A stretch of 64,000 bases of DNA from a virus. Below the pieces are notes generated by a model. That model had not been told where the DNA came from. It did no database searches and worked only from the letters and a program-made list of their open reading frames with translations. Where the stretch lies: positions 6,965-70,964 of the IMG/VR virus record IMGVR_UViG_3300045988_183931; one strand, given 5' to 3'. Of the stretch, positions 1 through 64,000 are shown in pieces (within the stretch, counting starts at the first letter, position 1; each line of letters starts with the position of its first letter). Position numbers and translations under genes: made by a program.

Positions 1-102
1 CCACCTATTCCAGCGGGAACAGCTCTTACAGGGTTCTTTATTCGTCGGAGTTTCCTTATTGATGCAATCAAGGCATCCACGTCCAACGTTCACGACATCC
101 AT
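1..102 (-). CDS. Hypothetical Cys-rich protein, N-terminal fragment (continues past window start)
   Basis: ATG at 102, 6 nt after the stop of the upstream gene. Reads MDVVNVGRGCLDCINKETPTNKEPCKSCSRWNRW to the window edge. Too short for the ORF track. Confidence 0.3.
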   Translation of the reverse strand, partial: MDVVNVGRGCLDCINKETPTNKEPCKSCSRWNRW

Positions 103-108
103 CGGTTA

Positions 109-687
109 TTAACCGCCGAAAAAGCCGGAACCGAAGTCGCCACAGAAGTCAGAGGGGAAATTGAAGTTACCACCATAGGGAACTTCCTTGGCGGGAGCAT
201 CAGGTGCAGGAGTGGGAGTCTCAGGAGCGAAACCACCGGTGGGGGCAGGCGCTTCGGGAGTAGCAGGCGAAAAATCCTCCTCAGGCTCAGAGACCAGAGG
301 CATGGGGATAGTAGGAGAAGCAGCGGGAGTCGTCTCAGGCGCGGGAACAGCAGGTTCAGTGGCGGGGATGTCCTCTGCGGGGGCATCGTCGGCCTCGGAT
401 GCGGTGCCGTCCACACGGCTGCGGGCAGCGGTAGCGACGAACTGGCTCAGGTCCATAGAGAACTTCCACTTCTCATGCCGGATGGAAGACACGACGATAT
501 TTGCATCCACGGGGAACAGCTTGCCGCCGTATCTGCTCTTCAGCAGCTTGGCAGCGGATGCCTCGTCCAGCACGGCGGGAAACTCGATGGGGTTCTGGTT
601 GTCAACGTTGATGACTCCATTGACGACAGATACGACGCCATAGCTGACGACGCTGACGGTGAGAGTTCTGTTGATAGAAGGTTCCAT
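109..687 (-). CDS. Hypothetical protein with a Pro/Ala/Thr/Glu-rich low-complexity C-terminal half
   Basis: 192-aa ORF with RBS AAGAAAGGAAA upstream of ATG 687. No family recognised. Confidence 0.6.
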   Translation of the reverse strand: MEPSINRTLTVSVVSYGVVSVVNGVINVDNQNPIEFPAVLDEASAAKLLKSRYGGKLFPVDANIVVSSIRHEKWKFSMDLSQFVATAARSRVDGTASEADDAPAEDIPATEPAVPAPETTPAASPTIPMPLVSEPEEDFSPATPEAPAPTGGFAPETPTPAPDAPAKEVPYGGNFNFPSDFCGDFGSGFFGG

Positions 688-774
688 ATTCTTTATTTCC
701 TTTCTTGTTTTTAAGAATTTAAGAGGAATGTTTTGTCATTTCGACAAAACGCTCCACACAGCGGAGGGAAGAAC

Positions 775-991
775 TATAATTACGAATGGTAAAACCCTGT
801 TATTTCCGGGTGGTGTATACCCAGCACAGGTATTCAGTTCCCCAAAGCGCTGGTGCCACCTCTCACGTGACTACCAGCCAACAGAGTATTCCTGCTTCCA
901 CGACGACCATGCATCTCCACAGGCGTTAATTCCGGCTATACCGTCCGTACTCGTTTTTATTTCCTTGGCAATGTGTGCAATCATTGCACAC
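775..991 (-). ncRNA. omega-RNA-like structured RNA, copy A: 5' hairpin, scaffold, terminal imperfect hairpin, putative 12-nt guide
   Basis: Starts 16 nt after the TnpB-like stop. Contains a perfect hairpin GUGUGCAAUGAUUGCACAC (991..973) and a stem-loop GUCAC-GUGAGAG-GUGGC. The U-G wobble in that stem is only possible on the minus-strand RNA. A terminal hairpin lies at 821..788, followed by UUCGUAAUUAUA (786..775). Related copies occur at 30600..31136. Confidence 0.5.
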
Positions 992-1006
992 TTTCCTCGC
1001 TCGGCT

Positions 1007-2065
1007 TTAGGCAGGCTTCTGCTCGGAAGCCATGCGCTGACCTTCGGACAGCACGACCTGTGCCAGTGCCTCATCATGCTTGGCTTCCGGTGCTACGGTG
1101 GCGGTATCTACGTCCACCAGAGTGCGTCCAGCCCAGTCCGCCTTATACTTTATCATACCGGTAAGTTCAGACCAGCCGGCATCGAGGATGCTTTTAGCCT
1201 GCTCATTGCCCTCAACTAAGGGCTTAACGGCCACCTTCTCAACGGCAATAAGCTGGTTTGCGTTGACAAGTTCACGGCTGATTTTATGCCGGTAGTCATT
1301 GCGCTGATTGGCAATATGCTCATGGACGCCGGCTACCTTGCGCCGCTGCTTCTCGTAGTTGACAGAGCCCTTCTTCTTGCGGGATAGACGCCGCTGCTCA
1401 CGTGCCAACCGCTTTGCAGACTTGCTCAGATGCTTCGGGTTCTCATAGTGAACGCCGTTGCTGTCAATAGCCAACTCCTTCAGGCCGAGACTGATTCCCA
1501 CCTCGCCGTCCACAATAGGCAGCGTGTCTCGCTCTACTTTACAGCAGACAGATGCCCAGTATTTTCCGGTAGCAGACCGAGAAATAGTGACCTCGCGGGG
1601 AGACCCTTCGATGGGGCGCCCCGTCCCTCGCCTGAGCTTGTTGATTTTCTGATACTGTCCTCCAAACGGAACCTGAATGTAATCGTCCGTCACATAGATA
1701 GTACCAGCGGTCGTAAAACTCTGTGTCGGATGGGACGCGCCCTTAAATTTGGGATAACCGGGCTTCTCCCCCGCTTTAATGCGGCGGAAGAACGCCTTTC
1801 GCGCCTCAAACAAATCAATGATGGCATATCTCTCTGCCGTACAGCCGCAGTCCGCAAGCCAAGGCCAGCGCTCCCGCATCTCCGTGAGAACCTTCATACA
1901 GTCGAAGGTCGTCATCTTCTCCTGTCGGCGCTCATAGATTTTGGAGGTTTGTTCAAGGAAATGGTTCCACACAAACCGGCAGCATTTGAAAGTCTTCTCG
2001 ATGATTTCGACCTGCTCATCAGTCGGGTAAATGCGATACTTAAACGCTTGAAATGTAGTTGGCAT
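1007..2065 (-). CDS. TnpB-like (IS200/IS605 OrfB family) protein, RuvC-inactivated and C-terminally truncated (TldR-like)
   Basis: 352 aa from ATG 2065, with RBS GAAAGGACGG. The N-terminus MPTTFQAFKYRIYPT and the motifs RRLSRKKKGS, ANQRNDYRHK and SILDAGWSEL..YKADWAGR are typical of TnpB. The RuvC-I site reads GISLG (Ser where Asp is expected). RuvC-II Glu is kept (IAVEKV). The ORF ends about 30 aa after GRTLVDVD with no CxxC zinc ribbon and no RuvC-III. The 42-aa extension in the ORF track (2066..2191) lacks an RBS. Confidence 0.8.
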   Translation of the reverse strand: MPTTFQAFKYRIYPTDEQVEIIEKTFKCCRFVWNHFLEQTSKIYERRQEKMTTFDCMKVLTEMRERWPWLADCGCTAERYAIIDLFEARKAFFRRIKAGEKPGYPKFKGASHPTQSFTTAGTIYVTDDYIQVPFGGQYQKINKLRRGTGRPIEGSPREVTISRSATGKYWASVCCKVERDTLPIVDGEVGISLGLKELAIDSNGVHYENPKHLSKSAKRLAREQRRLSRKKKGSVNYEKQRRKVAGVHEHIANQRNDYRHKISRELVNANQLIAVEKVAVKPLVEGNEQAKSILDAGWSELTGMIKYKADWAGRTLVDVDTATVAPEAKHDEALAQVVLSEGQRMASEQKPA

Positions 2066-2421
2066 AGAAATCCGTCCTTTCGCAAATAGTCGGCACCTCT
2101 CGCAGCAACCATCCAGACTGCGAGAACACCGGACCCCACGCAAACAAGCACAGCATAAAAGGCAGCACCCACGTCTGGAATACGCCAACAACCTCTGCGC
2201 TCGGCCCGCGTTTACTTATTTTTCCGGCTTCCCTTGTCCCGCGAACCATGCAGGCGTTCGCGGAGACTTTTGCTCATCTGCTTTCGGCTACTGAAAGCGC
2301 AGAGTTTCACCCTTATCACGCCACCGCCCGCAAAACAGGTACAGGCAGCTCGCTTCTCACGCTTCAGGCGACTTTTGCGCTCGCCGATGTTGTCCGAAAA
2401 ACACAGGACAAACAAGCAGAT

Positions 2422-2450
2422 AAAGAAAAAGGACACACTTTACGGTGTCC
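2422..2450 (-). terminator. Intrinsic terminator closing the tRNA operon
   Basis: Minus strand reads GGACAC-CGUAAAGU-GUGUCC followed by UUUUUCUUU, directly after tRNA-Gly. Confidence 0.6.
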
Positions 2451-2451
2451 T

Positions 2452-2528
2452 TGGAGCGGACGACGGGACTCGAACCCGCAATGACCAGCTTGGAAGGCTG
2501 GCGTCTCACCAAATTAGACGACATCCGC
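2452..2528 (-). tRNA. tRNA-Gly (anticodon UCC), CCA encoded
   Basis: Hand-folded cloverleaf. Acceptor GCGGAUG/CGUCCGC, anticodon arm CCAGC-CUUCCAA-GCUGG, T-loop GGUUCGAGUCC. Confidence 0.85.
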
Positions 2529-2564
2529 GCATATAAAAAACACCACAAAAGCACATGGTTTTAT

Positions 2565-2640
2565 TGGAGCTGATGGAGGGCCTTGAACCCCCGACCTGCG
2601 GTTTACAAATCCGCCGCTCTGCCAACTGAGCTACATCAGC
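2565..2640 (-). tRNA. tRNA-Thr (anticodon UGU), CCA encoded
   Basis: Starts GCUGAUGUAGCUCAGUUGGCAGAGC. Anticodon loop UUUGUAA, T-loop GGUUCAAGGCC, acceptor GCUGAUG/CAUCAGC. Confidence 0.8.
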
Positions 2641-2647
2641 ATAAGTC

Positions 2648-2711
2648 GTGAAGCCCCCGCACAACGAGGCTGAAAGCACTTTTCAAAAGACCTGTTACAC
2701 GGGGGCTTCAC
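2648..2711 (-). other. Long perfect hairpin between the two tRNA-Thr genes
   Basis: 12-bp perfect stem GUGAAGCCCCCG/CGGGGGCUUCAC enclosing about 40 nt. No U-tract follows. Confidence 0.5.
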
Positions 2712-2733
2712 TTGAAGGAGAATGAGTATGGAA

Positions 2734-2809
2734 TGGAGCTGACGGTGGGGGTCGAACCCACGACCTGCGCGTTACGAGTGCGCCTCTCTGCCTACTGAGC
2801 TACACCAGC
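2734..2809 (-). tRNA. tRNA-Thr (anticodon CGU), CCA encoded
   Basis: Starts GCUGGUGUAGCUCAGUAGGCAGAGA. Anticodon loop CUCGUAA, T-loop GGUUCGACCCC, acceptor GCUGGUG/CACCGUCAGC-type pairing. Confidence 0.8.
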
Positions 2810-2820
2810 ATTTTGGTGGT

Positions 2821-2874
2821 GCTGGCAGCCTCCGCTTATCGCAGGTTAATCACGTCTGCACGGAGGCCGCCAGC
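2821..2874 (-). other. Long hairpin between tRNA-Thr(CGU) and the tRNA-like element
   Basis: 14-bp stem GCUGGCGGCCUCCG/CGGAGGCUGCCAGC. Its single G-U pair exists only on the minus-strand RNA; on the plus strand it would be an A-C mismatch. Confidence 0.5.
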
Positions 2875-2916
2875 GCCGAAGAGAGTTGATGTCGGCGGGG
2901 TGGGTAGAACGCCGGC

Positions 2917-2995
2917 TGGCAATAGCGGCTGGAGTTGAACCAACATATCGTTACCTGTGAGAGAGGTACGGCATTACCAGTTATGCTACGCTATC
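2917..2995 (-). tRNA. Atypical tRNA-like gene (possible anticodon CUC, Glu), CCA encoded
   Basis: Acceptor GAUAGCG/CGCUAUU (G-U at pair 1-72), D-arm GCAU..AUGC, anticodon arm UACCU-CUCUCAC-AGGUA, T-arm GUUGG-UUCAACU-CCAGC. It has an extra nucleotide at position 26 and a 7-nt variable loop, so it needs tRNAscan-SE confirmation. Confidence 0.35.
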
Positions 2996-3305
2996 ATATT
3001 GAGAGATGTTTCCGTGTCCGCTGCTCGTTGGAAAAGACAGAGGCAAAGATAACAGCAGCGAAAACAGAAGGCGCGTCGTGCGGACTCGAACCGCCAGAAC
3101 CTCCCCGCATGGAGAACAACGCGAAAGTCGAAGCAGCTCCCGCACACTTCCCTCAGGGAGCTGACTTTATTGTGCTTATGAGTGTAATTAAAGAAAGAAG
3201 AAAACGGGACGGGCAATTTAGGCGCTTATTCTTACAATCGCAAGAATATTGTCATTTTAGGCACGAGCCCTTCGAACGAGCCTTTCTTGCCCTGTCCACG
3301 CTGTT

Positions 3306-3334
3306 ATACTAACACGAACATATAAAAATGTCAA
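3306..3334 (-). promoter_or_regulatory. Sigma-A-type promoter facing the tRNA operon
   Basis: Minus strand reads TTGACA (3334..3329), 17 nt, TAGTAT (3311..3306), with TG upstream of the -10. About 300 nt of untranslated leader precede the first tRNA-like element. Confidence 0.55.
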
Positions 3335-3495
3335 GTCTAATTATCAGTAAAAAAAGCTATACCGCGAGTTTATGCGCCGCAAATCGTGCCGCGCAAACTA
3401 AAGCAAGCTGTATTTTACGGAAAAATAGTTGGCAATAATAACGAATATGCAAAAGAAAAAAGGTTGACATCCAGTAAATTTTCTCTCTAACACAC

Positions 3496-3525
3496 TTGAC
3501 AAAATTTTATGTTCGTGTTTATAAT
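3496..3525 (+). promoter_or_regulatory. Sigma-A-type promoter of the recG operon
   Basis: TTGACA (3496-3501), 18 nt, TATAAT (3520-3525). The spacer contains TTATGTTCGTGT, which is shared with other promoters in the window. Confidence 0.6.
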
Positions 3526-3648
3526 AAGGGTGTGTAAGCCCTCTTTATAAGAAGTAAGCAAGAATCCTCGGTGATTTATTGCCGAGTAGTTCACGAAAAG
3601 CACCCCGACACCCTAACATTTTCCCACCACACGGAGGTGAGAACATAT

Positions 3649-5724
3649 ATGAAGCTATCCGTCATTGGAGTAAACGCACAAAAGGAAAAGCGTTTCGAGA
3701 AAAAAGGTATCCACTCAGCAGAAGACCTTCTGCGTTATATCCCAAAAAGCTATAAGGACTACCGGCAGCTTGCAACGCATCTCATAGATGGTGCGGAGCA
3801 GGCTTGTCTTGTGCGCGTAGACGAAGTGAAGTCCTTCGGCCAAGAACTGCGCTATAAGGGTTCTTATGTGCAGACTTCCTCCCATGTCCCTATGATTATC
3901 GCACACTGCACGGTGCTTCCGAGCGGAGAAAAACTCGTTATTACATGGTTCCGGCAAAACTACCTTTTCCGCAAGATTTCCACTTGCACAGGGCAGGAGG
4001 TTTATGTGGCCGGAAAGGTCGGATACAGCGAGAAATACAACAACTACACCATGACGGCACCGGAGATTTTCGAGCCTGCCTATGGGCAGGCACCGGGCAT
4101 TCGTCCTGTGTACGCTCAAATCGGAGGCGTGAGCGATGCCTACCTGAGAGAAAAGATTCAGGAGGCTTCCGACAGAACTATCGGGCTTATTGAAACGCTT
4201 CCCAATGATTACCTCGACAAAAAGGGTCTTTCAAGCCTTTGGACTTCACTCAAGAAGCTGCACTTCCCCGTTACCGAGCAGGATATTAAGGACGGTCAAA
4301 CCCGACTCCTTCAGGAAGACCTCGTATATTTTGCTATGGCTAACGAATGGGCCGCACGAAAGATTTCTAAGGGTAGCCAATTCTCCGTCAAGACAAACGG
4401 CTGGATTGAAAAGATTAAGAATACCCTGCCCTATTCTCTCACAAAAGACCAGATGGACGCGATTGAGAGCATGACTCAATTTGCAGCAGACGGGCACCGC
4501 ATCAACGCGCTTGTGCAGGGCGATGTCGGTTGTGGAAAGAGTATCGTTGCATTCTGCCTTATGATGACTATGGCCGAGAATGGGTATCAGGCAGCGGTGA
4601 TGGCTCCCACGCTGGTGTTGGCGCGTCAGCACTACGAGGACCTCTCCGCTCTGGCGGAACCGTTTGGCGTAAGCGTCGTTTGGCTTGGCAGCGATTTGAA
4701 GACGAGCGAAAAGAAAAAAGCCTTGGCCGTCATCAAGGAAGGCAAGGCGCAACTCATTGTTGGAACACAGTCCATCATTGGAGAAGATGTGGAGTATAAA
4801 AATCTCGCCTTAACCGTAACGGATGAGGAACACAAGTTTGGCGTTGACCAGCGTACAGCGCTCATCGAAAAGGCTTCAGGCGGTGTTCATTCTATTACTA
4901 TGTCTGCCACCCCCATCCCCCGCAGTCTGGCTCAGGTAATTTATGGGGATACCGTGCAGCTCCACACCATTAAAACGATGCCGGACGGACGTCTTCCAGT
5001 TATTACCGGTATTGCCACAAGTAAAGAAAAAATCTTTCGCTTCATTCTGCTGCAGAAACAAAAGGGGTATCAAACCTATGTTGTCTGTCCGCTTATTGAT
5101 AGAAGCGAAAAACTGGAAGGCGTACAGTCTGTCGAGGAGGTCAGCGCAGAATACCGTTCTGTTCTGGAGCCGTATGGCGTCCGCATCGAAACAGTAACAG
5201 GCAAGATGGGAAAGACAGAAACGGAGGACATTCTCTCGCGATTCAAGGATGGTCAAGTAGATGTGCTTGTCAGTACAACCGTTGTGGAGGTTGGCGTAAA
5301 TGTCCCTACCGCGACAATGATGGTCATTGTAAACGCGGACCGTTTCGGGCTTTCCAGTCTGCACCAGTTGAGAGGGCGTGTAGGGCGGAGCAGCGTACAG
5401 TCCTATTGTGTGCTGGAAGCAGGCGCGTCGCCCACGCCGGCTGCGATGGAGAGACTGAACGCCATGGTACAGACCAATAACGGGTTTGAAATTGCAGAGG
5501 CGGACCTCCGCATTAGAGGTGCCGGAGATTTCCTCGGCACAGAACAATCCGGATGGAACCGATATATGACCCTTATGATGGCATACCCCGCTGAGTACGA
5601 ACAGGCAAAGGAGGACGCAAAGACACTTTTGAACAGAGGAAAAGGTTCCTGCAAAATGGTCGATTCCATAATCGCGGGAGGTCAGGAGACCGACAATACC
5701 GCAAAGGAGGCATCAAGAAAATGA
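3649..5724 (+). CDS. recG: ATP-dependent DNA helicase RecG
   Basis: 691 aa from ATG 3649, with RBS GGAGGTG. Walker A GDVGCGKS, DEEH box, SATPIPRS and HQLRGRVGR. The N-terminal wedge-like region is typical of RecG. Confidence 0.85.
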   Translation: MKLSVIGVNAQKEKRFEKKGIHSAEDLLRYIPKSYKDYRQLATHLIDGAEQACLVRVDEVKSFGQELRYKGSYVQTSSHVPMIIAHCTVLPSGEKLVITWFRQNYLFRKISTCTGQEVYVAGKVGYSEKYNNYTMTAPEIFEPAYGQAPGIRPVYAQIGGVSDAYLREKIQEASDRTIGLIETLPNDYLDKKGLSSLWTSLKKLHFPVTEQDIKDGQTRLLQEDLVYFAMANEWAARKISKGSQFSVKTNGWIEKIKNTLPYSLTKDQMDAIESMTQFAADGHRINALVQGDVGCGKSIVAFCLMMTMAENGYQAAVMAPTLVLARQHYEDLSALAEPFGVSVVWLGSDLKTSEKKKALAVIKEGKAQLIVGTQSIIGEDVEYKNLALTVTDEEHKFGVDQRTALIEKASGGVHSITMSATPIPRSLAQVIYGDTVQLHTIKTMPDGRLPVITGIATSKEKIFRFILLQKQKGYQTYVVCPLIDRSEKLEGVQSVEEVSAEYRSVLEPYGVRIETVTGKMGKTETEDILSRFKDGQVDVLVSTTVVEVGVNVPTATMMVIVNADRFGLSSLHQLRGRVGRSSVQSYCVLEAGASPTPAAMERLNAMVQTNNGFEIAEADLRIRGAGDFLGTEQSGWNRYMTLMMAYPAEYEQAKEDAKTLLNRGKGSCKMVDSIIAGGQETDNTAKEASRK

Positions 5725-6689
5725 GTGCTATTTATAAAAGAACAAATCCTACAAAGCCGGCACGAGCTGGAGACGATATAAGGTACGGAGAAAACGTCTC
5801 AACAACTGTCTATACCTCTATAGTCCTGCTCCTCCGCAAATTAAGAATTGCGGAGGATGCAGGCAACATGGCAAGAGTAAACAACATTATCACAGACACC
5901 ACGCCATACAGGGCAGAAATGAAAAAGCTGCGGTTAGCCGAACAGCTTAATTGTCCAGAAGAAAAGCTGCCAGCCCTTTTATTTGATAAAACTCCCGTTA
6001 CAAACGGAGAAACACAGCGATTTATAGGCTGGCAGGGATTTAACTGGCAAATCGTTTTTCGGATTCTTGCCGAGTTGGACATATCTTACGAGGAAATGAT
6101 TCGATTCGGAGATAAAAACTTTCCAGCTTTCAGCAGCCTACCGCCAGATGTTCAAGAAGTCTATAATCTTGTAGATAGCTTTCCAGAAACGATAAGAGAC
6201 GGATGCATAAGAGAGTCAGCTCTCGGCATGATTGATACGATGTGGATACATCAATTCTGGGATGATAAAAAACGCAGCTTATTGCTGCGCCCTTCTGCGC
6301 GAGTACAGTACGTTTTTTCCCACAGATGTTCATTTAAGCGACAGGATATTCTCGATTTGGATGAATTGATTCAGTCCGGAAAAGGCAATTTTGAATTAGA
6401 TGATAAACAAAAGGATGTCATTCACGAGTTGGCGAATATCATGTTGGTGAGACCCTCCTGCTCCACAAGCAACGAAAGAATTCTGCCGCATATAGCGGCT
6501 GCCTTTGGCGTCTCTTTACACTGGCTCATGGGGATGCCAAGCACAATGCGACTTTATGCGAAAAACTCTACGACAGAAGATATTGTTTCCGCCTATTATT
6601 TCATGTCAACCACCTGCAAAATTGAGTTTAGAAAAGCGCTGCAAAAGTTTTCCGAAAGACTTGAACACTTTAAGGAGGAAAACAAATGA
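5721..6689 (+). CDS. Hypothetical protein
   Basis: 322-aa ORF. ATGA overlap with the recG stop suggests translational coupling. Confidence 0.6.
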   Translation: MSAIYKRTNPTKPARAGDDIRYGENVSTTVYTSIVLLLRKLRIAEDAGNMARVNNIITDTTPYRAEMKKLRLAEQLNCPEEKLPALLFDKTPVTNGETQRFIGWQGFNWQIVFRILAELDISYEEMIRFGDKNFPAFSSLPPDVQEVYNLVDSFPETIRDGCIRESALGMIDTMWIHQFWDDKKRSLLLRPSARVQYVFSHRCSFKRQDILDLDELIQSGKGNFELDDKQKDVIHELANIMLVRPSCSTSNERILPHIAAAFGVSLHWLMGMPSTMRLYAKNSTTEDIVSAYYFMSTTCKIEFRKALQKFSERLEHFKEENK

Positions 6690-7858
6690 GAAAAAAGGAT
6701 AGTGCAGTCAACGCATATATCGACTGCAATAAATGGGCGACAAAACTCAATACGCGGTTCTCTTCCGCCGAGAAGTCGGAAAAATTGAATTACAAGGAAA
6801 TGCTCGGAATATATGCCGAATTCAGCGATGAGCTCACTTTGGTACGCAGGCTTGTTTCCGCGAGAGTGTACGAAGAGCTGTTTGCCATTACCAAAATGCC
6901 ACGTGTCTATGGAGAATGGAATGTGAAGCAAATTGGCGCAGAAATCGGCATGGACGCAACTAAAATGTCGCGCCTCAAGGAGCCTGAGGACGGTGCGCTT
7001 ACCTCTGTGGGCCCGTTTGAGTTACGCATTTCGCCTCCAGCAGACGGCAAGCAGACGCGACGGCTGCCTGAAGGGTTTTATGCGTCTGTTGAAGGTCTTT
7101 ACAAAACCTCATACTTTTTCCTTGACAAGTCCTGCGAAAAAGTCTTATTCGGAGATGAGTGTGCGCCCATCCACCTCCCTCACAACTACTCCTCCCTTTT
7201 CTCCCAAATCTCAGCAGTTCCGTTTTCCGATTCCTTGCGGATACAAGTTAAGATTAAAGAAATGTGCAAGCAGTACGAGCAGTACATGGTAAGGGAAACG
7301 GCAGACGGCAAAAAGCCAGAAAACTACGTATACGCGGACAGCGCAGGTGCTCCCATTGATTTTCAGGAGCTTTATATAAAGCGGCTTAACGAGAAGATGG
7401 AAAATGACTGCTGTAATGCTTCCTCACTGTTCGGCGAAGACGCCAGTGCTCCTTTTAAGAACATGGCAATCAGATGCTTTAGCGTTCCTGTAGACACATT
7501 TGAAAAGTCAGATAGGGCAATATTCTTTGACAAGAACGGAACTCTTATGAGACCGGAGAAGAAGTCCGGAAAGAAAGAACCAATGGGAACGACCGGCAAT
7601 CTTATGATGCTGAGTATTGGACTCGACACGGCTGTGGACTATTTCATTTCCCCCGATTATACGAAATATTCGACGCTGCTTGCTCGAACAAATGTCCCAG
7701 ATAAAAGTGGAAACGAGAGGGAGTTTACGCTCGATGAAGGTATGCGGTCAGCCCTTTCTTCAATCCTGATGATTTCTGACGATAACGATAGAAGTGAGGT
7801 CGTAGCGGAAGCCCTTTGCGACTGCTGGATGGCACAATACTCCGAGGAAATAAGGTAA
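6686..7858 (+). CDS. Hypothetical protein with a possible HTH segment
   Basis: 390-aa ORF with a 4-nt overlap onto the upstream gene. The segment NVKQIGAEIGMDATKMSRLK looks HTH-like. Confidence 0.55.
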   Translation: MRKKDSAVNAYIDCNKWATKLNTRFSSAEKSEKLNYKEMLGIYAEFSDELTLVRRLVSARVYEELFAITKMPRVYGEWNVKQIGAEIGMDATKMSRLKEPEDGALTSVGPFELRISPPADGKQTRRLPEGFYASVEGLYKTSYFFLDKSCEKVLFGDECAPIHLPHNYSSLFSQISAVPFSDSLRIQVKIKEMCKQYEQYMVRETADGKKPENYVYADSAGAPIDFQELYIKRLNEKMENDCCNASSLFGEDASAPFKNMAIRCFSVPVDTFEKSDRAIFFDKNGTLMRPEKKSGKKEPMGTTGNLMMLSIGLDTAVDYFISPDYTKYSTLLARTNVPDKSGNEREFTLDEGMRSALSSILMISDDNDRSEVVAEALCDCWMAQYSEEIR

Positions 7859-7862
7859 AAAA

Positions 7863-7891
7863 AGAGGCAGGCGAAAGCCGCCTCTTTTTTC
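7863..7891 (+). terminator. Intrinsic terminator of the recG operon
   Basis: AGAGGCAGGC-GAAA-GCCGCCUCU followed by UUUUUU. Confidence 0.75.
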
Positions 7892-7901
7892 TCTGCCATT
7901 G

Positions 7902-8033
7902 TTGACATTATAAATAATTGTGGTAGTATAATAGTATAATTACGAAGATATTTTTATAAGGAGACTTATCTCCGCTTCCAGTCACACCAAGTATTCAAGA
8001 CAGTTATCCCAAGACAGGGATAGCTGTCTTTTT
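7902..8033 (+). promoter_or_regulatory. Repeated promoter-leader-terminator module, copy 1
   Basis: TTGACA at 7902-7907, then TGgTAGTATAATAGTATAAT. A 46-nt core is shared with copies 2-4. Small hairpin GGAGA-CUUA-UCUCC. 12-bp terminator stem at 7999-8028 plus a U-run. The 12-mer TATAATTACGAA lies at 7935-7946. Confidence 0.8.
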
Positions 8034-8078
8034 ATATATTTTTTTACATTACAACACAATAAGAAAGGAGAAAACATA

Positions 8079-8345
8079 ATGGCACAGGCAAAAATGGTTT
8101 TCAGCTATCTCGGACCCGTTCGTGTCTATGACGACATTACCACAAATAAGTGGGGCGGGACGACTATGGCGGTTTCTGAGAAACAGGCTCGCAACAACTT
8201 GGCTCACCAGTATCGAAAACAGCGCGGATTGCTCCAGTGTGTGCCTGTCAAAATGACGGGTGAGCTGACCAGCTACACCGCACCGATAATGCCGCCGTTC
8301 AGGTCCAAGCGGAGACCTTCATATCGCGGAGGTGAAGCGCAATGA
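8079..8345 (+). CDS. Hypothetical small protein
   Basis: 88-aa ORF with RBS AAGAAAGGAGAAAA. Confidence 0.6.
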   Translation: MAQAKMVFSYLGPVRVYDDITTNKWGGTTMAVSEKQARNNLAHQYRKQRGLLQCVPVKMTGELTSYTAPIMPPFRSKRRPSYRGGEAQ

Positions 8346-8614
8346 TATGGAATGGAAAGTGGAACGGAGCAAATGCCATCGTAGTTCACACGCCGCAGAG
8401 CTTTCGGTCGTTCAAGCGAGCTATCCGTTCTCTTGGCGATGTGTGGGCTGACTGGAATCATGTGTATTTCAGTCAGTGCAGAGATTTGTACTCCGCAGCA
8501 TACCTTCCCTGCTATCCAGACAAGAGTCCCGAAGATAGCACAATCACCTATCACTGGCTCAAGGAAACTTGGTCCAAAGAAGGTCCTCGCGCCGTAGGCA
8601 TGAACATTCAATAA
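8342..8614 (+). CDS. Hypothetical small protein
   Basis: 90-aa ORF with an ATGA overlap onto the upstream gene. Confidence 0.55.
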   Translation: MIWNGKWNGANAIVVHTPQSFRSFKRAIRSLGDVWADWNHVYFSQCRDLYSAAYLPCYPDKSPEDSTITYHWLKETWSKEGPRAVGMNIQ

Positions 8615-8630
8615 TCGAGGAGGAGAAGCT

Positions 8631-8834
8631 ATGTCTACACCGCTGTATGAGTTAATTGAGAGAGCCGAGCGTATGGATTCCGTCTACTCTGAGCGCTACG
8701 CATCTTTCTCTTCTGAACAGGATAGGCGTGCGAAGCAGTGTATTGCGGAGGCTCGCGAAGCTATCGAAGTGCAGCGAAGAAACTGCGAAAGACGACGCCA
8801 GCAGGCAGCCGTAACACTGTCTCGGAAACTTTGA
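8631..8834 (+). CDS. Hypothetical small protein
   Basis: 67-aa ORF with RBS GAGGAGGAG. Confidence 0.55.
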   Translation: MSTPLYELIERAERMDSVYSERYASFSSEQDRRAKQCIAEAREAIEVQRRNCERRRQQAAVTLSRKL

Positions 8835-8855
8835 AAAGAAAGGAGTAAATTCATT

Positions 8856-9071
8856 GTGAAAGTAAAAAAGAAAATTCGTTACGCCGGCGAATGCTGCATT
8901 TGCCACGAACCCATTGAGGTTGGCGAAGAATATGTCGAGGCACCCTACGAAAACAAACAGTGTCATATCGACTGCATGGAGACAGAGCCGCTTAAAGCGG
9001 TTCTGTCTTTTTTCGGCATTCCGTCGTGTGTAACCAATTCTGAAGGAAAGGAGACAAGAATCTATGGGTAG
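8856..9071 (+). CDS. Hypothetical small Cys-containing protein (CxC...HxxC)
   Basis: 71-aa ORF with a GTG start after AAAGGAG. Overlaps the downstream MazF-like gene by 8 nt. Confidence 0.5.
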   Translation: MKVKKKIRYAGECCICHEPIEVGEEYVEAPYENKQCHIDCMETEPLKAVLSFFGIPSCVTNSEGKETRIYG

Positions 9072-9642
9072 AAATGGAAACATCCGCAGGGGCGATGTAT
9101 TTTGGGTCAATGCGAAAGAAATCGAAATCTTTTCCCCTTGGGCCCCGGAAGGAAGTCAGTTCCGCGATAAAGACGGACATCCTTCCAATAGCTCTGTTAT
9201 CAGAGGGCATCGTCCCGCAATCGTTGTATCTTCGGATGACCTGAACCGCTACAGCAGTGTAGTGGAGGTCGTATTTACGACATCATCTCCAAAGATGCAG
9301 CAGCCCTCCCATGTACTCATCACGAGCACGAGCCGCCCCAGCACAGCACTGTGCGAGCAGCCGATGGCAGTTTCTGTCAATGAGCTGGGAGCCTATATCT
9401 GCCACCTGACTGAAGCGGAGCTGGTAGACATCGACGCCGCGCTGTACTACAGCATGGGGCTAAGTGCTCGTGTGAACGACAATGATGATAATACATGGCG
9501 TGCGCGGTATGAAACCATGCACAGGGCATATTCCGAGATGCTTGTCCATGTTATGCGAATCATGGACAGCAACAACAAACGGGCCACACCGTACCCCGCA
9601 GCCACCGTTGGAAGAAGAAAGGAGCAAGCCGAAAATGAGTAA
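9064..9642 (+). CDS. PemK/MazF-like toxin-fold protein with an insertion and a C-terminal extension
   Basis: 192 aa. IRRGDVFWVN .. RPAIVVSSD .. VEVVFTTS .. PSHVLI .. ALCEQPMAVSVNEL matches the PemK/MazF strand order. There is an extra loop of about 25 aa after beta-1 and an extra tail of about 60 aa. Confidence 0.6.
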   Translation: MGRNGNIRRGDVFWVNAKEIEIFSPWAPEGSQFRDKDGHPSNSSVIRGHRPAIVVSSDDLNRYSSVVEVVFTTSSPKMQQPSHVLITSTSRPSTALCEQPMAVSVNELGAYICHLTEAELVDIDAALYYSMGLSARVNDNDDNTWRARYETMHRAYSEMLVHVMRIMDSNNKRATPYPAATVGRRKEQAENE

Positions 9643-9907
9643 TCCTATCTTCATCGTGTTTGCCTGTGACGCTTGGAAATCAACAGACTCTATGCGTCTG
9701 GTTTCTGCGACGACTTCCCGCGCAAAACTGAAGGAGCTTGTGGCAACCTGCGTCGAGTCCGAAACGTTTGAGTACGGCGAAGACTCCGTAGAGGCCGCTG
9801 CGACGCGGCTCCGCAAGGACTTTGATAGCGGATTAAGCATCTACGACATCAACAACAGCCTCAGATTCGGCATCATAACCGCTGCTGAGGACGGTGAGAT
9901 GTTGTAA
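9635..9907 (+). CDS. Hypothetical small protein
   Basis: 90 aa from ATG 9635, with RBS AAGGAG. Overlaps the upstream stop by 8 nt. The longer ORF-track form (9482) lies inside the MazF-like gene. Confidence 0.55.
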   Translation: MSNPIFIVFACDAWKSTDSMRLVSATTSRAKLKELVATCVESETFEYGEDSVEAAATRLRKDFDSGLSIYDINNSLRFGIITAAEDGEML

Positions 9908-9928
9908 CGGAAGAAAGGAGATGTAAAA

Positions 9929-10888
9929 ATGGGATACACTATCATTGATGCCCGCTCATTCATCAAGACAACTCGTGGTATCATTCCCCTTGCCTTGGGC
10001 GGCAGCAATAACTGCTCCGAGTTTATCTACGACAGGAATTTCAAGCCGCGAGAGGTTCGCGAGCGCCACTGGTTCTTGCTGGGAGGAATCAATCTTCTGG
10101 AGCTTCCTGAGGACGAATTTGTGGCGAAGGTGAATACCACCTTCCCCGACAACGACGATGATTGCTGGATGATGAACAGCAAGTGGGTCACTTGCTCTCA
10201 GGCACGGAAATGGTTTGCTCGCGCCGCAAAGGATGCCGCCACGCTGGAGGACATCCTCGCCGCCAATCCCGGCGTCAACGACCTGAATGTAGGGCTGATG
10301 CCCTATACGTCCGGCGACCATCTGCTGTGGAGGTATGTCAGAACAACGGATGAGCTGGAAGTCTGGCTGGATGAGGCACGGGAACTGGTAAAAGAACACA
10401 AGGACCACTACATCTTCATGTCGTTCAGCGGAACACAGCGCGGCGAGCGCCTGCGACCTGCCAGAGCGCGGGATGTAAAGGGTCCGCTTGTCGTGCAAAA
10501 GCGCAACGCGGGCTATGTGCGTGCGTTTGATAATGTGAATGGAAGAATAACTGTGCATTTCACAAAGGATGTCAGAGATGCCATTCATTACCCGTCTGTG
10601 GAATCAGCTACGGCAGCGATGGGGGAGGTTATCAGCGTAATGGGACTTGAGTTCAAGACCGTAACGCGCAAGATGACGGCGCCTCGGCCCTATGTCGTTA
10701 TGTGTACGGAAAAGGCATACGCAGGGAAGTATGTGAAGAAATCCGTGAAGAACAACCTCCAGTACACGTCCTCCGTGGATGATGCTCAGAGGTTTATCAG
10801 TGAGAAAGACGCTGAGGCAAAGATTTCTTCCTTGCGAGGCAAATTTCTCAGCGCACAGTATCTCAAACCAGTTTACGTAGAAGCGTGA
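9929..10888 (+). CDS. Hypothetical protein
   Basis: 319-aa ORF with RBS GAAAGGAGA. Confidence 0.6.
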   Translation: MGYTIIDARSFIKTTRGIIPLALGGSNNCSEFIYDRNFKPREVRERHWFLLGGINLLELPEDEFVAKVNTTFPDNDDDCWMMNSKWVTCSQARKWFARAAKDAATLEDILAANPGVNDLNVGLMPYTSGDHLLWRYVRTTDELEVWLDEARELVKEHKDHYIFMSFSGTQRGERLRPARARDVKGPLVVQKRNAGYVRAFDNVNGRITVHFTKDVRDAIHYPSVESATAAMGEVISVMGLEFKTVTRKMTAPRPYVVMCTEKAYAGKYVKKSVKNNLQYTSSVDDAQRFISEKDAEAKISSLRGKFLSAQYLKPVYVEA

Positions 10889-10905
10889 ACAACAAGCCTA
10901 AAAAA

Positions 10906-10932
10906 AGAGCCGCTATGCGGCTCTTTTCTTTT
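10906..10932 (+). terminator. Intrinsic terminator
   Basis: AGAGCCGC-UAU-GCGGCUCU followed by UUUCUUUU. Confidence 0.75.
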
Positions 10933-10944
10933 GCGTCGAAACCG

Positions 10945-11077
10945 TTGACATTATAAGGAAATGTGGTAGTATAGTAGTATAATTACGAAGATATTTTTAT
11001 AAGGAGCTTTGTCTCCGTTTTCAGTCACATCATCACATTCAAGACAGTTGTTCTCTTTTGAGAACGACTGTCTTTTT
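10945..11077 (+). promoter_or_regulatory. Repeated promoter-leader-terminator module, copy 2
   Basis: TTGACA at 10945-10950. Same 46-nt core as the other copies. The 12-mer lies at 10978-10989. 13-bp terminator stem at 11043-11072 plus UUUUU. Confidence 0.8.
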
Positions 11078-11140
11078 ATATATTCACTACATTTTTGTTC
11101 CCATAAGACCTTAACACAGGCTGGGAGAAAGGAGAAAAAT

Positions 11141-11893
11141 ATGGCATATATCTGCGAAAAGCCTGCTGGTTCCTGTGCGTTATGTGAGCACTATCGTTTC
11201 GATGAGGAAAAGGGACGAAAAGTGTGCTTTGCCGCTGTGGATAAGTGCGAGGCAGAAAAAAAAGCAGCCGAGCTGAAGGTCGTTGCGTCGAAATCCGGAT
11301 GTGATAAGGCAGAGAACACCTGCACCTCCTGTGAGAAGTATGTGTGGGACGACAAAGTGGCGCGTTACGTGTGTCTCGAAGGCGAGGATGCAGCGAGAAC
11401 TGCAACCCTTCCCAGCAGAAGATACGCGATGCTTTTTGTGAACCATTCCCCTATCGACGAAGGCTCTCTTGTGGATGTGTGTGCGTTGTCCTTCGACACA
11501 CTGGATGAGGCTCGTGAGGGCGTCGAGTTGGCAAAAAACGCGCACACACACGTCAGCAACCAGCTCAGAGGCAGACGAGGTCTTTTCCCGTTTGCTGGTG
11601 AAATGCTCTCCGATGAGGAGTGCCGCCGTGTGTTCGGCGCAAAGGTTCTCTGTGCGTCTTCCCTCTACTACACGGATGAGTACGATGCAAGCGTCAAGGC
11701 GAGAGCTTTTTCCTACCTCGCGGTAGAGACCGAAAATGCGCGGGATGTTATCCGGCGTCTTCTGCATCACAATTTGGACTGTGGCACCTGCCAGACCTTC
11801 GTTGATGAGGGTTGCGAAACCTATCACGACTGCCCCTACCACGGCGAGTGCGCCAAGTTGGGCGATGTCTGGGTAGAAAGAAAGGCGGTGTAA
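11141..11893 (+). CDS. Hypothetical Cys-rich protein
   Basis: 250 aa from ATG 11141, with RBS GGGAGAAAGGAGAAAA. The ORF-track N-terminal extension from 11009 runs through the leader terminator and is rejected. Confidence 0.6.
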   Translation: MAYICEKPAGSCALCEHYRFDEEKGRKVCFAAVDKCEAEKKAAELKVVASKSGCDKAENTCTSCEKYVWDDKVARYVCLEGEDAARTATLPSRRYAMLFVNHSPIDEGSLVDVCALSFDTLDEAREGVELAKNAHTHVSNQLRGRRGLFPFAGEMLSDEECRRVFGAKVLCASSLYYTDEYDASVKARAFSYLAVETENARDVIRRLLHHNLDCGTCQTFVDEGCETYHDCPYHGECAKLGDVWVERKAV

Positions 11894-11895
11894 GA

Positions 11896-12228
11896 ATGTT
11901 GCTTTCTGTAAAGCTGAAAAACGGACTTACCTCTCTGGCAGAACAGATGGGCATGGACATTACCACGCACCTGAAGAACATCACAGTCAACGGACAGAAG
12001 CGCGGCTGCTCTGGCTTCGTGACTTGCGGAGAGAGTTGCGTCTATGTAACAACCGAGCACTCTTGCTATGGACCTATTTCCGACAAATCCATGTGCCGCT
12101 ATGCCAAGAATACAGAGGATTTCTCCAGCAACGGTCTGAAAAACGGCTATAACCAGTTTGTGGCCGACGATTTATTGGCCGCAAAAGTCATTTCCATGCT
12201 CAAAAACGGCAAAGGCATCCCCCGCTGA
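11896..12228 (+). CDS. Hypothetical protein
   Basis: 110 aa from ATG 11896, 3 nt after the upstream stop. Confidence 0.5.
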   Translation: MLLSVKLKNGLTSLAEQMGMDITTHLKNITVNGQKRGCSGFVTCGESCVYVTTEHSCYGPISDKSMCRYAKNTEDFSSNGLKNGYNQFVADDLLAAKVISMLKNGKGIPR

Positions 12229-12256
12229 GGGGGATGCCGGCAGAAAGGAGGCTCCC

Positions 12257-12808
12257 GTGAGGAAGGACTACATTAGATTTCCCGCAAGGATGAAACAGCT
12301 CGTCAGCTTCACGGGCATGACTATTGAAAACAAGGGTAACTGTTATCCTACCGACATCGACGGACTCATTGAGTATCACGACAAGGGGTATGTTTTCTTT
12401 GAGGTAAAGCATCGTAATGCCGCAATGCCTTATGGTCAGAGACTCGCGCTCCAGCGCATGGTGGAGGATGCTTCCAGAATTGGAAAGACATCTATCGCCA
12501 TCGTGTGTGAACATACGGTAGACAATCCCCTCATTCCCGTCACAGTTGCAACGTGCCGGGTCAGGGAAATCTACTATTCTAAGGAGCATCGTTGGCGGGC
12601 GCCAAAATACCCCACAATGACCGTGAGACAAGCGGTAGATGGGTTTCTCTACACGCCAAGCGTTCAGCAATACAGAACGCCCTCTGGCGGCATTAGCACC
12701 CTCGTGGTGGCTCAGGTAGCGAGAGGAGGGGCTATCCCCTTCCCTCCCGCCTACCCAGCCGCGCAGAGCTTCGGTGCCGTGCCTGATACACTGAGGCAGA
12801 GCAGTTGA
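12257..12808 (+). CDS. Putative PD-(D/E)XK-fold nuclease-like protein
   Basis: 183 aa from GTG 12257 after AAAGGAGG. The spacing DIDGLIEYHDKGYVFFEVKHRN gives a D...E-V-K arrangement like PD-(D/E)XK nucleases. Confidence 0.4.
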   Translation: MRKDYIRFPARMKQLVSFTGMTIENKGNCYPTDIDGLIEYHDKGYVFFEVKHRNAAMPYGQRLALQRMVEDASRIGKTSIAIVCEHTVDNPLIPVTVATCRVREIYYSKEHRWRAPKYPTMTVRQAVDGFLYTPSVQQYRTPSGGISTLVVAQVARGGAIPFPPAYPAAQSFGAVPDTLRQSS

Positions 12809-12838
12809 AATCCGCAAAAAAAAAGAAAGGAGAGTAAC

Positions 12839-13291
12839 ATGGGAAGAAACAAAGTTTTGTCCCGCGATGAGGTCGTAAAAAGCCTGAAGAAGCAGCTCAC
12901 CGAGTATGACATTACCGACATCCCAACGGACGCAATTCGACATTTGCAGATGGCGAGAATTATCTGCGAGTGCAATTATGTGTTCCTCGATGATGTTATC
13001 GAGACTCTGGTAAATTGGCTGAAAATGGATACCGGTGAAATTCCCAAGGGTGCGGTATCGCTCCTGCAGGATGCACTGGATGCCTGTCGCGGAACTTCAC
13101 CACATAAGCGGCGCAAAGTAAGCAAAGAAGGTTCCGGTACGCCGTCGGAAGTGTTCGACGAGTTCCTGTTCCTTGGAGATGTTACCGGATTGCTCGGCGA
13201 ATGGTTTGACATGGACACTCAGGATATTCCTGAGGCGGCGTTGGCTGCGCTGCATAAGGTCTACGACCTTTGTTGTCAGGAATATGAGTGA
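12839..13291 (+). CDS. Hypothetical protein with an internal duplication
   Basis: 150 aa with RBS GAAAGGAGAG. Two similar segments: LVNWLKMDTGEIPKGAVSLLQDALDAC and LLGEWFDMDTQDIPEAALAALHKVYDLC. Confidence 0.6.
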   Translation: MGRNKVLSRDEVVKSLKKQLTEYDITDIPTDAIRHLQMARIICECNYVFLDDVIETLVNWLKMDTGEIPKGAVSLLQDALDACRGTSPHKRRKVSKEGSGTPSEVFDEFLFLGDVTGLLGEWFDMDTQDIPEAALAALHKVYDLCCQEYE

Positions 13292-13318
13292 CCCCCCGGA
13301 AAAGAAAGGAGAAAACAT

Positions 13319-14056
13319 ATGCCCAGAAAGGAACCTTATGAGCGGCGAATCTGCCTCTCACATTGTCCTGTCAAAGAGTGCGACACAGACATCTATCGTG
13401 GCTCTCGTTGCAAGGAACTGCGCGAGAAAGCCGGCATCCATTTTGACCCCGATGCCTTTAAGGACAAAAAGCCTAAGCCCATTATTTTCAACGGAGAGAT
13501 GGTTCGAGCCATCCGGGAGGGTCGCAAGACAGTGACTCGCCGTGGTGCATTCCACTTCGCAGGAAAGAGAGCGGATGGACTGTATCGCGACGGAGACGGA
13601 CGTCTCGTGGCCGCTTTCGCTGATGAGAATACCGTCATTCGCAGCTTTCGCGCCCCGTTTGATAAGGGCGATATCCTGTATGTCCGTGAGACGACTTGTG
13701 CCTGCGATTTCAACCGCTGGCTCTACAAGGCCGATTATTCGGATGAGGATTTGAAAAATTCCCCTGAGGTGAGTTCCCTCATTCACTGGACACCGTCCAT
13801 TCATATGCCCAAAGATGCGGCACGCATTTTCCTGCGTGTGACGGATGTGCGGTTGGAACATTTGAATGACATGAAGGACGAGGACTTCACTAAGGAGGGC
13901 ATCACCTGTGACAGTACCTCCGGCGAGAACACCATGTCCCTTCAGGAGAAGTTTATCGAGCTGTGGGACAGCACGATTCCCGAACACAAGGCCCTGTCAA
14001 AGTGGGCCGGAAACCCGTGGGTATGGGTCATTGAGTTCGAGGAGGTGCAGTTCTGA
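13319..14056 (+). CDS. ASCH-domain-like protein
   Basis: 245 aa. IIFNGEMVRAIREGRKTVTRR .. GDILYVRE .. WTPSIHMP .. RIFLRVTDVRLE resembles phage/plasmid ASCH-type proteins. Confidence 0.55.
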   Translation: MPRKEPYERRICLSHCPVKECDTDIYRGSRCKELREKAGIHFDPDAFKDKKPKPIIFNGEMVRAIREGRKTVTRRGAFHFAGKRADGLYRDGDGRLVAAFADENTVIRSFRAPFDKGDILYVRETTCACDFNRWLYKADYSDEDLKNSPEVSSLIHWTPSIHMPKDAARIFLRVTDVRLEHLNDMKDEDFTKEGITCDSTSGENTMSLQEKFIELWDSTIPEHKALSKWAGNPWVWVIEFEEVQF

Positions 14057-14355
14057 TGGCGACGGATTACCATGCAGTGATTCAGGAGAATATCCAAAAG
14101 CAGAACGGCACCTACGAGTCCAATGCAAACCCGTTTGGCATCTGCGGCACTTGTGGCTACGAGCTTGAACCGAGCTACTTCGTGGATGAGGAAGAAATCA
14201 TCCAGCATGGGGTGCGTTTCAAGACCGGTCGTATTCGGCGGGCTGTGGACTGTCTCGTCTGTCCTAACTGTCTCAGAACAGAGTGTGTGGACGACAGCTT
14301 CGACGGTCCTTGGATGGATAAAGCCCAGTGGAAAAAGCTCCACGGGATACATTAA
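14056..14355 (+). CDS. Hypothetical zinc-ribbon protein
   Basis: 99 aa. The ATG overlaps the upstream TGA. CGTCG...CPNC pairs are present. Confidence 0.55.
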   Translation: MATDYHAVIQENIQKQNGTYESNANPFGICGTCGYELEPSYFVDEEEIIQHGVRFKTGRIRRAVDCLVCPNCLRTECVDDSFDGPWMDKAQWKKLHGIH

Positions 14356-14373
14356 AAAATGAAAGGAGAAAAA

Positions 14374-14877
14374 ATGAAAGAAATTTTGTTTCGCGGCCAG
14401 ATTCGGCGGCATGGCGAGAAAGTTCGCATGGCAACCGGAGCACCCCTGCCGGGAATTTGGGTTTACGGGGGCGCCGCACGTCCCCATAATAGCCCGAAGG
14501 ACTTCGCCATCATCTACACGTACTTGTCCGACACGGCTGAAAGCCGCGACGTTTGCGGTGTCTATGCGGATACCGTAACGCAGTACACCGGCATCATCGA
14601 CAAGGACGGCGCTAAGGTGTTCGAAGGAGACATCGTGGAGACCTTTGAAGGATTCCGCCCCACTCCTCTCTTCAACGAGAACACGGTTGTGTTCCGAAAT
14701 GGTTCCTTTGGACTGCTGGTTAGTGAGTCTTTGAAAACAAAAACGGCAGCAGAGCTGATGGACGAGGCTTACGACAACGGACATTTTGTTCCGTTTTGTA
14801 AGCTGCTCGGCACCGAAATCCGTGTTGTTGGCAACATCTTTGATGGTATCGCCGATAAGACTGCAAAGAACGAATAA
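14374..14877 (+). CDS. YopX-family protein
   Basis: 167 aa from ATG 14374, with RBS AAAGGAG. MKEILFRGQ .. YTGIIDKDGAKVFEGDIV .. FRNGSFG is typical of YopX. Confidence 0.7.
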   Translation: MKEILFRGQIRRHGEKVRMATGAPLPGIWVYGGAARPHNSPKDFAIIYTYLSDTAESRDVCGVYADTVTQYTGIIDKDGAKVFEGDIVETFEGFRPTPLFNENTVVFRNGSFGLLVSESLKTKTAAELMDEAYDNGHFVPFCKLLGTEIRVVGNIFDGIADKTAKNE

Positions 14878-14891
14878 CCTTAACTTAAAAA

Positions 14892-14918
14892 GAAGCTCTT
14901 TCGGGAGCTTCTTTTTTT
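14892..14918 (+). terminator. Intrinsic terminator
   Basis: GAAGCUC-loop-GAGCUUC followed by UUUUUUU. Confidence 0.75.
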
Positions 14919-14930
14919 GTACCGTTTCCG

Positions 14931-15063
14931 TTGACATTATAAAGAATTGTGGTAGTATAGTAGTATAATTACGAAGATATTTTTATAAGGAGATTTATCT
15001 CCGTTTTCAGTCACATCATCATATTCAAGACAGTTGTTCTCATTTGGGAACGACTGTCTTTTT
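14931..15063 (+). promoter_or_regulatory. Repeated promoter-leader-terminator module, copy 3
   Basis: TTGACA at 14931-14936. Same core as the other copies. The 12-mer lies at 14964-14975. Terminator stem at 15029-15058 plus a U-run. Confidence 0.8.
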
Positions 15064-15101
15064 ATATATTCAGAACAAGTAAAAACGAAAGGAGAAAACG
15101 C

Positions 15102-15278
15102 ATGAAACAAAAGGAGCTTACCAAGTACGAGTGCGATACACACCCGTCTATCCATTATACAGGCAGCGTGCGCGGTATGAAAGCAAGCGGCCTGTGGGGA
15201 AAGAACGACGAATGTGTGCGTTGTGGTAATTATATCTACAACCTGTCTATCACACTTGGGCCTTACAAGCAGAATTAG
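15102..15278 (+). CDS. Hypothetical small protein (58 aa, CxxC-containing)
   Basis: Not in the ORF track (shorter than 60 aa). RBS GAAAGGAGAAAA plus ATG 15102. Reads MKQKELTKYECDTHPSIHYTG...CVRCGNYIYN. Confidence 0.5.
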   Translation: MKQKELTKYECDTHPSIHYTGSVRGMKASGLWGKNDECVRCGNYIYNLSITLGPYKQN

Positions 15279-15293
15279 GGAAAGGAGAAAAAA

Positions 15294-15602
15294 ATGGATA
15301 CATCTTCGCTGCACTTTGTTGACAGCACATTGTCTCAGTATCGGAACGAGTTGTTGTTCCACCCTCGCAAGAAGTTGCCCGCAAAAGACGTCAACGACGC
15401 TCTGAGGCGGCTGCTGGAAATAACGGGAGTACAGGGAAAGGTCAGGGACACCCTGACTACCCACCTGAACGACAGGTGCGGATATGCCCGCGATTTGAGT
15501 AAGCCTACGCCCTCAATCGCACAGGTCATCTCCGCTATGGAATTCGCGTTGCAGTCGGCTTATGCCGACCGGCCTGTTATGGAAGGGGGTGCAAGAGCAT
15601 GA
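15294..15602 (+). CDS. Hypothetical protein
   Basis: 102 aa with RBS GAAAGGAGAAAA. Confidence 0.6.
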   Translation: MDTSSLHFVDSTLSQYRNELLFHPRKKLPAKDVNDALRRLLEITGVQGKVRDTLTTHLNDRCGYARDLSKPTPSIAQVISAMEFALQSAYADRPVMEGGARA

Positions 15603-15808
15603 GTAAGCATCGCTGGACAATCGAAGAGCTGAAGAGCGTCAATGACGCTCAGTTCGCTATGGCGATTCTGATGGAACGCCGCAGTGAGTTATCGAATCCC
15701 TACACCCCGTTCGCACAGCGCCTTACCAGCGTCATCAATACGCTGACGGACATGGCTGTGGATGGCGGGCTGACAGACGAAGAAAGGAGTAAGAACAATG
15801 GCCACTGA
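15599..15808 (+). CDS. Hypothetical small protein
   Basis: 69 aa with an ATGA overlap. Confidence 0.55.
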   Translation: MSKHRWTIEELKSVNDAQFAMAILMERRSELSNPYTPFAQRLTSVINTLTDMAVDGGLTDEERSKNNGH

Positions 15809-16166
15809 GATGAGACTCTACCGCGTACCTATTATCGGTAGTAATGCCGAACGGCGGCACGGAAAGGTGGTGGATGAGGTCACGGTCAAGGTTGGAACCA
15901 AGTGGCTGACAGACAATAGAGACTGTCGATACTACAAGGCTCCTTCCGAAGATGCGAACAGAAATCCCTACTTCCAGCAGAACTCCATGTACTGGAGTAC
16001 AGATTACCGGCTGTATCAGACGGAACAGGCTGCCAAGGACTATCACCGGCAGGCGGAATTGCTCATGGCTCTTCGCAGAGCCGTTGGCGACTTCGGCTTC
16101 AACGCCCCGTTGACCGTGTTGGAGAAGGTCATGGACATTCTCAAGGAAGGCGGGTGCCTGAAATGA
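15798..16166 (+). CDS. Hypothetical protein
   Basis: 122 aa with RBS GAAAGGAG. Confidence 0.6.
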   Translation: MATEMRLYRVPIIGSNAERRHGKVVDEVTVKVGTKWLTDNRDCRYYKAPSEDANRNPYFQQNSMYWSTDYRLYQTEQAAKDYHRQAELLMALRRAVGDFGFNAPLTVLEKVMDILKEGGCLK

Positions 16167-16942
16167 GCACAAAAATCTTTGATGCTTGGCGCATCAACTC
16201 TACCGACATCGGGGAGTTGGTCAAGCTCGGCAGTGAGATTCGGGAAGTGCAGCAGAAGTCCTTTGTGGACGCTGTCTACAACTCGCTCGATTTCTGTCAG
16301 CTCGCCATCATCTTCGCCAAGAAGTCTGTAGAGGATATTGAGGAGCTCAGACCTGTTTTTGCTTCAATCGCCGCAAACGTCGTCCATAAGTGTGTTCTGA
16401 TGTACGACTGGACGCCGTCTTTTACGATGACGGATAGCGCCAAAAGCTCTGCGGAACAGATTCTGCAGAAGGAGGCGCAGAAACGGAAGATTTCATTGAC
16501 AGTAGAGCAGAAGAGAAATCTGCTCGACGTTATCACTGAAATCTACGAAATCGTCTCCCGTGATTGGCAGGCGTCACTGCTGTTCCTCAGGGGCGATAAT
16601 GGCAGTACCTACATGAAAGGGTTCAATCTCACCAGAGAAGCGGCCCATTTCATCGACTCCCAATATCCCCGCTTTGAGTACACCGACCAGACGGAGATGA
16701 ATATTTCAGACTTCAACGAGTACACACGGCAGTACATTGGCGCTGCAAAGACGGAAGAAGAACGCTATGAGAGGCTCTTGGAGGCCCAGCACGAACGTGG
16801 AGAACTGTGGGACAAAGCATTCGCAGGCCATAGTGTATGGCGTGATGCCGGTCTCTCCATCTCCCTTGTGCCGGCACAGCTTCAGGAACAGTTCGTGGCT
16901 ATTCACTCTATCTGCAAAAAGGTGTTCGGCGCCGAAGCCTAA
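16163..16942 (+). CDS. Hypothetical protein
   Basis: 259 aa from ATG 16163, with an ATGA overlap onto the upstream stop. GTG 16154 is an alternative start. Confidence 0.6.
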   Translation: MSTKIFDAWRINSTDIGELVKLGSEIREVQQKSFVDAVYNSLDFCQLAIIFAKKSVEDIEELRPVFASIAANVVHKCVLMYDWTPSFTMTDSAKSSAEQILQKEAQKRKISLTVEQKRNLLDVITEIYEIVSRDWQASLLFLRGDNGSTYMKGFNLTREAAHFIDSQYPRFEYTDQTEMNISDFNEYTRQYIGAAKTEEERYERLLEAQHERGELWDKAFAGHSVWRDAGLSISLVPAQLQEQFVAIHSICKKVFGAEA

Positions 16943-16964
16943 CGAAAAAAGAAAGGAGAAAATC

Positions 16965-17606
16965 ATGGAGAATAACCAAAAAAACGCTGCGGAGGTCCAG
17001 ACCAGTGTTCCTGACCTGCTTCCGGCCAACTACCGCGAAAAGGCAGAAGCGTTGGGCTGGGTCATCGACGAGGACAAGGTCTGTGGTGTGTTCACGTTCA
17101 GACAGGGGTCGCCTGCCGGCGAGGACTACTCCTTCGACCTGTACGCCGACGATGATTTCGGCGATGGAGTAGCCGCTGCTGTGCGCCGCGTCTACGAGGA
17201 CTTCGACGTTGACGAGCACGTCGCTCTGTTTGCGGAGGCTTCCGTAAAGGGCACGTCAGGCGTTCCGAAACTGTCAGTGCTTGTCGAGGACGCCAAGGAA
17301 ATCAATGAGATGCTTCTCACACTCGCCGAAGCGTTTGAAGACATCGAATCTGGTGCATCAGAGCGGGAGCAGAAGGTGTATACCCGCTGCTGCCCCAACT
17401 GTGGTGGCGTATCTTTCTCTGGTCATCAGGTCCTCCGCATTGATGTGTTGGTTGACATCGAAACGGGAGATTTCCTCGGAAATATCAACGACGAAATCGA
17501 ATCTAACATCTACGAGTCGTCTGACCCCTACGGTCCATATCACTGCATGACCTGCGGATTTGAATGTGACAACCTTTCCGAGCTGGAAAAGAGCGAGGTG
17601 GAGTAA
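16965..17606 (+). CDS. Hypothetical acidic protein with a C-terminal zinc ribbon
   Basis: 213 aa from ATG 16965, with RBS GAAAGGAGAAAA. CPNCGG ... CMTCG pairs are present. The ORF-track extension from 16737 overlaps the upstream gene. Confidence 0.6.
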   Translation: MENNQKNAAEVQTSVPDLLPANYREKAEALGWVIDEDKVCGVFTFRQGSPAGEDYSFDLYADDDFGDGVAAAVRRVYEDFDVDEHVALFAEASVKGTSGVPKLSVLVEDAKEINEMLLTLAEAFEDIESGASEREQKVYTRCCPNCGGVSFSGHQVLRIDVLVDIETGDFLGNINDEIESNIYESSDPYGPYHCMTCGFECDNLSELEKSEVE

Positions 17607-17611
17607 CTCTA

Positions 17612-17773
17612 ATGTCGATTATTCTTTACTTCGCTCTGACCATTCTCGTGATGTGCGGCATATTCCTTGGCATAAGGAGACTGGACACACAGGACCTCTT
17701 GCCGCCAATCGTCTGCAGCGTTTCTGTGGGCGTTATTATGGTGGAACTGTTCGCACTTGTTCGGTGGTATTAA
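17612..17773 (+). CDS. Small membrane protein (53 aa)
   Basis: Not in the ORF track. MSIILYFALTILVMCGIFLGI...VSVGVIMVELFALV gives two hydrophobic helices. Confidence 0.4.
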   Translation: MSIILYFALTILVMCGIFLGIRRLDTQDLLPPIVCSVSVGVIMVELFALVRWY

Positions 17774-17793
17774 CGGAGAAGGACGTGTTCAAA

Positions 17794-17961
17794 ATGCTGA
17801 CGAACCCCTTGTTTATAGCCTATGTCGTTCTCATCATCGCCGCAATGGTCGTCTCAGTCATAGCCGCAAAAAAATCAGACCAGCCAGAAATGCTTCCGGC
17901 TGCCTTTGGTACTATTGCGCTCACCATTGTTTTGGTTATTGTGGCGGTCATAACCGGTTAA
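17794..17961 (+). CDS. Small membrane protein (55 aa)
   Basis: ATG 17794 after GGAGAAGG. Two predicted TM helices. Confidence 0.45.
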   Translation: MLTNPLFIAYVVLIIAAMVVSVIAAKKSDQPEMLPAAFGTIALTIVLVIVAVITG

Positions 17962-18026
17962 ATCAAAGCCAGCGGGAGAGGCACTCTGCCTCTCCCCTGC
18001 TTTCCCAAAAAAGAAAGGAGAAAAAT

Positions 18027-19064
18027 ATGAACAATGTATCTATCAAAGCCGCCGCAGCTTTCTGCGACGAGAACACGCTGGTTAAGGTCTCCCGCAACAA
18101 CCCTAAGCACGACAGATTCGAGACCACATTCGTTCCTTTCAAGGACATCCGCAAGAGCGATTCTGTGAGCGTCTTCAGCGACGGTCACGAACTGCACTTT
18201 TCCGTTCTCACAAATGCTTCTTTCGAGAAGGACGAGCGATACGGGAATGAGTGCGGCTGGTCTGTTAAGGTCACTGAGGATGCCGGCAAGACGGTATTGA
18301 TTCTCCATCCTGCAGATTTTGCGCCCTATATCATCAGCCTTTCCGTCACCGACGAAGGAGATTGGCGCGGCTGCCGGCTGCTTTTTGAGAGTGTCCTCAA
18401 CGATACTGAAGCTATCGTCAACAATATGCGGGCGAGATTCGAGCCGCGTGTGGCTCCGGAAAACACCTGCGGGCGGCATTCTGACACGGTTGCGGCCATG
18501 GCGAAGAGAGACCTTACCCGCGAGTGGACGGAGCAGTTCGGCTTCCGCCTCATTTCGGACAGCGTAAACTTCACCCAGTGCGGTGTGAAGGACATTCTCT
18601 CTGAGAAGTTCTTCAATTCCCCTGCCATGGAGCTGACGTTCTTCGCCTATTCCGACGGCGAGTATTCAGCGTCCCCCCTGTTCTTTGCCAAACTGCCCGA
18701 TTTGGGCGAACGGTACAACAAGCCTGAGGGACGTGCTGCAATCGCAGAACTGCTGCAGAAGCTGGATGAGATGTACGGCGACCTGCCTGAAGACACAACA
18801 AAATGGGCTCTGGAGTATCAGCTTTGGGCTCGTATGCTGCTGGCAGAAGGTGCGGTCATGCTGAATCCGAAGCACCTCGACCTCCCCGACTGCGCCTACG
18901 AATTCAAAACGCTGGCTTTCGGTAATAAAATGCTGAAAGACAGCGGTGACGGTATTGCGTGGGCAAAGGCTGTCAAAACACCTATCAGCGTAATCGCCGA
19001 GGCGTGGGAGAATGACATGAGTGAGTCCGGCGATGAGGCTTTTACCTGCATCGTAACTGGCTGA
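18027..19064 (+). CDS. Hypothetical protein, paralog 1 of a tandem pair
   Basis: 345 aa with RBS GAAAGGAGAAAA. The C-terminal half is about 60% identical to the next gene (e.g. SPLFFAKLP.LG, LEYQLWARMLL.EGAVMLNP.HL). Confidence 0.65.
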   Translation: MNNVSIKAAAAFCDENTLVKVSRNNPKHDRFETTFVPFKDIRKSDSVSVFSDGHELHFSVLTNASFEKDERYGNECGWSVKVTEDAGKTVLILHPADFAPYIISLSVTDEGDWRGCRLLFESVLNDTEAIVNNMRARFEPRVAPENTCGRHSDTVAAMAKRDLTREWTEQFGFRLISDSVNFTQCGVKDILSEKFFNSPAMELTFFAYSDGEYSASPLFFAKLPDLGERYNKPEGRAAIAELLQKLDEMYGDLPEDTTKWALEYQLWARMLLAEGAVMLNPKHLDLPDCAYEFKTLAFGNKMLKDSGDGIAWAKAVKTPISVIAEAWENDMSESGDEAFTCIVTG

Positions 19065-19081
19065 CGTTGAAAGGAGAAAAC

Positions 19082-20128
19082 ATGGATAATCTGATTTCGA
19101 ACAAGCGAAAGCTGCATTGCGACGAGAACGTATTGGTCCATATCGTGCGTTACTGCCGTGATACGGATGATGCAGATGGCGACGGCATTAGAGAGGTGGA
19201 AATGTATGTCCCCTTCAAGTATATCTGCAAGGGCGATGCCATTGATATTCCTGATAAGGACACCGACGATGCCTTCAGAACAACCGCCTATGCTGCGGAG
19301 GACGCTTCGTATAGCGAAGCTCGTGCGGGTGGTTGGTTTGTGCCGGTCGCCTGTACTGGGCAGAAAGAGTATGTTCTGAAGCCTGATGATTTCGCACCTT
19401 GGCTCGTGACCCTGAGTGTCGCTTTCACACACGGGTCGTCCTGCAAACTCTTTTTCGAGTGCGTGGAACGAAGCGAAGAGAAGCTGTGGGCAAACATTCA
19501 CAGAATCTTTGACGATGTGCCGACGCTGCGGCATGAGCTGGGTTTCGTTGCCCTCGTCCGACATATGGCACGGAAGTACCTCACACCTGATAGGACGGAG
19601 CCTCTTGGCTTCAGATTCCTTTCGGATGATGTTGTCTGGAGCAACTGTAAAGTGAAGGATATCCTTCCCGACCGGTTCTTCGCAGCAGCGGACATGGAGC
19701 TAACGTTTTACGCCTATGCGGAAGACGAGTATGCTGAGAGTCCCCTATTCTTCGCCAAGCTGCCGTATCTCGGTACGCATCACGGAACTCCCGCAGGCTG
19801 CGTGATTTGCGCCTCCATCCTGCGAAAGCTGGACGAGCTGTATGGCGACCTGCCGACAGAAACGTCCCGCTGGTCGCTTGAATACCAGCTCTGGGCCCGT
19901 ATGCTGCTGACGGAAGGCGCAGTCATGCTGAACCCGATGCATTTGGCACTCTATGAAGACGAGCATACCTTTAATTCGCTTGTCTTTTGCGATGATGCGC
20001 TGGAAGTCAGCGGTGATGCTATTGTATGGAAGAAGGCATCCGGCGCTCCCAGCAACAAGATTACTGAGGCATGGGAAAAAGAGACGGAAAAGTCTGGCTG
20101 CAATGACACATTTACTTGCGCCATTTAA
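19082..20128 (+). CDS. Hypothetical protein, paralog 2 of a tandem pair
   Basis: 348 aa from ATG 19082, with RBS GAAAGGAGAAAA. Confidence 0.65.
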   Translation: MDNLISNKRKLHCDENVLVHIVRYCRDTDDADGDGIREVEMYVPFKYICKGDAIDIPDKDTDDAFRTTAYAAEDASYSEARAGGWFVPVACTGQKEYVLKPDDFAPWLVTLSVAFTHGSSCKLFFECVERSEEKLWANIHRIFDDVPTLRHELGFVALVRHMARKYLTPDRTEPLGFRFLSDDVVWSNCKVKDILPDRFFAAADMELTFYAYAEDEYAESPLFFAKLPYLGTHHGTPAGCVICASILRKLDELYGDLPTETSRWSLEYQLWARMLLTEGAVMLNPMHLALYEDEHTFNSLVFCDDALEVSGDAIVWKKASGAPSNKITEAWEKETEKSGCNDTFTCAI

Positions 20129-20153
20129 GCCACGAAAGGAGGGACAAACGAAA

Positions 20154-20795
20154 ATGCTGGATACTTCCGACATTCGCCATTTTGTTATACCGAAGATAAG
20201 AGAGACCATTCTGTATATCAACCGCTATGAGAAAGCGGCTGAAGCCATTGCCGCAATCGTCGGGATGGGTGCGTCCTTACAGGTTCGTCCGAAGCTGTCT
20301 GACCTGCCGCAAGACGCGGCGGAACTGGTTCTGCGGAAGCGCGAACTGGCTGAGTTATACGGCTTCGTTGAACAGAACTACGCCCATCTCCTGATTTCCG
20401 GTATTCTGTTCCACAGCGACTGTGAGAGTAAGCAGAAATCCATCAAAGCGTACCACGAGTTGTACTTTGCGCTGTGCGAGTATATCGTCCATGTGTCACA
20501 TTGCACGGATATACTCTACAAGGCAAAAGGGCAGCATAATGACCCTTTGTGGATTTGGGATGATGATGGTACATTTACGACCGCTTGGACGGCTCAGTAC
20601 CATGATGATTTCGACAACACGCTCTCCGCAATGAGCCATCAGGAAGATGAACTGCTCCAGACCATTTCCAGAAGCGCCGCCGTACTGCGAGACGCCTTCG
20701 CAGCGTTTTCCTTGGATTATCGCAACGACGCTGATGGGTGCGGCCAAAGGGTTCTGAAGGAGTATCAGGAGCGCATGGTTAAAAGGGAATGCTAA
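20154..20795 (+). CDS. Hypothetical protein
   Basis: 213 aa from ATG 20154, with RBS GAAAGGAGGGA. Confidence 0.6.
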   Translation: MLDTSDIRHFVIPKIRETILYINRYEKAAEAIAAIVGMGASLQVRPKLSDLPQDAAELVLRKRELAELYGFVEQNYAHLLISGILFHSDCESKQKSIKAYHELYFALCEYIVHVSHCTDILYKAKGQHNDPLWIWDDDGTFTTAWTAQYHDDFDNTLSAMSHQEDELLQTISRSAAVLRDAFAAFSLDYRNDADGCGQRVLKEYQERMVKREC

Positions 20796-20824
20796 AAGCA
20801 AGATAAAAAAAACTAAATTTCAAA

Positions 20825-20852
20825 AGAAGCTCCTTCGGGAGCTTCTTTTTTT
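20825..20852 (+). terminator. Intrinsic terminator
   Basis: AGAAGCUCC-UUCG-GGAGCUUCU followed by UUUUUU. Confidence 0.8.
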
Positions 20853-20864
20853 ACGTTGCTGCTG

Positions 20865-21000
20865 TTGACAAAATAGCGAAACGTGGTAGTATAATAGTAT
20901 AATTACGAAGATATTTTTATAAGGAGTTTTATCTCCGTTTTTCAAGTCACATCATAAATTCAGACAATCACTTCCCTTTTCGGGCAGTGATTGTCTTTTT
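20865..21000 (+). promoter_or_regulatory. Repeated promoter-leader-terminator module, copy 4
   Basis: TTGACA at 20865-20870. Same core as the other copies. The 12-mer lies at 20898-20909. Terminator stem GACAAUCACU.CCC/GGG.AGUGAUUGUC at 20963-20995 plus UUUUU. Confidence 0.8.
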
Positions 21001-21068
21001 CTATATATACATTTTATTTTGGTTTCCCGTAAGTCCTTATCACAGGCTGGGAGAAAGGAGAAAACATC

Positions 21069-22934
21069 ATGGCAAACTGTGTACTCTTCCGAGGGAAGAA
21101 AGGGTTCGATATCAGCACCCTTCCGTACGGGCTGAACTCGCTTCCCAATAGAAACACAAGTACGGTGTCCAAATGGAGTGCTCCCAAGCGCCCCTCTGCA
21201 AAGGGGTATTCTACCCTTCACAACTATGCGACCAGAGCTCTTTTGGCGTATCTGGGAATTCCCAATTTTGTCGATGACTACGCTCTTTTGCAGGTTTCTG
21301 ATAACCTGTGGAGCGCGGAATATCGAGACGCCACGGAATCGAGGACGTATCTTTTCACCTACAAGACGGTCATTCAAACGAATGCGCCGGCAGTAGGTAA
21401 GCTGGCGGCTGCGTCAGCGGCACCTTCCGGACAGTGGGTGGGAACCCCGTCTATTGGCTCGGAGTCGGACACTCTCGACCTGAGCGGTGCTCTCCTTGCG
21501 ATGACCCCGTTCACCCTCGCAACGTATTACGGCGCACCTGAACTGGCTGTTGTCGCAAACAATGTGGAGCTCAAGCAGGTACAGACGGACATCCTTGACC
21601 TGAGTGCCAAGTACCCCGCCGACTGGGGCAACCATATGGATGAGATTCCTGATGCAAGAGACTTCCTCTACACATTCAGCGACATTCTCTACTACGGTTG
21701 TGAAGACGGAAAAATCCCTCTCAACATCCAGAACGGCAATCTGGATACCCTGACCCGGCAGAAGGTAAACAGTGGAGCCTTTAATGGCACCGTCATCGTT
21801 GGCTCCCCGACCATTATCGGTGGAACCATGGCCTCAAGCACCGGCTCGTCTGAAAAGAGCATGACCGTGAAGGATGCCAAACTCAGATATGCTGCATGGA
21901 CAAAAACACATACGTGGACGCAAGACGAAGAACTGCTGATTCCCACCTTTGACGACGACTTCAAGGTCCAGCCGGAGGTAATCGAAATCGCAGATAAAAT
22001 CGTCGCAACGTCTAATATGCGCGTTCCGTTCCGCAACTTCCTGTGGCGCGGCATTACCGGTTACGGCAAGTCTACCGGTACGAAGGTGTTGGCGTGCATC
22101 CTGCACACCCCCCGTTTGGAGCTGACCTGTCATACTGATATGTTGGCAAAGGACTTGATTTCCGAGTTCGTTCCCTGCAATCCTGTGGATGCGGCACGAG
22201 GAGAACTCCCCTCCTTTGAGGAAATTTCCTTCGACCCCGAATCCGCGTGGAACAACATGACAGGAGAAGATGGCACGGGCATTACCTCCGAGGAGTGCTT
22301 TGCAAAGTATTCCGAGCTGTTGGTTGCACGTGCCGGCTGCACTTCCCCCGTGAAAGTGGTTGAATCCGCTTTTGTGAAGGCTGTTTCTCGCGGATACATC
22401 TGCGAGATTCAGGAGGTCAGCCGAATCAAGGATTCCGGTGTTATGGTCGCGCTGAACCAGTACGATTTGCCGGGAGCTATGATTCCTCTGGTAGATGGTG
22501 GATTTACCTATCGGCAGAAGGACGCCGTTGTGGTATTCACAGATAACGTCGGATATGCTTCCTGCCGTCCCATTGACCAGTCGGTTCTCCGTCGCTGCCG
22601 CATGATTTTCGACAGTACGGAAATCGAGAAGAAAGCCATGCTGGAGCGCATCAAATACAACACCGGCTGGAGTCGCGATGACAGAACCCTGTACGCGCTC
22701 TACGATGTGTACGAGCAGATTCGCAGCTACTGTGCGGACAAGGAAATCACCGAGGGTTCTTGCACCATCTGTGAGCTCGAATCCCTCGTGTGCTGCGTGC
22801 AGTGTGATGACCGCTATCTGGCGAATCTTGAAAAGTATATTGACACGTGCCTCATCTCGAAATGCACGAACGACCCCGTTGAACAGAACGAAATTCGTTC
22901 CAACGCAGCACAAGTCATCAGCAAGGTGGCATAA
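21069..22934 (+). CDS. AAA+ ATPase (MoxR/CbbQ-like) with a long N-terminal extension
   Basis: 621 aa. Walker A GITGYGKSTG lies in the C-terminal half. A vWA partner follows two genes downstream. Confidence 0.6.
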   Translation: MANCVLFRGKKGFDISTLPYGLNSLPNRNTSTVSKWSAPKRPSAKGYSTLHNYATRALLAYLGIPNFVDDYALLQVSDNLWSAEYRDATESRTYLFTYKTVIQTNAPAVGKLAAASAAPSGQWVGTPSIGSESDTLDLSGALLAMTPFTLATYYGAPELAVVANNVELKQVQTDILDLSAKYPADWGNHMDEIPDARDFLYTFSDILYYGCEDGKIPLNIQNGNLDTLTRQKVNSGAFNGTVIVGSPTIIGGTMASSTGSSEKSMTVKDAKLRYAAWTKTHTWTQDEELLIPTFDDDFKVQPEVIEIADKIVATSNMRVPFRNFLWRGITGYGKSTGTKVLACILHTPRLELTCHTDMLAKDLISEFVPCNPVDAARGELPSFEEISFDPESAWNNMTGEDGTGITSEECFAKYSELLVARAGCTSPVKVVESAFVKAVSRGYICEIQEVSRIKDSGVMVALNQYDLPGAMIPLVDGGFTYRQKDAVVVFTDNVGYASCRPIDQSVLRRCRMIFDSTEIEKKAMLERIKYNTGWSRDDRTLYALYDVYEQIRSYCADKEITEGSCTICELESLVCCVQCDDRYLANLEKYIDTCLISKCTNDPVEQNEIRSNAAQVISKVA

Positions 22935-22949
22935 GGGTCCGAAAGGAGA

Positions 22950-22980
22950 AAAGAGGCATGGTGCCTCTTTTCTTTCTTTT
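22950..22980 (+). terminator. Intrinsic terminator (internal to unit 4)
   Basis: AGAGGCA-UGG-UGCCUCU followed by UUUCUUUCUUUU. Confidence 0.6.
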
Positions 22981-23010
22981 CGGATAAGAAAGAAAGGAGA
23001 AAAAAACACC

Positions 23011-23430
23011 ATGACTCAGAACTATAACAACATCAACTTTTTCAATCGTGAAAATTACAACGCGCTCTGCGCCAAGGTCGGCGAATGCGTCAAGAAGGGT
23101 ATTCCCAATGCAGATAAGCTGCTTGAGAGCCTTGAAGAGCGATGCTCTGCCTTCCTCGACTATGTGAACACAGTTGATATGGGTGAGACCCGCATCATCA
23201 TTGCTCACAACCGTCTTGAGGGCGAAGACCTCCGCGACGCATTGCAGACCATCGACAGGCTCCGTAAATGCTACCATGACGTTGCTTGCAATAGCTGCAA
23301 TGTCATTAACCGGATGGCGGCAGCAAACGGAATCAGTCCGATTTTTACCGGAGATTCCACCGACCGCCTGCAGGTGGCAGACTTCTGCCTTGAATTTACC
23401 GTTGAAATTTTCAAGAACCGGAAAAAGTAA
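23011..23430 (+). CDS. Hypothetical protein
   Basis: 139 aa from ATG 23011, with RBS GAAAGGAGAAAA. Confidence 0.6.
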   Translation: MTQNYNNINFFNRENYNALCAKVGECVKKGIPNADKLLESLEERCSAFLDYVNTVDMGETRIIIAHNRLEGEDLRDALQTIDRLRKCYHDVACNSCNVINRMAAANGISPIFTGDSTDRLQVADFCLEFTVEIFKNRKK

Positions 23431-23447
23431 GAAAGGAGAGTTGACGC

Positions 23448-25670
23448 ATGGACCAGAAATCTATCTGGAGGCAAATCCGCGTAGGCGCCAAGGAAATGAG
23501 CGAAAAACTCACAGATGCTGACATCTACACCAGTGAAGCGTTTCGGAGTCATGTGCAGGCAACGGTCGATTCGATGACGAAAGACCTTGACAAGCACATC
23601 TCCGTTTCTCTGATGCATAACCCCAAATCCGACATCACCGCCTGTACTGACGGGAATAGTCTTTGTCAGAATACGGCAAACAGTGTCATCACATGGTATA
23701 AGCTCCCCTCCTCCCGATTCGCAACGGTCATGGGTATTGTCTATCACGAGTTGGCCCACATCCGATTCCACGACTTTCGCGCCGATGCGCTGGCAGACAA
23801 GGAACTGGAAGAGAACGGCACACTCTATGGACGGATGCCTGAACCGGACGATGAGACAGAGCTGGATGAGATGAAGGAGGCGCTGAAGCATCCTGAATAC
23901 CGCAAGGTGTTCAAGTCGCTGCGAGACGAACTCGTCAACTGCATCATCGACGCACACGACGAGGAACGTATGAGCGACTACTACGGCGGCATTGTCGCTC
24001 GTGGTATTGAGATGGCAGCATCTTCCCTTCAGGGGCAGCTTCACACGCTGGAAGGCTATACGAACAACAAGAAGGAGCCGCTGTCTATTATGACAAGCCT
24101 CGTTCTCCAGTTCGCACGATTTGGTGAAATTCTCGTTGCGGATGAGCAGACGCTCTATACCAATGAGTACGCCAAAAAGCTGACAGACATCTCGCAGACC
24201 ATTGAGCTTGCCACCAACACGGATAACCCGAAGGAGCTGTATTCCCAAATCAATGTGATGCTTCTCTTTATGTGGCCTTACATTAAGGACGCGATTGAGA
24301 AGTGTGACAAGCAGCAGAGCTCTCAGGCAGGCCAAGGCCAGCAGGGGCAAGGTCAGCAGTCCGGCTCCGACCAGAACGGTCAGGGCGGGCAGCAAGGACA
24401 GCCCGCTTCCAGCGGTGGTCAAGGCAGTCAGAACCAGCAGGGCGGCGGAGGTATCTCCCAGCCCAGCGCCAATGCCATTCAGCAGGTGCTCCAGCAAATT
24501 GCTCAGGGCGCACAGAATGGAGGTGGTTCTCAGATGCCTCAGAACCAGAAGGCATCCAACGTAGCCAAGCAAGCTACCAAGGATGCCCAGTCTGCCGACA
24601 AGAAGAAGGGTAAGAAAAACGACAGCGGTAGTGGTTCCGGCGGGAATGATGCCAATAAGGGCAACATCCCCGCTGCTGTGGCCGGCAAGAGCGGCGATGG
24701 ACAGGATAAAAACGGAAAGCAGGAGCAAGCCGACAGTATGTTGGCGAATGTCCTGCAGACCATTATTTCCTCCGTTGCCGGAAACATGGCCGAAGCACAG
24801 ATGGAGCAGGATTTGAAGTCTCAAATCATCGCTGATGTTGACATCATGGACCGTAGCTCTACGCACAAGGGCCATAGCATCGACGTCAAACGCGAGGTTG
24901 AAGTAACACCTTCCAACATCAAGCTCTACGGTGAAATGATGGAGGATGTGTCGCAGTATTCCAAGCGTCTGGCAAAGTTGATGCAGCAGGAGTTGAAGGA
25001 CCTGCAGGACGGCGATGTCCGCAGAAACCGAATGTACGGTAGAGATATCGTTGCAAGCGAAATGTGGCGTCCGGATTGCCGGTTCTTCAGCGACACAAAG
25101 TTGCCGCAGGACCTGCCCGATATGGCAGTTTCCGTGCTGGTTGACCAGTCTGGCTCGATGTACGGACAGCGCATGGGCGCCGCTATGAAGGCTACCATGC
25201 TCCTGCATGACTTTGCAGAGCGTGTTCATGTTCCTGTCGCTGTGTACGGTCACAATGTGACCATGCATGGTAGGGTCAACCTGTTCGTCTACACAGACTT
25301 CCTGAAGGCCGGTAAGCGTGACAAGTACCGTCTTGCCAAGCTCTCCACTGGCGGCTGTAACCGTGACGGTGCAGCACTGGAGGTCGTTGCGAACCTGCTG
25401 AATGCGAGACCTGAGCGCACGAAGCTCCTCATTATCATTTCGGATGGTAAGCCGAATGATGATTCCTATGGTGGAGATTCTGCGGCGAAGGACATCAAAG
25501 ACATCGTAGCCCGCAATCGCCGGCGCGGTGTTGAGATTGTCGCAGCAGCTATTGGCGACGACAAAGAGTACCTCAAGAAGATTTACGGCGACCAGTTCCT
25601 TGACATTACTGACCTGTCCACCTTCCCCAAGGCAATGGTCAAAATCGTCAAGAAGCGGTTGAAGGTCTAA
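23448..25670 (+). CDS. vWA-domain protein with an N-terminal HExxH metallopeptidase-like region and a Gln/Gly-rich linker
   Basis: 740 aa. HELAH motif, a low-complexity QGQGQQGQ..GGQQ stretch, a MIDAS-like DQSGS, and IIISDGKPND. Confidence 0.7.
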   Translation: MDQKSIWRQIRVGAKEMSEKLTDADIYTSEAFRSHVQATVDSMTKDLDKHISVSLMHNPKSDITACTDGNSLCQNTANSVITWYKLPSSRFATVMGIVYHELAHIRFHDFRADALADKELEENGTLYGRMPEPDDETELDEMKEALKHPEYRKVFKSLRDELVNCIIDAHDEERMSDYYGGIVARGIEMAASSLQGQLHTLEGYTNNKKEPLSIMTSLVLQFARFGEILVADEQTLYTNEYAKKLTDISQTIELATNTDNPKELYSQINVMLLFMWPYIKDAIEKCDKQQSSQAGQGQQGQGQQSGSDQNGQGGQQGQPASSGGQGSQNQQGGGGISQPSANAIQQVLQQIAQGAQNGGGSQMPQNQKASNVAKQATKDAQSADKKKGKKNDSGSGSGGNDANKGNIPAAVAGKSGDGQDKNGKQEQADSMLANVLQTIISSVAGNMAEAQMEQDLKSQIIADVDIMDRSSTHKGHSIDVKREVEVTPSNIKLYGEMMEDVSQYSKRLAKLMQQELKDLQDGDVRRNRMYGRDIVASEMWRPDCRFFSDTKLPQDLPDMAVSVLVDQSGSMYGQRMGAAMKATMLLHDFAERVHVPVAVYGHNVTMHGRVNLFVYTDFLKAGKRDKYRLAKLSTGGCNRDGAALEVVANLLNARPERTKLLIIISDGKPNDDSYGGDSAAKDIKDIVARNRRRGVEIVAAAIGDDKEYLKKIYGDQFLDITDLSTFPKAMVKIVKKRLKV

Positions 25671-25680
25671 CAACAATTAA

Positions 25681-25709
25681 AGAGCCACCTTTCGGGGTGG
25701 CTCTCTTTG
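25681..25709 (+). terminator. Probable intrinsic terminator
   Basis: AGAGCCACC-loop-GGUGGCUCU with a weak U-tract. Confidence 0.45.
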
Positions 25710-25724
25710 AAAGGAGATAATGCT

Positions 25725-25961
25725 ATGGATTTAGGTTACATTGCTCCCTGCCCCGTGTGTGGTGGCAAAATCAAGCTGTATTCCCACTGTGGCAAGCCCG
25801 ATTGTAAGGCTGTATGTCAGAGTTGCAAAAAGGGGTTTCCGTTCCACGCAAACCTGAAGACCTATGCCGGCACAAAAATCTATGCCAGCAGTATCAGGAA
25901 GAGTGTGCGGATGTGGAATAACACGGTTTCCAAGGAAGTCATTGCCGATGAGACCCTTTGA
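25725..25961 (+). CDS. Small zinc-ribbon protein, possibly Lar-family (restriction alleviation) like
   Basis: 78 aa from ATG 25725, with RBS GAAAGGAGA. CPVCGG...C...C and a distal MWNN motif are reminiscent of Lar-family proteins. The similarity is weak. Confidence 0.35.
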   Translation: MDLGYIAPCPVCGGKIKLYSHCGKPDCKAVCQSCKKGFPFHANLKTYAGTKIYASSIRKSVRMWNNTVSKEVIADETL

Positions 25962-26049
25962 TTCTGTTTGCTGCAGAAAGGAGTTGAGTTTCTGCATATA
26001 AGAATATATAATGATATGCAAAAAGAACCCGTAGAAAGGAGAAAACATA

Positions 26050-26259
26050 ATGACTGCAAAGCTGAAAAGCGATGCGCTGAGAGTTATCAAGAAGCTCCGC
26101 TGCTACGGCACGGACGCTGAAGACAACCTCGGCTGCGGCGATAAGCGGTGCAAGTACCGTGATGTGGACGGTGCCTGTAACATCAACGACATTGAAGCGG
26201 ATGCTGCCGATGTGATAGAAAAATTATTGAAGGAGATTGAGAAGTATGAACATCACTGA
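26050..26259 (+). CDS. Hypothetical small protein
   Basis: 69 aa with RBS GAAAGGAGAAAA. Confidence 0.55.
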   Translation: MTAKLKSDALRVIKKLRCYGTDAEDNLGCGDKRCKYRDVDGACNINDIEADAADVIEKLLKEIEKYEHH

Positions 26260-27610
26260 TGTGGTGATGAAGTCCCGCAATGTTGAATCGTTCAACAACC
26301 TCCTCCCTGTTACATCTGTCACATCAGAGAAATCAAAGGCAGTTGCCAGTCGGAACGGATATATGGCGCCCTATACAGCCGATGAACTGCGGAAGAAGTT
26401 TCATCTAACCGACGACATCATTGAGAACCTCTACTACGGCTGCGGCTTTACCCCGTTTTATTACTGGGATAAGGATAAGGTCATATTCCCCTGCAACAGT
26501 CTTACAATGGCAGCCGACGGTGAAGATAAAACGCCTGAAATCCGAGGGGCTGTTGAGCAACTGAAGGAGAAAATTGCCTCCGGCAACTGTAACTTCATCA
26601 TCACGGCACTCAACGACCGGATGCGGATAGAGTATCTGAAGAAACTCGTTGATGAGGGCTTTGATGGTGCTTACAAACTGTTCTACAATGTCTACCCCTT
26701 TTCCGATTACGGATGCTCCGCACTCGGACGGGATGGTATACTGAAGCTCAAAAGCATGAAAACGCCGGAACAGGTTCAGGCAACGGAGAAGGGGCTCAGG
26801 AAGTATCCTGACACACTGACGGTTTACCGTGGCGCCGGCGATGAAAGCGCAAGTCTGGAGGAAGCGTTCTCTTGGACGCTGGACCCTGCCGTAGCCGTGT
26901 TCTTCGCCACGCGCTTTCCGTCTGACCATGCAAAGGTATATCGGGCTACAGTCGAAAAAGCCTCTGTCATTGAGTATTTCGAAGGCGTGGAGGCTGAAGT
27001 TATTGTATCTCCCGATGACATCAAGGAGGTTGAAGACTTCCCCTTCTATGGTATCGACTGGCTCAACGAGGCAGCGGATGACGGTGCGATAGACGACTTC
27101 TGGCTCTATCAGAAGACTGCTGACTATGACGCCGTTCCATTCCAGATGGCAGGCAAACTGCATGGAAAGGCTCACGCTGGCCGTGTCCTATTCATGTGTA
27201 TGCTGCTGGCATATATGAAGGGTCTGGACTTGGAAGACAAGGAAATTCTGATTGAGGCTGCACTGTATCACGACACAGGCAGGCGTAGCGATTCCGAGGA
27301 TAATACCCACGGTGGCGAGAGCGCAAGGATGCTGCAGGAAGCATATCCTGATACGGACCCCATCACTCTGTTTCTGATGGAGTATCACTGCCGCCCCGAT
27401 AAGGAAGGCTACGACTTCATCTCGGAACACTGGAGGGATAGGCAGGATGCGCTGCGCGTCAAAGCACTCTTTGATATTTTCAAAGACGCTGATGGGCTTG
27501 ACCGCGTTCGGCTCGGCAATTATGAGCTGGATATGTTCCAGCTCCGTACCGAAGAAGCTCGCAAGTTGCCGCAAATCGCAAAAATAACTGAAGAGCAACT
27601 CAAATTCTAA
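26246..27610 (+). CDS. Fusion protein: ADP-ribosyltransferase-like domain plus C-terminal HD domain
   Basis: 454 aa from ATG 26246, with RBS GAAGGAGA. An R-S-E-type triad is spelled by TVYRG / FSWTLD / EAEVIV. The HD signature is HGKAH...ALYHDTGR...D. Confidence 0.5.
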   Translation: MNITDVVMKSRNVESFNNLLPVTSVTSEKSKAVASRNGYMAPYTADELRKKFHLTDDIIENLYYGCGFTPFYYWDKDKVIFPCNSLTMAADGEDKTPEIRGAVEQLKEKIASGNCNFIITALNDRMRIEYLKKLVDEGFDGAYKLFYNVYPFSDYGCSALGRDGILKLKSMKTPEQVQATEKGLRKYPDTLTVYRGAGDESASLEEAFSWTLDPAVAVFFATRFPSDHAKVYRATVEKASVIEYFEGVEAEVIVSPDDIKEVEDFPFYGIDWLNEAADDGAIDDFWLYQKTADYDAVPFQMAGKLHGKAHAGRVLFMCMLLAYMKGLDLEDKEILIEAALYHDTGRRSDSEDNTHGGESARMLQEAYPDTDPITLFLMEYHCRPDKEGYDFISEHWRDRQDALRVKALFDIFKDADGLDRVRLGNYELDMFQLRTEEARKLPQIAKITEEQLKF

Positions 27611-27612
27611 AC

Positions 27613-27646
27613 ACAAAAGCACCTCTCTCTTGAGAGGTGCTTTTTG
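27613..27646. terminator. Bidirectional terminator between convergent units
   Basis: GCACCUCUC-UCUU-GAGAGGUGC flanked by an A-run and a U-run. Confidence 0.7.
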
Positions 27647-27743
27647 CTTATTTTTCAAGGTTGCAACCAACTTGCGACAAACCAAACTAAATTTCAAGGA
27701 AAAAGCTAAGAGATTGGGTGAATAAGCAAAGAGATAAGCAAAC

Positions 27744-27953
27744 TCAAGTTTGCGTTTTCTTTGCAGCTCCGAGAGGTTCAATGAAGCGAGTTGCCCAGTC
27801 TTCCTTACCACAGCGCGGACAAGGGCGGTGCCAATCGTACATAAGATGGCCGTCAACATCAACCTTGTCAGTTAAGGGAGCAGTCTGCCCGCAGGCACTG
27901 CAAAACACGACGTATTTGAGAATTCCGGAACTGTTCTTCTTTACCGCAGACAT
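27744..27953 (-). CDS. Small zinc-ribbon protein
   Basis: 69 aa with CSACG ... CPRCG. Its ATG directly abuts the upstream stop (TAAATG). RBS GAGGTGAGGTG. Confidence 0.6.
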   Translation of the reverse strand: MSAVKKNSSGILKYVVFCSACGQTAPLTDKVDVDGHLMYDWHRPCPRCGKEDWATRFIEPLGAAKKTQT

Positions 27954-30143
27954 TTACACCTCACCTCTTTCCGCTTTCTCAGCAAACCATTTTAAGAATC
28001 TCGATACATTGCGGGAATGGAGGCTATGGACATCTTCGGCGAGCTTCCATTCTGACAGGTCTACCATCCAAGAAGGGTACTTCTCCGTAAAGCCGGGGCA
28101 AGAGCGGTCAAGGTGCTCTTTCTCGGATGCCTCGCGCTGGCGGATGTGCTGCAGTGCCACATTCAGGTACTTGATACCGTAGGCGTAATCCACGCACTTA
28201 CCGCCGATAATCCATCCACCGAGGTTCTTGGTATTGATGGCGTAAGTCAGCCACTCGGAGTTCATAAAAGCGAGGTTGATATATTCGTCGCGGAACACCT
28301 CGAAGTTGGAACGGGCGCATTTCTTGCCCTCGTCAGCATACCAACGGCGGTTTATGGACTCGCCTTTCTCCACAGATACGAAGAAATGCGGCTTAGTCTC
28401 CATAACGGTTTCGATGATTTCAGCGTCATCGCCGAGATTACTGCCATCGCCATATGTGGAGTAGCGAATGCCATTAAAGAGATAATAGGTGCGCTGCTCC
28501 GGTGCGTCATACTCCACCAGATTGATGGGATAGATGGCGCAGTCATCAACGGAACAGTCATGGGTACGGTTGCGGTCTCCCCTGCCACGGTCATTCCAGT
28601 AAGGCCTATACCTGTATTCTCTCCCCGGAGTCAAAGAAAGGACGGTCAAGATACTATCACCTTTCTTTGCATCAGGCTTATTGCATCGCTTCACGATGTC
28701 TACAAAGCTGCCATAACGGTTGTCGGTCAACCAGCGGTCAGCCATGGAAAACACGACATATTCGGAGGACTTGGAGATTTTGACACCATCCGGCAGAGAA
28801 AGGATGTTGGAGCTATCCACCACACCCTGCAGGATATTGAACAGGAAAATTCTGGAAACCATTTCCACGACCATACTTCGCGCCTGTGAACGCTCCTCTT
28901 TGACACGCTGCTTCCGCTGGTATTCATCCTCCTGCCCGATATACTCCGTATTGACGCGGAAATCCTTGGGATTTACTTCCATAATGAAGTCATCTGTCAC
29001 ATGGACTTCCTCCGGGTCAGTCCAACCGATATAGACATTTTCTCCGTTTCGGATAATGATACCAATGGTGTTCCCGTGGTAGATATTATAGCTGTCCAGC
29101 ATATTGCTCCACATCTCATGCCCAAAGAAATGTTTGCCGGTCTTGCTGAGACGAACCAGTGCCACGCACTTCTCACTGGGAGCAAAGGTATCCAGCGCAA
29201 CAGGAGACGCTGCGAGAAACTCCTCGAAATACTTCAGCTTGCTTTCTTTCATGTTGTAAATGGAAGCAAGACGCCCCATCTCTTCATCGAGAAAACGGAG
29301 CTTCTGGAACAGGACAACCGGCTCCTTTTCCGGTGCGTTCCGGCCAGTGCGGATACGGGTAAAGTTGATTGTCTCACCCATGTAGCAGCGGATAGCATAA
29401 ATCTGAGATTCCAACAGGTAAATCTGATTGTTCATCATTTCTACCTGTTCCTCCAGAGCCTCGCGTTTGGCGGACAGCTCTGCCATCAGTTTGTCCTTTT
29501 TCTTCTCCAAGGCGGCCATGGCACGCTCGACCTCTTCCTTGAGGGCGCGGAGTTCATCACTGGTTCCGTTCTTGGTATCTTCGATATTGGCTTTGAGGGC
29601 GTTCAGCTCCGCCTCACGGTCGGACAGACCTTCGCGCACCTGAGAGACCGATAGAGACTCAGGCACGGATGCCGGCAGCGTCGATGAAGCGCCGTGCGTT
29701 GCGAGGGCTCGCATCTCGCCCACGGACATTGCGGAATAGTCCTTGACCGGCACATACTCCGCCACCAGAGAGTCCGGCTGGTAGAGAAAGAACCTACGAC
29801 TGCCGAGGCCGACGACCATACCAATGCCCTCATAAATGCTATATACGTTGGCAGGCTGCTCATAGGTCTTACAGTAGTCGATGAACTCAGAAAGGTTCTT
29901 GAGGTAGTCCTCAATGCGTTTCCGCCACCATCTCTCATTGGTGTCACTATTATCTCGCGAGAGACTGGACAGGTCTGTGAGTCCAGAAAAGAGCGTTGCA
30001 TCGTCTCTGTCATTCTCCCTGATAATGTGGGTTTCCTCCTGTCGGGCTTTTTCAAAGCGCCATTCACGGCTTCTCGCCGCCCACTCATTCTTGTATGCCT
30101 CGATGTCATTAAAGCGCACCGTCCCCAATATGGTGTTCTTCAT
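27954..30143 (-). CDS. Large hypothetical protein with a central coiled coil
   Basis: 729 aa with RBS GAGGTGAAAGGA. Heptad-rich segment EAELNALKANIEDTK...EEQVEMMNNQIYLLESQIYAI. No catalytic motif recognised. Confidence 0.65.
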   Translation of the reverse strand: MKNTILGTVRFNDIEAYKNEWAARSREWRFEKARQEETHIIRENDRDDATLFSGLTDLSSLSRDNSDTNERWWRKRIEDYLKNLSEFIDYCKTYEQPANVYSIYEGIGMVVGLGSRRFFLYQPDSLVAEYVPVKDYSAMSVGEMRALATHGASSTLPASVPESLSVSQVREGLSDREAELNALKANIEDTKNGTSDELRALKEEVERAMAALEKKKDKLMAELSAKREALEEQVEMMNNQIYLLESQIYAIRCYMGETINFTRIRTGRNAPEKEPVVLFQKLRFLDEEMGRLASIYNMKESKLKYFEEFLAASPVALDTFAPSEKCVALVRLSKTGKHFFGHEMWSNMLDSYNIYHGNTIGIIIRNGENVYIGWTDPEEVHVTDDFIMEVNPKDFRVNTEYIGQEDEYQRKQRVKEERSQARSMVVEMVSRIFLFNILQGVVDSSNILSLPDGVKISKSSEYVVFSMADRWLTDNRYGSFVDIVKRCNKPDAKKGDSILTVLSLTPGREYRYRPYWNDRGRGDRNRTHDCSVDDCAIYPINLVEYDAPEQRTYYLFNGIRYSTYGDGSNLGDDAEIIETVMETKPHFFVSVEKGESINRRWYADEGKKCARSNFEVFRDEYINLAFMNSEWLTYAINTKNLGGWIIGGKCVDYAYGIKYLNVALQHIRQREASEKEHLDRSCPGFTEKYPSWMVDLSEWKLAEDVHSLHSRNVSRFLKWFAEKAERGEV

Positions 30144-30165
30144 GTCCTTTCACCTCGCCCAAAAT

Positions 30166-30576
30166 TCAAGTTTTACAGTAGCGGATAAAGTCCTGTGCCG
30201 AGAACGGCAGATTATCGTATCCGCAGTCCTTCAAATAACGGGAGACAACAGCAGAACTCATACTGATACGTCCATCTCCCGATGCCTTCATATGCTGTAA
30301 GCAGATGTCAGCATAACCATCTACCACATCAAGGTGTTCCAGACACCACTTCTCAACGCGGCGTTTGCGGGCCGCCAGAGACCGCTGTTCGGGATGCGGC
30401 ATCTTCTTGTAGGTGTATGCCTTTGCCGCCTTCTCGCGGCTCGTGTAGCCGAAACCTTGGGCATCATCCAATACCGCACCAGTCTTGGGCTGTATGACAA
30501 TGTAACGCGGTTCATATTCTGAGGAGAGCTCCCGCGAATATACGACTTTGAAGTAATCAGCCATACAAACAATCAT
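30166..30576 (-). CDS. Hypothetical protein
   Basis: 136 aa from ATG 30576 (MIVCMADYFKV). RBS GGTGGAAGG lies close upstream. ATG 30564 is an alternative start. Confidence 0.5.
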   Translation of the reverse strand: MIVCMADYFKVVYSRELSSEYEPRYIVIQPKTGAVLDDAQGFGYTSREKAAKAYTYKKMPHPEQRSLAARKRRVEKWCLEHLDVVDGYADICLQHMKASGDGRISMSSAVVSRYLKDCGYDNLPFSAQDFIRYCKT

Positions 30577-30599
30577 CGCCCTTCCACCGATTTTGATAC

Positions 30600-30765
30600 T
30601 CAAGCTGTTCCCCAAGGTGCTCTCACCTCGGTGCTGTACCGCCTCTCACGCGGTGTTCAGCCATGGGAAGTTCCTGCTTCTACGACGGAGTTCGTCTCCA
30701 CAGGCGTAAATTCCGGCTGTACCATCCGTACGTCTTTAAGTGTGCAATCATTGCACACTTTCCTT
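30600..30765 (-). ncRNA. omega-RNA-like element, copy C (divergent, no adjacent tnpB, no terminal hairpin)
   Basis: Same 5' hairpin GUGUGCAAUGAUUGCACAC (30758..30740) and GUACGGAUGGUACAGCCGGAAUUUACGCCUGUGGAGA. Stem-loop ACCGC-GUGAGAG-GCGGU is compensatory relative to copies A and B. UUGGGGAAC is conserved. It ends about 25 nt before the start of the 30576 gene. Confidence 0.45.
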
Positions 30766-30803
30766 GGATAATGAGCTTCCTTCGGATATAATCGTCATAC
30801 CGA

Positions 30804-30997
30804 GGTATACAACCCTGTTATTTCGGGGTGGTGTATACCCCTAACCGTGACATATCCTTTACGATAACGGGTATATGCCAGTGTGCAATGAGATGGTATA
30901 GTACCCTGTTTTTTTCTGGGTGGTGTATACCGCCACTCAAATTCAACGTGCGGCATCTTGTGGTATAGTACCCTGCTATTTCTGGGTGGTGTATACC
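30804..30997 (-). repeat. Three tandem imperfect-hairpin repeats (36-37 nt) separated by 55 and 30 nt
   Basis: Repeats at 30804-30839, 30895-30931 and 30962-30997. Consensus on the minus strand: GGUAUACACCACCC-N10-GGGU(NN)UAUACC. The same hairpin type ends copy A (788-821). Confidence 0.7.
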
Positions 30998-31136
30998 CAG
31001 CACAGGTATTCAGTCCCCCAATGCGTTGGTCGTCACCTCTCACGTGACTACCAGCCAACAGAGTATTCCTGCTTCCACGACGACCATGCATCTCCACAGG
31101 CGTTAATTCCGGTTATACCATCCGTACTTGTTTTTT
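30998..31136 (-). ncRNA. omega-RNA-like element, copy B (scaffold abutting the tRNA-Ser 3' end)
   Basis: About 90% identical to copy A over roughly 170 nt including hairpin repeat 3. It starts with an A7 run immediately after the tRNA CCA. It lacks the 5' hairpin. Confidence 0.45.
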
Positions 31137-31224
31137 TGGCGGAGAGAGTGGGAGTCGAACCCACGGATGCTTTCGCATCGCCGGTTTTCAAGACCGGTGC
31201 CTTCAACCACTCGGCCACCTCTCC
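31137..31224 (-). tRNA. tRNA-Ser (anticodon UGA), long variable arm, CCA encoded
   Basis: Starts GGAGAGGUGGCCGAGUGGUUGAAGGCA. Anticodon arm CCGGU-CUUGAAA-ACCGG, variable arm GAUGC-GAAA-GCAUC, T-loop GGUUCGACUCC. Confidence 0.85.
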
Positions 31225-31267
31225 GTATTCCCCGCCGCAGGGAGTGCCTACGGTGGGGTAATTGTTT

Positions 31268-32704
31268 TTACTCGGCTTCGCCCTCAGTGACGGCGGTAGG
31301 CTCAACACTGGGAGCAGATGCGGGAACTGCGACCTTGCCTCCGACAAAGCCGGCCAGCAGGCTCCGCAGGTCGATGCCCAAACCGTTCAGCATACCGTTG
31401 GAAACCTGAGTGGTAGAAGAAACGATGTCCTCAATCAGCTTCGTACTGTTACCCTCGCCGTACATGGTGATGGAATCCACATTAGTGAGAGGCGCGGCCA
31501 CGTTCTTGGCAATTTCGGGCAGTGCGTTCATAATCATCTCGACCACTGCGGCTTCACCGTACTTTTTCATGGCCTCAGCCTTACGGTCGATACCTTCCGC
31601 TTCGGCCAGAGCCTTGGCCTTGATAGCCTCGGCTTCTGCGGCACCGACGGCCTTGATACCTTCGGCAATCTGCTCCTGCTCGAAGCGCTTGGCCTCGGCT
31701 TCCTGCTTGCGGGCGTACAGCTCTGCTTCGGCCTTCTTTTCGGCAGCGTACTTATCGGCATCTGCCTTCTTGCGAATATCAGCATCCAACCGACGCTCCT
31801 GCAGCGTGATTTCACGCTCTGCCAGTTCTGCTTCCTTCTCGCGCTTCGCAATGTCGGCATCGGTAGATGCAATATCGAGGCTCCGGCGCTGCTTCTGTTC
31901 CTCAATCTTATAGGCAGCATCGGCAGCAGCCTTCTTGATGTCGGAGGTTTCCTTCAGCTCGGCCTGCTTCACGGCCAGTTCGGTCTTACGAATAGAAATC
32001 TGTGTATCGGATGCGACCTGAGCCTCGTTCGCCTGACGAGCCGCCTCCGCCTGAGCAATCTGGATATCGCGCTCCGCTTCGGCCTTGGCGATAGAAGCAT
32101 TTTTCTGGATTTGACTCATATTATCCTGACCCAGAGCATTGATAAGGCCCTTCTCGTCGGTCACGCGCTGGATATTACAGGAGATAATCTCGATACCCAA
32201 CGCATTCATGTCAACCTGCGCCTTTGACTGGATTTCATCACCGAATTTCTTACGGTCATTGCAGATTTCCTTGAGCGTTATAGTCCCGATAATCTCTCTC
32301 ATGTTTCCCTGCAGAGAGTCCGAAATCGCCTGCTCAAAGCCACGGGCATCAGTGATGTTCAGGAAGTTCCGCATAGCCAGCTTAATGCCCTCGTCATCTG
32401 TCCTGACACGGACCTTGGCAACGGCATCCACATCAACGCCGATGAAGTCCAGTGTGGGAATGTAGCCATCGGATTTGATGTCCACGGAAATCTGACGGAC
32501 AATTAGCTTATCGACGCGCTCCAGAAACGGAACGCGAACGCCGGCACGACCAATGAGGATTTTGGGCTTCTTGCGAAGACCGGAGATGATATACGCCATA
32601 TCGGGCGGCGCCTTGATATACCCCAAAATACAGATGATGAGGACCGCAATCACGATAATTGCGGGGACGAGAACGGCCTTGTTCCCAAAGAGCAGGTCAA
32701 ACAT
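31268..32704 (-). CDS. Flotillin-family protein (SPFH/Band 7 domain, FloT/YuaG-like)
   Basis: 478 aa. An N-terminal TM helix is followed by an SPFH core and a long Ala/Glu/Lys-rich coiled coil (AEAERDIQIAQAEAARQANEAQ...). Confidence 0.8.
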   Translation of the reverse strand: MFDLLFGNKAVLVPAIIVIAVLIICILGYIKAPPDMAYIISGLRKKPKILIGRAGVRVPFLERVDKLIVRQISVDIKSDGYIPTLDFIGVDVDAVAKVRVRTDDEGIKLAMRNFLNITDARGFEQAISDSLQGNMREIIGTITLKEICNDRKKFGDEIQSKAQVDMNALGIEIISCNIQRVTDEKGLINALGQDNMSQIQKNASIAKAEAERDIQIAQAEAARQANEAQVASDTQISIRKTELAVKQAELKETSDIKKAAADAAYKIEEQKQRRSLDIASTDADIAKREKEAELAEREITLQERRLDADIRKKADADKYAAEKKAEAELYARKQEAEAKRFEQEQIAEGIKAVGAAEAEAIKAKALAEAEGIDRKAEAMKKYGEAAVVEMIMNALPEIAKNVAAPLTNVDSITMYGEGNSTKLIEDIVSSTTQVSNGMLNGLGIDLRSLLAGFVGGKVAVPASAPSVEPTAVTEGEAE

Positions 32705-32731
32705 AGTTCTTTCTCCTTTATTCTTTCTTAT

Positions 32732-33523
32732 TTAGTTTTCAGCGGAGTATTCCGCGTCCGCCCAGTTGAGGCCGGTGCCGTAATCAATCTTGACACCGGG
32801 CTGCACATTATAGCAAAACACACAGAACTCAATGGTATCATCTTCCACAGAAAGGGCTTCCATCAAGACACCGTTCGCTACAAGGTTGTCGCCTTCAAAA
32901 ACGGGAGTCACACGATACAGAACGTGGTTGTTTGTCTCGTGAACATAATCAGCAATCTCGTTCTCAAACGGCAGCATACCAGTTACATTGAGGTAGCGAG
33001 TTCCGGTGATGAGGTTCTTGACATTGGCGTTCTCGCCTGTAAGCTGATAGCCCAGCAGATGACAACGATTGTAGAGGTACTTGCCATCCACGCAGTCGTA
33101 TTTGTTCAGGTGCCAGCCTGACGGCTTCACGGAACCGATAGACCCTCGTTCTTCCGTAGGCATCAGCTCTTGGCACACATTTGCGTAGGCAGTCCCGCAG
33201 CGTCCAAGGTCATCCAACTCGGAAAACAATTCGAACGGCTCTGTGGTCATATCAACTTCTGTAAAGAAAGGAACATTACCGTTTACAACGACATATGGCT
33301 CCCCTTCAAACGGAACAATGTCATCTAACGAAAACCAGCTCTTATAACTCTCCTCGTAGACGTCAGACGCTTCTGTATACGACGGATGGTTGTCGGGGCC
33401 AAGGTTCTCTGTGAGCTGCGGAATGAGCTCTACTCCGAGAAACACAGCAAGGGCAACAAGGAAAGCGAGGAGCCCTCGCAAGGCATTCGTGCCGTTGTTT
33501 TTCTTGTTATTATTCTTTACCAT
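32732..33523 (-). CDS. Membrane-anchored DNA/RNA non-specific endonuclease (NucA/EndA-like DNA-entry nuclease)
   Basis: 263 aa with an N-terminal TM anchor. GRCGTAYA .. YLYNRCHLLGYQLTGENAN.KNLITGTRYLN resembles the NucA/EndA family. Confidence 0.65.
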   Translation of the reverse strand: MVKNNNKKNNGTNALRGLLAFLVALAVFLGVELIPQLTENLGPDNHPSYTEASDVYEESYKSWFSLDDIVPFEGEPYVVVNGNVPFFTEVDMTTEPFELFSELDDLGRCGTAYANVCQELMPTEERGSIGSVKPSGWHLNKYDCVDGKYLYNRCHLLGYQLTGENANVKNLITGTRYLNVTGMLPFENEIADYVHETNNHVLYRVTPVFEGDNLVANGVLMEALSVEDDTIEFCVFCYNVQPGVKIDYGTGLNWADAEYSAEN

Positions 33524-33565
33524 AACGCTTTCCTTTCGAGTCTTTTATGTTTCTATCGTAATTCG

Positions 33566-33594
33566 ACTATAACACGAATATAAAATAATGTCAA
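33566..33594 (-). promoter_or_regulatory. Promoter for the nuclease/flotillin unit
   Basis: Minus strand reads TTGACA, 17 nt, TATAGT, with TG at -16. Confidence 0.55.
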
Positions 33595-33614
33595 GTCTAC
33601 ATGGTGCTTTTCGC

Positions 33615-33642
33615 TTGACATTATGTTCGAATATGGTAATAT
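33615..33642 (+). promoter_or_regulatory. Divergent promoter for the 33.7-37.6 kb unit
   Basis: TTGACA, 16 nt, TAATAT. The spacer contains TTATGTTCGA. Confidence 0.5.
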
Positions 33643-33721
33643 AGAAAATGTAGAAAAGCAAGTCCCGCCACGGTCTTTAGGGAATGTGGCTGTGGCGGGA
33701 ACCTGCCAACGGAGGTATTTT

Positions 33722-33955
33722 ATGCTTGAAAAACTTGTCAATATTTTTGAACGTATCAAAGTTTGGGTATTGACCCTTACCCCCGCACAAATCGCGAGTC
33801 TGCTGATTCTCATTGCCGCACTGTATGCGGCGCGGAAAGTAGTGAAAAAGGGACTGTCTGTTGTATTGACCATTCTGGCTGTTCTGGCCGGACTCTATTT
33901 CCTCGTACCGAACATCTTCTACACTGTTCTCGGTTGGCTCACGAGCATCATTTAA
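33722..33955 (+). CDS. Small membrane protein
   Basis: 77 aa from ATG 33722, with RBS GGAGG. Two TM helices. Confidence 0.55.
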   Translation: MLEKLVNIFERIKVWVLTLTPAQIASLLILIAALYAARKVVKKGLSVVLTILAVLAGLYFLVPNIFYTVLGWLTSII

Positions 33956-34010
33956 CCTACTAAACCCACTGAGGCTATCAACTACGCCTCCACACTGAAA
34001 GGACAAAACT

Positions 34011-34442
34011 ATGAATCACTATGAAACTCTTCGCCTGCTTTGGATTGTAGGCCGAACCGTTGCCACCTGCATACTTCTTGCCTTTATTCTTAAAAAGGCC
34101 AAGTATCCCATTTGGGCGGGGCTTATCCCCGTGTATAACATCATTTGCCTATTCTATTCCGTTTTTGGGAACCTTCGCTATATATGGCTGATGCTCATAC
34201 CGGGTGTAAACCTCATCATGTGGATTATCATATGGGTGAAGTTCATACCTATGCTTGGCGTCGAATATCAAGGTCGCACCAGCTACCACACCCCTAAACT
34301 TTTTATTTGGATGATTTTCTTCCAGCTCATCGTCCTTGCAATTCTGGCTTTTGACGCCACAGAGTACAAGGGCGAATTTCCCGGACCGAACCCATTCTTA
34401 AAAAAACCTGTTTCAGCCAAGGCTGATGAGACTGTAGGTTGA
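34011..34442 (+). CDS. Hypothetical multi-pass membrane protein
   Basis: 143 aa with several hydrophobic helices. Confidence 0.6.
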   Translation: MNHYETLRLLWIVGRTVATCILLAFILKKAKYPIWAGLIPVYNIICLFYSVFGNLRYIWLMLIPGVNLIMWIIIWVKFIPMLGVEYQGRTSYHTPKLFIWMIFFQLIVLAILAFDATEYKGEFPGPNPFLKKPVSAKADETVG

Positions 34443-34460
34443 TAGAATTGGGAGAGTTGT

Positions 34461-34916
34461 ATGAACAATCAAATTGGACTCAAAGAAGCGTGGGAACAGT
34501 TGCTGGCGTATGACCCTGCTGTCTGGATAGGAGTTTTTACTGCTATCGTTGTTTTTGCTATTGAAATCGTTTTATACAAAAAGGGAATCATTTTTTCGAG
34601 CGGCGAGAAAAAAATAGCGAAGGCAAAAGAAAGCGGGCATATGCTTTCTGCAACACAGGTAAAATGTCGTTATTATGAAAAAAGCTCTGGTGCAAGAAAT
34701 TATGTAGCCACATACGAATATGAGCTTAATGGATTGCACACAAAAAAGGTTGTAACCTCAAATAGTATGCCACCTTTGAAAATCACTCTTTACCACGATA
34801 ACGGCAGAGTTTTTTCGGAGGCTGATGTAAGTTCAAGCCCATCAAAACTTCTTATGTATATTATCCCAATTATCGCTGCAATAGCGGTGATGAAAGCATT
34901 GGGATTTGAGGGCTAA
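34461..34916 (+). CDS. Hypothetical membrane protein
   Basis: 151 aa with N- and C-terminal TM helices. Confidence 0.55.
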   Translation: MNNQIGLKEAWEQLLAYDPAVWIGVFTAIVVFAIEIVLYKKGIIFSSGEKKIAKAKESGHMLSATQVKCRYYEKSSGARNYVATYEYELNGLHTKKVVTSNSMPPLKITLYHDNGRVFSEADVSSSPSKLLMYIIPIIAAIAVMKALGFEG

Positions 34917-34938
34917 ACAGAAAGGAAGATGATGCCCT

Positions 34939-36432
34939 ATGGCGAGAGATAACACATGGACTTTCACTGCTGAGGAAGTCGCACAAATCAAAAAGCTGCC
35001 TAAGCGCCAGTTTAAGCTGGGTGCTGGGAATATCTGTACCGGATATTTCGATGACGCCAATAGTCGCTTCTACGAGTGCAGGGAGGACGGAGAGCTGACT
35101 GGCCGCGTTGGTAGCGCAAAGAAGCAGACGACTATCGTTGTTCCCGCTGCAAACGGCGGCGATGACGCGCCCCCTTCCGCACCTGAAAAGAGGGAAGCAT
35201 CTCGGAGTCCGGAATCCCCCATTCACAGCACTGACACGCCCAGCTCAGGCACGACAGAAACCCCCGACTGGCGCGAACTCAAGCGGCAGGAGGAAGAACG
35301 GCTGAAGGCCGAGAGGCTGCGGGAAAAGGAGCAGAAAAAGCAACAGAAGCGCAAACCGGCGGAAAAGAACGTATCCGCAAGTGATGCGGCAGGAACGAGC
35401 ATGGTCCCTGTAAGTAAAAGGAAGCGGTTTCTGAAAAAGGTCGTTTATCCTGCTGCAGCTATCATTGCCGGTGCCGCTATTGTCTTCTGCGTCTACACCA
35501 CGCTGGCCAACCGCTCTGCACCTATCGGGTTTCAGTACCCCACGACGCTCCAGCGTTCTGATGGAACGACAGTTTCCACGTCCTACGTTCATGGAGATAG
35601 CGTACAGGTGATTCAGGTCACAGACGATATACTGCCGGGAACGCAGTTCTCTAAGGATAATCTTGCCGTAGCAACCATTCCTGCCGACGTCTACAACTGC
35701 GCTGTGGCCATTGGCTCCAAGCTGTGTAATGTGGACATGGCATCCACTGTGGTGGGGAAATACGCGACTGAATATATCGGCGCCGGTCAAATTCTCCGCA
35801 TCGACCAGTTCAGTGTAAACAGCACAGGAGGAACATCAGTTGCCGTCAACCCTTGGCTGGCCGCTGATGAGGAAGATGTGCGAGATTATCTGTGGGAAAC
35901 GGATACCAGCTTCCTCATGTTTGGACGCGAGGCTGTCATTACCATCAATCGCACAGTGGACGACAACAACCCCGCGTTGCGCGAGGAACTCTATGCGGAT
36001 GACCCCACTATCGAGTACACCATCAGCGATAAGGACGAGCATAACCGGAGGCATGAAACCATTAAGCTGAATGCGGTGGTAAGTGACCTCCTGAACGCCG
36101 ACGGAACGCTGCTGTTTGATGTCTATGCCAAGCTGGGAGCAATCCCGCAGGGCGAGTTGACACAGTATGTGAAGAACCATGTTAGCATCGCAAAAATGGT
36201 TCCCTCCATTGTAAGATTCCGTATGACAGAAAAGGCTGCAACCGTGTATGACGCAGCCATGGTCACTGGTGCAGATGCAACACTTACCAGCGGTACGGTT
36301 ACGACCGTGGAGCTGCTGGAGGAGCTGGAAGCAAACACTCCCGAACGCGCCGCACAGCTCAACATCTGCCAATTTGTAGACCGTGTGCTCTGCGGTGATA
36401 CCGCACCTCAGAACACGAACCCCGTACAGTAA
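34939..36432 (+). CDS. Hypothetical membrane-anchored protein with a charged low-complexity N-terminal region
   Basis: 497 aa with one TM helix (VVYPAAAIIAGAAIVFCVY). The segment after the TM helix looks weakly SAF/CpaB-like; this is unverified. Confidence 0.55.
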   Translation: MARDNTWTFTAEEVAQIKKLPKRQFKLGAGNICTGYFDDANSRFYECREDGELTGRVGSAKKQTTIVVPAANGGDDAPPSAPEKREASRSPESPIHSTDTPSSGTTETPDWRELKRQEEERLKAERLREKEQKKQQKRKPAEKNVSASDAAGTSMVPVSKRKRFLKKVVYPAAAIIAGAAIVFCVYTTLANRSAPIGFQYPTTLQRSDGTTVSTSYVHGDSVQVIQVTDDILPGTQFSKDNLAVATIPADVYNCAVAIGSKLCNVDMASTVVGKYATEYIGAGQILRIDQFSVNSTGGTSVAVNPWLAADEEDVRDYLWETDTSFLMFGREAVITINRTVDDNNPALREELYADDPTIEYTISDKDEHNRRHETIKLNAVVSDLLNADGTLLFDVYAKLGAIPQGELTQYVKNHVSIAKMVPSIVRFRMTEKAATVYDAAMVTGADATLTSGTVTTVELLEELEANTPERAAQLNICQFVDRVLCGDTAPQNTNPVQ

Positions 36433-36455
36433 AAATCCGTAAGGAGGAATCCCAT

Positions 36456-37142
36456 ATGAAGAAGTTCATCGCATTGACTCTGGCCGTGCTTATGGCACTG
36501 ACCATTGTGGGCTGTGGAAAGAAAGATAAAGATGAGGACACCGGCGAACCTCAGTACAACCTCGAAAATCCCGAACCCATCCCCGACGGTGAAGAGGACT
36601 CCCAAGGATATATCGGGGATGGCAAGTACCGCAACGACATCAAGTTGAGCTGTACGCTGGAATCCGGCTATGAGGTCACGCTGGGTATGGGCGACAAGGA
36701 TGCCGGCGTCAACGCCATCTACTTGAATCCCACCTGCAACGACCCCAACGGTGCGGCGTTCTATATCAAGTGCGAGCGTACGACATATCCCCTATACTTT
36801 ATGCCGGAAGAATACGCAACGGTCAAGCGGCAAGATTTTTACACAATGGATACCAACAGTATTGCAGCCTTTACTTGGTATGACGATGTGCTGGGAATTG
36901 ACGCGACCTACCGCGATGTAAACAAATTCGGTGTTGCGTGGCAGGACTCCATTCTTGTAGATGGATATAACGGCAATGAAACGCTGACAATCCGCGTATG
37001 TGATAAGGCTACGGGCGAAGACCTTGGCAGCTTTATCGCACACATCAACTACGACAAGGCAGCGGATGTTTACTACCTCGCAGATATGAGCGCGGTCATC
37101 GAAGGCGCCGATACTGAGACAGATACCGCACTCGCTAACTAA
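36456..37142 (+). CDS. Lipoprotein
   Basis: 228 aa. Signal peptide with lipobox LTIVGC. RBS AAGGAGGA. Confidence 0.7.
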   Translation: MKKFIALTLAVLMALTIVGCGKKDKDEDTGEPQYNLENPEPIPDGEEDSQGYIGDGKYRNDIKLSCTLESGYEVTLGMGDKDAGVNAIYLNPTCNDPNGAAFYIKCERTTYPLYFMPEEYATVKRQDFYTMDTNSIAAFTWYDDVLGIDATYRDVNKFGVAWQDSILVDGYNGNETLTIRVCDKATGEDLGSFIAHINYDKAADVYYLADMSAVIEGADTETDTALAN

Positions 37143-37165
37143 AAAAAGAAAAGGAGAGAAAAACC

Positions 37166-37612
37166 ATGCCCGCAATTATCAGTGACTCAAAGCAGCAGCA
37201 GGCACTCCAGCAGGTCTCAGACGGACTGAAAGCAGTCGCAGACATCAATACGATGTTAGATATCGCTGCGAAGGATAACGCCTTTACGGTATCGGCAAAA
37301 AGCCGTAAAAAGCCTGCTATCGTTGTAGATGAACAGGCTGCGACACGCATCCAGTCCGCCATGAAAAACTTCCGCGAAAAAATGGTCAAGAAAATCCGCG
37401 ATACCGCTGAAAGGCAGCGTATTGCACTGTCCGAGGAGGATGAGGCTATTCTCAACTGGGGCGTGACCCCTGTTGCAGCGGAAGCCACAGAAGACGAGGA
37501 CAGCGATGATGGCCTTGTGAACGAGGCCAATACGCCGGAAAACGCCTTTACTCCGGAAGAGTCTGAACCTCAGGAGGATGCAGAAATCGGAAGGCCCTTC
37601 TTTTTCAATTAA
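37166..37612 (+). CDS. Hypothetical acidic protein
   Basis: 148 aa with RBS AAAGGAGAG. Confidence 0.55.
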   Translation: MPAIISDSKQQQALQQVSDGLKAVADINTMLDIAAKDNAFTVSAKSRKKPAIVVDEQAATRIQSAMKNFREKMVKKIRDTAERQRIALSEEDEAILNWGVTPVAAEATEDEDSDDGLVNEANTPENAFTPEESEPQEDAEIGRPFFFN

Positions 37613-37663
37613 CTCTCACAACACGAAAGAGGTCTTGCCACAAGGCAAGGCCTCTTCTAAACG

Positions 37664-37695
37664 CAAAAAAACCGGCCCGTAGGCCGGCTTTTTTC
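37664..37695. terminator. Bidirectional terminator
   Basis: A-run, CCGGCC-CGUA-GGCCGG, U-run. It is preceded by a second hairpin at 37628-37655. Confidence 0.7.
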
Positions 37696-38227
37696 ACTTT
37701 TCCGAAGAAAGCTCCGACTTGACCTCTTCTGTGTCCTTCGCATCGGAAGGCACATAGATTTCTTTGTAGGCCAAGAGATGAGTATTATCTCTTGCACGAA
37801 CATAGATGGTGTACTTAAAGCCGGGATACAGGTCTTTGTTCTTGCGGTCAGGAAGATTAAACACATGAGCCTCTTGACCTTCGTCTTCCCCTGTTACAAA
37901 AACCACCTCTTTGCTGTCCCGTGGCCATGACCGAGACCGCACAGAGCGGCACAAAGCAATATGACACACGATGTCCCCATTCTGCCATTCTGTTCGCAAG
38001 TGTAGGGCAGAATAGACAACATATCCTGCCAGCAAGAGGATAACGCCGGCAAAGGGAAGCATTGCCTTCAATTCGGACTTCTGCAGGCAAAGCGTTGCAA
38101 TGAGGATAACCACAATGGCCCCGGCCATCAAGAGTCCCTTCATCGTGAGGCGCTGCAGAGCCTCTGGATAATCGCGAGTATCGGCGACGATATCGCTCTG
38201 GAGGTCCGGTCCAGATTTATTCACCAC
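37694..38227 (-). CDS. Hypothetical membrane protein
   Basis: GTG 38227 follows GGAGGTG by 8 nt and overlaps the upstream stop. ATG 38143 is an alternative start. Two TM helices. Confidence 0.45.
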   Translation of the reverse strand: MVNKSGPDLQSDIVADTRDYPEALQRLTMKGLLMAGAIVVILIATLCLQKSELKAMLPFAGVILLLAGYVVYSALHLRTEWQNGDIVCHIALCRSVRSRSWPRDSKEVVFVTGEDEGQEAHVFNLPDRKNKDLYPGFKYTIYVRARDNTHLLAYKEIYVPSDAKDTEEVKSELSSEK

Positions 38228-38927
38228 AAGAACCACCTCCAGTTGCAGAGAAAGAAGGTTTGATACGGCGTCCACGGAAAAAGAGCCGTGAGTTCGCTTC
38301 GCGTCCGGTTACTGAGCCGATGACCAATGCCATTTCATCCGATGTTGCCACACCGGTGGCCATATTTCCGGACGCAACAGCCACCTCCATCAGCTTGTCT
38401 GCGGGAACGTCAATTACTGCGGCTACCGCAGCAGCACGAGCCTTCGGCATCTCCTTGTAAGGGTATGTGGAAAAAATATACTGTGCGAGTCCCTGAACGC
38501 CAGCCATCTGTTCCAGATAATCAAGCGTAACTCCCTCCCTGTTCAGATAATCCGCAATGAGAGGATAACCCTCGCTGAAATACCACGAATGAGCACCACG
38601 GATATTGTTGCAAAGCATCACAACATCCGCAACAGGAATGCCCGTTGTCTCTGAAGCGGCGGATATGGGCGCGTCCTTATTCGCGACAAAAAAACCGACC
38701 ACAGACCTTACCTGCTCTTCATTCAGTGCGGGACGAGGATACCTTTTGGCCTTATCATTAGGAAAAGGAATCTTCTGCAGATGCAGATACACCTGCTGCC
38801 GGGAAATGCCAAAGGTATCAGCAATTTCCTGCACAGAGTAGCCGTTCCACCGCATCAGCGCAATATACGTCGCCATGCGCTCACCCCATTGTGCGTTTTC
38901 AGACTTTGTTGTTGTAGCGTCAAACAA
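38217..38927 (-). CDS. HTH-containing putative transcriptional regulator
   Basis: 236 aa with a TTG start after AAAGGAGG. The N-terminal GYSVQEIADTFGISRQQVYLHLQK is a classic HTH. Confidence 0.55.
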   Translation of the reverse strand: MFDATTTKSENAQWGERMATYIALMRWNGYSVQEIADTFGISRQQVYLHLQKIPFPNDKAKRYPRPALNEEQVRSVVGFFVANKDAPISAASETTGIPVADVVMLCNNIRGAHSWYFSEGYPLIADYLNREGVTLDYLEQMAGVQGLAQYIFSTYPYKEMPKARAAAVAAVIDVPADKLMEVAVASGNMATGVATSDEMALVIGSVTGREANSRLFFRGRRIKPSFSATGGGSCGE

Positions 38928-39468
38928 ACCAAATCGCCTCCTTTAAGTAGTCGCCGGCTTCGTAGAAGAAATTGATGGTACAAAGAACTGCGACACACGC
39001 CAAGACAAAAGAAAATGCGTGACCAGCAGCACTGTCCGTCTTTATACCAAATATCCAGAAGCGATGGGATATCGGCCAAAGCAAAGGAACGCCGGCTTTA
39101 TTGAAAAGGTCGAGCAAAATATGAGTTGCTCCACCAATCACAAACGCAAGGATATAGGTCAACCATTCAGCACCCAAAAGCAGCTTCAAGGCCGCGTACA
39201 GTGCCGCCCAAATGAAGGGCGCATGGGTAATACCCCTATGCCCAAAAAGAGCATTTACGGCAGCGGACACGGGTCTATTGCGTCGTCCCGCTCTGCTGCG
39301 CGGAAGGTCTATGTCAGGCGCGAGGGAGCCCGCCATGGACAGTCCAACCATTCCGACACACGGAAGAATGCCGTCCGGCGCCGGAAGTCCAAATGCTCCG
39401 AAGATTTGTGCCTGCACAAGAAGTAATCCTGCCGTGTATCCGGCAAAAGTATGGGTTCGCCCGTCCAA
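38920..39468 (-). CDS. YdjM-like membrane-bound metal-dependent hydrolase (DUF457 family)
   Basis: 182 aa from TTG 39468 after AGGAGGTG. DGRTHTFAG .. APDIDL .. GHRGITH .. GATHILLD are family hallmarks. Confidence 0.65.
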   Translation of the reverse strand: MDGRTHTFAGYTAGLLLVQAQIFGAFGLPAPDGILPCVGMVGLSMAGSLAPDIDLPRSRAGRRNRPVSAAVNALFGHRGITHAPFIWAALYAALKLLLGAEWLTYILAFVIGGATHILLDLFNKAGVPLLWPISHRFWIFGIKTDSAAGHAFSFVLACVAVLCTINFFYEAGDYLKEAIWFV

Positions 39469-39561
39469 TGGTTCACCTCCTAATGTTTTGAACGGGGTAT
39501 AGCACAATAACAAGTTTCTTGTTATTTATCTCGGAAATCACAGGTAAATAACAAGCATCTT

Positions 39562-39573
39562 GAACAAATGTTC
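39562..39573. promoter_or_regulatory. LexA (Cheo/SOS) box-like palindrome GAACAAATGTTC in the ydjM-like leader
   Basis: Perfect GAAC-N4-GTTC. A second, weaker box GAACACTTGTAC (39594-39605) overlaps the -10 of the minus-strand promoter. Confidence 0.5.
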
Positions 39574-39603
39574 TGGTACATCTTTGTTAAATAGAACACT
39601 TGT

Positions 39604-39633
39604 ACTATACCATAGACTATGTTAAAATGTCAA
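39604..39633 (-). promoter_or_regulatory. Promoter of the ydjM-like operon
   Basis: Minus strand reads TTGACA (39633..39628), 18 nt, TATAGT (39609..39604). Confidence 0.5.
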
Positions 39634-39646
39634 CTATGATGCACCA

Positions 39647-41962
39647 TCACCGACGTCCAGAGCGCCGACTCCGCGAAGAACCACGCGACGTACTGCGACT
39701 ACCGGAACGACCACCACCAGAGCGCGAGGAGGCTCCTGCGGGTTTGGTGCTGTTGAACTGAAGCGTAAAGTTCGGGCCCCAATCACTGCGCTGACTGTCA
39801 TCCATCACAAGGTCTGCCGCAAATGTACCGCCGTCCTTCTTGGTCAGCTTCGTCTTATGGACAGGCTTTCCAGCGAGAAAGTTTTTGACATCCTTCTCTG
39901 TGAATGTGATGTGCTGGAACAGAGTCGGTTTTGGCTTTTTCCAGATGGTAAACTTACATCCATTCTTCCAGTTGGAACAACCAAAGCCCATTTTCCCCTC
40001 TATGATGTTCCCACCACAGCGAGGACAGACTCCTATCGGCGTGAATCCCTTCCTTGTCGGGACAATGTTGGGGTCCACTTTAGGATGCGGTTGCTGCAGG
40101 AAATCTTTGAGCATAGCCAGAACGTTTTGTTCCAGCTTCTCCGGCGTCGCCTTCCCCTCATGTATCTCCTCTTGAATGACCCACCACAAGGCGGTGAGGT
40201 CCGGTCCACGAAGGGAATCGGGGAGAATGCGATACAACTCGCGTCCAAGCGGAGTGGAAATAAGGGACTTCCCCTTTTCCTGCAAGAACCCTCTTGAAAT
40301 GAGACCGGAGATTATCTGGTCCCGTGTTGCGCTGGTGCCGATAGCCCCGTTATTCTCCTCCACGTCGGCATCTTTCTTCAGCAGAGTGCTCTTGATGAAT
40401 GGGTCCGTAACGTACTTGGCAATACGGCTCATATCCTTCGCCAGCGTGTACTGTGTGTAACGAGGAGGGGGATTTGTTTCCTTCTCTAAGACCTGAGCGT
40501 CGGAAACAAAGGCATCGTAGCTGCCGGCGGGTATCATACTCAACGCTGTGGGCGTATCTACACCTTCGCGCATCATCACGAGATAACCGGGTTTCAGCAC
40601 ACCAGTGCTGGACGCCTCTAAAGTGGCGCCGTCCGGCAGCGGGACGACCAGCCTTGTTGTTTCCTTCTCAGCGGGCGGAAAGAACTGGATAAGATAATAC
40701 TTACAAATGGCAAGATATACGTTTCGTTCCCGCTCTGTCATCTTGTTGAGGTCGAGACTCACATTTTGAGGAATGATGCCAAAATGGGCTTCAATTTTAG
40801 AATCGTCGAAGCACCGCCCCTTCGTCTTGAAGTCCATACCAAGAATAGGGTTGAAATTTCCTTTTCCTACCGTGTTTATGTTTGCGATAACAGTCCGGGA
40901 GGTGGCGGGAGCTTCCGCAAAGTAGTTTTCGGGGAGATATCGCACCTGAGTACGGTTATATGTAATGGCGTTGTAGTTATCGCGTAAAGACTGCGTGATT
41001 TCCATGGTGTCGTCCAGCTTGTAGCCGAAACTCTTCAAACAGTAGCCCTGCAATTCCAGCATATCAAACGGCAAAGGCGGTTGTTCTTTGGAAATCTTTT
41101 TTGTAACGGCAGCCCCAGAGAACTGTTTTCCGGAAATCATCGCAGACTTGCTCTCCGCGTAAGGTCTTTCCAAGATAAGCCCATCAGTCAGATGAGGGTC
41201 ATCTTTCTTCGGCCTGTACTTCGTCTCAACGACCTTACCCTCAACAGAAGTCTTCGCTGAGACCTCATAGTATTTAGTTTTTACGTGGTTTTCGATAAGC
41301 ATATCACGCTCGACCACAAGCCCAAGGGTAGGAGACTGCACACGTCCAACTGTCAGCGAAGCATTGTTTACCAGCGAATAATACCGGCTCATATTCACAC
41401 CAACCATAAGGTCGGCAACGCTCCGTGCGTAAGCAGACCACCCCATGTTCTCAAAGAGACGGTTATCCTTGAGGTTGTTGAGCGCACGCTGCAGCGCAGG
41501 GATAGAGGTGTCGCCCGTCGCCAAACGGTAAACGGGGCCACGATAACCGTGCCAGCGAAGCAGCTCGTCAATAAGAAGCTGCCCCTCTTCATCAGGGTCT
41601 CCTGCGTGGATTACACAGGAACACTGTTTCAGCAGCTCGCCGATGCGGGCAACGCGCTCATTGGGGTTCACTCCCCTGCCATTGTATTCTTTGATTTTGG
41701 TCTGCCAGTTAGGGAAGTAAATGGGTAGTGCAGACAAATCCCACTTACCAAGAGCGGCATCGTAATCCTCAGGTTCTTTCAAAGACAAAAGGTGTCCCTG
41801 TGAACACACGATGACGTAATCGCCCTTTACGGTCGCTCCACGGTCAGAACGTGCCGTGCCGGGGATAGCTTGAGCAATCAAATCGCCAAGCTGTTTTTTC
41901 TCAGCAAGTATTAGTTTAATGTGGAAACACGACCTTTCACAGCAGGTGTTAAAAGCTCCCAA
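39647..41962 (-). CDS. topB: Type IA DNA topoisomerase (topoisomerase III-like) with C-terminal zinc ribbons and an Arg/Ser/Gly tail
   Basis: About 770 aa. Toprim signatures ILAEK and GDPDEEGQ. CPRCGG...GCSNWKNGC zinc ribbons. The start is uncertain: the ORF track uses TTG 41962, and the conserved N-terminus begins at IKLILAEK. Confidence 0.8.
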   Translation of the reverse strand: MGAFNTCCERSCFHIKLILAEKKQLGDLIAQAIPGTARSDRGATVKGDYVIVCSQGHLLSLKEPEDYDAALGKWDLSALPIYFPNWQTKIKEYNGRGVNPNERVARIGELLKQCSCVIHAGDPDEEGQLLIDELLRWHGYRGPVYRLATGDTSIPALQRALNNLKDNRLFENMGWSAYARSVADLMVGVNMSRYYSLVNNASLTVGRVQSPTLGLVVERDMLIENHVKTKYYEVSAKTSVEGKVVETKYRPKKDDPHLTDGLILERPYAESKSAMISGKQFSGAAVTKKISKEQPPLPFDMLELQGYCLKSFGYKLDDTMEITQSLRDNYNAITYNRTQVRYLPENYFAEAPATSRTVIANINTVGKGNFNPILGMDFKTKGRCFDDSKIEAHFGIIPQNVSLDLNKMTERERNVYLAICKYYLIQFFPPAEKETTRLVVPLPDGATLEASSTGVLKPGYLVMMREGVDTPTALSMIPAGSYDAFVSDAQVLEKETNPPPRYTQYTLAKDMSRIAKYVTDPFIKSTLLKKDADVEENNGAIGTSATRDQIISGLISRGFLQEKGKSLISTPLGRELYRILPDSLRGPDLTALWWVIQEEIHEGKATPEKLEQNVLAMLKDFLQQPHPKVDPNIVPTRKGFTPIGVCPRCGGNIIEGKMGFGCSNWKNGCKFTIWKKPKPTLFQHITFTEKDVKNFLAGKPVHKTKLTKKDGGTFAADLVMDDSQRSDWGPNFTLQFNSTKPAGASSRSGGGRSGSRSTSRGSSRSRRSGRR

Positions 41963-41984
41963 AAGGGCTTATTTCTTCGATTTC

Positions 41985-42013
41985 ATATTAGCACGAACAT
42001 ATAATAATGTCAA
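41985..42013 (-). promoter_or_regulatory. Promoter of the topoisomerase gene
   Basis: Minus strand reads TTGACA, 17 nt, TAATAT. The spacer contains TATATGTTCGTG. Confidence 0.55.
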
Positions 42014-42263
42014 GTACGCGGAGCGTAAAAAGGGTGGCTCATGTGCCAAAATCATTCAAGTCGTAAGGGAGAAAAGCAAAACGTCTAAAAACGTAAAATT
42101 TGGTAAGAATATCTACATTTAGCACAAAAATGAGCAGAATCCTTTAACAAATGATTAAAAGATGTTACACGAAACTGTAACATCCCACAAATTAACACAG
42201 CTTATATTAGGAATAATGTCAACACAAAAGACATGATTGTTCCATTTTTCACAAGTCGTAAAC

Positions 42264-42292
42264 TTGACAAAATTATGTAATCGTGGTAGAGT
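42264..42292 (+). promoter_or_regulatory. Promoter upstream of the 42520 gene, with a leader of about 225 nt
   Basis: TTGACA, 17 nt, TAGAGT, with TGg at -16. Confidence 0.5.
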
Positions 42293-42519
42293 GATATTGA
42301 ATATGGAACATAAGCGCTGGCAGACGACTTTCACTGCCGCAGGAAGCATTTACTCCACTTTTGCGGCACAGAAGCAGCGGCTTGTCAGCGCTATTTCCAT
42401 GTACTCTTGCCAGCCCAATACGCGGGAGCAATATCTCGAATGGCGAACAAAACACGCCACTGTCATCGTTTTCAAAGGAAGAAAGGAAAAAGTAGCAGCG
42501 TAGAAGGAGGTCACGGGAA

Positions 42520-43086
42520 ATGCAGCGAAAACAGAACAGTAGAATCTATGAGCACGGAACCAGCAACGAAGAAAAACAGAACAAAAAAGATAATGACGAC
42601 CTCATTGATGACGTTTGCCAATTCACAGGCAGCACAAGCGACGCTGTCCGGAAGTCTGTAGAAATGGCAGTCAACGACCCTCTTTCCCTTATGGATGTGA
42701 TGATATCCATTATGGAGTTTGGAGGGGACGACCCCGAAACAGCGAAACGGCTTCTCGACATGGCAGAGCTTCGCCTCAAGACCCTTGTGAAGCAGCACGA
42801 AATTTACGGCACCCGTGCGCCGCACGACCTTGTCCCCGAAGAGCAGAGTCTCTGTCGGGCTTTCTCTCCCCGCGAGGTGCTGCGGATGTGGTTGTTTAGG
42901 CGCGAAAATGTCATTGTTACCCCTATCGCCAGTATCTACGAATCCATGTCCGACATGATTACGGACATCTGTGATGAGAATAAGTGGGGCAGGGCAAAGG
43001 GAGAGGAATTCATCCAGCGTGAATATGCGAACCACTATCAGTTTATTGATAGTATCGGACTTATCGTGTACGAGCTGGATGCATAG
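42520..43086 (+). CDS. Hypothetical protein
   Basis: 188 aa with RBS GAAGGAGG. Confidence 0.6.
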   Translation: MQRKQNSRIYEHGTSNEEKQNKKDNDDLIDDVCQFTGSTSDAVRKSVEMAVNDPLSLMDVMISIMEFGGDDPETAKRLLDMAELRLKTLVKQHEIYGTRAPHDLVPEEQSLCRAFSPREVLRMWLFRRENVIVTPIASIYESMSDMITDICDENKWGRAKGEEFIQREYANHYQFIDSIGLIVYELDA

Positions 43087-43147
43087 CAACCTGCAAAGAC
43101 AAATACATTTCAAAATTAAATGTTCGATACTTACGGAAGTATTTCTC

Positions 43148-43179
43148 AGGAAGCAGCCCAATGGTTGCTTCCTTTTTTT
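43148..43179 (+). terminator. Intrinsic terminator
   Basis: AGGAAGCA-loop-UGCUUCCU followed by UUUUUU. Confidence 0.7.
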
Positions 43180-43183
43180 GAAC

Positions 43184-43218
43184 AAAAAGACCGATGGACG
43201 CACCACCGGTCTTTTTAT
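43184..43218 (-). terminator. Intrinsic terminator for the minus-strand 2-gene island
   Basis: AGACCG-loop-CGGUCU flanked by A and U runs. Confidence 0.55.
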
Positions 43219-43219
43219 C

Positions 43220-43690
43220 TTATCCATTTGTGTTCTCAGCGTCCTTTTGCTTCAAGCGAAGGACTCTGCGGATGAATGGCTTTACATAGGTTTCGTCAGG
43301 CGCGAGGGAGTACCCAAGAGCCTCCGCGTACTCCACCGCCTCACGGGACGGCGTTCTCCCCTCGCCCACCTTTCGGATAAAGCCCTGAATGGCTCTGGGA
43401 GCCTCCTCATAGGCTTCGTCGCCCTTACGGGTGTATCCACCCTTCCCTGCCGCTTCCGCGCCGTCGTAGACGTTCCTGAGGCGTCCTCCGCGACCGTAGT
43501 AGCTCATGGATACCTCATCGAATTTCCGGACGCCCTTATTGTCGAGGGACAGATACTTGACATGGCTGCTTAGTTGCGACAGCAGTTCTGGGCCTTTGCG
43601 CGTTACGGCACAGGCGTAGAGCGTTATCCATATAGTTTTAATAATAAGTTTTTCTACAGTCTTGCAAAAGTTATAGTGAAAAGCGGACAT
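43220..43690 (-). CDS. Hypothetical protein
   Basis: 156 aa. Overlaps the upstream gene by 20 nt. Base composition shifts from AT-rich (5' part) to GC-rich (3' part). Confidence 0.45.
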   Translation of the reverse strand: MSAFHYNFCKTVEKLIIKTIWITLYACAVTRKGPELLSQLSSHVKYLSLDNKGVRKFDEVSMSYYGRGGRLRNVYDGAEAAGKGGYTRKGDEAYEEAPRAIQGFIRKVGEGRTPSREAVEYAEALGYSLAPDETYVKPFIRRVLRLKQKDAENTNG

Positions 43691-44579
43691 CGAAACTCGT
43701 CCTTGTTGATTGAAAAGGATATGTCTTAACTGTGACCGGAATCATTTTAAGCATATGTGGAATTTCTGTCGTTTTTATTATCTCAATCCCTCCTCCCAAG
43801 CACCCCGAACCAACAAAAACAACAAACTTCACCGCTTTGCAATTTTCGTAAATCCAAAGAAGAAGTTCCGCATCATAGCATAACCGGTAAGAACGAAGAT
43901 GAATAGGGGGAGTCATGTTGTAGTCAAACCTTTTCTCGTCGGTGTGCCGCAAAGATTCAAATTCCTCGTCGTACCGCCCCGAAATGTCGGTGAGCGTCTG
44001 AGTGTCCTCGTTAAAACTCATGTGCCTGTTTTCACTACTGCCGCTATAAACCTCTGCCATTCCGAGAGCGCTATCCTGATATTCCACGACAAACACTGTT
44101 GAATCCGAAGAAGTTCTTCCAAGTTTTTTATTATATTGAGCGAGGCTCAAAAGATGCTGGCGGCAGTTCTTCTCAAAAGACTTTTTAAGAAGTTCGTGAC
44201 TATGCTCTTGATTCGGGGCTTTCCCTGTAAGCACAATCACATCTCCAATTTTTTCAGTTGATTGACTTATAGCTTCTTCAATTTCCATGATTTTTTGCTC
44301 TCTTGTTCTCTTAAATATAGCATCATCTCTCTTTTGTCGTGATTCTTTCCTTCGAGTTTCTTCAGACGAAGTTATCTCGAAATGTTCAATTATAGCGTTA
44401 TCGCTGGTAAAATCAGGAAATTCGCTCGGTGAAAGATTAGCCTTTGCTCTATCAAAAAGTTCGGAAACGTCAACAACATCATCTTCCGAACATCCGAACC
44501 AATAAAGGCAACTACGCCTGCTGTCATTAAGCACACTCCTAATCAAATCTATTACATTCTGCTCTTGGTGCCCTCTCAT
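43671..44579 (-). CDS. Hypothetical protein in a low-GC island
   Basis: 302 aa with RBS GAAGGAGGAAA. It is visibly AT-richer than the flanks. No motif assigned. Confidence 0.6.
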   Translation of the reverse strand: MRGHQEQNVIDLIRSVLNDSRRSCLYWFGCSEDDVVDVSELFDRAKANLSPSEFPDFTSDNAIIEHFEITSSEETRRKESRQKRDDAIFKRTREQKIMEIEEAISQSTEKIGDVIVLTGKAPNQEHSHELLKKSFEKNCRQHLLSLAQYNKKLGRTSSDSTVFVVEYQDSALGMAEVYSGSSENRHMSFNEDTQTLTDISGRYDEEFESLRHTDEKRFDYNMTPPIHLRSYRLCYDAELLLWIYENCKAVKFVVFVGSGCLGGGIEIIKTTEIPHMLKMIPVTVKTYPFQSTRTSFDVRFSL

Positions 44580-44837
44580 AATCCATTTCCTCCTTCTATT
44601 TGCAAGATTACGACTCTAACCCTTCCCAGACAAGTATGTGGTTATATTTATTCTTATTTTGGTGTCGGATTCTTTCAGGTCGGGGGCATCACGTAGGCGT
44701 TCCTGCCGGCAACAACAACATTCTCTGGGCGTTTGGGGTTCCAGCATCATTGTGATTGTCCTCCATACACCAAAACCTCCTTCAAAAAACAGGGGAAAAG
44801 ATTTTATCTTTTCCCCTGCAGATATTTATTTTTCAGG

Positions 44838-45149
44838 TTAGTTACACCATCCACCAACTACACTGGAAATCAGTGCGCCGGAAAGGATGGTGCCAAGGAT
44901 GCTCAGACCGACTGCCACACAGAATCCAATCAGTGCCCACTTCCCTACCGCCTTCGCCTTAATGGGGGTCGAATTCTGCCACGACAGGTACAGAATCAGG
45001 CCAACCAGCGGGATGAGGAACGACAGGATGTTCAGACCGGTAGAAGGCTTGTCCACCTCGACATTCTTGCTCGCCACGGCGCAGCCGCAGAAAGGACAGA
45101 CAACAGCGTTATCAGAGACCTCTTTGCCACAATTATTACAGTATTTCAT
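44838..45149 (-). CDS. Zinc-ribbon plus two-TM membrane protein
   Basis: 103 aa from ATG 45149. MKYCNNCGKEV..CPFCG followed by hydrophobic helices. Confidence 0.6.
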   Translation of the reverse strand: MKYCNNCGKEVSDNAVVCPFCGCAVASKNVEVDKPSTGLNILSFLIPLVGLILYLSWQNSTPIKAKAVGKWALIGFCVAVGLSILGTILSGALISSVVGGWCN

Positions 45150-45275
45150 TTCCTTTTCTCTCTTTCCGGGGAGGTGCTCTCCCCTACTGTTATATTTGTA
45201 AATGCAGGAGACGCAGGCACAAGGTCTGCGCCCCCTGCATTCACTTTGGGGTTTACTCACCACATGGTGAGCTGC

Positions 45276-48200
45276 TTACTCGGCGCCATACTCCTTCTTG
45301 CGGCGGAACATGAACACCGCAGTGCCGCAGCAAGCAATGGCACTGAACGTACCCAGCATGGCCCACAGGCCGATGCCCTCATCGCCAGTCTGGACACTGT
45401 CGCGGAAATACACCGTCTGAGCACCGTCCATCAGGTCGTTGTGGGTAGCAATGACATTACCCGCCTCAGCACGACCCTCATACAGAGTCTCGAACACCAC
45501 GAGCGCATGGTCCTTCAGCTTGGATGCGTCGAACTTGAACGTAACATTCACAGCACCGTTGGAGGACTTGGGCGTAAAGGTCGTAGTAGCAGTTACCAGA
45601 TTACCCTTATTGTCCTTGAGGGCAACACCGGAATCCTTATCCATCAGCGTACCAACCAGTACGTAGGTCTTGCCCACAGTCAGGCCGGTATAGTTGACGG
45701 TGTCCACGATTTTTACGTTCTTACCAGCAACGGAGTTCTTCTTCTCCTTGCCATCGAAGGTAGCGGTGGTGGAAATGTTCGGACCGGAATAGGTCGGGAT
45801 GCGCTTGATGGTCACAGTCTGGTCAACATCGTTGATGTCGGCGTGAGTTGCGACCGTAGTGCCATTGCGGGTCAGGGTCTCGAACACGACCAGCGTCTTA
45901 CCGCCCAGAATGGATGCATCGAACACGAAACTCACATCCACAGTACCGTCAGAGGATTTGGCCTCGAACTCGGTAGTGGCGGTGATTTCCTTGTTGTTGC
46001 GGCCCAGAACAGGCTCACCTGTCGCCTTGTCCATCAGCTTACCGATTACGGTGTACTTATTGCCGGCAATCAGGCCCTTATAGGACACGGTATCGACCAG
46101 CTCGACCTTGCTGTAGGCCCAGAATTCCTTCTTGCCATCAGCAGCGTTCTTAGCGGTGGTCTTGATTTCAGGGCTGTTGACAGTCACAGTCTGGTCAACA
46201 TCGTTGATGTCGGCATGAACTGCGATTTCAATGTCCTTGTACTGCAGGGACTCGAATACAACGATAGACTGGCCACGCAGCAGAGATGCATCGAGCACGA
46301 AGAACACGTCAACGGTGCCATTGGACGCCTCAGCGGTGAAGGTAACGGAGGAGGTAATTTCCTTTCCGTCCTTATCCTTCAGGGGCTCGTTGGTGGCCTT
46401 GTTCATCAGCTTACCGGAGACAGTGTACTTCTCTCCAGCAATCAGGCCCTTATAGGACACGGTATCCTTGATTTCAGCGCGGGCTTCGGGGTCGAGGGTC
46501 TTGCCATTGGTGGCGTTGTTCACGGCCTTTGTACCGATTTCGGGAACGCCGATGGTGACGGTCTGCCCCTCATCGTTGATATCCTCGTGACTCACAAACA
46601 CGGGTTTATTGGAGTCGCCGGGAACAATCTCGTTGCCCAGATACACACGCTCGAATACCACCAGAGACTTGCCGGCCAGCTTGGAAGCGTCAAAGACGAA
46701 CTTCACATCCACCGTACCAGTGGCAGCTTCGGGAGTGAACACCTTGTAAGAGGTAACGGGGTCGCCGTTGGCATCGGTAACGGGCTTGCCGGTGGCCTTA
46801 TCCATCAGCGTACCGATAGCGATGAACTCCTTACCCACGGGCATATTCTCGTAGGAGATGGTATCCACCAGAATCACATCAGCCAGAGGCATGAACTCCT
46901 TGCCGCCAACAGCGTTCTTGGCCGTGGTGCCAATCTTGGGGTTCAGGATTACAACGGTCTGGTCAACATCGTTGATGTCAGCATGGGTAGCAACGACACG
47001 GTTTCCGCGCTTCAGGTCCTCGAAAACAACGATGGACTCGCTACCCAGCAGAGACGCATCAAAGGTGAACTCCAGCTCCACAAAGCCAGTGAAGTCGGCC
47101 TCAGCCTTGAAGGTCTTAGAGGCGGTAATGCGATTACCCTCGGCGTCCAGCAGAGGCTCGCCGGTGGACTTAACCACCAGATATCCCTCGACCGTATAGG
47201 TCTTGTTGGGGATAACATCGGTGCATTCCACCTTATCGACGATAGTGACAGTGGTGGCCGGAACGATTTCCTTGTTTCCTTCCTTGTCGGTTGCAGTAGT
47301 CTTGACCTTGGGAGTCACCGCCTCGTCCTCGGCGATGATATTCACAGTCACCAGACCGGTCTCGGCATCCAGAGAAATGGTATCGGGCGTAACGCTGAAG
47401 GTAATCGGGGTATCCATCAGCTCATAACCCTTCGGGGGTACGATTTCGACCAGATGATAGTTCTCGCCGTAAGGCAGAACCAGCGGGGTCACAAAATAAC
47501 CCTCATCATTTGTCTCGAATGTATCAATATAAGTTACCGTGGGGTAAGTGACCTTCTGGGACACCTTGTTCCCGTCAGGGTCGTAAATCTGGAACTTTGC
47601 ACCACCCCAAGGAATGACCTCGCCGTCAAGCTCATCGACCTTCACAACGCGCAGATACGCGGTAATAGGTCCGTTGTTGACAGCCAAGTCGTGATGGTCG
47701 TGGTCAACCTCGCCAACCAAAACGGTGAACTCAGGCGCGAGCCCCGCACCCTTATCGCCGGCCTTGGTCTGATGCACCACATAGGTGCCGTAGGGCAACT
47801 CGATGGACTTGCCGCTGTAACCCAAGTCGTTGGTCGTCAGGATGCCGCGCTCGTCATCCTTAGCGTTCTCGTAAGAGCCGGCGGACTGCAGCCAATACTT
47901 GAACTCTGCACCGCCCTCGAACTTAGCGGGACCGGAGGTGCCGTCGGAGATGAACTTGGTAATGGCGAATGTGCCGCGATTGATGACCTCGACAGAGGTA
48001 ATCTGGGGAGCAACGTTGTGTTCGATACGGTAATTCTCCGGCTCGGAGCCAACGCGATACACGCCCTCATCAATCTGATAGCCAGTGGGGGCCTTGATTT
48101 CACGGATGGTGTAATCATAGCCGCAGATGTACTCGTCAGTGGTGAACTTGCCATCGCTGCCGATAACGTACTCCTTCACCAGCTCGTCACCCTTATAGAG

Positions 48201-50942
48201 ACCGTACACAGCACCCTCAAAGACACCATCGCCGCGAGGGATGTTGCCAGTCTCGGCGTCCGTCTTCTCCACAGTGACCTTCCACTTCTTCAGTACGTTG
48301 GTCACAGCGGTGTCGGTAACTTTCTGGAACTCCACAACGAGACCTGTCTGCACGGCAGGAATAACATACTTCACCGCCGTATCGACTTCCTCCAGCGTGT
48401 AGTTGTTGCCAATCAGGACATCCTTGAAGATGGCAATACCGTCAGCGTTGGTGGTAGCAGTCAGGTCAACAGCATCGCCGGAGATGGCAGTGCCATGCAG
48501 CCGGAAGGTGATGCCCTCGACCATGCCGTCCTCAGAGGTCTTGGTAACGCGCAGGTCGCCGCGCTTGAGCTTGTTGTAGACATTCACGGGGGTGGTGTTA
48601 TCCAGAGTAACCTTCACACCGTTTGTCACAGCGGGAACGATATACTTGGCAGCCGTGTTCACTTCCTCAACGCTGTAGTTGTTGCCAATCAGAACGTTGT
48701 TGAAGGTGGCAACTCCGGCGTCATTGGTCACGGCGGTCATATCCACCGTCTCGCCGTTGATAGCAGTACCGGACAGGCGGAACGTGATACCAGCGACCTT
48801 GCCGTCCTCGGAGGTCTTCTTAACCTCAACGGCGCCGCGAGCCAGCTTATTGTGGAAGTTCAAGCTGGTGGTGTTGTTGAGCGTGACGGTCACATTGCTC
48901 TGGACAGCGGGAACAACGTACCGCTCGGCGGTGTTGATTTCCTGCACGGTATAGTTATTACCGATAAGGATTTCTCTGAACATGACGACGCCGTTCTCGT
49001 CGGTAGAAGCAGTTTCATTGACTGCTGCTCCGGAGATAGACGTACCGGTCAGCCGGAAGGTCATGCCTGCCACGAAGCCGTCCTCGGATGTCTTCGTGAT
49101 TTTCAGATTGCCGCGAGCCAGCTTGTTCTCGAACTGAGCAGGGGTGCTGGTGTTGTACTCAACCACCACGCCAGCCTGCACCGCAGGAACAACATACTTC
49201 GCGGCGGTGTTGATTTCCTCCAGCTTATAGTTGTTGCCCACAGGAACATTATTGAAGGTAGCCACGCCGTTGGCATCCGTCACAGCCGTCATGTTGACAG
49301 CCGTACCTGCTGCGGAAGTGCCGGACAGCCGGAAGGTGTGTCCAGCAATCTGACCATCCTCAGAGGTCTTAGTAACCTTCACAACGCCCTTCTTCAGTAC
49401 GTTGCTGAAGTTCACTGTCTTGAAATCGCCGATAGCGATGGTCACAGTTTGAGGCTGCGTCGGGATGTAGTTGTTAGGTGTATTCTCCGTTACTGTGTAA
49501 GTACCGGGCTGCAAATCGGTAATGGCAATCTTACCGTTCGCACCAGTGGTCACAGTCTTGCTGTAACCGTTAGGACCCGTGACCGTGAAGCTCACGCCGC
49601 CAACCTTGCCATCCTCTGAAGTCTTGGCAATGTTCAAATCGCCGGTAGTCTTTGTGACCTTGGCGCGGACGTAGGCAGTAACGGGGTCAGGTGTACCGTT
49701 AAGAGCAACGCAATCCTGCTTACTGCCGCCGGCAACAAGCAGATAGGCATTGACGCTATCAGGGTCAATCACATTGCCCTCAGAAGCATACGACGCAATG
49801 CCGTTCAGCATACTCTTCGCGGCTTCCGGAGTGGCTGTAATCGTAAGATTGTTTCCACTCTGGAAGGTGCTCACACCGGGCAGGCTGAACTCGAAGTCGT
49901 CAAAATTTCTCAGGACTCTGTAGGTGTCGGTTCTTGTCAGAGACCAAGAAGTACCATCCCAAGCCAGTTCGAAGTCGTTTCTCGTATCACGCGGACTCCT
50001 TACGGCAAAACTCGGTATAACGGTCTGCTGGTTAATCTTCTCCCAGATATAATCGTGTGCCGCCTTGATGGGCACAGCAACTTCAGGGTCATACTGATGA
50101 CCGGGACCCACAAACAGGTCACTCAGGTCACTGTAGCCGCCGACGATTTCCCAGATAACTTCCTGTGTGGCGCACCAAGCATAGGTGCCGTTGCCAGCAT
50201 ACCAGAGCAACGTTGAGTCATCTGCCCCACCGTAGCCATAGGCAAGCGCGAGGCGAACCCGCTGGTCTCCCCAATACGCGCTGGCATCAACGGAAGTTCC
50301 CGCGCCGGGGGAATCCTTGTGGGGTTCAATACAGTACGCCGGCTGGCCGTTGAAATATTTTACAACGGCACTGGAATAGGGTGCGAACTCAGCCATCCAC
50401 TTGCTGTTATAGCCCATGTCGTCACCGGTCGTAATGGTGCCCGATGCGCGAGCGGGAGCCCTCATTGCACTGATAGCTTTGGGGGCGTTCTGTGTAGACC
50501 CGTACAGGAAGGAAACGTTCACGGGAGTATTCTCTCCAGCGTAGGGGTCCTGAAGTCCCTCCTCCGTCACGGAAGATTTGACAGACTCATCCTTACCAGC
50601 CTCAGATTTAGCTTCACCCGGAGCAGCCTGCCCGTTTTCAGAGGAGCTCTCTTTGGAGGTGTCCTTCTTATCGGCACCGCCCTTAACATCATCCTCAACC
50701 ACGGAAGAATCGGACTTCTTACCGTCATCGGGATTCTTCGTGTCTTCTGTGGCGTTGTAGACCAAATCGCCGTCGCCAGAACCAGTATTTCCAACCTTCA
50801 CAGGGTCAGAAACACTTCCGATAACGACCGAATCGCCGCCGCCATCCGCGTCCGACGCATACACGGATGTCGGGAGCATTCCGACCACCATCACCAGCGT
50901 CAGCAGCATAGCAACAACGCCACGCATTTTCTTGTGTTTCAT
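45276..50942 (-). CDS. Giant cell-wall-anchored adhesin: signal peptide, thioester (TQXA-type) domain, CnaB-like repeats, ester-bond-type Ig-like repeats, SVQTG sorting signal
   Basis: 1888 aa from ATG 50942, with RBS GAAAGGAGA. Thioester-domain signatures are QPAYCIEP and CATQEVIW. KTSEDG repeats occur 5 times and H.DI.D..QTV repeats 5 times. The C-terminus has SVQTGD, a TM helix and an RRKKE tail. Confidence 0.85.
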   Translation of the reverse strand: MKHKKMRGVVAMLLTLVMVVGMLPTSVYASDADGGGDSVVIGSVSDPVKVGNTGSGDGDLVYNATEDTKNPDDGKKSDSSVVEDDVKGGADKKDTSKESSSENGQAAPGEAKSEAGKDESVKSSVTEEGLQDPYAGENTPVNVSFLYGSTQNAPKAISAMRAPARASGTITTGDDMGYNSKWMAEFAPYSSAVVKYFNGQPAYCIEPHKDSPGAGTSVDASAYWGDQRVRLALAYGYGGADDSTLLWYAGNGTYAWCATQEVIWEIVGGYSDLSDLFVGPGHQYDPEVAVPIKAAHDYIWEKINQQTVIPSFAVRSPRDTRNDFELAWDGTSWSLTRTDTYRVLRNFDDFEFSLPGVSTFQSGNNLTITATPEAAKSMLNGIASYASEGNVIDPDSVNAYLLVAGGSKQDCVALNGTPDPVTAYVRAKVTKTTGDLNIAKTSEDGKVGGVSFTVTGPNGYSKTVTTGANGKIAITDLQPGTYTVTENTPNNYIPTQPQTVTIAIGDFKTVNFSNVLKKGVVKVTKTSEDGQIAGHTFRLSGTSAAGTAVNMTAVTDANGVATFNNVPVGNNYKLEEINTAAKYVVPAVQAGVVVEYNTSTPAQFENKLARGNLKITKTSEDGFVAGMTFRLTGTSISGAAVNETASTDENGVVMFREILIGNNYTVQEINTAERYVVPAVQSNVTVTLNNTTSLNFHNKLARGAVEVKKTSEDGKVAGITFRLSGTAINGETVDMTAVTNDAGVATFNNVLIGNNYSVEEVNTAAKYIVPAVTNGVKVTLDNTTPVNVYNKLKRGDLRVTKTSEDGMVEGITFRLHGTAISGDAVDLTATTNADGIAIFKDVLIGNNYTLEEVDTAVKYVIPAVQTGLVVEFQKVTDTAVTNVLKKWKVTVEKTDAETGNIPRGDGVFEGAVYGLYKGDELVKEYVIGSDGKFTTDEYICGYDYTIREIKAPTGYQIDEGVYRVGSEPENYRIEHNVAPQITSVEVINRGTFAITKFISDGTSGPAKFEGGAEFKYWLQSAGSYENAKDDERGILTTNDLGYSGKSIELPYGTYVVHQTKAGDKGAGLAPEFTVLVGEVDHDHHDLAVNNGPITAYLRVVKVDELDGEVIPWGGAKFQIYDPDGNKVSQKVTYPTVTYIDTFETNDEGYFVTPLVLPYGENYHLVEIVPPKGYELMDTPITFSVTPDTISLDAETGLVTVNIIAEDEAVTPKVKTTATDKEGNKEIVPATTVTIVDKVECTDVIPNKTYTVEGYLVVKSTGEPLLDAEGNRITASKTFKAEADFTGFVELEFTFDASLLGSESIVVFEDLKRGNRVVATHADINDVDQTVVILNPKIGTTAKNAVGGKEFMPLADVILVDTISYENMPVGKEFIAIGTLMDKATGKPVTDANGDPVTSYKVFTPEAATGTVDVKFVFDASKLAGKSLVVFERVYLGNEIVPGDSNKPVFVSHEDINDEGQTVTIGVPEIGTKAVNNATNGKTLDPEARAEIKDTVSYKGLIAGEKYTVSGKLMNKATNEPLKDKDGKEITSSVTFTAEASNGTVDVFFVLDASLLRGQSIVVFESLQYKDIEIAVHADINDVDQTVTVNSPEIKTTAKNAADGKKEFWAYSKVELVDTVSYKGLIAGNKYTVIGKLMDKATGEPVLGRNNKEITATTEFEAKSSDGTVDVSFVFDASILGGKTLVVFETLTRNGTTVATHADINDVDQTVTIKRIPTYSGPNISTTATFDGKEKKNSVAGKNVKIVDTVNYTGLTVGKTYVLVGTLMDKDSGVALKDNKGNLVTATTTFTPKSSNGAVNVTFKFDASKLKDHALVVFETLYEGRAEAGNVIATHNDLMDGAQTVYFRDSVQTGDEGIGLWAMLGTFSAIACCGTAVFMFRRKKEYGAE
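45400..47320 (-). repeat. 5 tandem domain repeats of about 128 aa (about 384 nt) within adhesin 1
   Basis: Each ends with the recurrent H(A/E/N)D(I/L)xDxxQTV. The periodicity is also visible as periodic shadow ORFs on the plus strand. Confidence 0.7.
48290..49660 (-). repeat. 5 tandem CnaB-like repeats of about 95 aa within adhesin 1
   Basis: Recurrent (V/I)(T/K)KTSEDG..(A/V)G..F.L.GT...G. Confidence 0.7.
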
Positions 50943-51479
50943 GGTATTTTTGTCTCCTTTCAATGAATGTAATTTAGAGAAAACCAGCCTTCTTATATTT
51001 ATCGGTTTCTTGTTATTGCCAATTTTGAAACTGATATTACAAGGAGGCGGATTGCCCTCCATGTTTTTATGGTAGCATAATCGCGCATATTGTCAACACA
51101 TCCAAGAACACAATTTGCAAAACGAATAAAACACATTGTTCAAGGCAAAAAAAGGAACAACAACAGAAGAACAGCGACCTAAGTCGCTGTTCTTCTGTTT
51201 TAGCAAATAGCTTACGCTGCGAAATAAACATAGAATTCGTGATGACCAGCCGAGGCATTCCATCTCGCAACACAGTTTACTGTAGCAGCTCACCCCTCAA
51301 CCTCCGGAGTCCATCGTCCGTTTTCAAAATGAGAGCGTAGGAAGCCGTTCATATTTCAAACACAAAAAAGCCGAGACACCACCTCGTTTCTGAAATGGCA
51401 TCTCGGCTCTTTGAAGTTTTGAGTTTTTTAGAAAATGACATCTACTCCCTTAGTCGAGGAAAACAACATAAGTCAGGAG

Positions 51480-52646
51480 TTAGAAGTACCAGACATACAG
51501 GACATGAAGACCATCAGAATCCACTTCAACAGCGCACTTAATTCCACTCGCAAAGGGCTGCCCATCAGCGCCAATTACGCCCTCGTCCATGTGAGTAAAT
51601 CCATTAGCCTTCACCAGTGCGGCTTTCGTATCATCAATCATAGACTTCATAACATTGATAGCACTGTCCTGTGTAGGTGGGTACTTATAAAGAAGGGATT
51701 CGTTTTCAAAAATGGCGGGAGGAAAATGACTGCGGCACTCTTCGGGATGACTCAAATCAAATCCCACACTCTTACCATACTCATTGCCGGCTGCAATTAC
51801 AGCGTTCCAATCAATGTTTGTTGCGGGTGTGGGGACAGAAGGAGCGGTAGGAGTCGTGGAGCCACCGCCCGTGGAACCAGTGCTTCCGGTGTTACCGGTG
51901 TTACCAGTGTTCCCAGCGTTGCCGCCAGAAGGAGCTTCGGGGGTGGTAATCTGCTTGTTGCTCTGGTAGTATGCCCACGCCTCATCAGCGGTGCGCCCAC
52001 CGGCGGCCTTCTTGGAGCCTGCACCCCACTGACCGTCCGCGCTTACGCCGTACCAGCGCTGGAGCTCCTTCACCTGTGCGGTGGTCAGAGAACCGTTATC
52101 GTAGCTGGGCGTTGCGGGTTTCTGGGGCTCCGGCTTAACCTCAGGCTTCGTTTCAGGCTTCGTCTCAGGCTTCGTGGTGTCCTGCTTGTTGTCAGCGGGC
52201 TTCTGAGTCTCCTGCTTGGCGTCGTCCTTCTTGGTCTCGTCCTTCTTAGTGTTATCCACCTTGGCGTCCGTCTTCTGGGCGTCGGACTTGTTTTCGCCAT
52301 CGGGCTTCGCAGCATCCTCAGACTTCTGAGTATCTGCCTCGGATGCGTCGGTCTTGTTCTCCGCATCCTTTTCCTCGGACTTCTCGTAAGCCGTGATGTC
52401 CGCCGCCTTGACGACCACCACGCCCTGCGTGTCCACCACATTGCCTTCGTCGTCCAGCGTGTAGTCGGTCACGGCGTTGCCGTCCTTATCCACCAGAACC
52501 TTCTCACCGGACTCGGTGGTCTGCACGTAACAGCCGATATCCTCTCCGGTCTTGGTCTCCTCGTCAGTCTTGTTGCCGCAGGCCATCAAACTCATGGTCA
52601 TCACCAGAGCCAGCAGCAGGGCGATAAAATTCTTCATCTTTTTCAT
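51480..52646 (-). CDS. Lipoprotein with low-complexity linkers
   Basis: 388 aa from ATG 52646. Lipobox SLMACG. PETKPETKPEVKPE and GNTGNTGNTGSTGSTGG tracts. RBS GAAAGGAC. Confidence 0.7.
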   Translation of the reverse strand: MKKMKNFIALLLALVMTMSLMACGNKTDEETKTGEDIGCYVQTTESGEKVLVDKDGNAVTDYTLDDEGNVVDTQGVVVVKAADITAYEKSEEKDAENKTDASEADTQKSEDAAKPDGENKSDAQKTDAKVDNTKKDETKKDDAKQETQKPADNKQDTTKPETKPETKPEVKPEPQKPATPSYDNGSLTTAQVKELQRWYGVSADGQWGAGSKKAAGGRTADEAWAYYQSNKQITTPEAPSGGNAGNTGNTGNTGSTGSTGGGSTTPTAPSVPTPATNIDWNAVIAAGNEYGKSVGFDLSHPEECRSHFPPAIFENESLLYKYPPTQDSAINVMKSMIDDTKAALVKANGFTHMDEGVIGADGQPFASGIKCAVEVDSDGLHVLYVWYF

Positions 52647-52755
52647 AGTTCTTGTCCTTTCATTCATTTCAAAATTTGCTCAGGGAATGTAATTAAATAA
52701 TAGACCGTGACGAGGTTTAAGCTGTGGAAAACTTGACATTATTTTTGATGTGCTT

Positions 52756-52784
52756 ACAATAGCACGATTATAAAAAAATGTCAA
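52756..52784 (-). promoter_or_regulatory. Promoter for the lipoprotein / adhesin-1 unit
   Basis: Minus strand reads TTGACA, 17 nt, TATTGT, with TG at -16. Confidence 0.45.
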
Positions 52785-52913
52785 GTGTGGTTTTTGGGAA
52801 ATTTTTCGTTTTCTCTTCTTAAACCACAAAGTCTTGTGCCTCGCAAAGTCGGAAACCCCTTATGTTGCAACGGGTTTGCACGCTTTCCTTCCTTCTGTTT
52901 TCAATCAAATAAT

Positions 52914-52953
52914 TTTTTCAAAAAAAATAGACCGGAGCCAAAACTCCGGTCTA
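52914..52953 (-). terminator. Intrinsic terminator after adhesin 2
   Basis: UAGACCGGAG-UUUUGG-CUCCGGUCUA followed by UUUUUUUU on the minus strand. Confidence 0.75.
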
Positions 52954-52975
52954 TTTAATACCTTTGGTCCTACGT

Positions 52976-55900
52976 TTACTTATTTTTCTTTCTTCTCTTG
53001 ACGTTGCTCACTACAACGACAATAATTGCAGTTCCCAAGGCAATCGAGCCCAAAGAGACATATTTGCCGACGCCATCGTCTCCAGTCTTGGGAGACGCGG
53101 TAACAGTCACAGTCTGTCCAGCATCATTGATGTCAGTATGGCTCAGGTACGGAGTCCCGTCCACACTTCCTCCGACATACACCTCCTCAAACACGACAAT
53201 CTTCGCACCCTTGATGTTCGACGCAGCGAAGGAGAATTTCATGTCGATGGAGCCATCGGAGGCCTTCGGGGTAAATGTCAGCTTGGAGGTTACTTCCCTG
53301 CCGCCCGCATCGCGCAGAGCCTCCCCCGTCTGAGCATCCATCAACCTGCCAACCAAGGTGTAATTCTGACCAACAGCCAACCCAGAATAACTCACGGTAT
53401 CAACGACCACAAGGCGAGAGGCGTAACCGCTGGACTTCGAGCCATTGGCAAATGTCGCCGTAGTTCCCATAGCAGGCCCGCTATAATGGATGCGGTCAAC
53501 AGTAACCGTTTGTTTCTCGTCCATTATGTCAGCGTGAGTAGTGACACTCATGTTGTTGTAGAGGAGCTCCTCGTACACAACGAGAGTTTTCCCCGCAACG
53601 GAACGAGCACCAAACACAAAGGAAACCGTCGTTGTTCCTTCGGCCTTTTCAGGAGTAAAGGTCGCAGTAGCGGTCAAGGGCTTTTTGTCCTTGTCCATGA
53701 CGGGTTTACCTTCGACCCAATTCTCACCAGATTTAACCTTTTCTACCAGAGTCCCGACCAAGGTGTACTCGTGACCGGGGATAAGTCCCTCATAGGTCAC
53801 AGTGTCCACCAGCTCGGCTTTCTCATACGGAGAGAAAGTCTTCTTCCCCGTAGAAGCATTGGCAGCAGAGGTCTTGATAGTGGGATTCAAAAAGGCAACG
53901 GTCTGCGCGGCGTCTTCCAAATCTTCATGGGTTGCCAGAGCCGCTTCATCGTCCTTGTTGTAATAGAGGTACTCAAACACAACAATATCCTTACCTGCGA
54001 GTGCCCTTCCGTCGAACTCAAACACGACATCAATAGAACCGGAGAGTTTGTCAGGCGTAAAGGCGGTGGTTGCAATAATAAAGTTGCCATCCTTATCCAT
54101 CACAGGTTTTCCAGTAGCCTTATACATCAGCTTACCAACAAGTGTGTACTTGTGGGCAGTAGAGAGGTGGTCGTATTTTACAGTATCAGTCAAAACAACC
54201 TTCTCCGTGGGGTCAACCAGCTTTTTCCCATCGACTTTGTTTGTTGCGATGGTTTCAACAATGACGGGCTTCTTAATCTCGACAGACTGGTTTTCATCGT
54301 TGATATCACGGTGAGAGGCGACGACCGTCTCTCCGTAGTACAAGTCCTCAAAAACGACCAGAGTGCGCCCAAAGAAATCTCGTGCATCGAATTTGAACTC
54401 GACAACCACAGAGCCGTTCTCGCTCTCTGGCGCGAACACTTTTTCAGCAGTGATGGACTTCCCCGCTGAATCCTCCACAGGTTTGCCCGTGGACTTATCC
54501 ATCAGAGTGCCAACGACCTTGTACGTATGTCCAGCAATGATGCCTTCGTAGTCCACAGTATCCTTCAGGATAACCTCGCTGGCGGGCTCAAACACCTTCG
54601 TGCCGTCAGCAGCATTTTCAGCGCAGGTCTTGATGGAAGATTTTACCACGGTCACAGTTTGGTCAGCATCCTCAATATCCTTGTGCGCCGCCACAGGTGC
54701 CTCGTCACCAGCAGTAAAGAACAGTTCCTCGAACACCACGATATCGCGTCCCTTCACGGCAGAAGCGTCGAAAGCGATAGCCGCAACAGCCGAGCCAGCA
54801 GTGCTTTCAGGCGTGAACTGCATCTCCGAAACGACGGGTATGCCGTTATTCAGAACAGGCTCGCCGGTAGTTTTATCAACCAAGCTGCTTCTTAGTGTGT
54901 AGGTGTGTCCAGTAGACAGGTGACGATATACCACAGTATCATTGATGGTAGAAGTTTCAGAGGCATCAATGAGCTTTCCTCCATCCACCGCGCTCAAAGC
55001 AACAGTCCGTACGATTTCAGGGTTGTGAACCGTAGTAGTCTGCTCCTCATCATTGATATCCTCATGGGACGCAATGACAGTTCCGTTGAAGAGTAGCTTC
55101 TCGAACGCCACGATGGTTTTGCCATACAACTCAGTTGCAGCGAAGGGGAATTCAACATCCACCGTGCCGCAGGGAGCATCAGGAGTAAACTCCACAGAAG
55201 AAGCCACGATGCTTCCCGCAGTATCCTTGATGGGCTTGCCGGTTCCCTTATCCATCAGAGTTCCGGTCACGGTGTATCTATGTCCCACAATGAGATTGTT
55301 GTAAAACACGGTATCCTTCAGCGTAACCGTCTGGTCCGGTTCAAAGACCTTGCCATTATCTTCTTTGTTCACGGCAACAGTCCTTACTTCAGGGCTTGTT
55401 ACAGAAACGGTCTGTTTTCCATCGTCGATATCCCTATGGACGGCGACCGGTTCAGTATCTTCGGAGTTGAAATAAATTTCCTCAAACACAACAATGTCTT
55501 TGCCCTTCAAGAAGGAAGCAGTGAAAACAAACTGCATATCCACAGAACCGCTTGCTTCCACAGGCGTAAAAGTCTGTTCAACTACAACTTCTGTGCCACC
55601 ATTTTTGATAGGTTCACCCGTTTCCTTGTTCATTAACGTACCGCGCAAGGTGTATTCGTGGCCAGCAGACAGATGCTCATACATAACAGTGTCGGTGATT
55701 TTCACATTGGCTGCGGGGTCAATCAGCTTACCGCCTCCAAGAGTTCCAACCGCCGTTGTGCCAGTGATGTTAGGCGCATAAACCGTCACCGTCTGTTCCC
55801 TGTCGTTGATATTTTCGTGAGAAGCAATCTCAGTGTCATTACAGAAAATTTTCTCGAAAACAACAATGTCTTTCCCGTACAACTCTGTGGCCGCAAAGGT

Positions 55901-58900
55901 AAACTCAACATCAACACTTCCGCCAGCAGCCTTCGCCTTAAAGGTCTTTTCAGCGGTAATCGTCTCGCCACTTTCATCGACCACAGGATTGCCAGTTGCC
56001 TTATCCATCAGCGTCCCGGAAACCTTATAAGTGTGACCCTCAATCAGTCCAGAGAAAGAAACTGTATCGAGGATTGTAACTCTCTTATCCGGCTCAAGCA
56101 TCTTACTTCCATCGACCTTATTGGAGGCAACAGTCTTCACCTTAGGATTGGAAACAGTAACAGTCTGGCCGACGTCTCCAAGGTCTTTATGCACTGCCGC
56201 AGCAATCGTTTGATTTTCGTAAAACAACTCTTCGAAAACAACAATTTTCTTTCCCTGCAGCCCAGATGCATCGAAGACGAATTCCATGTCGATAGAGCCT
56301 TCCGCTTTCTTCGCTGTGAAGGATTTTTCAACCACAATAGGTTTATCGTTTAGCAAAACGGGTTCTCCGGAGGACTGGAAAACAAGTGTTCCACGCAACT
56401 TGAAATCGTGTTTTATCGGTAGATGTGCATACTTTACAGTATCCTTGATAACCACATTTCTGGCTGCATCAATGTACTTACTGCCGCCCTCACCGTTCAC
56501 GGCGGTCGTATTGGTCAGCTCAGGATTATAGAATGTTGCCGACTGGTCAACATCGTTAATGTCCTCATGCTTGGCAATAATGTGACCGCCGTAGGAAACG
56601 GTTTCAAAGGCTACGACCGTTTTACCGAACAGCTCAGAAGAGTCGAATGTGAAATAGACATCCACAGACCCGTCCATGGACTTGGGAACGAATACTGTTC
56701 TCCCTGAAATCTCGCCATTTCCGCCAACAAGAACACGTCCAGTAGCTTTGTCCATCAAGCGCCCCTCGGCGACATAGGTGTGACCGGGAATGAGGTTGTG
56801 ATAAGTAACGGTATCTACCAAAACCGTAGACAGAGAGGAAACAAAGAACTGGTTCTTATCAGGACTTGCCTTCATGGTAGTTCCGATGCTCGGCTCCATT
56901 ACCGTAACGGTTTGAGCTTCGTCACGAAGGTCTTTGTGTGTCGCACAAGGAGCAGCGTCCGTTTCGTTAAAGAACAGTTCCTCAAACACAACTACATTTT
57001 TACCAGCAAGGAGAGATGCATCCAATGCGAAAGTCACGTCCACATCACCAGACGTACGCTTCGGAGTGAATTTCACCCGTGTTGCAGTGCCGGGAATTTC
57101 CTCACCAGTTCCTCCATTCATCAATCGCCCCACTAAGGTGTACTCGTGACCGGGAGTTACATGGGAATAGGAAACGGTGTCTGTTATAGAGGTTTCCTTC
57201 GCCGCATCAAGCATCTTACCCTTGCCATCCGTATTCACAGCCCTTGTCGAGATGCTGGGAACATTGATTGTTACGGTCTGACTTCTGTCGTCAAGGTCCC
57301 TATGCTCCGCAATTACCGTTCCGTTAAACACGAGTTCCTCAAACACAACCAGAGATTTTCCGTAGAGCTGCGAAGCGTCAAAAACAAACTCCACCTTAAC
57401 CTTGCCGGCAGCGCTGCGAGCTGTAAATGATGTTGTTCCGGTAACGGGGTTGCCATCCGTATTCAGAACCGGCGTACCGGTCTTTTTATCCATCAGGACA
57501 CCATTTACCGTGTACTCATGTCCCTTGCACAGACCCTCATAACTCACGGTATCTACCAGTCTTACAGCGCTCTTAGGGTCAAAGAACTTGGAGTTATCTT
57601 CCACATTCTTCGCACTGGTCTTAATAGCTGGTGTGTTGAAGGTCAGGCTCTGTTTCAGGTCGGAAATGTCCGTATGCGTTCCTGCGGGAGTTTCATCGCC
57701 CTCGTTGAAGTACAGATACTCAAAAACAACGAGCGTCTTCCCTGCCATATTGCTGGCGTCAAATGTAAACTCAACGTTGACCGCCCCCGCGACCCGCTGC
57801 GGCGTGAATACGGTTTTGCCGGTAATCTCGTCACCCTTCGCATCCAGCAAAGGAAGCCCTGTCATTTTATCCATCAGCTTACCTACAACGGTATATTCAT
57901 GGTCAGGGGTTAAGTGGCGATAATAAACAGTGTCCACAATATGCGTTCCCTTGGCAGGGTCAATCAGGTTTGTATCGCCGTCATTATTCAGAGCCTTTGT
58001 ACTCAGCGCAGGAGCGAAGAACACAGCCTCCTGTTTCTCGTCAGCGAGGTCTTTGTGCTCGGCAATAACTGTGTTGTGGTAATACAGGGACTCGAAGGCA
58101 ATGACACTCTGACCATACAGGATAGAGGCGTTTAGCGTGAATTTCACATCAACATTTCCATCCTTGGTCGTCGGAACGAAGTCTGCCTCACCGGACACCA
58201 AATTTCCATTACCGTCGCGGATAACATCGCCGGTGTCTTTGGAAACGAGATTGCCCTTCACCTTGTACCTGTGACCGGGTACGAGGTCTGTATAGGTCAC
58301 AGTATCCGTAATGGTAATTTCATTCAGCGGCTCGAAATAGTTATTCAGAGAGATGCTCTCATTGATGGTCGTGTGAATTGTAGGAGTGTTCACGACAACT
58401 GTCTGCCCTTCATCGCCGATATCCTTATGGATGGCACAAGGTGTGCTGTCAGATGCACGGAAATACAGCTCTTCGTACACAACAAGGGAATCTCCATCAA
58501 GACCAGAAGCATCAAATGTAAAGACCATTTCGGTGCTGCCCTTAGACGCAGACGGCGTAAATGTGTTCGTCACCGTTACAGTGCGTCCACCAGAAACAAC
58601 AGCCTCACCTGTTCGCTTATTCATCACTGTACCGATGATAGTGTACTCCTGCCCTATGGTAAGATGTTCGTAAGCAATCGTATCCTTAATGACAACATTT
58701 TTCGCAGGGTCAATAAACTTACCCGTACCCTCACCATCAATAGCGGTAGTGCCAATCTTCGGGCTGTAGACATTCACGGTCTGCTCGGCATCTGCTTCAT
58801 CTTCGTGGACGGTTAAGACAACACCCCTGTAAGACAGTTTTTCAAACACGACCAGCGTATGTCCATACAGTTCCGAAGCATCAAAAACGAACTCGACATC

Positions 58901-61900
58901 CACAGTACCGGCCTTCGCCGTGGGCGTAAATCTTGTTGTGCCGGTAATTTCATTTCCGGCAGCATCCTTCACAAACTCGCCTGTCGTTTTATCAAACACC
59001 TTTCCGGTCAACAGATAAGTGTGCCCCTCAACGACCTTTTCATACGCAACAGAGTCCCTGACCTTCACCATGTACTGCGGGTCAAGGAATTTAGTTCCGG
59101 CTTTGGCGTTGGTTGCATGAGTGGTAATCTCAGGTGCCTCGACTGTTACAGTCTGTTCCGCATCCTCAATGTCCTCGTGCGTTGCAACGGGGATATCGCT
59201 GCTGATGGCAACATGGTAGAGTTTCTCGAACGCGACAAGCTGCACACCCGCAATCTCAGTTGCATCGAAGGTGAAGGTCACATCTACCGAGCCTTCCGTT
59301 GTCGCCGGAGTAAAGTTTGTCGTTCCGACAATGTATATTCCGTTATCGTCCTTTGCCGGCTGCTGCGTGTCTCTATCCATCATCTGCCCCTTCAGAACGT
59401 ACTTATGTCCGGGAGTGAGATGCTTATAGGACACCGTATCCACGATAGATACTCCGATGGAGGGGTCAACAACCTTCACATTTCCATCAGGGTTGACGGC
59501 GGAAGTTTTAATTTCGGGTGCGAAGAAGGATACGGTCTGGTCTGCGTCCGAAATGCTCTTGTGGGTTGCCACCTCTACGCCGTCACGATGCAGCGTATCA
59601 TATACAACTACAGCATCTCCAGCAATAAGAGAAGCATCGAATGTAAAGGACAGCACGGTGGACCCCTCAAAGTTGTTGCCGCCAACAAAGGTATTCGTAG
59701 CAGTTATCCTGTGACCGGCGCCATCCAGAAGAGGCTCGCCAGTAGACTTCAAAACCAGATAACCATTCACCGTATAGGTTTTGCCGGGAATGACATCGGT
59801 ACAGGACACCGTATCCTTAATTGTCACAGATGTCAGGGGTTCCATGGTTTTCTCCCCCGCCTCGCCCTTAGCTACAGTCTTGATTTGAGGCGTTACAGGC
59901 ACATCTGTCATCTTCACGACAACGACCTTTTCCCCGTCATTCATGGTTGTACTTTCAAAATCAACATTGAATATAACGGGAGTGGAGTTCAAGCGATAGC
60001 CACGAGGAGCTTTGGTTTCCACCAGCTTATAGCCGCGACCAAAAGGAAGTTCTTCGGGGGTTATCAAATTTCCGTCATTATCCGTCCTAAATGTATCAAT
60101 GTTTTTAGCACCAGCCTTGAGGGACACAAGAGTTCCATCTGGGTCGTATATCTGGAACTCAGCTCCGCTGTAAGGGATTTGAACATTGTCCATTGCGTCC
60201 TGTTTTACCACTCGAACAGAAGCATAATAAGGACGGTCATTAAGCACATAGAAATAAGTTTTCCCATTCTCGGAAATAGTCACCTCAAAGCCAGAAAGCA
60301 TATCTGCGTGTTCAAAATGCTTTGTCTGCTCGATAACATATGTGCCGTAAGGCAGCGCCTTGGTTGTCGCATACCCGTCCTCGTCCACAACAATGTGGTC
60401 TCTATCGGTGGTCTTCGCAGCAGCGTAGCTTCCTGCCGCCTTCAGGTAGACATCGAACTCAGCGCCAACTTCGGGTGTGACCTTTCCGGTCGGGAGGGAT
60501 TCCTCGACGCCGGTAGGACCGACATCCGAGTGCTTGAAAATCTTAATGTAGCCCTTGATGACCTTTTCTGTTACGCCCAAATCGGGGGCTGCATTGATTT
60601 CGATGACGTAGTTCTTCGCCTCAGCGCCTACTTGATATACACTGTCATCCAGCAGATAGCCGACGGACGGAACAATTTCCTTGATGGTCCAATTATCGCC
60701 GCAAACATAGACGTCCGTAGCAAACTTTCCGTTCGCATCAGTGGTGTACTGTTTCACCAGTTCATCGCCATTATACAGACCATAAACGGCTCCCTGCAAG
60801 GTGGCGTTGCCCTGCGCTGTCGTCGTCTCGATATCGCGCTTTGTAACGGTCACAGACCACTTCTTCAGCACATTATGAACAGAAACAGTTGTGGTCTTAT
60901 CCAGCTTTACATTGATGCCGCCCTTTACTGCAGGAATGACATACCGTGCAGCGGTGTCAACTTCCTCCAGCGTGTAGTTGTAACCCACAAGAACATTATC
61001 GAAGGTTGCAATGCCGGAAGCGTTCGTCACAGCCATCATGTCTACGCGCTGACCCTGTGCAGAAGTACCTGTCAGGTGGAACTTGATGCCCTCAACGATA
61101 CCGTCTTCAGAGGTCTTGGTCACACTCACTGTACCGCGAGCCAACTTATTATGCACATTGGCGTTCGTAGTTCTATTCAGCGTTACATTTATGCCAGAAA
61201 CGACATCCGGTGTGATATACTTTTCGGCGGTGCCAACTTCCTGAACGGAATAGTTCTCGCCAATCAGGACGTCAGAGAAGGTTGCCACGCCTTTGGCGTT
61301 GGTGGTAGCGGTCATATCCACCGCGTCACCATTACCTGCCGTGCCGGTCAATCGGAACTTGATGCCGGAAACCAGCCCGTCCTCAGCAGTCTTCGTAACA
61401 GTAACCGTTCCGCGAGCCAGCTTGTTGTAAACCGAAGCCTCCGTGGTTTTCCCCACAGTGATTGTAATACCGTTCTGCACCGCAGGGACAACATAGCGGG
61501 CAGCCGTATCAACCTCCGTCAGAACGTAGCTGCTGCCCACCAGCACATTCTTGAACTCAGCAATGCCCGCTGCATTGGTAGTCGCATCCAGAGACACCGC
61601 AGCTCCAGATGTAGAGGTGCCTTCCAGATGGAACTTCACGCCGGACACGAATCCGTCTTCAGACGTCTTGGTAACGCGAAGACTTCCACGCGCAAGGTCA
61701 TTGTGGAAGGACAGCTTCGTAGTGTCGTTGACCCTCACGGTAACGCCATCCTGCACATCCGGAACAACGTAACGGGTAGGGGTGCTGGACTCCTGTACTG
61801 TGTACCTTGTCCCAATGGGCACATTGGAGAAGGTCGCAACGCCCTGAGCGTCCGTCTTTGCCGTCATGCTGACGGTCGTCCCCGCGTCAGAAGTACCTGT

Positions 61901-63991
61901 CAGCGTAAATGAAAGATTGTTCACAACGCCGTCCTCGGAGGTCTTCGTCACCTGAACGGCACCTACCTTGAGCCTATTCTGGACAGATACAGAGGACTTA
62001 CGATTGATGGTCACTGTAACATTGACGGGATTCACGACCTGATAATAGGCCGGCACGTTGACTTCCGATACTGTGTAGCTTCCAATGAGGACGTTCGAGA
62101 ATGTTGCAACACCGGAGGCATTGGTCGCAGCATACAGGTCAACAGCGGTGCCATCAATGGATGTTCCCTGCAAGCGGAACTTTACATTGGCAACTTTCCC
62201 GTCCTCAGAAGACTTCGTAACTTGAACCGAACCACGCGCCAACTTGTTGCTGACATTCGCCCGCGCAGTCGAGTTATACTGCACCGTGACATTCTGCGCG
62301 GACACGGGGGCGTACTGCCTACCTGTATTTACTTCCGTCAGCGCATATGTACCGACAAGCACATTGGAGAACGTGGCCACGCCGCTGGCGTTGGTTGTTT
62401 CAGTAAGGTTTACTGTCTGGCCAGACAAAGATGTGCCCTTCAGATTAAACTGAACTCCGCTTACTTTTCCATCTTCGGAGGTCTTTGTGACAGTCACGTT
62501 GCCGCGAGCCAATTTATTTTCGAATGTTTTGGTTACAGACGTATTAGGCGTCGAAAGCGTAAACGTCTGGCTGGCAGGGGCTACATATCTTCTGGGTGTA
62601 TTTACCTCGGCAAGAACATAGTTAGAACCCAAGGGGACATTGGAGAACGTAGCCTTGCCGTTCGCATCTGTGGTCGCAGACAGATTCACAGCATCTCCCG
62701 CGTAAGACGTTCCCTTCAGTGTAAAGATGAACCCTTGCAGAACTCCGTCTTCCGATGTCTTCGTTACCTGCACGGTACACCGAGACACCTTGTTCTGGAA
62801 GGAGACACTTGCCGTGCCTCCAATCGTAACTGTCGCAGTCTGAACCCGATTCACAGCATAGTATCCTAACGGTGAAGTTTCTGTAATCGTATAAGCTCCG
62901 GGCTGCAGGTCTGTAATGCTAATTTTGCCGGATGCATTTGTCTTAAAGAGCCGGTTATATCCGTTTGGTCCGGTTACAGTAAAGCTGACGCCAGAAATGT
63001 TTTTCCCGTTTTCTGATGTCTTAGTGATGTTTAGATTGCCGGTTGTTTGCGTCACCTTCGCCCGCACATAACAAGTAACGGGGTCAGGCGTACCGTTAAG
63101 GGCAACACAATTCTGCTTGCTGCCACCCGCTACGAGAAGGTAAGCGTTGACGCTATCGGGGTCAATCACATTGCCCTCGATGGGGTACGATACAATGCCG
63201 TTCAACATACTCTTAGCGGCTTCCGGCGTGGCTGTAATTGTTAGATTATTCCCGCTCCGGGATGTGCTTACACCAGACAGAGAAAATTTGAAGCGTCCAA
63301 AATTTCTCAGGACTCTGTTGGTGTCGGTTCTTGTCAGAGACCAAGAAGTACCATCCCAAGCCAGTTCGAAGTCGTTTCTCGTATCACGCGGACTCCGCAC
63401 GGCAAAACTCGGTATAACGGTCTGCTGGTTAATCATGTCCCAGATATAATCGTGTGCCGCCTTGATGGGCACAGCAACTTCAGGGTCATAAGCATGACCG
63501 GGACCCACAAACAGGTCACTCAGGTCACTGTAGCCGCCAACAATTTCCCAGATAACCTCCTGCGTAGCACACCACGCATAGGTGCCGTTGCCAGCATACC
63601 AGAGCAACGTCGAGTCATCTGCGCCACCCCAGCCATAAGCCAAAGCAAGACGAACCCGCTGGTCTCCCCAATACGCGCTGGCGTCAACGGAAGTTCCCGC
63701 GCCGGGGGCACCCTTGTGGGGTTCAATGCAGTACGCCGGCTGGCCATTGAAGAATTTCTCAACAGCACTGGAATAGGGGGCAAACTCAGCCATCCACTTC
63801 CTGTTATAACCCATATCGAGGCCGGTCGTAATGGTTCCTGATGCACGAGCGGGAGCCCTCCTCGGACCAGAAGAGTTTTGCGGTGAGCCATACAAAGGCG
63901 TAACGCTCACGGGAGTATCTTCACCGGCATAGGGGTCCGAAAGACCTTCTTCTTCATCAAAACTCTCTCCATCAGGAATAGATACTTCCAA
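52976..63991 (-). CDS. Giant cell-wall-anchored adhesin 2 (N-terminus beyond window): thioester domain, 8 CnaB-like repeats, 18 ester-bond-type repeats, SPKTG sorting signal
   Basis: More than 3671 aa, open to the window edge. QPAYCIEP and CATQEVIW as in adhesin 1. The C-terminus has SPKTGDD, a TM helix and a KRRKKNK tail. Confidence 0.85.
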   Translation of the reverse strand: MEVSIPDGESFDEEEGLSDPYAGEDTPVSVTPLYGSPQNSSGPRRAPARASGTITTGLDMGYNRKWMAEFAPYSSAVEKFFNGQPAYCIEPHKGAPGAGTSVDASAYWGDQRVRLALAYGWGGADDSTLLWYAGNGTYAWCATQEVIWEIVGGYSDLSDLFVGPGHAYDPEVAVPIKAAHDYIWDMINQQTVIPSFAVRSPRDTRNDFELAWDGTSWSLTRTDTNRVLRNFGRFKFSLSGVSTSRSGNNLTITATPEAAKSMLNGIVSYPIEGNVIDPDSVNAYLLVAGGSKQNCVALNGTPDPVTCYVRAKVTQTTGNLNITKTSENGKNISGVSFTVTGPNGYNRLFKTNASGKISITDLQPGAYTITETSPLGYYAVNRVQTATVTIGGTASVSFQNKVSRCTVQVTKTSEDGVLQGFIFTLKGTSYAGDAVNLSATTDANGKATFSNVPLGSNYVLAEVNTPRRYVAPASQTFTLSTPNTSVTKTFENKLARGNVTVTKTSEDGKVSGVQFNLKGTSLSGQTVNLTETTNASGVATFSNVLVGTYALTEVNTGRQYAPVSAQNVTVQYNSTARANVSNKLARGSVQVTKSSEDGKVANVKFRLQGTSIDGTAVDLYAATNASGVATFSNVLIGSYTVSEVNVPAYYQVVNPVNVTVTINRKSSVSVQNRLKVGAVQVTKTSEDGVVNNLSFTLTGTSDAGTTVSMTAKTDAQGVATFSNVPIGTRYTVQESSTPTRYVVPDVQDGVTVRVNDTTKLSFHNDLARGSLRVTKTSEDGFVSGVKFHLEGTSTSGAAVSLDATTNAAGIAEFKNVLVGSSYVLTEVDTAARYVVPAVQNGITITVGKTTEASVYNKLARGTVTVTKTAEDGLVSGIKFRLTGTAGNGDAVDMTATTNAKGVATFSDVLIGENYSVQEVGTAEKYITPDVVSGINVTLNRTTNANVHNKLARGTVSVTKTSEDGIVEGIKFHLTGTSAQGQRVDMMAVTNASGIATFDNVLVGYNYTLEEVDTAARYVIPAVKGGINVKLDKTTTVSVHNVLKKWSVTVTKRDIETTTAQGNATLQGAVYGLYNGDELVKQYTTDANGKFATDVYVCGDNWTIKEIVPSVGYLLDDSVYQVGAEAKNYVIEINAAPDLGVTEKVIKGYIKIFKHSDVGPTGVEESLPTGKVTPEVGAEFDVYLKAAGSYAAAKTTDRDHIVVDEDGYATTKALPYGTYVIEQTKHFEHADMLSGFEVTISENGKTYFYVLNDRPYYASVRVVKQDAMDNVQIPYSGAEFQIYDPDGTLVSLKAGAKNIDTFRTDNDGNLITPEELPFGRGYKLVETKAPRGYRLNSTPVIFNVDFESTTMNDGEKVVVVKMTDVPVTPQIKTVAKGEAGEKTMEPLTSVTIKDTVSCTDVIPGKTYTVNGYLVLKSTGEPLLDGAGHRITATNTFVGGNNFEGSTVLSFTFDASLIAGDAVVVYDTLHRDGVEVATHKSISDADQTVSFFAPEIKTSAVNPDGNVKVVDPSIGVSIVDTVSYKHLTPGHKYVLKGQMMDRDTQQPAKDDNGIYIVGTTNFTPATTEGSVDVTFTFDATEIAGVQLVAFEKLYHVAISSDIPVATHEDIEDAEQTVTVEAPEITTHATNAKAGTKFLDPQYMVKVRDSVAYEKVVEGHTYLLTGKVFDKTTGEFVKDAAGNEITGTTRFTPTAKAGTVDVEFVFDASELYGHTLVVFEKLSYRGVVLTVHEDEADAEQTVNVYSPKIGTTAIDGEGTGKFIDPAKNVVIKDTIAYEHLTIGQEYTIIGTVMNKRTGEAVVSGGRTVTVTNTFTPSASKGSTEMVFTFDASGLDGDSLVVYEELYFRASDSTPCAIHKDIGDEGQTVVVNTPTIHTTINESISLNNYFEPLNEITITDTVTYTDLVPGHRYKVKGNLVSKDTGDVIRDGNGNLVSGEADFVPTTKDGNVDVKFTLNASILYGQSVIAFESLYYHNTVIAEHKDLADEKQEAVFFAPALSTKALNNDGDTNLIDPAKGTHIVDTVYYRHLTPDHEYTVVGKLMDKMTGLPLLDAKGDEITGKTVFTPQRVAGAVNVEFTFDASNMAGKTLVVFEYLYFNEGDETPAGTHTDISDLKQSLTFNTPAIKTSAKNVEDNSKFFDPKSAVRLVDTVSYEGLCKGHEYTVNGVLMDKKTGTPVLNTDGNPVTGTTSFTARSAAGKVKVEFVFDASQLYGKSLVVFEELVFNGTVIAEHRDLDDRSQTVTINVPSISTRAVNTDGKGKMLDAAKETSITDTVSYSHVTPGHEYTLVGRLMNGGTGEEIPGTATRVKFTPKRTSGDVDVTFALDASLLAGKNVVVFEELFFNETDAAPCATHKDLRDEAQTVTVMEPSIGTTMKASPDKNQFFVSSLSTVLVDTVTYHNLIPGHTYVAEGRLMDKATGRVLVGGNGEISGRTVFVPKSMDGSVDVYFTFDSSELFGKTVVAFETVSYGGHIIAKHEDINDVDQSATFYNPELTNTTAVNGEGGSKYIDAARNVVIKDTVKYAHLPIKHDFKLRGTLVFQSSGEPVLLNDKPIVVEKSFTAKKAEGSIDMEFVFDASGLQGKKIVVFEELFYENQTIAAAVHKDLGDVGQTVTVSNPKVKTVASNKVDGSKMLEPDKRVTILDTVSFSGLIEGHTYKVSGTLMDKATGNPVVDESGETITAEKTFKAKAAGGSVDVEFTFAATELYGKDIVVFEKIFCNDTEIASHENINDREQTVTVYAPNITGTTAVGTLGGGKLIDPAANVKITDTVMYEHLSAGHEYTLRGTLMNKETGEPIKNGGTEVVVEQTFTPVEASGSVDMQFVFTASFLKGKDIVVFEEIYFNSEDTEPVAVHRDIDDGKQTVSVTSPEVRTVAVNKEDNGKVFEPDQTVTLKDTVFYNNLIVGHRYTVTGTLMDKGTGKPIKDTAGSIVASSVEFTPDAPCGTVDVEFPFAATELYGKTIVAFEKLLFNGTVIASHEDINDEEQTTTVHNPEIVRTVALSAVDGGKLIDASETSTINDTVVYRHLSTGHTYTLRSSLVDKTTGEPVLNNGIPVVSEMQFTPESTAGSAVAAIAFDASAVKGRDIVVFEELFFTAGDEAPVAAHKDIEDADQTVTVVKSSIKTCAENAADGTKVFEPASEVILKDTVDYEGIIAGHTYKVVGTLMDKSTGKPVEDSAGKSITAEKVFAPESENGSVVVEFKFDARDFFGRTLVVFEDLYYGETVVASHRDINDENQSVEIKKPVIVETIATNKVDGKKLVDPTEKVVLTDTVKYDHLSTAHKYTLVGKLMYKATGKPVMDKDGNFIIATTAFTPDKLSGSIDVVFEFDGRALAGKDIVVFEYLYYNKDDEAALATHEDLEDAAQTVAFLNPTIKTSAANASTGKKTFSPYEKAELVDTVTYEGLIPGHEYTLVGTLVEKVKSGENWVEGKPVMDKDKKPLTATATFTPEKAEGTTTVSFVFGARSVAGKTLVVYEELLYNNMSVTTHADIMDEKQTVTVDRIHYSGPAMGTTATFANGSKSSGYASRLVVVDTVSYSGLAVGQNYTLVGRLMDAQTGEALRDAGGREVTSKLTFTPKASDGSIDMKFSFAASNIKGAKIVVFEEVYVGGSVDGTPYLSHTDINDAGQTVTVTASPKTGDDGVGKYVSLGSIALGTAIIVVVVSNVKRRKKNK
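53100..59900 (-). repeat. About 18 tandem domain repeats of about 125-130 aa within adhesin 2
   Basis: I counted 18 occurrences of the (H/K/R/E)D(I/L)xDxxQ(T/S)(V/L/A) signature. Confidence 0.7.
60870..63040 (-). repeat. 8 tandem CnaB-like repeats within adhesin 2
   Basis: Recurrent VTKTSEDG motif at a spacing of about 95 aa. Confidence 0.7.
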
Positions 63992-64000
63992 TGAGGATTC

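What the first reader, a model, noticed from the sequence alone, without database searches (positions are those of the whole stretch)
30804..30997. Array of three imperfect hairpin repeats with 55- and 30-nt spacers downstream of scaffold B
The repeats are 36-37 nt long and lie at 30804-30839, 30895-30931 and 30962-30997. On the minus strand they read GGUAUACACCACCC-loop-GGGU(AC/UG)UAUACC. They are the same hairpin type that terminates scaffold A just before the putative guide. On the minus strand the order is scaffold B, hairpin, 30-nt unique segment (ACAAGAUGCCGCACGUUGAAUUUGAGUGGC), hairpin, 55-nt segment, hairpin. One reading is reiterated IS200/IS605 right-end hairpins (PATE/REP-like debris). 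Another is several guide-bearing units in series, a repeat-plus-guide arrangement reminiscent of proposed TnpB-to-CRISPR intermediates. The 55-nt segment contains a fragment of the 5' scaffold hairpin (AUUGCACACU), which favours a history of nested or duplicated elements.
Basis: partly seen in the sequence, partly recalled or inferred. Interest (0 to 1): 0.55.

Follow-up and report, generated by a model that had tools for sequence, protein, structure and literature searches.

The report
CRISPR-like guide array on TnpB RNA
The three hairpins are the repeats of a small CRISPR-like array fused to the guide-RNA scaffold of a probably nuclease-dead TnpB protein, and its two 30-nt spacers match genes of other mobile elements, which suggests one mobile element uses RNA guides against its rivals.

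Summary
Three 36-37-nt imperfect-hairpin repeats sit at the stated coordinates, and a fourth ends the scaffold next to a TnpB gene.

They are not transposon-end debris. About 30 related contigs, which IMG/VR lists as viral, carry the same TnpB omega-RNA-like scaffold. There it is followed by arrays of 2-6 such repeats with unique spacers, mostly 30 nt long. Relatives differ in spacer content, and new spacers appear at the scaffold-proximal end.

15 of 59 spacers match one integrative mobile element (0.11 hits expected by chance in one copy). 14 of these 15 lie on the sense strand, and 14 of 15 have a G just 5' of the match.

The window's 30-nt spacer matches that element at 29/30; a sister variant matches 30/30. 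The "55-nt spacer" is really a 25-nt remnant plus a second 30-nt spacer, which matches a large serine recombinase gene 30/30.

The linked TnpB (352 aa) has the first catalytic RuvC Asp replaced by Ser and lacks the zinc finger and third catalytic Asp, like TldR. No cas genes were found in the window.

Best reading: an array-bearing variant of a dead TnpB guide system that silences rival mobile elements. How spacers are acquired is unknown.

The parts
31137..31224 (-). tRNA-Ser(tga), immediately upstream of scaffold B (1-2 nt gap). It probably supplies transcription and 5' processing for the scaffold-array RNA.
   Evidence: The same tRNA-Ser to scaffold junction is conserved in L006, L029, L039, L042, L044, L046, L049, L060, L071 and L105. 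No minus-strand promoter-like site lies within 30500-31400.
30998..31135 (-). Scaffold B: an orphan TnpB omega-RNA-like scaffold. It is 94% identical to scaffold A and has no adjacent tnpB gene.
   Evidence: It shares the motifs ACGCCTGTGGAGA and GAAGCAGGAAT with the RNA region downstream of an intact TnpB paralogue. RNAalifold on 68 family members gives a multibranch fold with compensatory changes in an internal stem.
30962..30997 (-). Repeat R1 (36 nt), GGTATACACCACCCAGAAATAGCAGGGTACTATACC. It is the terminal hairpin module of scaffold B.
30932..30961 (-). Spacer S1 (30 nt), ACAAGATGCCGCACGTTGAATTTGAGTGGC.
   Evidence: It matches 29/30 in L110-L112 and 28/30 in L102. The sister variant ...GAGGAGC matches 30/30 in L102. 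The site is inside the 107-122-aa ORF upstream of the Rep-like gene of an integrative mobile element, on the sense strand, with G at -1.
30895..30931 (-). Repeat R2 (37 nt; the loop carries one extra A).
30870..30894 (-). 25-nt remnant, ATCTCATTGCACACTGGCATATACC. It holds a half-site of the GTGTGCAAT-N-ATTGCACAC palindrome and a repeat-like 3' end, so it is a scar of a rearrangement.
   Evidence: (D9, I1). The first 22 nt are shared with L041, L105 and L106, where a deletion joins them to mid-scaffold C.
30840..30869 (-). Spacer S2 (30 nt), CGTTATCGTAAAGGATATGTCACGGTTAGG.
   Evidence: It matches 30/30 at L118:1768-1797, on the sense strand inside a 535-aa large serine recombinase gene (Resolvase, Recombinase, Zn_ribbon_recom and DUF4368 domains).
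30804..30839 (-). Repeat R3 (36 nt), the best hairpin of the three. It is homologous to the terminal repeat of the orthologous arrays in L037, L061 and L104.
30761..30803 (-). Sequence following the last repeat. It could be a terminal guide, but no target was found.
   Evidence: No match outside the orthologue L044.
30738..30760 (.). Perfect palindrome AAGTGTGCAATGATTGCACACTT. It also follows the tnpB gene at about 972-992.
   Evidence: (I2). In relatives it closes arrays and is followed by a T-run, so it looks like a terminator.
30600..30737 (-). Scaffold C: a third, more diverged scaffold copy without a terminal repeat. It runs into the 149-aa ORF.
   Evidence: (D3, D5, D6).
1007..2065 (-). 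TnpB homologue (352 aa) with an inactivated RuvC site; the presumed effector.
   Evidence: Pfam OrfB_IS605 8.6e-25 and HTH_OrfB_IS605. It aligns to ISDra2 TnpB (8H1J, 8EXA) at E 4e-49 over residues 6-322. The first catalytic Asp is Ser (GISLG). Homology ends before the zinc finger and the third catalytic Asp. The same features occur in all clade members.
786..962 (-). Scaffold A (822-962) plus a truncated repeat (786-821) directly downstream of the dead tnpB. This is the zero-spacer state of the locus.
   Evidence: In relatives 1-3 repeat-spacer units are inserted at this same locus (L032, L033, L027, L053).
51086..51115 (+). Site matched by a spacer of a related element (L004). It overlaps a TTGACA -35-like box just upstream of the 1928-aa adhesin gene.
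   Evidence: 24/30 in the window, and 28/30 in L085 and L087; 18 nt are contiguous from spacer position 1.

Best explanation
The region is a CRISPR-like guide array grown onto the 3' end of a TnpB omega-RNA scaffold.

On the minus strand the order is: tRNA-Ser, scaffold B, R1, spacer S1 (30 nt), R2, a 25-nt scar, spacer S2 (30 nt), R3. The repeat is the terminal hairpin of the scaffold. In this family of elements that hairpin has been reiterated, each copy followed by a roughly 30-nt spacer taken from other mobile elements next to a 5' G.

The RNA is probably made together with the tRNA and freed by tRNA processing (inferred). It probably loads the 352-aa TnpB homologue encoded 30 kb away (inferred). 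That protein has lost its nuclease site, like TldR.

The complex would bind complementary DNA flanked by 5'-G and block transcription. Its targets are rival integrative elements: an island carrying Rep, FtsK, Xis and integrase genes, and a serine recombinase gene (inferred from the dead active site and the sense-strand bias).

Shown here: the array architecture, spacer turnover with scaffold-proximal growth, the protospacers, the flanking G and the dead-site sequence features. Inferred: which protein uses the RNA, silencing as the outcome, whether distal units are processed and used, and how spacers are acquired (no cas1 or cas2 was seen).
For: 1. Architecture. In loci from about 30 related contigs the scaffold is followed by 2-6 repeats with a 65-67-nt period. 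Of 131 spacers, 68 are 30 nt, 15 are 31 nt, and 4 each are 29 and 32 nt; 74 are unique.

2. The scaffold is a true omega-RNA homologue. It directly follows the TnpB gene and shares motifs with the RNA downstream of an intact paralogue. Its fold is conserved.

3. Turnover and polarity. At one locus with the same downstream flank, the spacer sets differ between L053, L065, L010, L025 and L062. A nested series exists: S1' alone, then ATCACCCC plus S1', then four spacers, with additions always next to the scaffold.

4. Birth of arrays. The scaffold-A locus shows a 0, 1 and 2-spacer series, all ending in the same truncated repeat.

5. Targets. 13 hits with at least 22 of 30 matches fall in L102, against 0.11 expected (maximum 1 in 100 shuffles). 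15 of 59 spacers hit the island family, three at 30/30 and one at 31/32. The window's S1 matches 29/30 and S2 30/30 in a serine recombinase gene.

6. Flank and strand. G is at -1 in 14 of 15 island protospacers, against a background of 0.27. 14 of 15 lie on the sense strand of the island operon. The repeat itself ends in C, so the array lacks the motif.

7. Effector. The catalytic Asp is Ser and the C-terminus is truncated. In L053, L010, L065, L062 and L025 the array sits directly after this gene.

8. The tRNA-Ser to scaffold junction is conserved while the spacers differ.
Against: - There are no expression or processing data. Nothing shows that units after the first are used. The repeat is a self-contained hairpin with no demonstrated pairing to the scaffold, so how a roughly 140-nt scaffold would serve distal units is unexplained.
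- The window's own array is partly decayed: there is a 25-nt scar, R1 and R2 are weak hairpins, and no target was found for the post-R3 segment.
- No adaptation genes were found, so the way spacers arise is unknown.
- Relatives also carry an intact TnpB paralogue that might use these RNAs.
- S2's protospacer has C rather than G at -1.
- About three quarters of the spacers have no identified target.
- 'Nuclease-dead' is inferred from sequence only.
Confidence: 0.68

Rival explanations
1. The array guides a nuclease. The intact TnpB paralogue found in related elements (about 370 aa, with D, E, D and the zinc finger present), or another nuclease, uses these scaffold-array RNAs to cut rival elements, as in ordinary type V or TranC interference. 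The dead copy would be a regulator or a decoy.
For: Relatives encode an intact paralogue 51% identical to the dead one. Its downstream RNA shares core scaffold motifs. Spacers aimed at other mobile elements are typical of interference systems.
Against: The scaffold family with the repeat always follows the dead gene and never the intact one. The intact paralogue's own RNA lacks the repeat hairpin and is otherwise diverged. No intact paralogue lies in this 64-kb window. The strong sense-strand bias is what a transcriptional roadblock by a Cas12-like binder would give (my own knowledge of ddCas12a work), and cleavage would not need it.
Confidence: 0.15
2. Only the scaffold-proximal guide is ever used. 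The distal repeat-spacer units are a passive fossil record of earlier guides, pushed outward as new ones are added or exposed by repeat-repeat recombination. This would be guide switching rather than a processed multi-guide array.
For: The repeat is a self-contained hairpin with no evident pairing to the scaffold. Distal units are often degenerate or truncated, with spacers of 16-25 nt and decayed terminal repeats. Relatives differ by loss of internal units.
Against: Several arrays keep 4-5 units with near-identical repeats and full-length spacers, for example L053, L049 and L104. Distal old spacers such as S1' are conserved across diverged relatives and still match targets 30/30.
Confidence: 0.3
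3. It is a conventional solitary mini-CRISPR array carried by a mobile element. It would borrow the host's Cas machinery, and the neighbouring scaffold would be unrelated or merely tracr-like.
For: The 36-nt repeats, 30-nt spacers, flanking motif and polarised growth are all classic CRISPR features. No cas genes are nearby, as in known virus-borne mini-arrays (my own knowledge).
Against: The first repeat always starts exactly at the scaffold's 3' end, and the TnpB-linked scaffold ends in a copy of it even when there is no array. A degenerate repeat pattern found no array in one genome for each of 185,579 species, only 13 single hits that look like chance.
Confidence: 0.07
4. It is PATE/REP-like debris. 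The hairpins would be reiterated IS200/IS605 right-end palindromes left by nested or abortive transposition, and the intervening DNA would be meaningless.
For: The hairpin derives from a TnpB element end. The window copy contains a scar and a palindrome fragment.
Against: The spacing is fixed near 30 nt in 91 of 131 units. Spacers match foreign elements exactly, with a motif and a strand bias. The hairpin is not dispersed. None of the Pfam scans of window ORFs returned a Y1 transposase domain.
Confidence: 0.03

Closest known systems
TldR (TnpB-like nuclease-dead repressors; Wiegand et al., PMC10705468)
   Same: It is a TnpB homologue of about 350 aa with a mutated or truncated RuvC site. It is encoded on a mobile element next to an omega-RNA-derived guide RNA, and the presumed action is RNA-guided DNA binding and repression.
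   Different: I found no mention of TldR guide arrays in that preprint. As described in the papers I read, TldRs act with adjacently encoded guide RNAs at promoters and regulate host genes such as flagellin and oppA. Here the scaffold carries arrays of up to at least 5 variable 30-nt spacers. There are many orphan scaffold-array loci per element (138 scaffold copies against about 30 tnpB copies in the fetched loci). The targets are mostly inside genes of other mobile elements, and the flanking motif is a single G.
TranC (transposon-CRISPR intermediates; Jin et al. 2025 Cell, as summarised) and type V-U/Cas12f-like systems
   Same: It is a TnpB-sized protein linked to a short CRISPR array of 32-38-nt repeats without an adaptation module. 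It is often found in gut Clostridia or phage contigs and has a compact flanking motif.
   Different: [quoted passage not shown] Here the protein looks nuclease-dead. The scaffold is not visibly split: it is fused to the first repeat, and the whole terminal hairpin is the repeated unit. By sequence the protein is far closer to ISDra2 TnpB (E 4e-49) than to LaTranC (E 7.5e-12, residues 241-320 only).
Cas12m / Cas12c (type V effectors reported to have lost DNA cleavage and to repress transcription) and plasmid-borne type IV CRISPR systems
   Same: They give array-guided silencing without target cleavage. Type IV systems are encoded on one mobile element and aimed at others (that point is my own knowledge).
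   Different: Those effectors are larger or multi-subunit, with their own crRNA processing. None has an omega-RNA scaffold fused to the array.
Canonical IS200/IS605 TnpB-omegaRNA (ISDra2)
   Same: It has a homologous protein fold and a homologous RNA scaffold, the guide lies 3' of the scaffold, and the motif lies 5' of the target.
   Different: The canonical element has one guide fixed by the transposon flank, an active nuclease and a 5-nt TAM (TTGAT, my own knowledge). Here no tnpA or transposon left end was identified.

Membership tests
CRISPR array (structural definition) | Direct repeats of about 23-55 nt separated by unique spacers of similar length | tested here: met
   The repeats are 36-37 nt. 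Family-wide spacer lengths peak at 30 nt (68 of 131) with 29-32 nt around it, and 74 are unique. The window has two 30-nt spacers plus one scar.
CRISPR array (structural definition) | Spacers derive from or match foreign genetic elements, with a conserved adjacent motif | tested here: met
   15 of 59 spacers match one integrative island family. In one copy, 13 hits were found against 0.11 expected. S2 matches a serine recombinase gene 30/30. G is at -1 in 14 of 15 island protospacers.
CRISPR array (structural definition) | Polarised addition of spacers at one end, with the old spacers conserved at the other | tested here: met
   Nested spacer series occur at two orthologous loci, and additions are always scaffold-proximal.
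CRISPR-Cas system | Associated adaptation genes (cas1, cas2) | tested here: not met
   There was no PADLOC hit at E of 1e-5 or better in 40 window ORFs and no Cas domain in any of the Pfam scans of window ORFs. Only 64 kb was examined; related contigs reach about 190 kb.
TnpB omega-RNA (reRNA) | A structured RNA scaffold encoded at or after the 3' end of tnpB, homologous to scaffolds of related TnpBs, with the guide directly 3' | tested here: met
   Scaffold A directly follows tnpB. It shares motifs with the intact paralogue's RNA and has a conserved fold with some compensatory changes. Scaffold B is 94% identical but orphan. No Rfam family matched.
TldR | A TnpB homologue with an inactivated RuvC nuclease site | tested here: met
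   The position of ISDra2 D191 is Ser. Homology ends at about residue 322, before the zinc finger and the third Asp. This is conserved in the clusters at 99%, 87% and 79% identity. Sequence evidence only.
TldR | The guide directs binding at a promoter and represses transcription | not testable with these tools
   One spacer of a relative overlaps a -35-like box of the adhesin gene. Most protospacers are intragenic on the sense strand. There are no functional data.
TranC | [quoted passage not shown] | tested here: inconclusive
   The scaffold is contiguous with the first repeat. RNAalifold closes the scaffold on itself and folds the repeat as its own hairpin. No anti-repeat could be shown, and the candidate pairings are invariant, so they cannot be tested by covariation.
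TranC | Active RNA-guided nuclease | tested here: not met
   The catalytic residues are missing.
IS200/IS605 PATE / REP-like repeat | A dispersed palindromic unit mobilised by a Y1 transposase, with no meaningful content between copies | tested here: not met
   Only 4 copies exist, all scaffold-linked. No Y1 transposase domain appeared in the Pfam scans of window ORFs. The intervening 30-mers have exact foreign matches.

The most novel reading that the evidence does not exclude
This is an independent, Cas1/Cas2-free origin of a heritable spacer array caught in the act. A domesticated, nuclease-dead TnpB keeps its omega-RNA unsplit. By a still unknown ruler mechanism it reiterates the terminal hairpin with new 30-nt, G-flanked spacers at the scaffold-proximal end. 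That gives a large mobile element an adaptive, multi-locus, tRNA-driven silencing system against competing integrative elements. The series of 0, 1, 2 and 3 spacers at a single TnpB right end would be a living series of steps from omega-RNA to CRISPR.
Probability: 0.35. Interest if true: 0.9.

Novelty: new variant of a known kind. Interest (0 to 1): 0.78.

Why it matters
How TnpB's single fixed guide became the expandable, memory-bearing CRISPR array is only partly understood. TranC systems show the RNA split, but not how arrays and spacer uptake begin.

This family offers natural intermediates at one locus, running from a bare right end to a multi-spacer array with the scaffold still fused. 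No cas1 or cas2 is in view, so the acquisition step becomes directly testable.

It would also extend nuclease-dead TnpB (TldR) biology in two ways. The first is from single hard-wired guides that regulate host genes to variable multi-guide arrays used in conflicts between mobile elements. The second is practical. It suggests a very compact (352 aa) binder with a 1-nt motif, expressed naturally from tRNA-guide fusions, which could be useful for multiplexed CRISPRi-like tools.

Tried and rejected
- GenBank phages: no match to the locus. A query of 57 pooled spacers found only one uncharacterised human-faecal phage fragment, MT835962.1, with matches to three spacers.
- The island region had no match in GenBank phages or in PLSDB plasmids.
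- The first 18 nt of S1 hit an AT-rich phage (L079-L084), but only 19/30 overall. With a collection of this size, that is about what I estimate chance would give, so it was rejected as a target.
- No spacer other than the L004 one has a match of at least 21/30 in the window outside the array. The window's own spacers therefore do not target this 64 kb.
- The post-R3 43 nt and the extra spacer of L041 have no match in IMG/VR.
- Rfam, at both the gathering and E-value thresholds, gives only tRNA for the locus.
- Covariation cannot tell apart the alternative partners of the repeat 3' end (the repeat's own 5' arm or the scaffold's GGUAUA), because both are nearly invariant.
- PHROGs and Pfam annotation of the window gave no phage hallmark genes. 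Whether the replicon is a phage or a plasmid stays open.
- The 149-aa and 729-aa ORFs downstream of scaffold C have no informative hits.

Full report
**Observation.** On the minus strand the region reads as follows:
- tRNA-Ser(tga), 31224-31137
- a 138-nt structured segment, scaffold B, 31135-30998
- repeat R1, 30997-30962
- a 30-nt unique segment, 30961-30932
- repeat R2, 30931-30895
- 55 nt, 30894-30840
- repeat R3, 30839-30804
- 43 nt
- a perfect palindrome, 30760-30738
- a third, diverged scaffold copy, scaffold C, to about 30600
- a 149-aa and a 729-aa ORF with no family hits.

The repeat core GGTATACACCACCC occurs four times in 64 kb, against 0.19 expected. The fourth copy (786-821) ends scaffold A.

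Scaffold A lies directly downstream of a TnpB gene at 1007-2065, minus strand (Pfam OrfB_IS605, 8.6e-25). Scaffolds A and B are 94% identical.

As single strands the repeats are only moderate hairpins. R3 is the best (-8.5 kcal/mol as DNA); R1 and R2 prefer an inner stem.

**The same structure elsewhere.** An invariant 22-mer of the scaffold found 74 loci on about 30 IMG/VR contigs of 8-373 kb, mostly 40-190 kb, often with many copies per contig.

In these loci the repeat core forms arrays with a 65-67-nt period. Each array starts exactly at the 3' end of a scaffold.

A census found 75 arrays of 2-5 detected repeats, and a separate core-motif scan listed one locus (L049) with six. There were 131 spacers, of which 68 are 30 nt, 15 are 31 nt, and 4 each are 29 and 32 nt; 74 are unique. 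Shorter spacers and degenerate repeats cluster at the distal end.

BLAST found 138 scaffold copies but only about 30 tnpB copies in the fetched DNA. Most scaffold-array units are therefore orphan, like scaffold B.

**The scaffold is an omega-RNA.**
- It follows the tnpB stop codon.
- It shares the blocks AGCCG.AA.T.ACGCCTGTGGAGA and GAAGCAGGAAT with the RNA region downstream of an intact TnpB paralogue in related contigs.
- RNAalifold on 68 distinct copies gives a multibranch fold closed by a 5'-3' helix, with compensatory changes in an internal stem. The repeat folds as a separate terminal hairpin whose pairs are kept in 61-68 of 68 sequences.
- Rfam has no matching family.

**Spacer turnover.** Loci with the same downstream flank carry different spacer sets: L053 has three, L065 one of those, L010 a truncated one, and L025 and L062 others.

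The array orthologous to the window's shows a nested series. S1' stands alone in L103, L107, L108 and L109. ATCACCCC... plus S1' occurs in L037, L057 and L061. Four spacers occur in L104. L041 has one extra spacer before S1. Additions are always on the scaffold side. A second locus behaves the same way.

At the TnpB-linked locus there is a 0, 1 and 2-spacer series (the window has zero). All end in the same truncated repeat ...GGGTTTTACCAT|TCGTAATTATAG, which shows units being inserted at a former transposon right end.

The tRNA-Ser to scaffold junction (1-2 nt) is conserved in at least ten relatives, yet their spacers are entirely different. No minus-strand promoter-like site lies within the locus itself (30500-31400). 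Co-transcription with the tRNA, with tRNA processing freeing the scaffold's 5' end, is therefore a reasonable inference.

**Targets.** A metagenome scan with the central 24 nt of S1 returned seven array copies and one non-array site, L102. L102 is a bacterial chromosome fragment (sufC/D, ychF, a HAD hydrolase) carrying a roughly 6-kb island. The island encodes:
- a lipoprotein
- two HTH regulators
- a 107-122-aa ORF
- a Rep-like protein
- an FtsK/SpoIIIE protein
- a Tn916-type Xis
- a tyrosine integrase.

Its left neighbours vary, so it is an integrative mobile element.

Spacers from many different arrays hit this island. There are 13 hits with at least 22 of 30 matches in L102, against 0.11 expected (maximum 1 in 100 shuffles).

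Across six island copies, 15 of 59 spacers match. Three match 30/30 and one 31/32. The window's S1 matches 29/30, and its sister variant 30/30.

14 of the 15 lie on the sense strand of the island's rightward operon, and 14 of 15 have G immediately 5' (background 0.27). The repeat ends in C, so the array itself lacks this motif.

Re-parsing the '55-nt spacer' as 25 + 30 nt gave a second spacer, CGTTATCGTAAAGGATATGTCACGGTTAGG. It has a 30/30 sense-strand match inside a large serine recombinase gene on another IMG/VR contig.

A spacer from a relative (L004) matches the -35-like region upstream of the 1928-aa adhesin gene. The match is 28/30 in two relatives and 24/30 in the window at 51086-51115.

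**The protein.** The 352-aa TnpB aligns to ISDra2 TnpB over residues 6-322 (E 4e-49). However, it has Ser at the first catalytic Asp (GISLG), and it ends in an unrelated tail before the zinc finger and the third catalytic Asp.

The closest database clusters (99, 87 and 79% identity, besides a 221-aa fragment) share these features and lack the PF07282 domain. The next full-length relatives, at about 50% identity, are intact TnpBs of 370 aa.

An intact paralogue exists in related contigs but not in this window, and it is not followed by this scaffold. In L053, L010, L065, L062 and L025 the array lies directly after the dead gene.

**What is missing.**
- No cas gene or other defence family was found in 40 window ORFs. 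No Y1 transposase and no phage hallmark gene was found in the Pfam or PHROGs scans.
- The window encodes giant TQ/SpaA/thioester adhesins, a topoisomerase, a RecG-like helicase, flotillin, a PemK toxin and tRNAs. 'Viral' is IMG/VR's label, not something I could confirm.
- A degenerate repeat pattern found no array in one genome for each of 185,579 species. That argues against a host CRISPR system sharing the repeat.

**Interpretation.** The finding is one locus of a CRISPR-like, TnpB-derived guide system. The repeat is the omega-RNA's terminal hairpin. Spacers are 30-nt pieces of rival mobile elements taken next to a 5' G. The likely effector is nuclease-dead.

From my own knowledge of ddCas12a work, Cas12-type binders block transcription best when the guide pairs with the template strand. 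That corresponds to the sense-strand spacers seen here. I therefore favour RNA-guided silencing of competing integrative elements (confidence about 0.68 for the overall model, lower for the silencing step).

Open points are whether distal units are processed and used, whether the intact paralogue can use these RNAs, and how spacers are acquired without visible adaptation genes.

**Relation to known systems.** The system combines the dead effector of TldR with the array association of TranC and type V-U. I found no mention of guide arrays in the TldR preprint. TranCs are described as nucleases with a split tracrRNA and crRNA. It differs from both in three ways: an unsplit scaffold fused to the array, many orphan tRNA-linked loci, and a 1-nt motif. 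I found no description of such a system in the searchable literature, but the TranC paper itself was not available to read.

I class it as a new variant of a known kind.

Noticed in passing
window 30600-30760 (-), then ORFs 30166-30615 (-) and 27954-30143 (-): A third, diverged scaffold copy (C) has the 5' palindrome but no terminal repeat. It runs straight into a 149-aa ORF followed by a 729-aa ORF, and neither ORF has an informative family hit. In L041, L105 and L106 a deletion joins the array remnant to the middle of scaffold C.
   Followed up: partly
window 30738-30760 and about 972-992; half-site at 30880-30889: The perfect palindrome AAGTGTGCAAT-G-ATTGCACACTT recurs after tnpB, before scaffold C, and as a fragment in the array scar. 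In relatives it closes arrays and is followed by a T-run, so it could be a terminator or a protein operator.
   Followed up: partly
window 741-785 (-); L013, L036, L051: The first 16 nt after scaffold A's truncated repeat (TCGTAATTATAGTTCT) recur exactly in an intergenic region of more distant relatives. On the opposite strand that region carries TTGACA and TATAAT-like boxes. It may be a hard-wired TldR-style promoter target, but its -1 base is T rather than G.
   Followed up: partly
window 51086-51115 (+), upstream of ORF 45276-51062 (-): A spacer from a related element (L004) matches the -35-like region of the giant adhesin gene's upstream DNA, 24/30 here and 28/30 in two relatives. This suggests either targeting between sibling elements or self-regulation.
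   Followed up: partly
window 2452-2995 (-) and 31137-31224 (-): A tRNA-Glu/Thr/Thr/Gly cluster lies upstream of the dead tnpB, and a tRNA-Ser is fused to scaffold B. Both arrangements are conserved in relatives, so tRNAs appear to drive or process these RNAs.
   Followed up: partly
L044:8209-9330, L053:7630-8751, L010:2439-3560: Related contigs carry a second, catalytically intact TnpB paralogue (GIDVG, AVEDL, CxxC...CxxC, DRDINAA) with its own diverged omega-RNA. It is absent from this window.
   Followed up: partly
proteins P0022, P0026: A second truncated TnpB-like clade of about 320 aa lacks the first-Asp motif and the zinc finger. It may be another independent dead lineage.
   Followed up: no
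window 45276-51062 (-) and 52976-63991 (-): Two giant ORFs (1928 and 3671 aa) are built of TQ ester-bond, SpaA and thioester domains, as in Gram-positive adhesins. With a topoisomerase, a PemK toxin and no phage hallmark hits, the replicon may be a plasmid-like element rather than a phage.
   Followed up: partly
L109:1659-1761 and L037/L061/L104: The same spacer (ATCACCCCTCGCAAAGATGGCAGTCGGCTGG) sits in two different arrays of related elements. This implies recombination between arrays.
   Followed up: no
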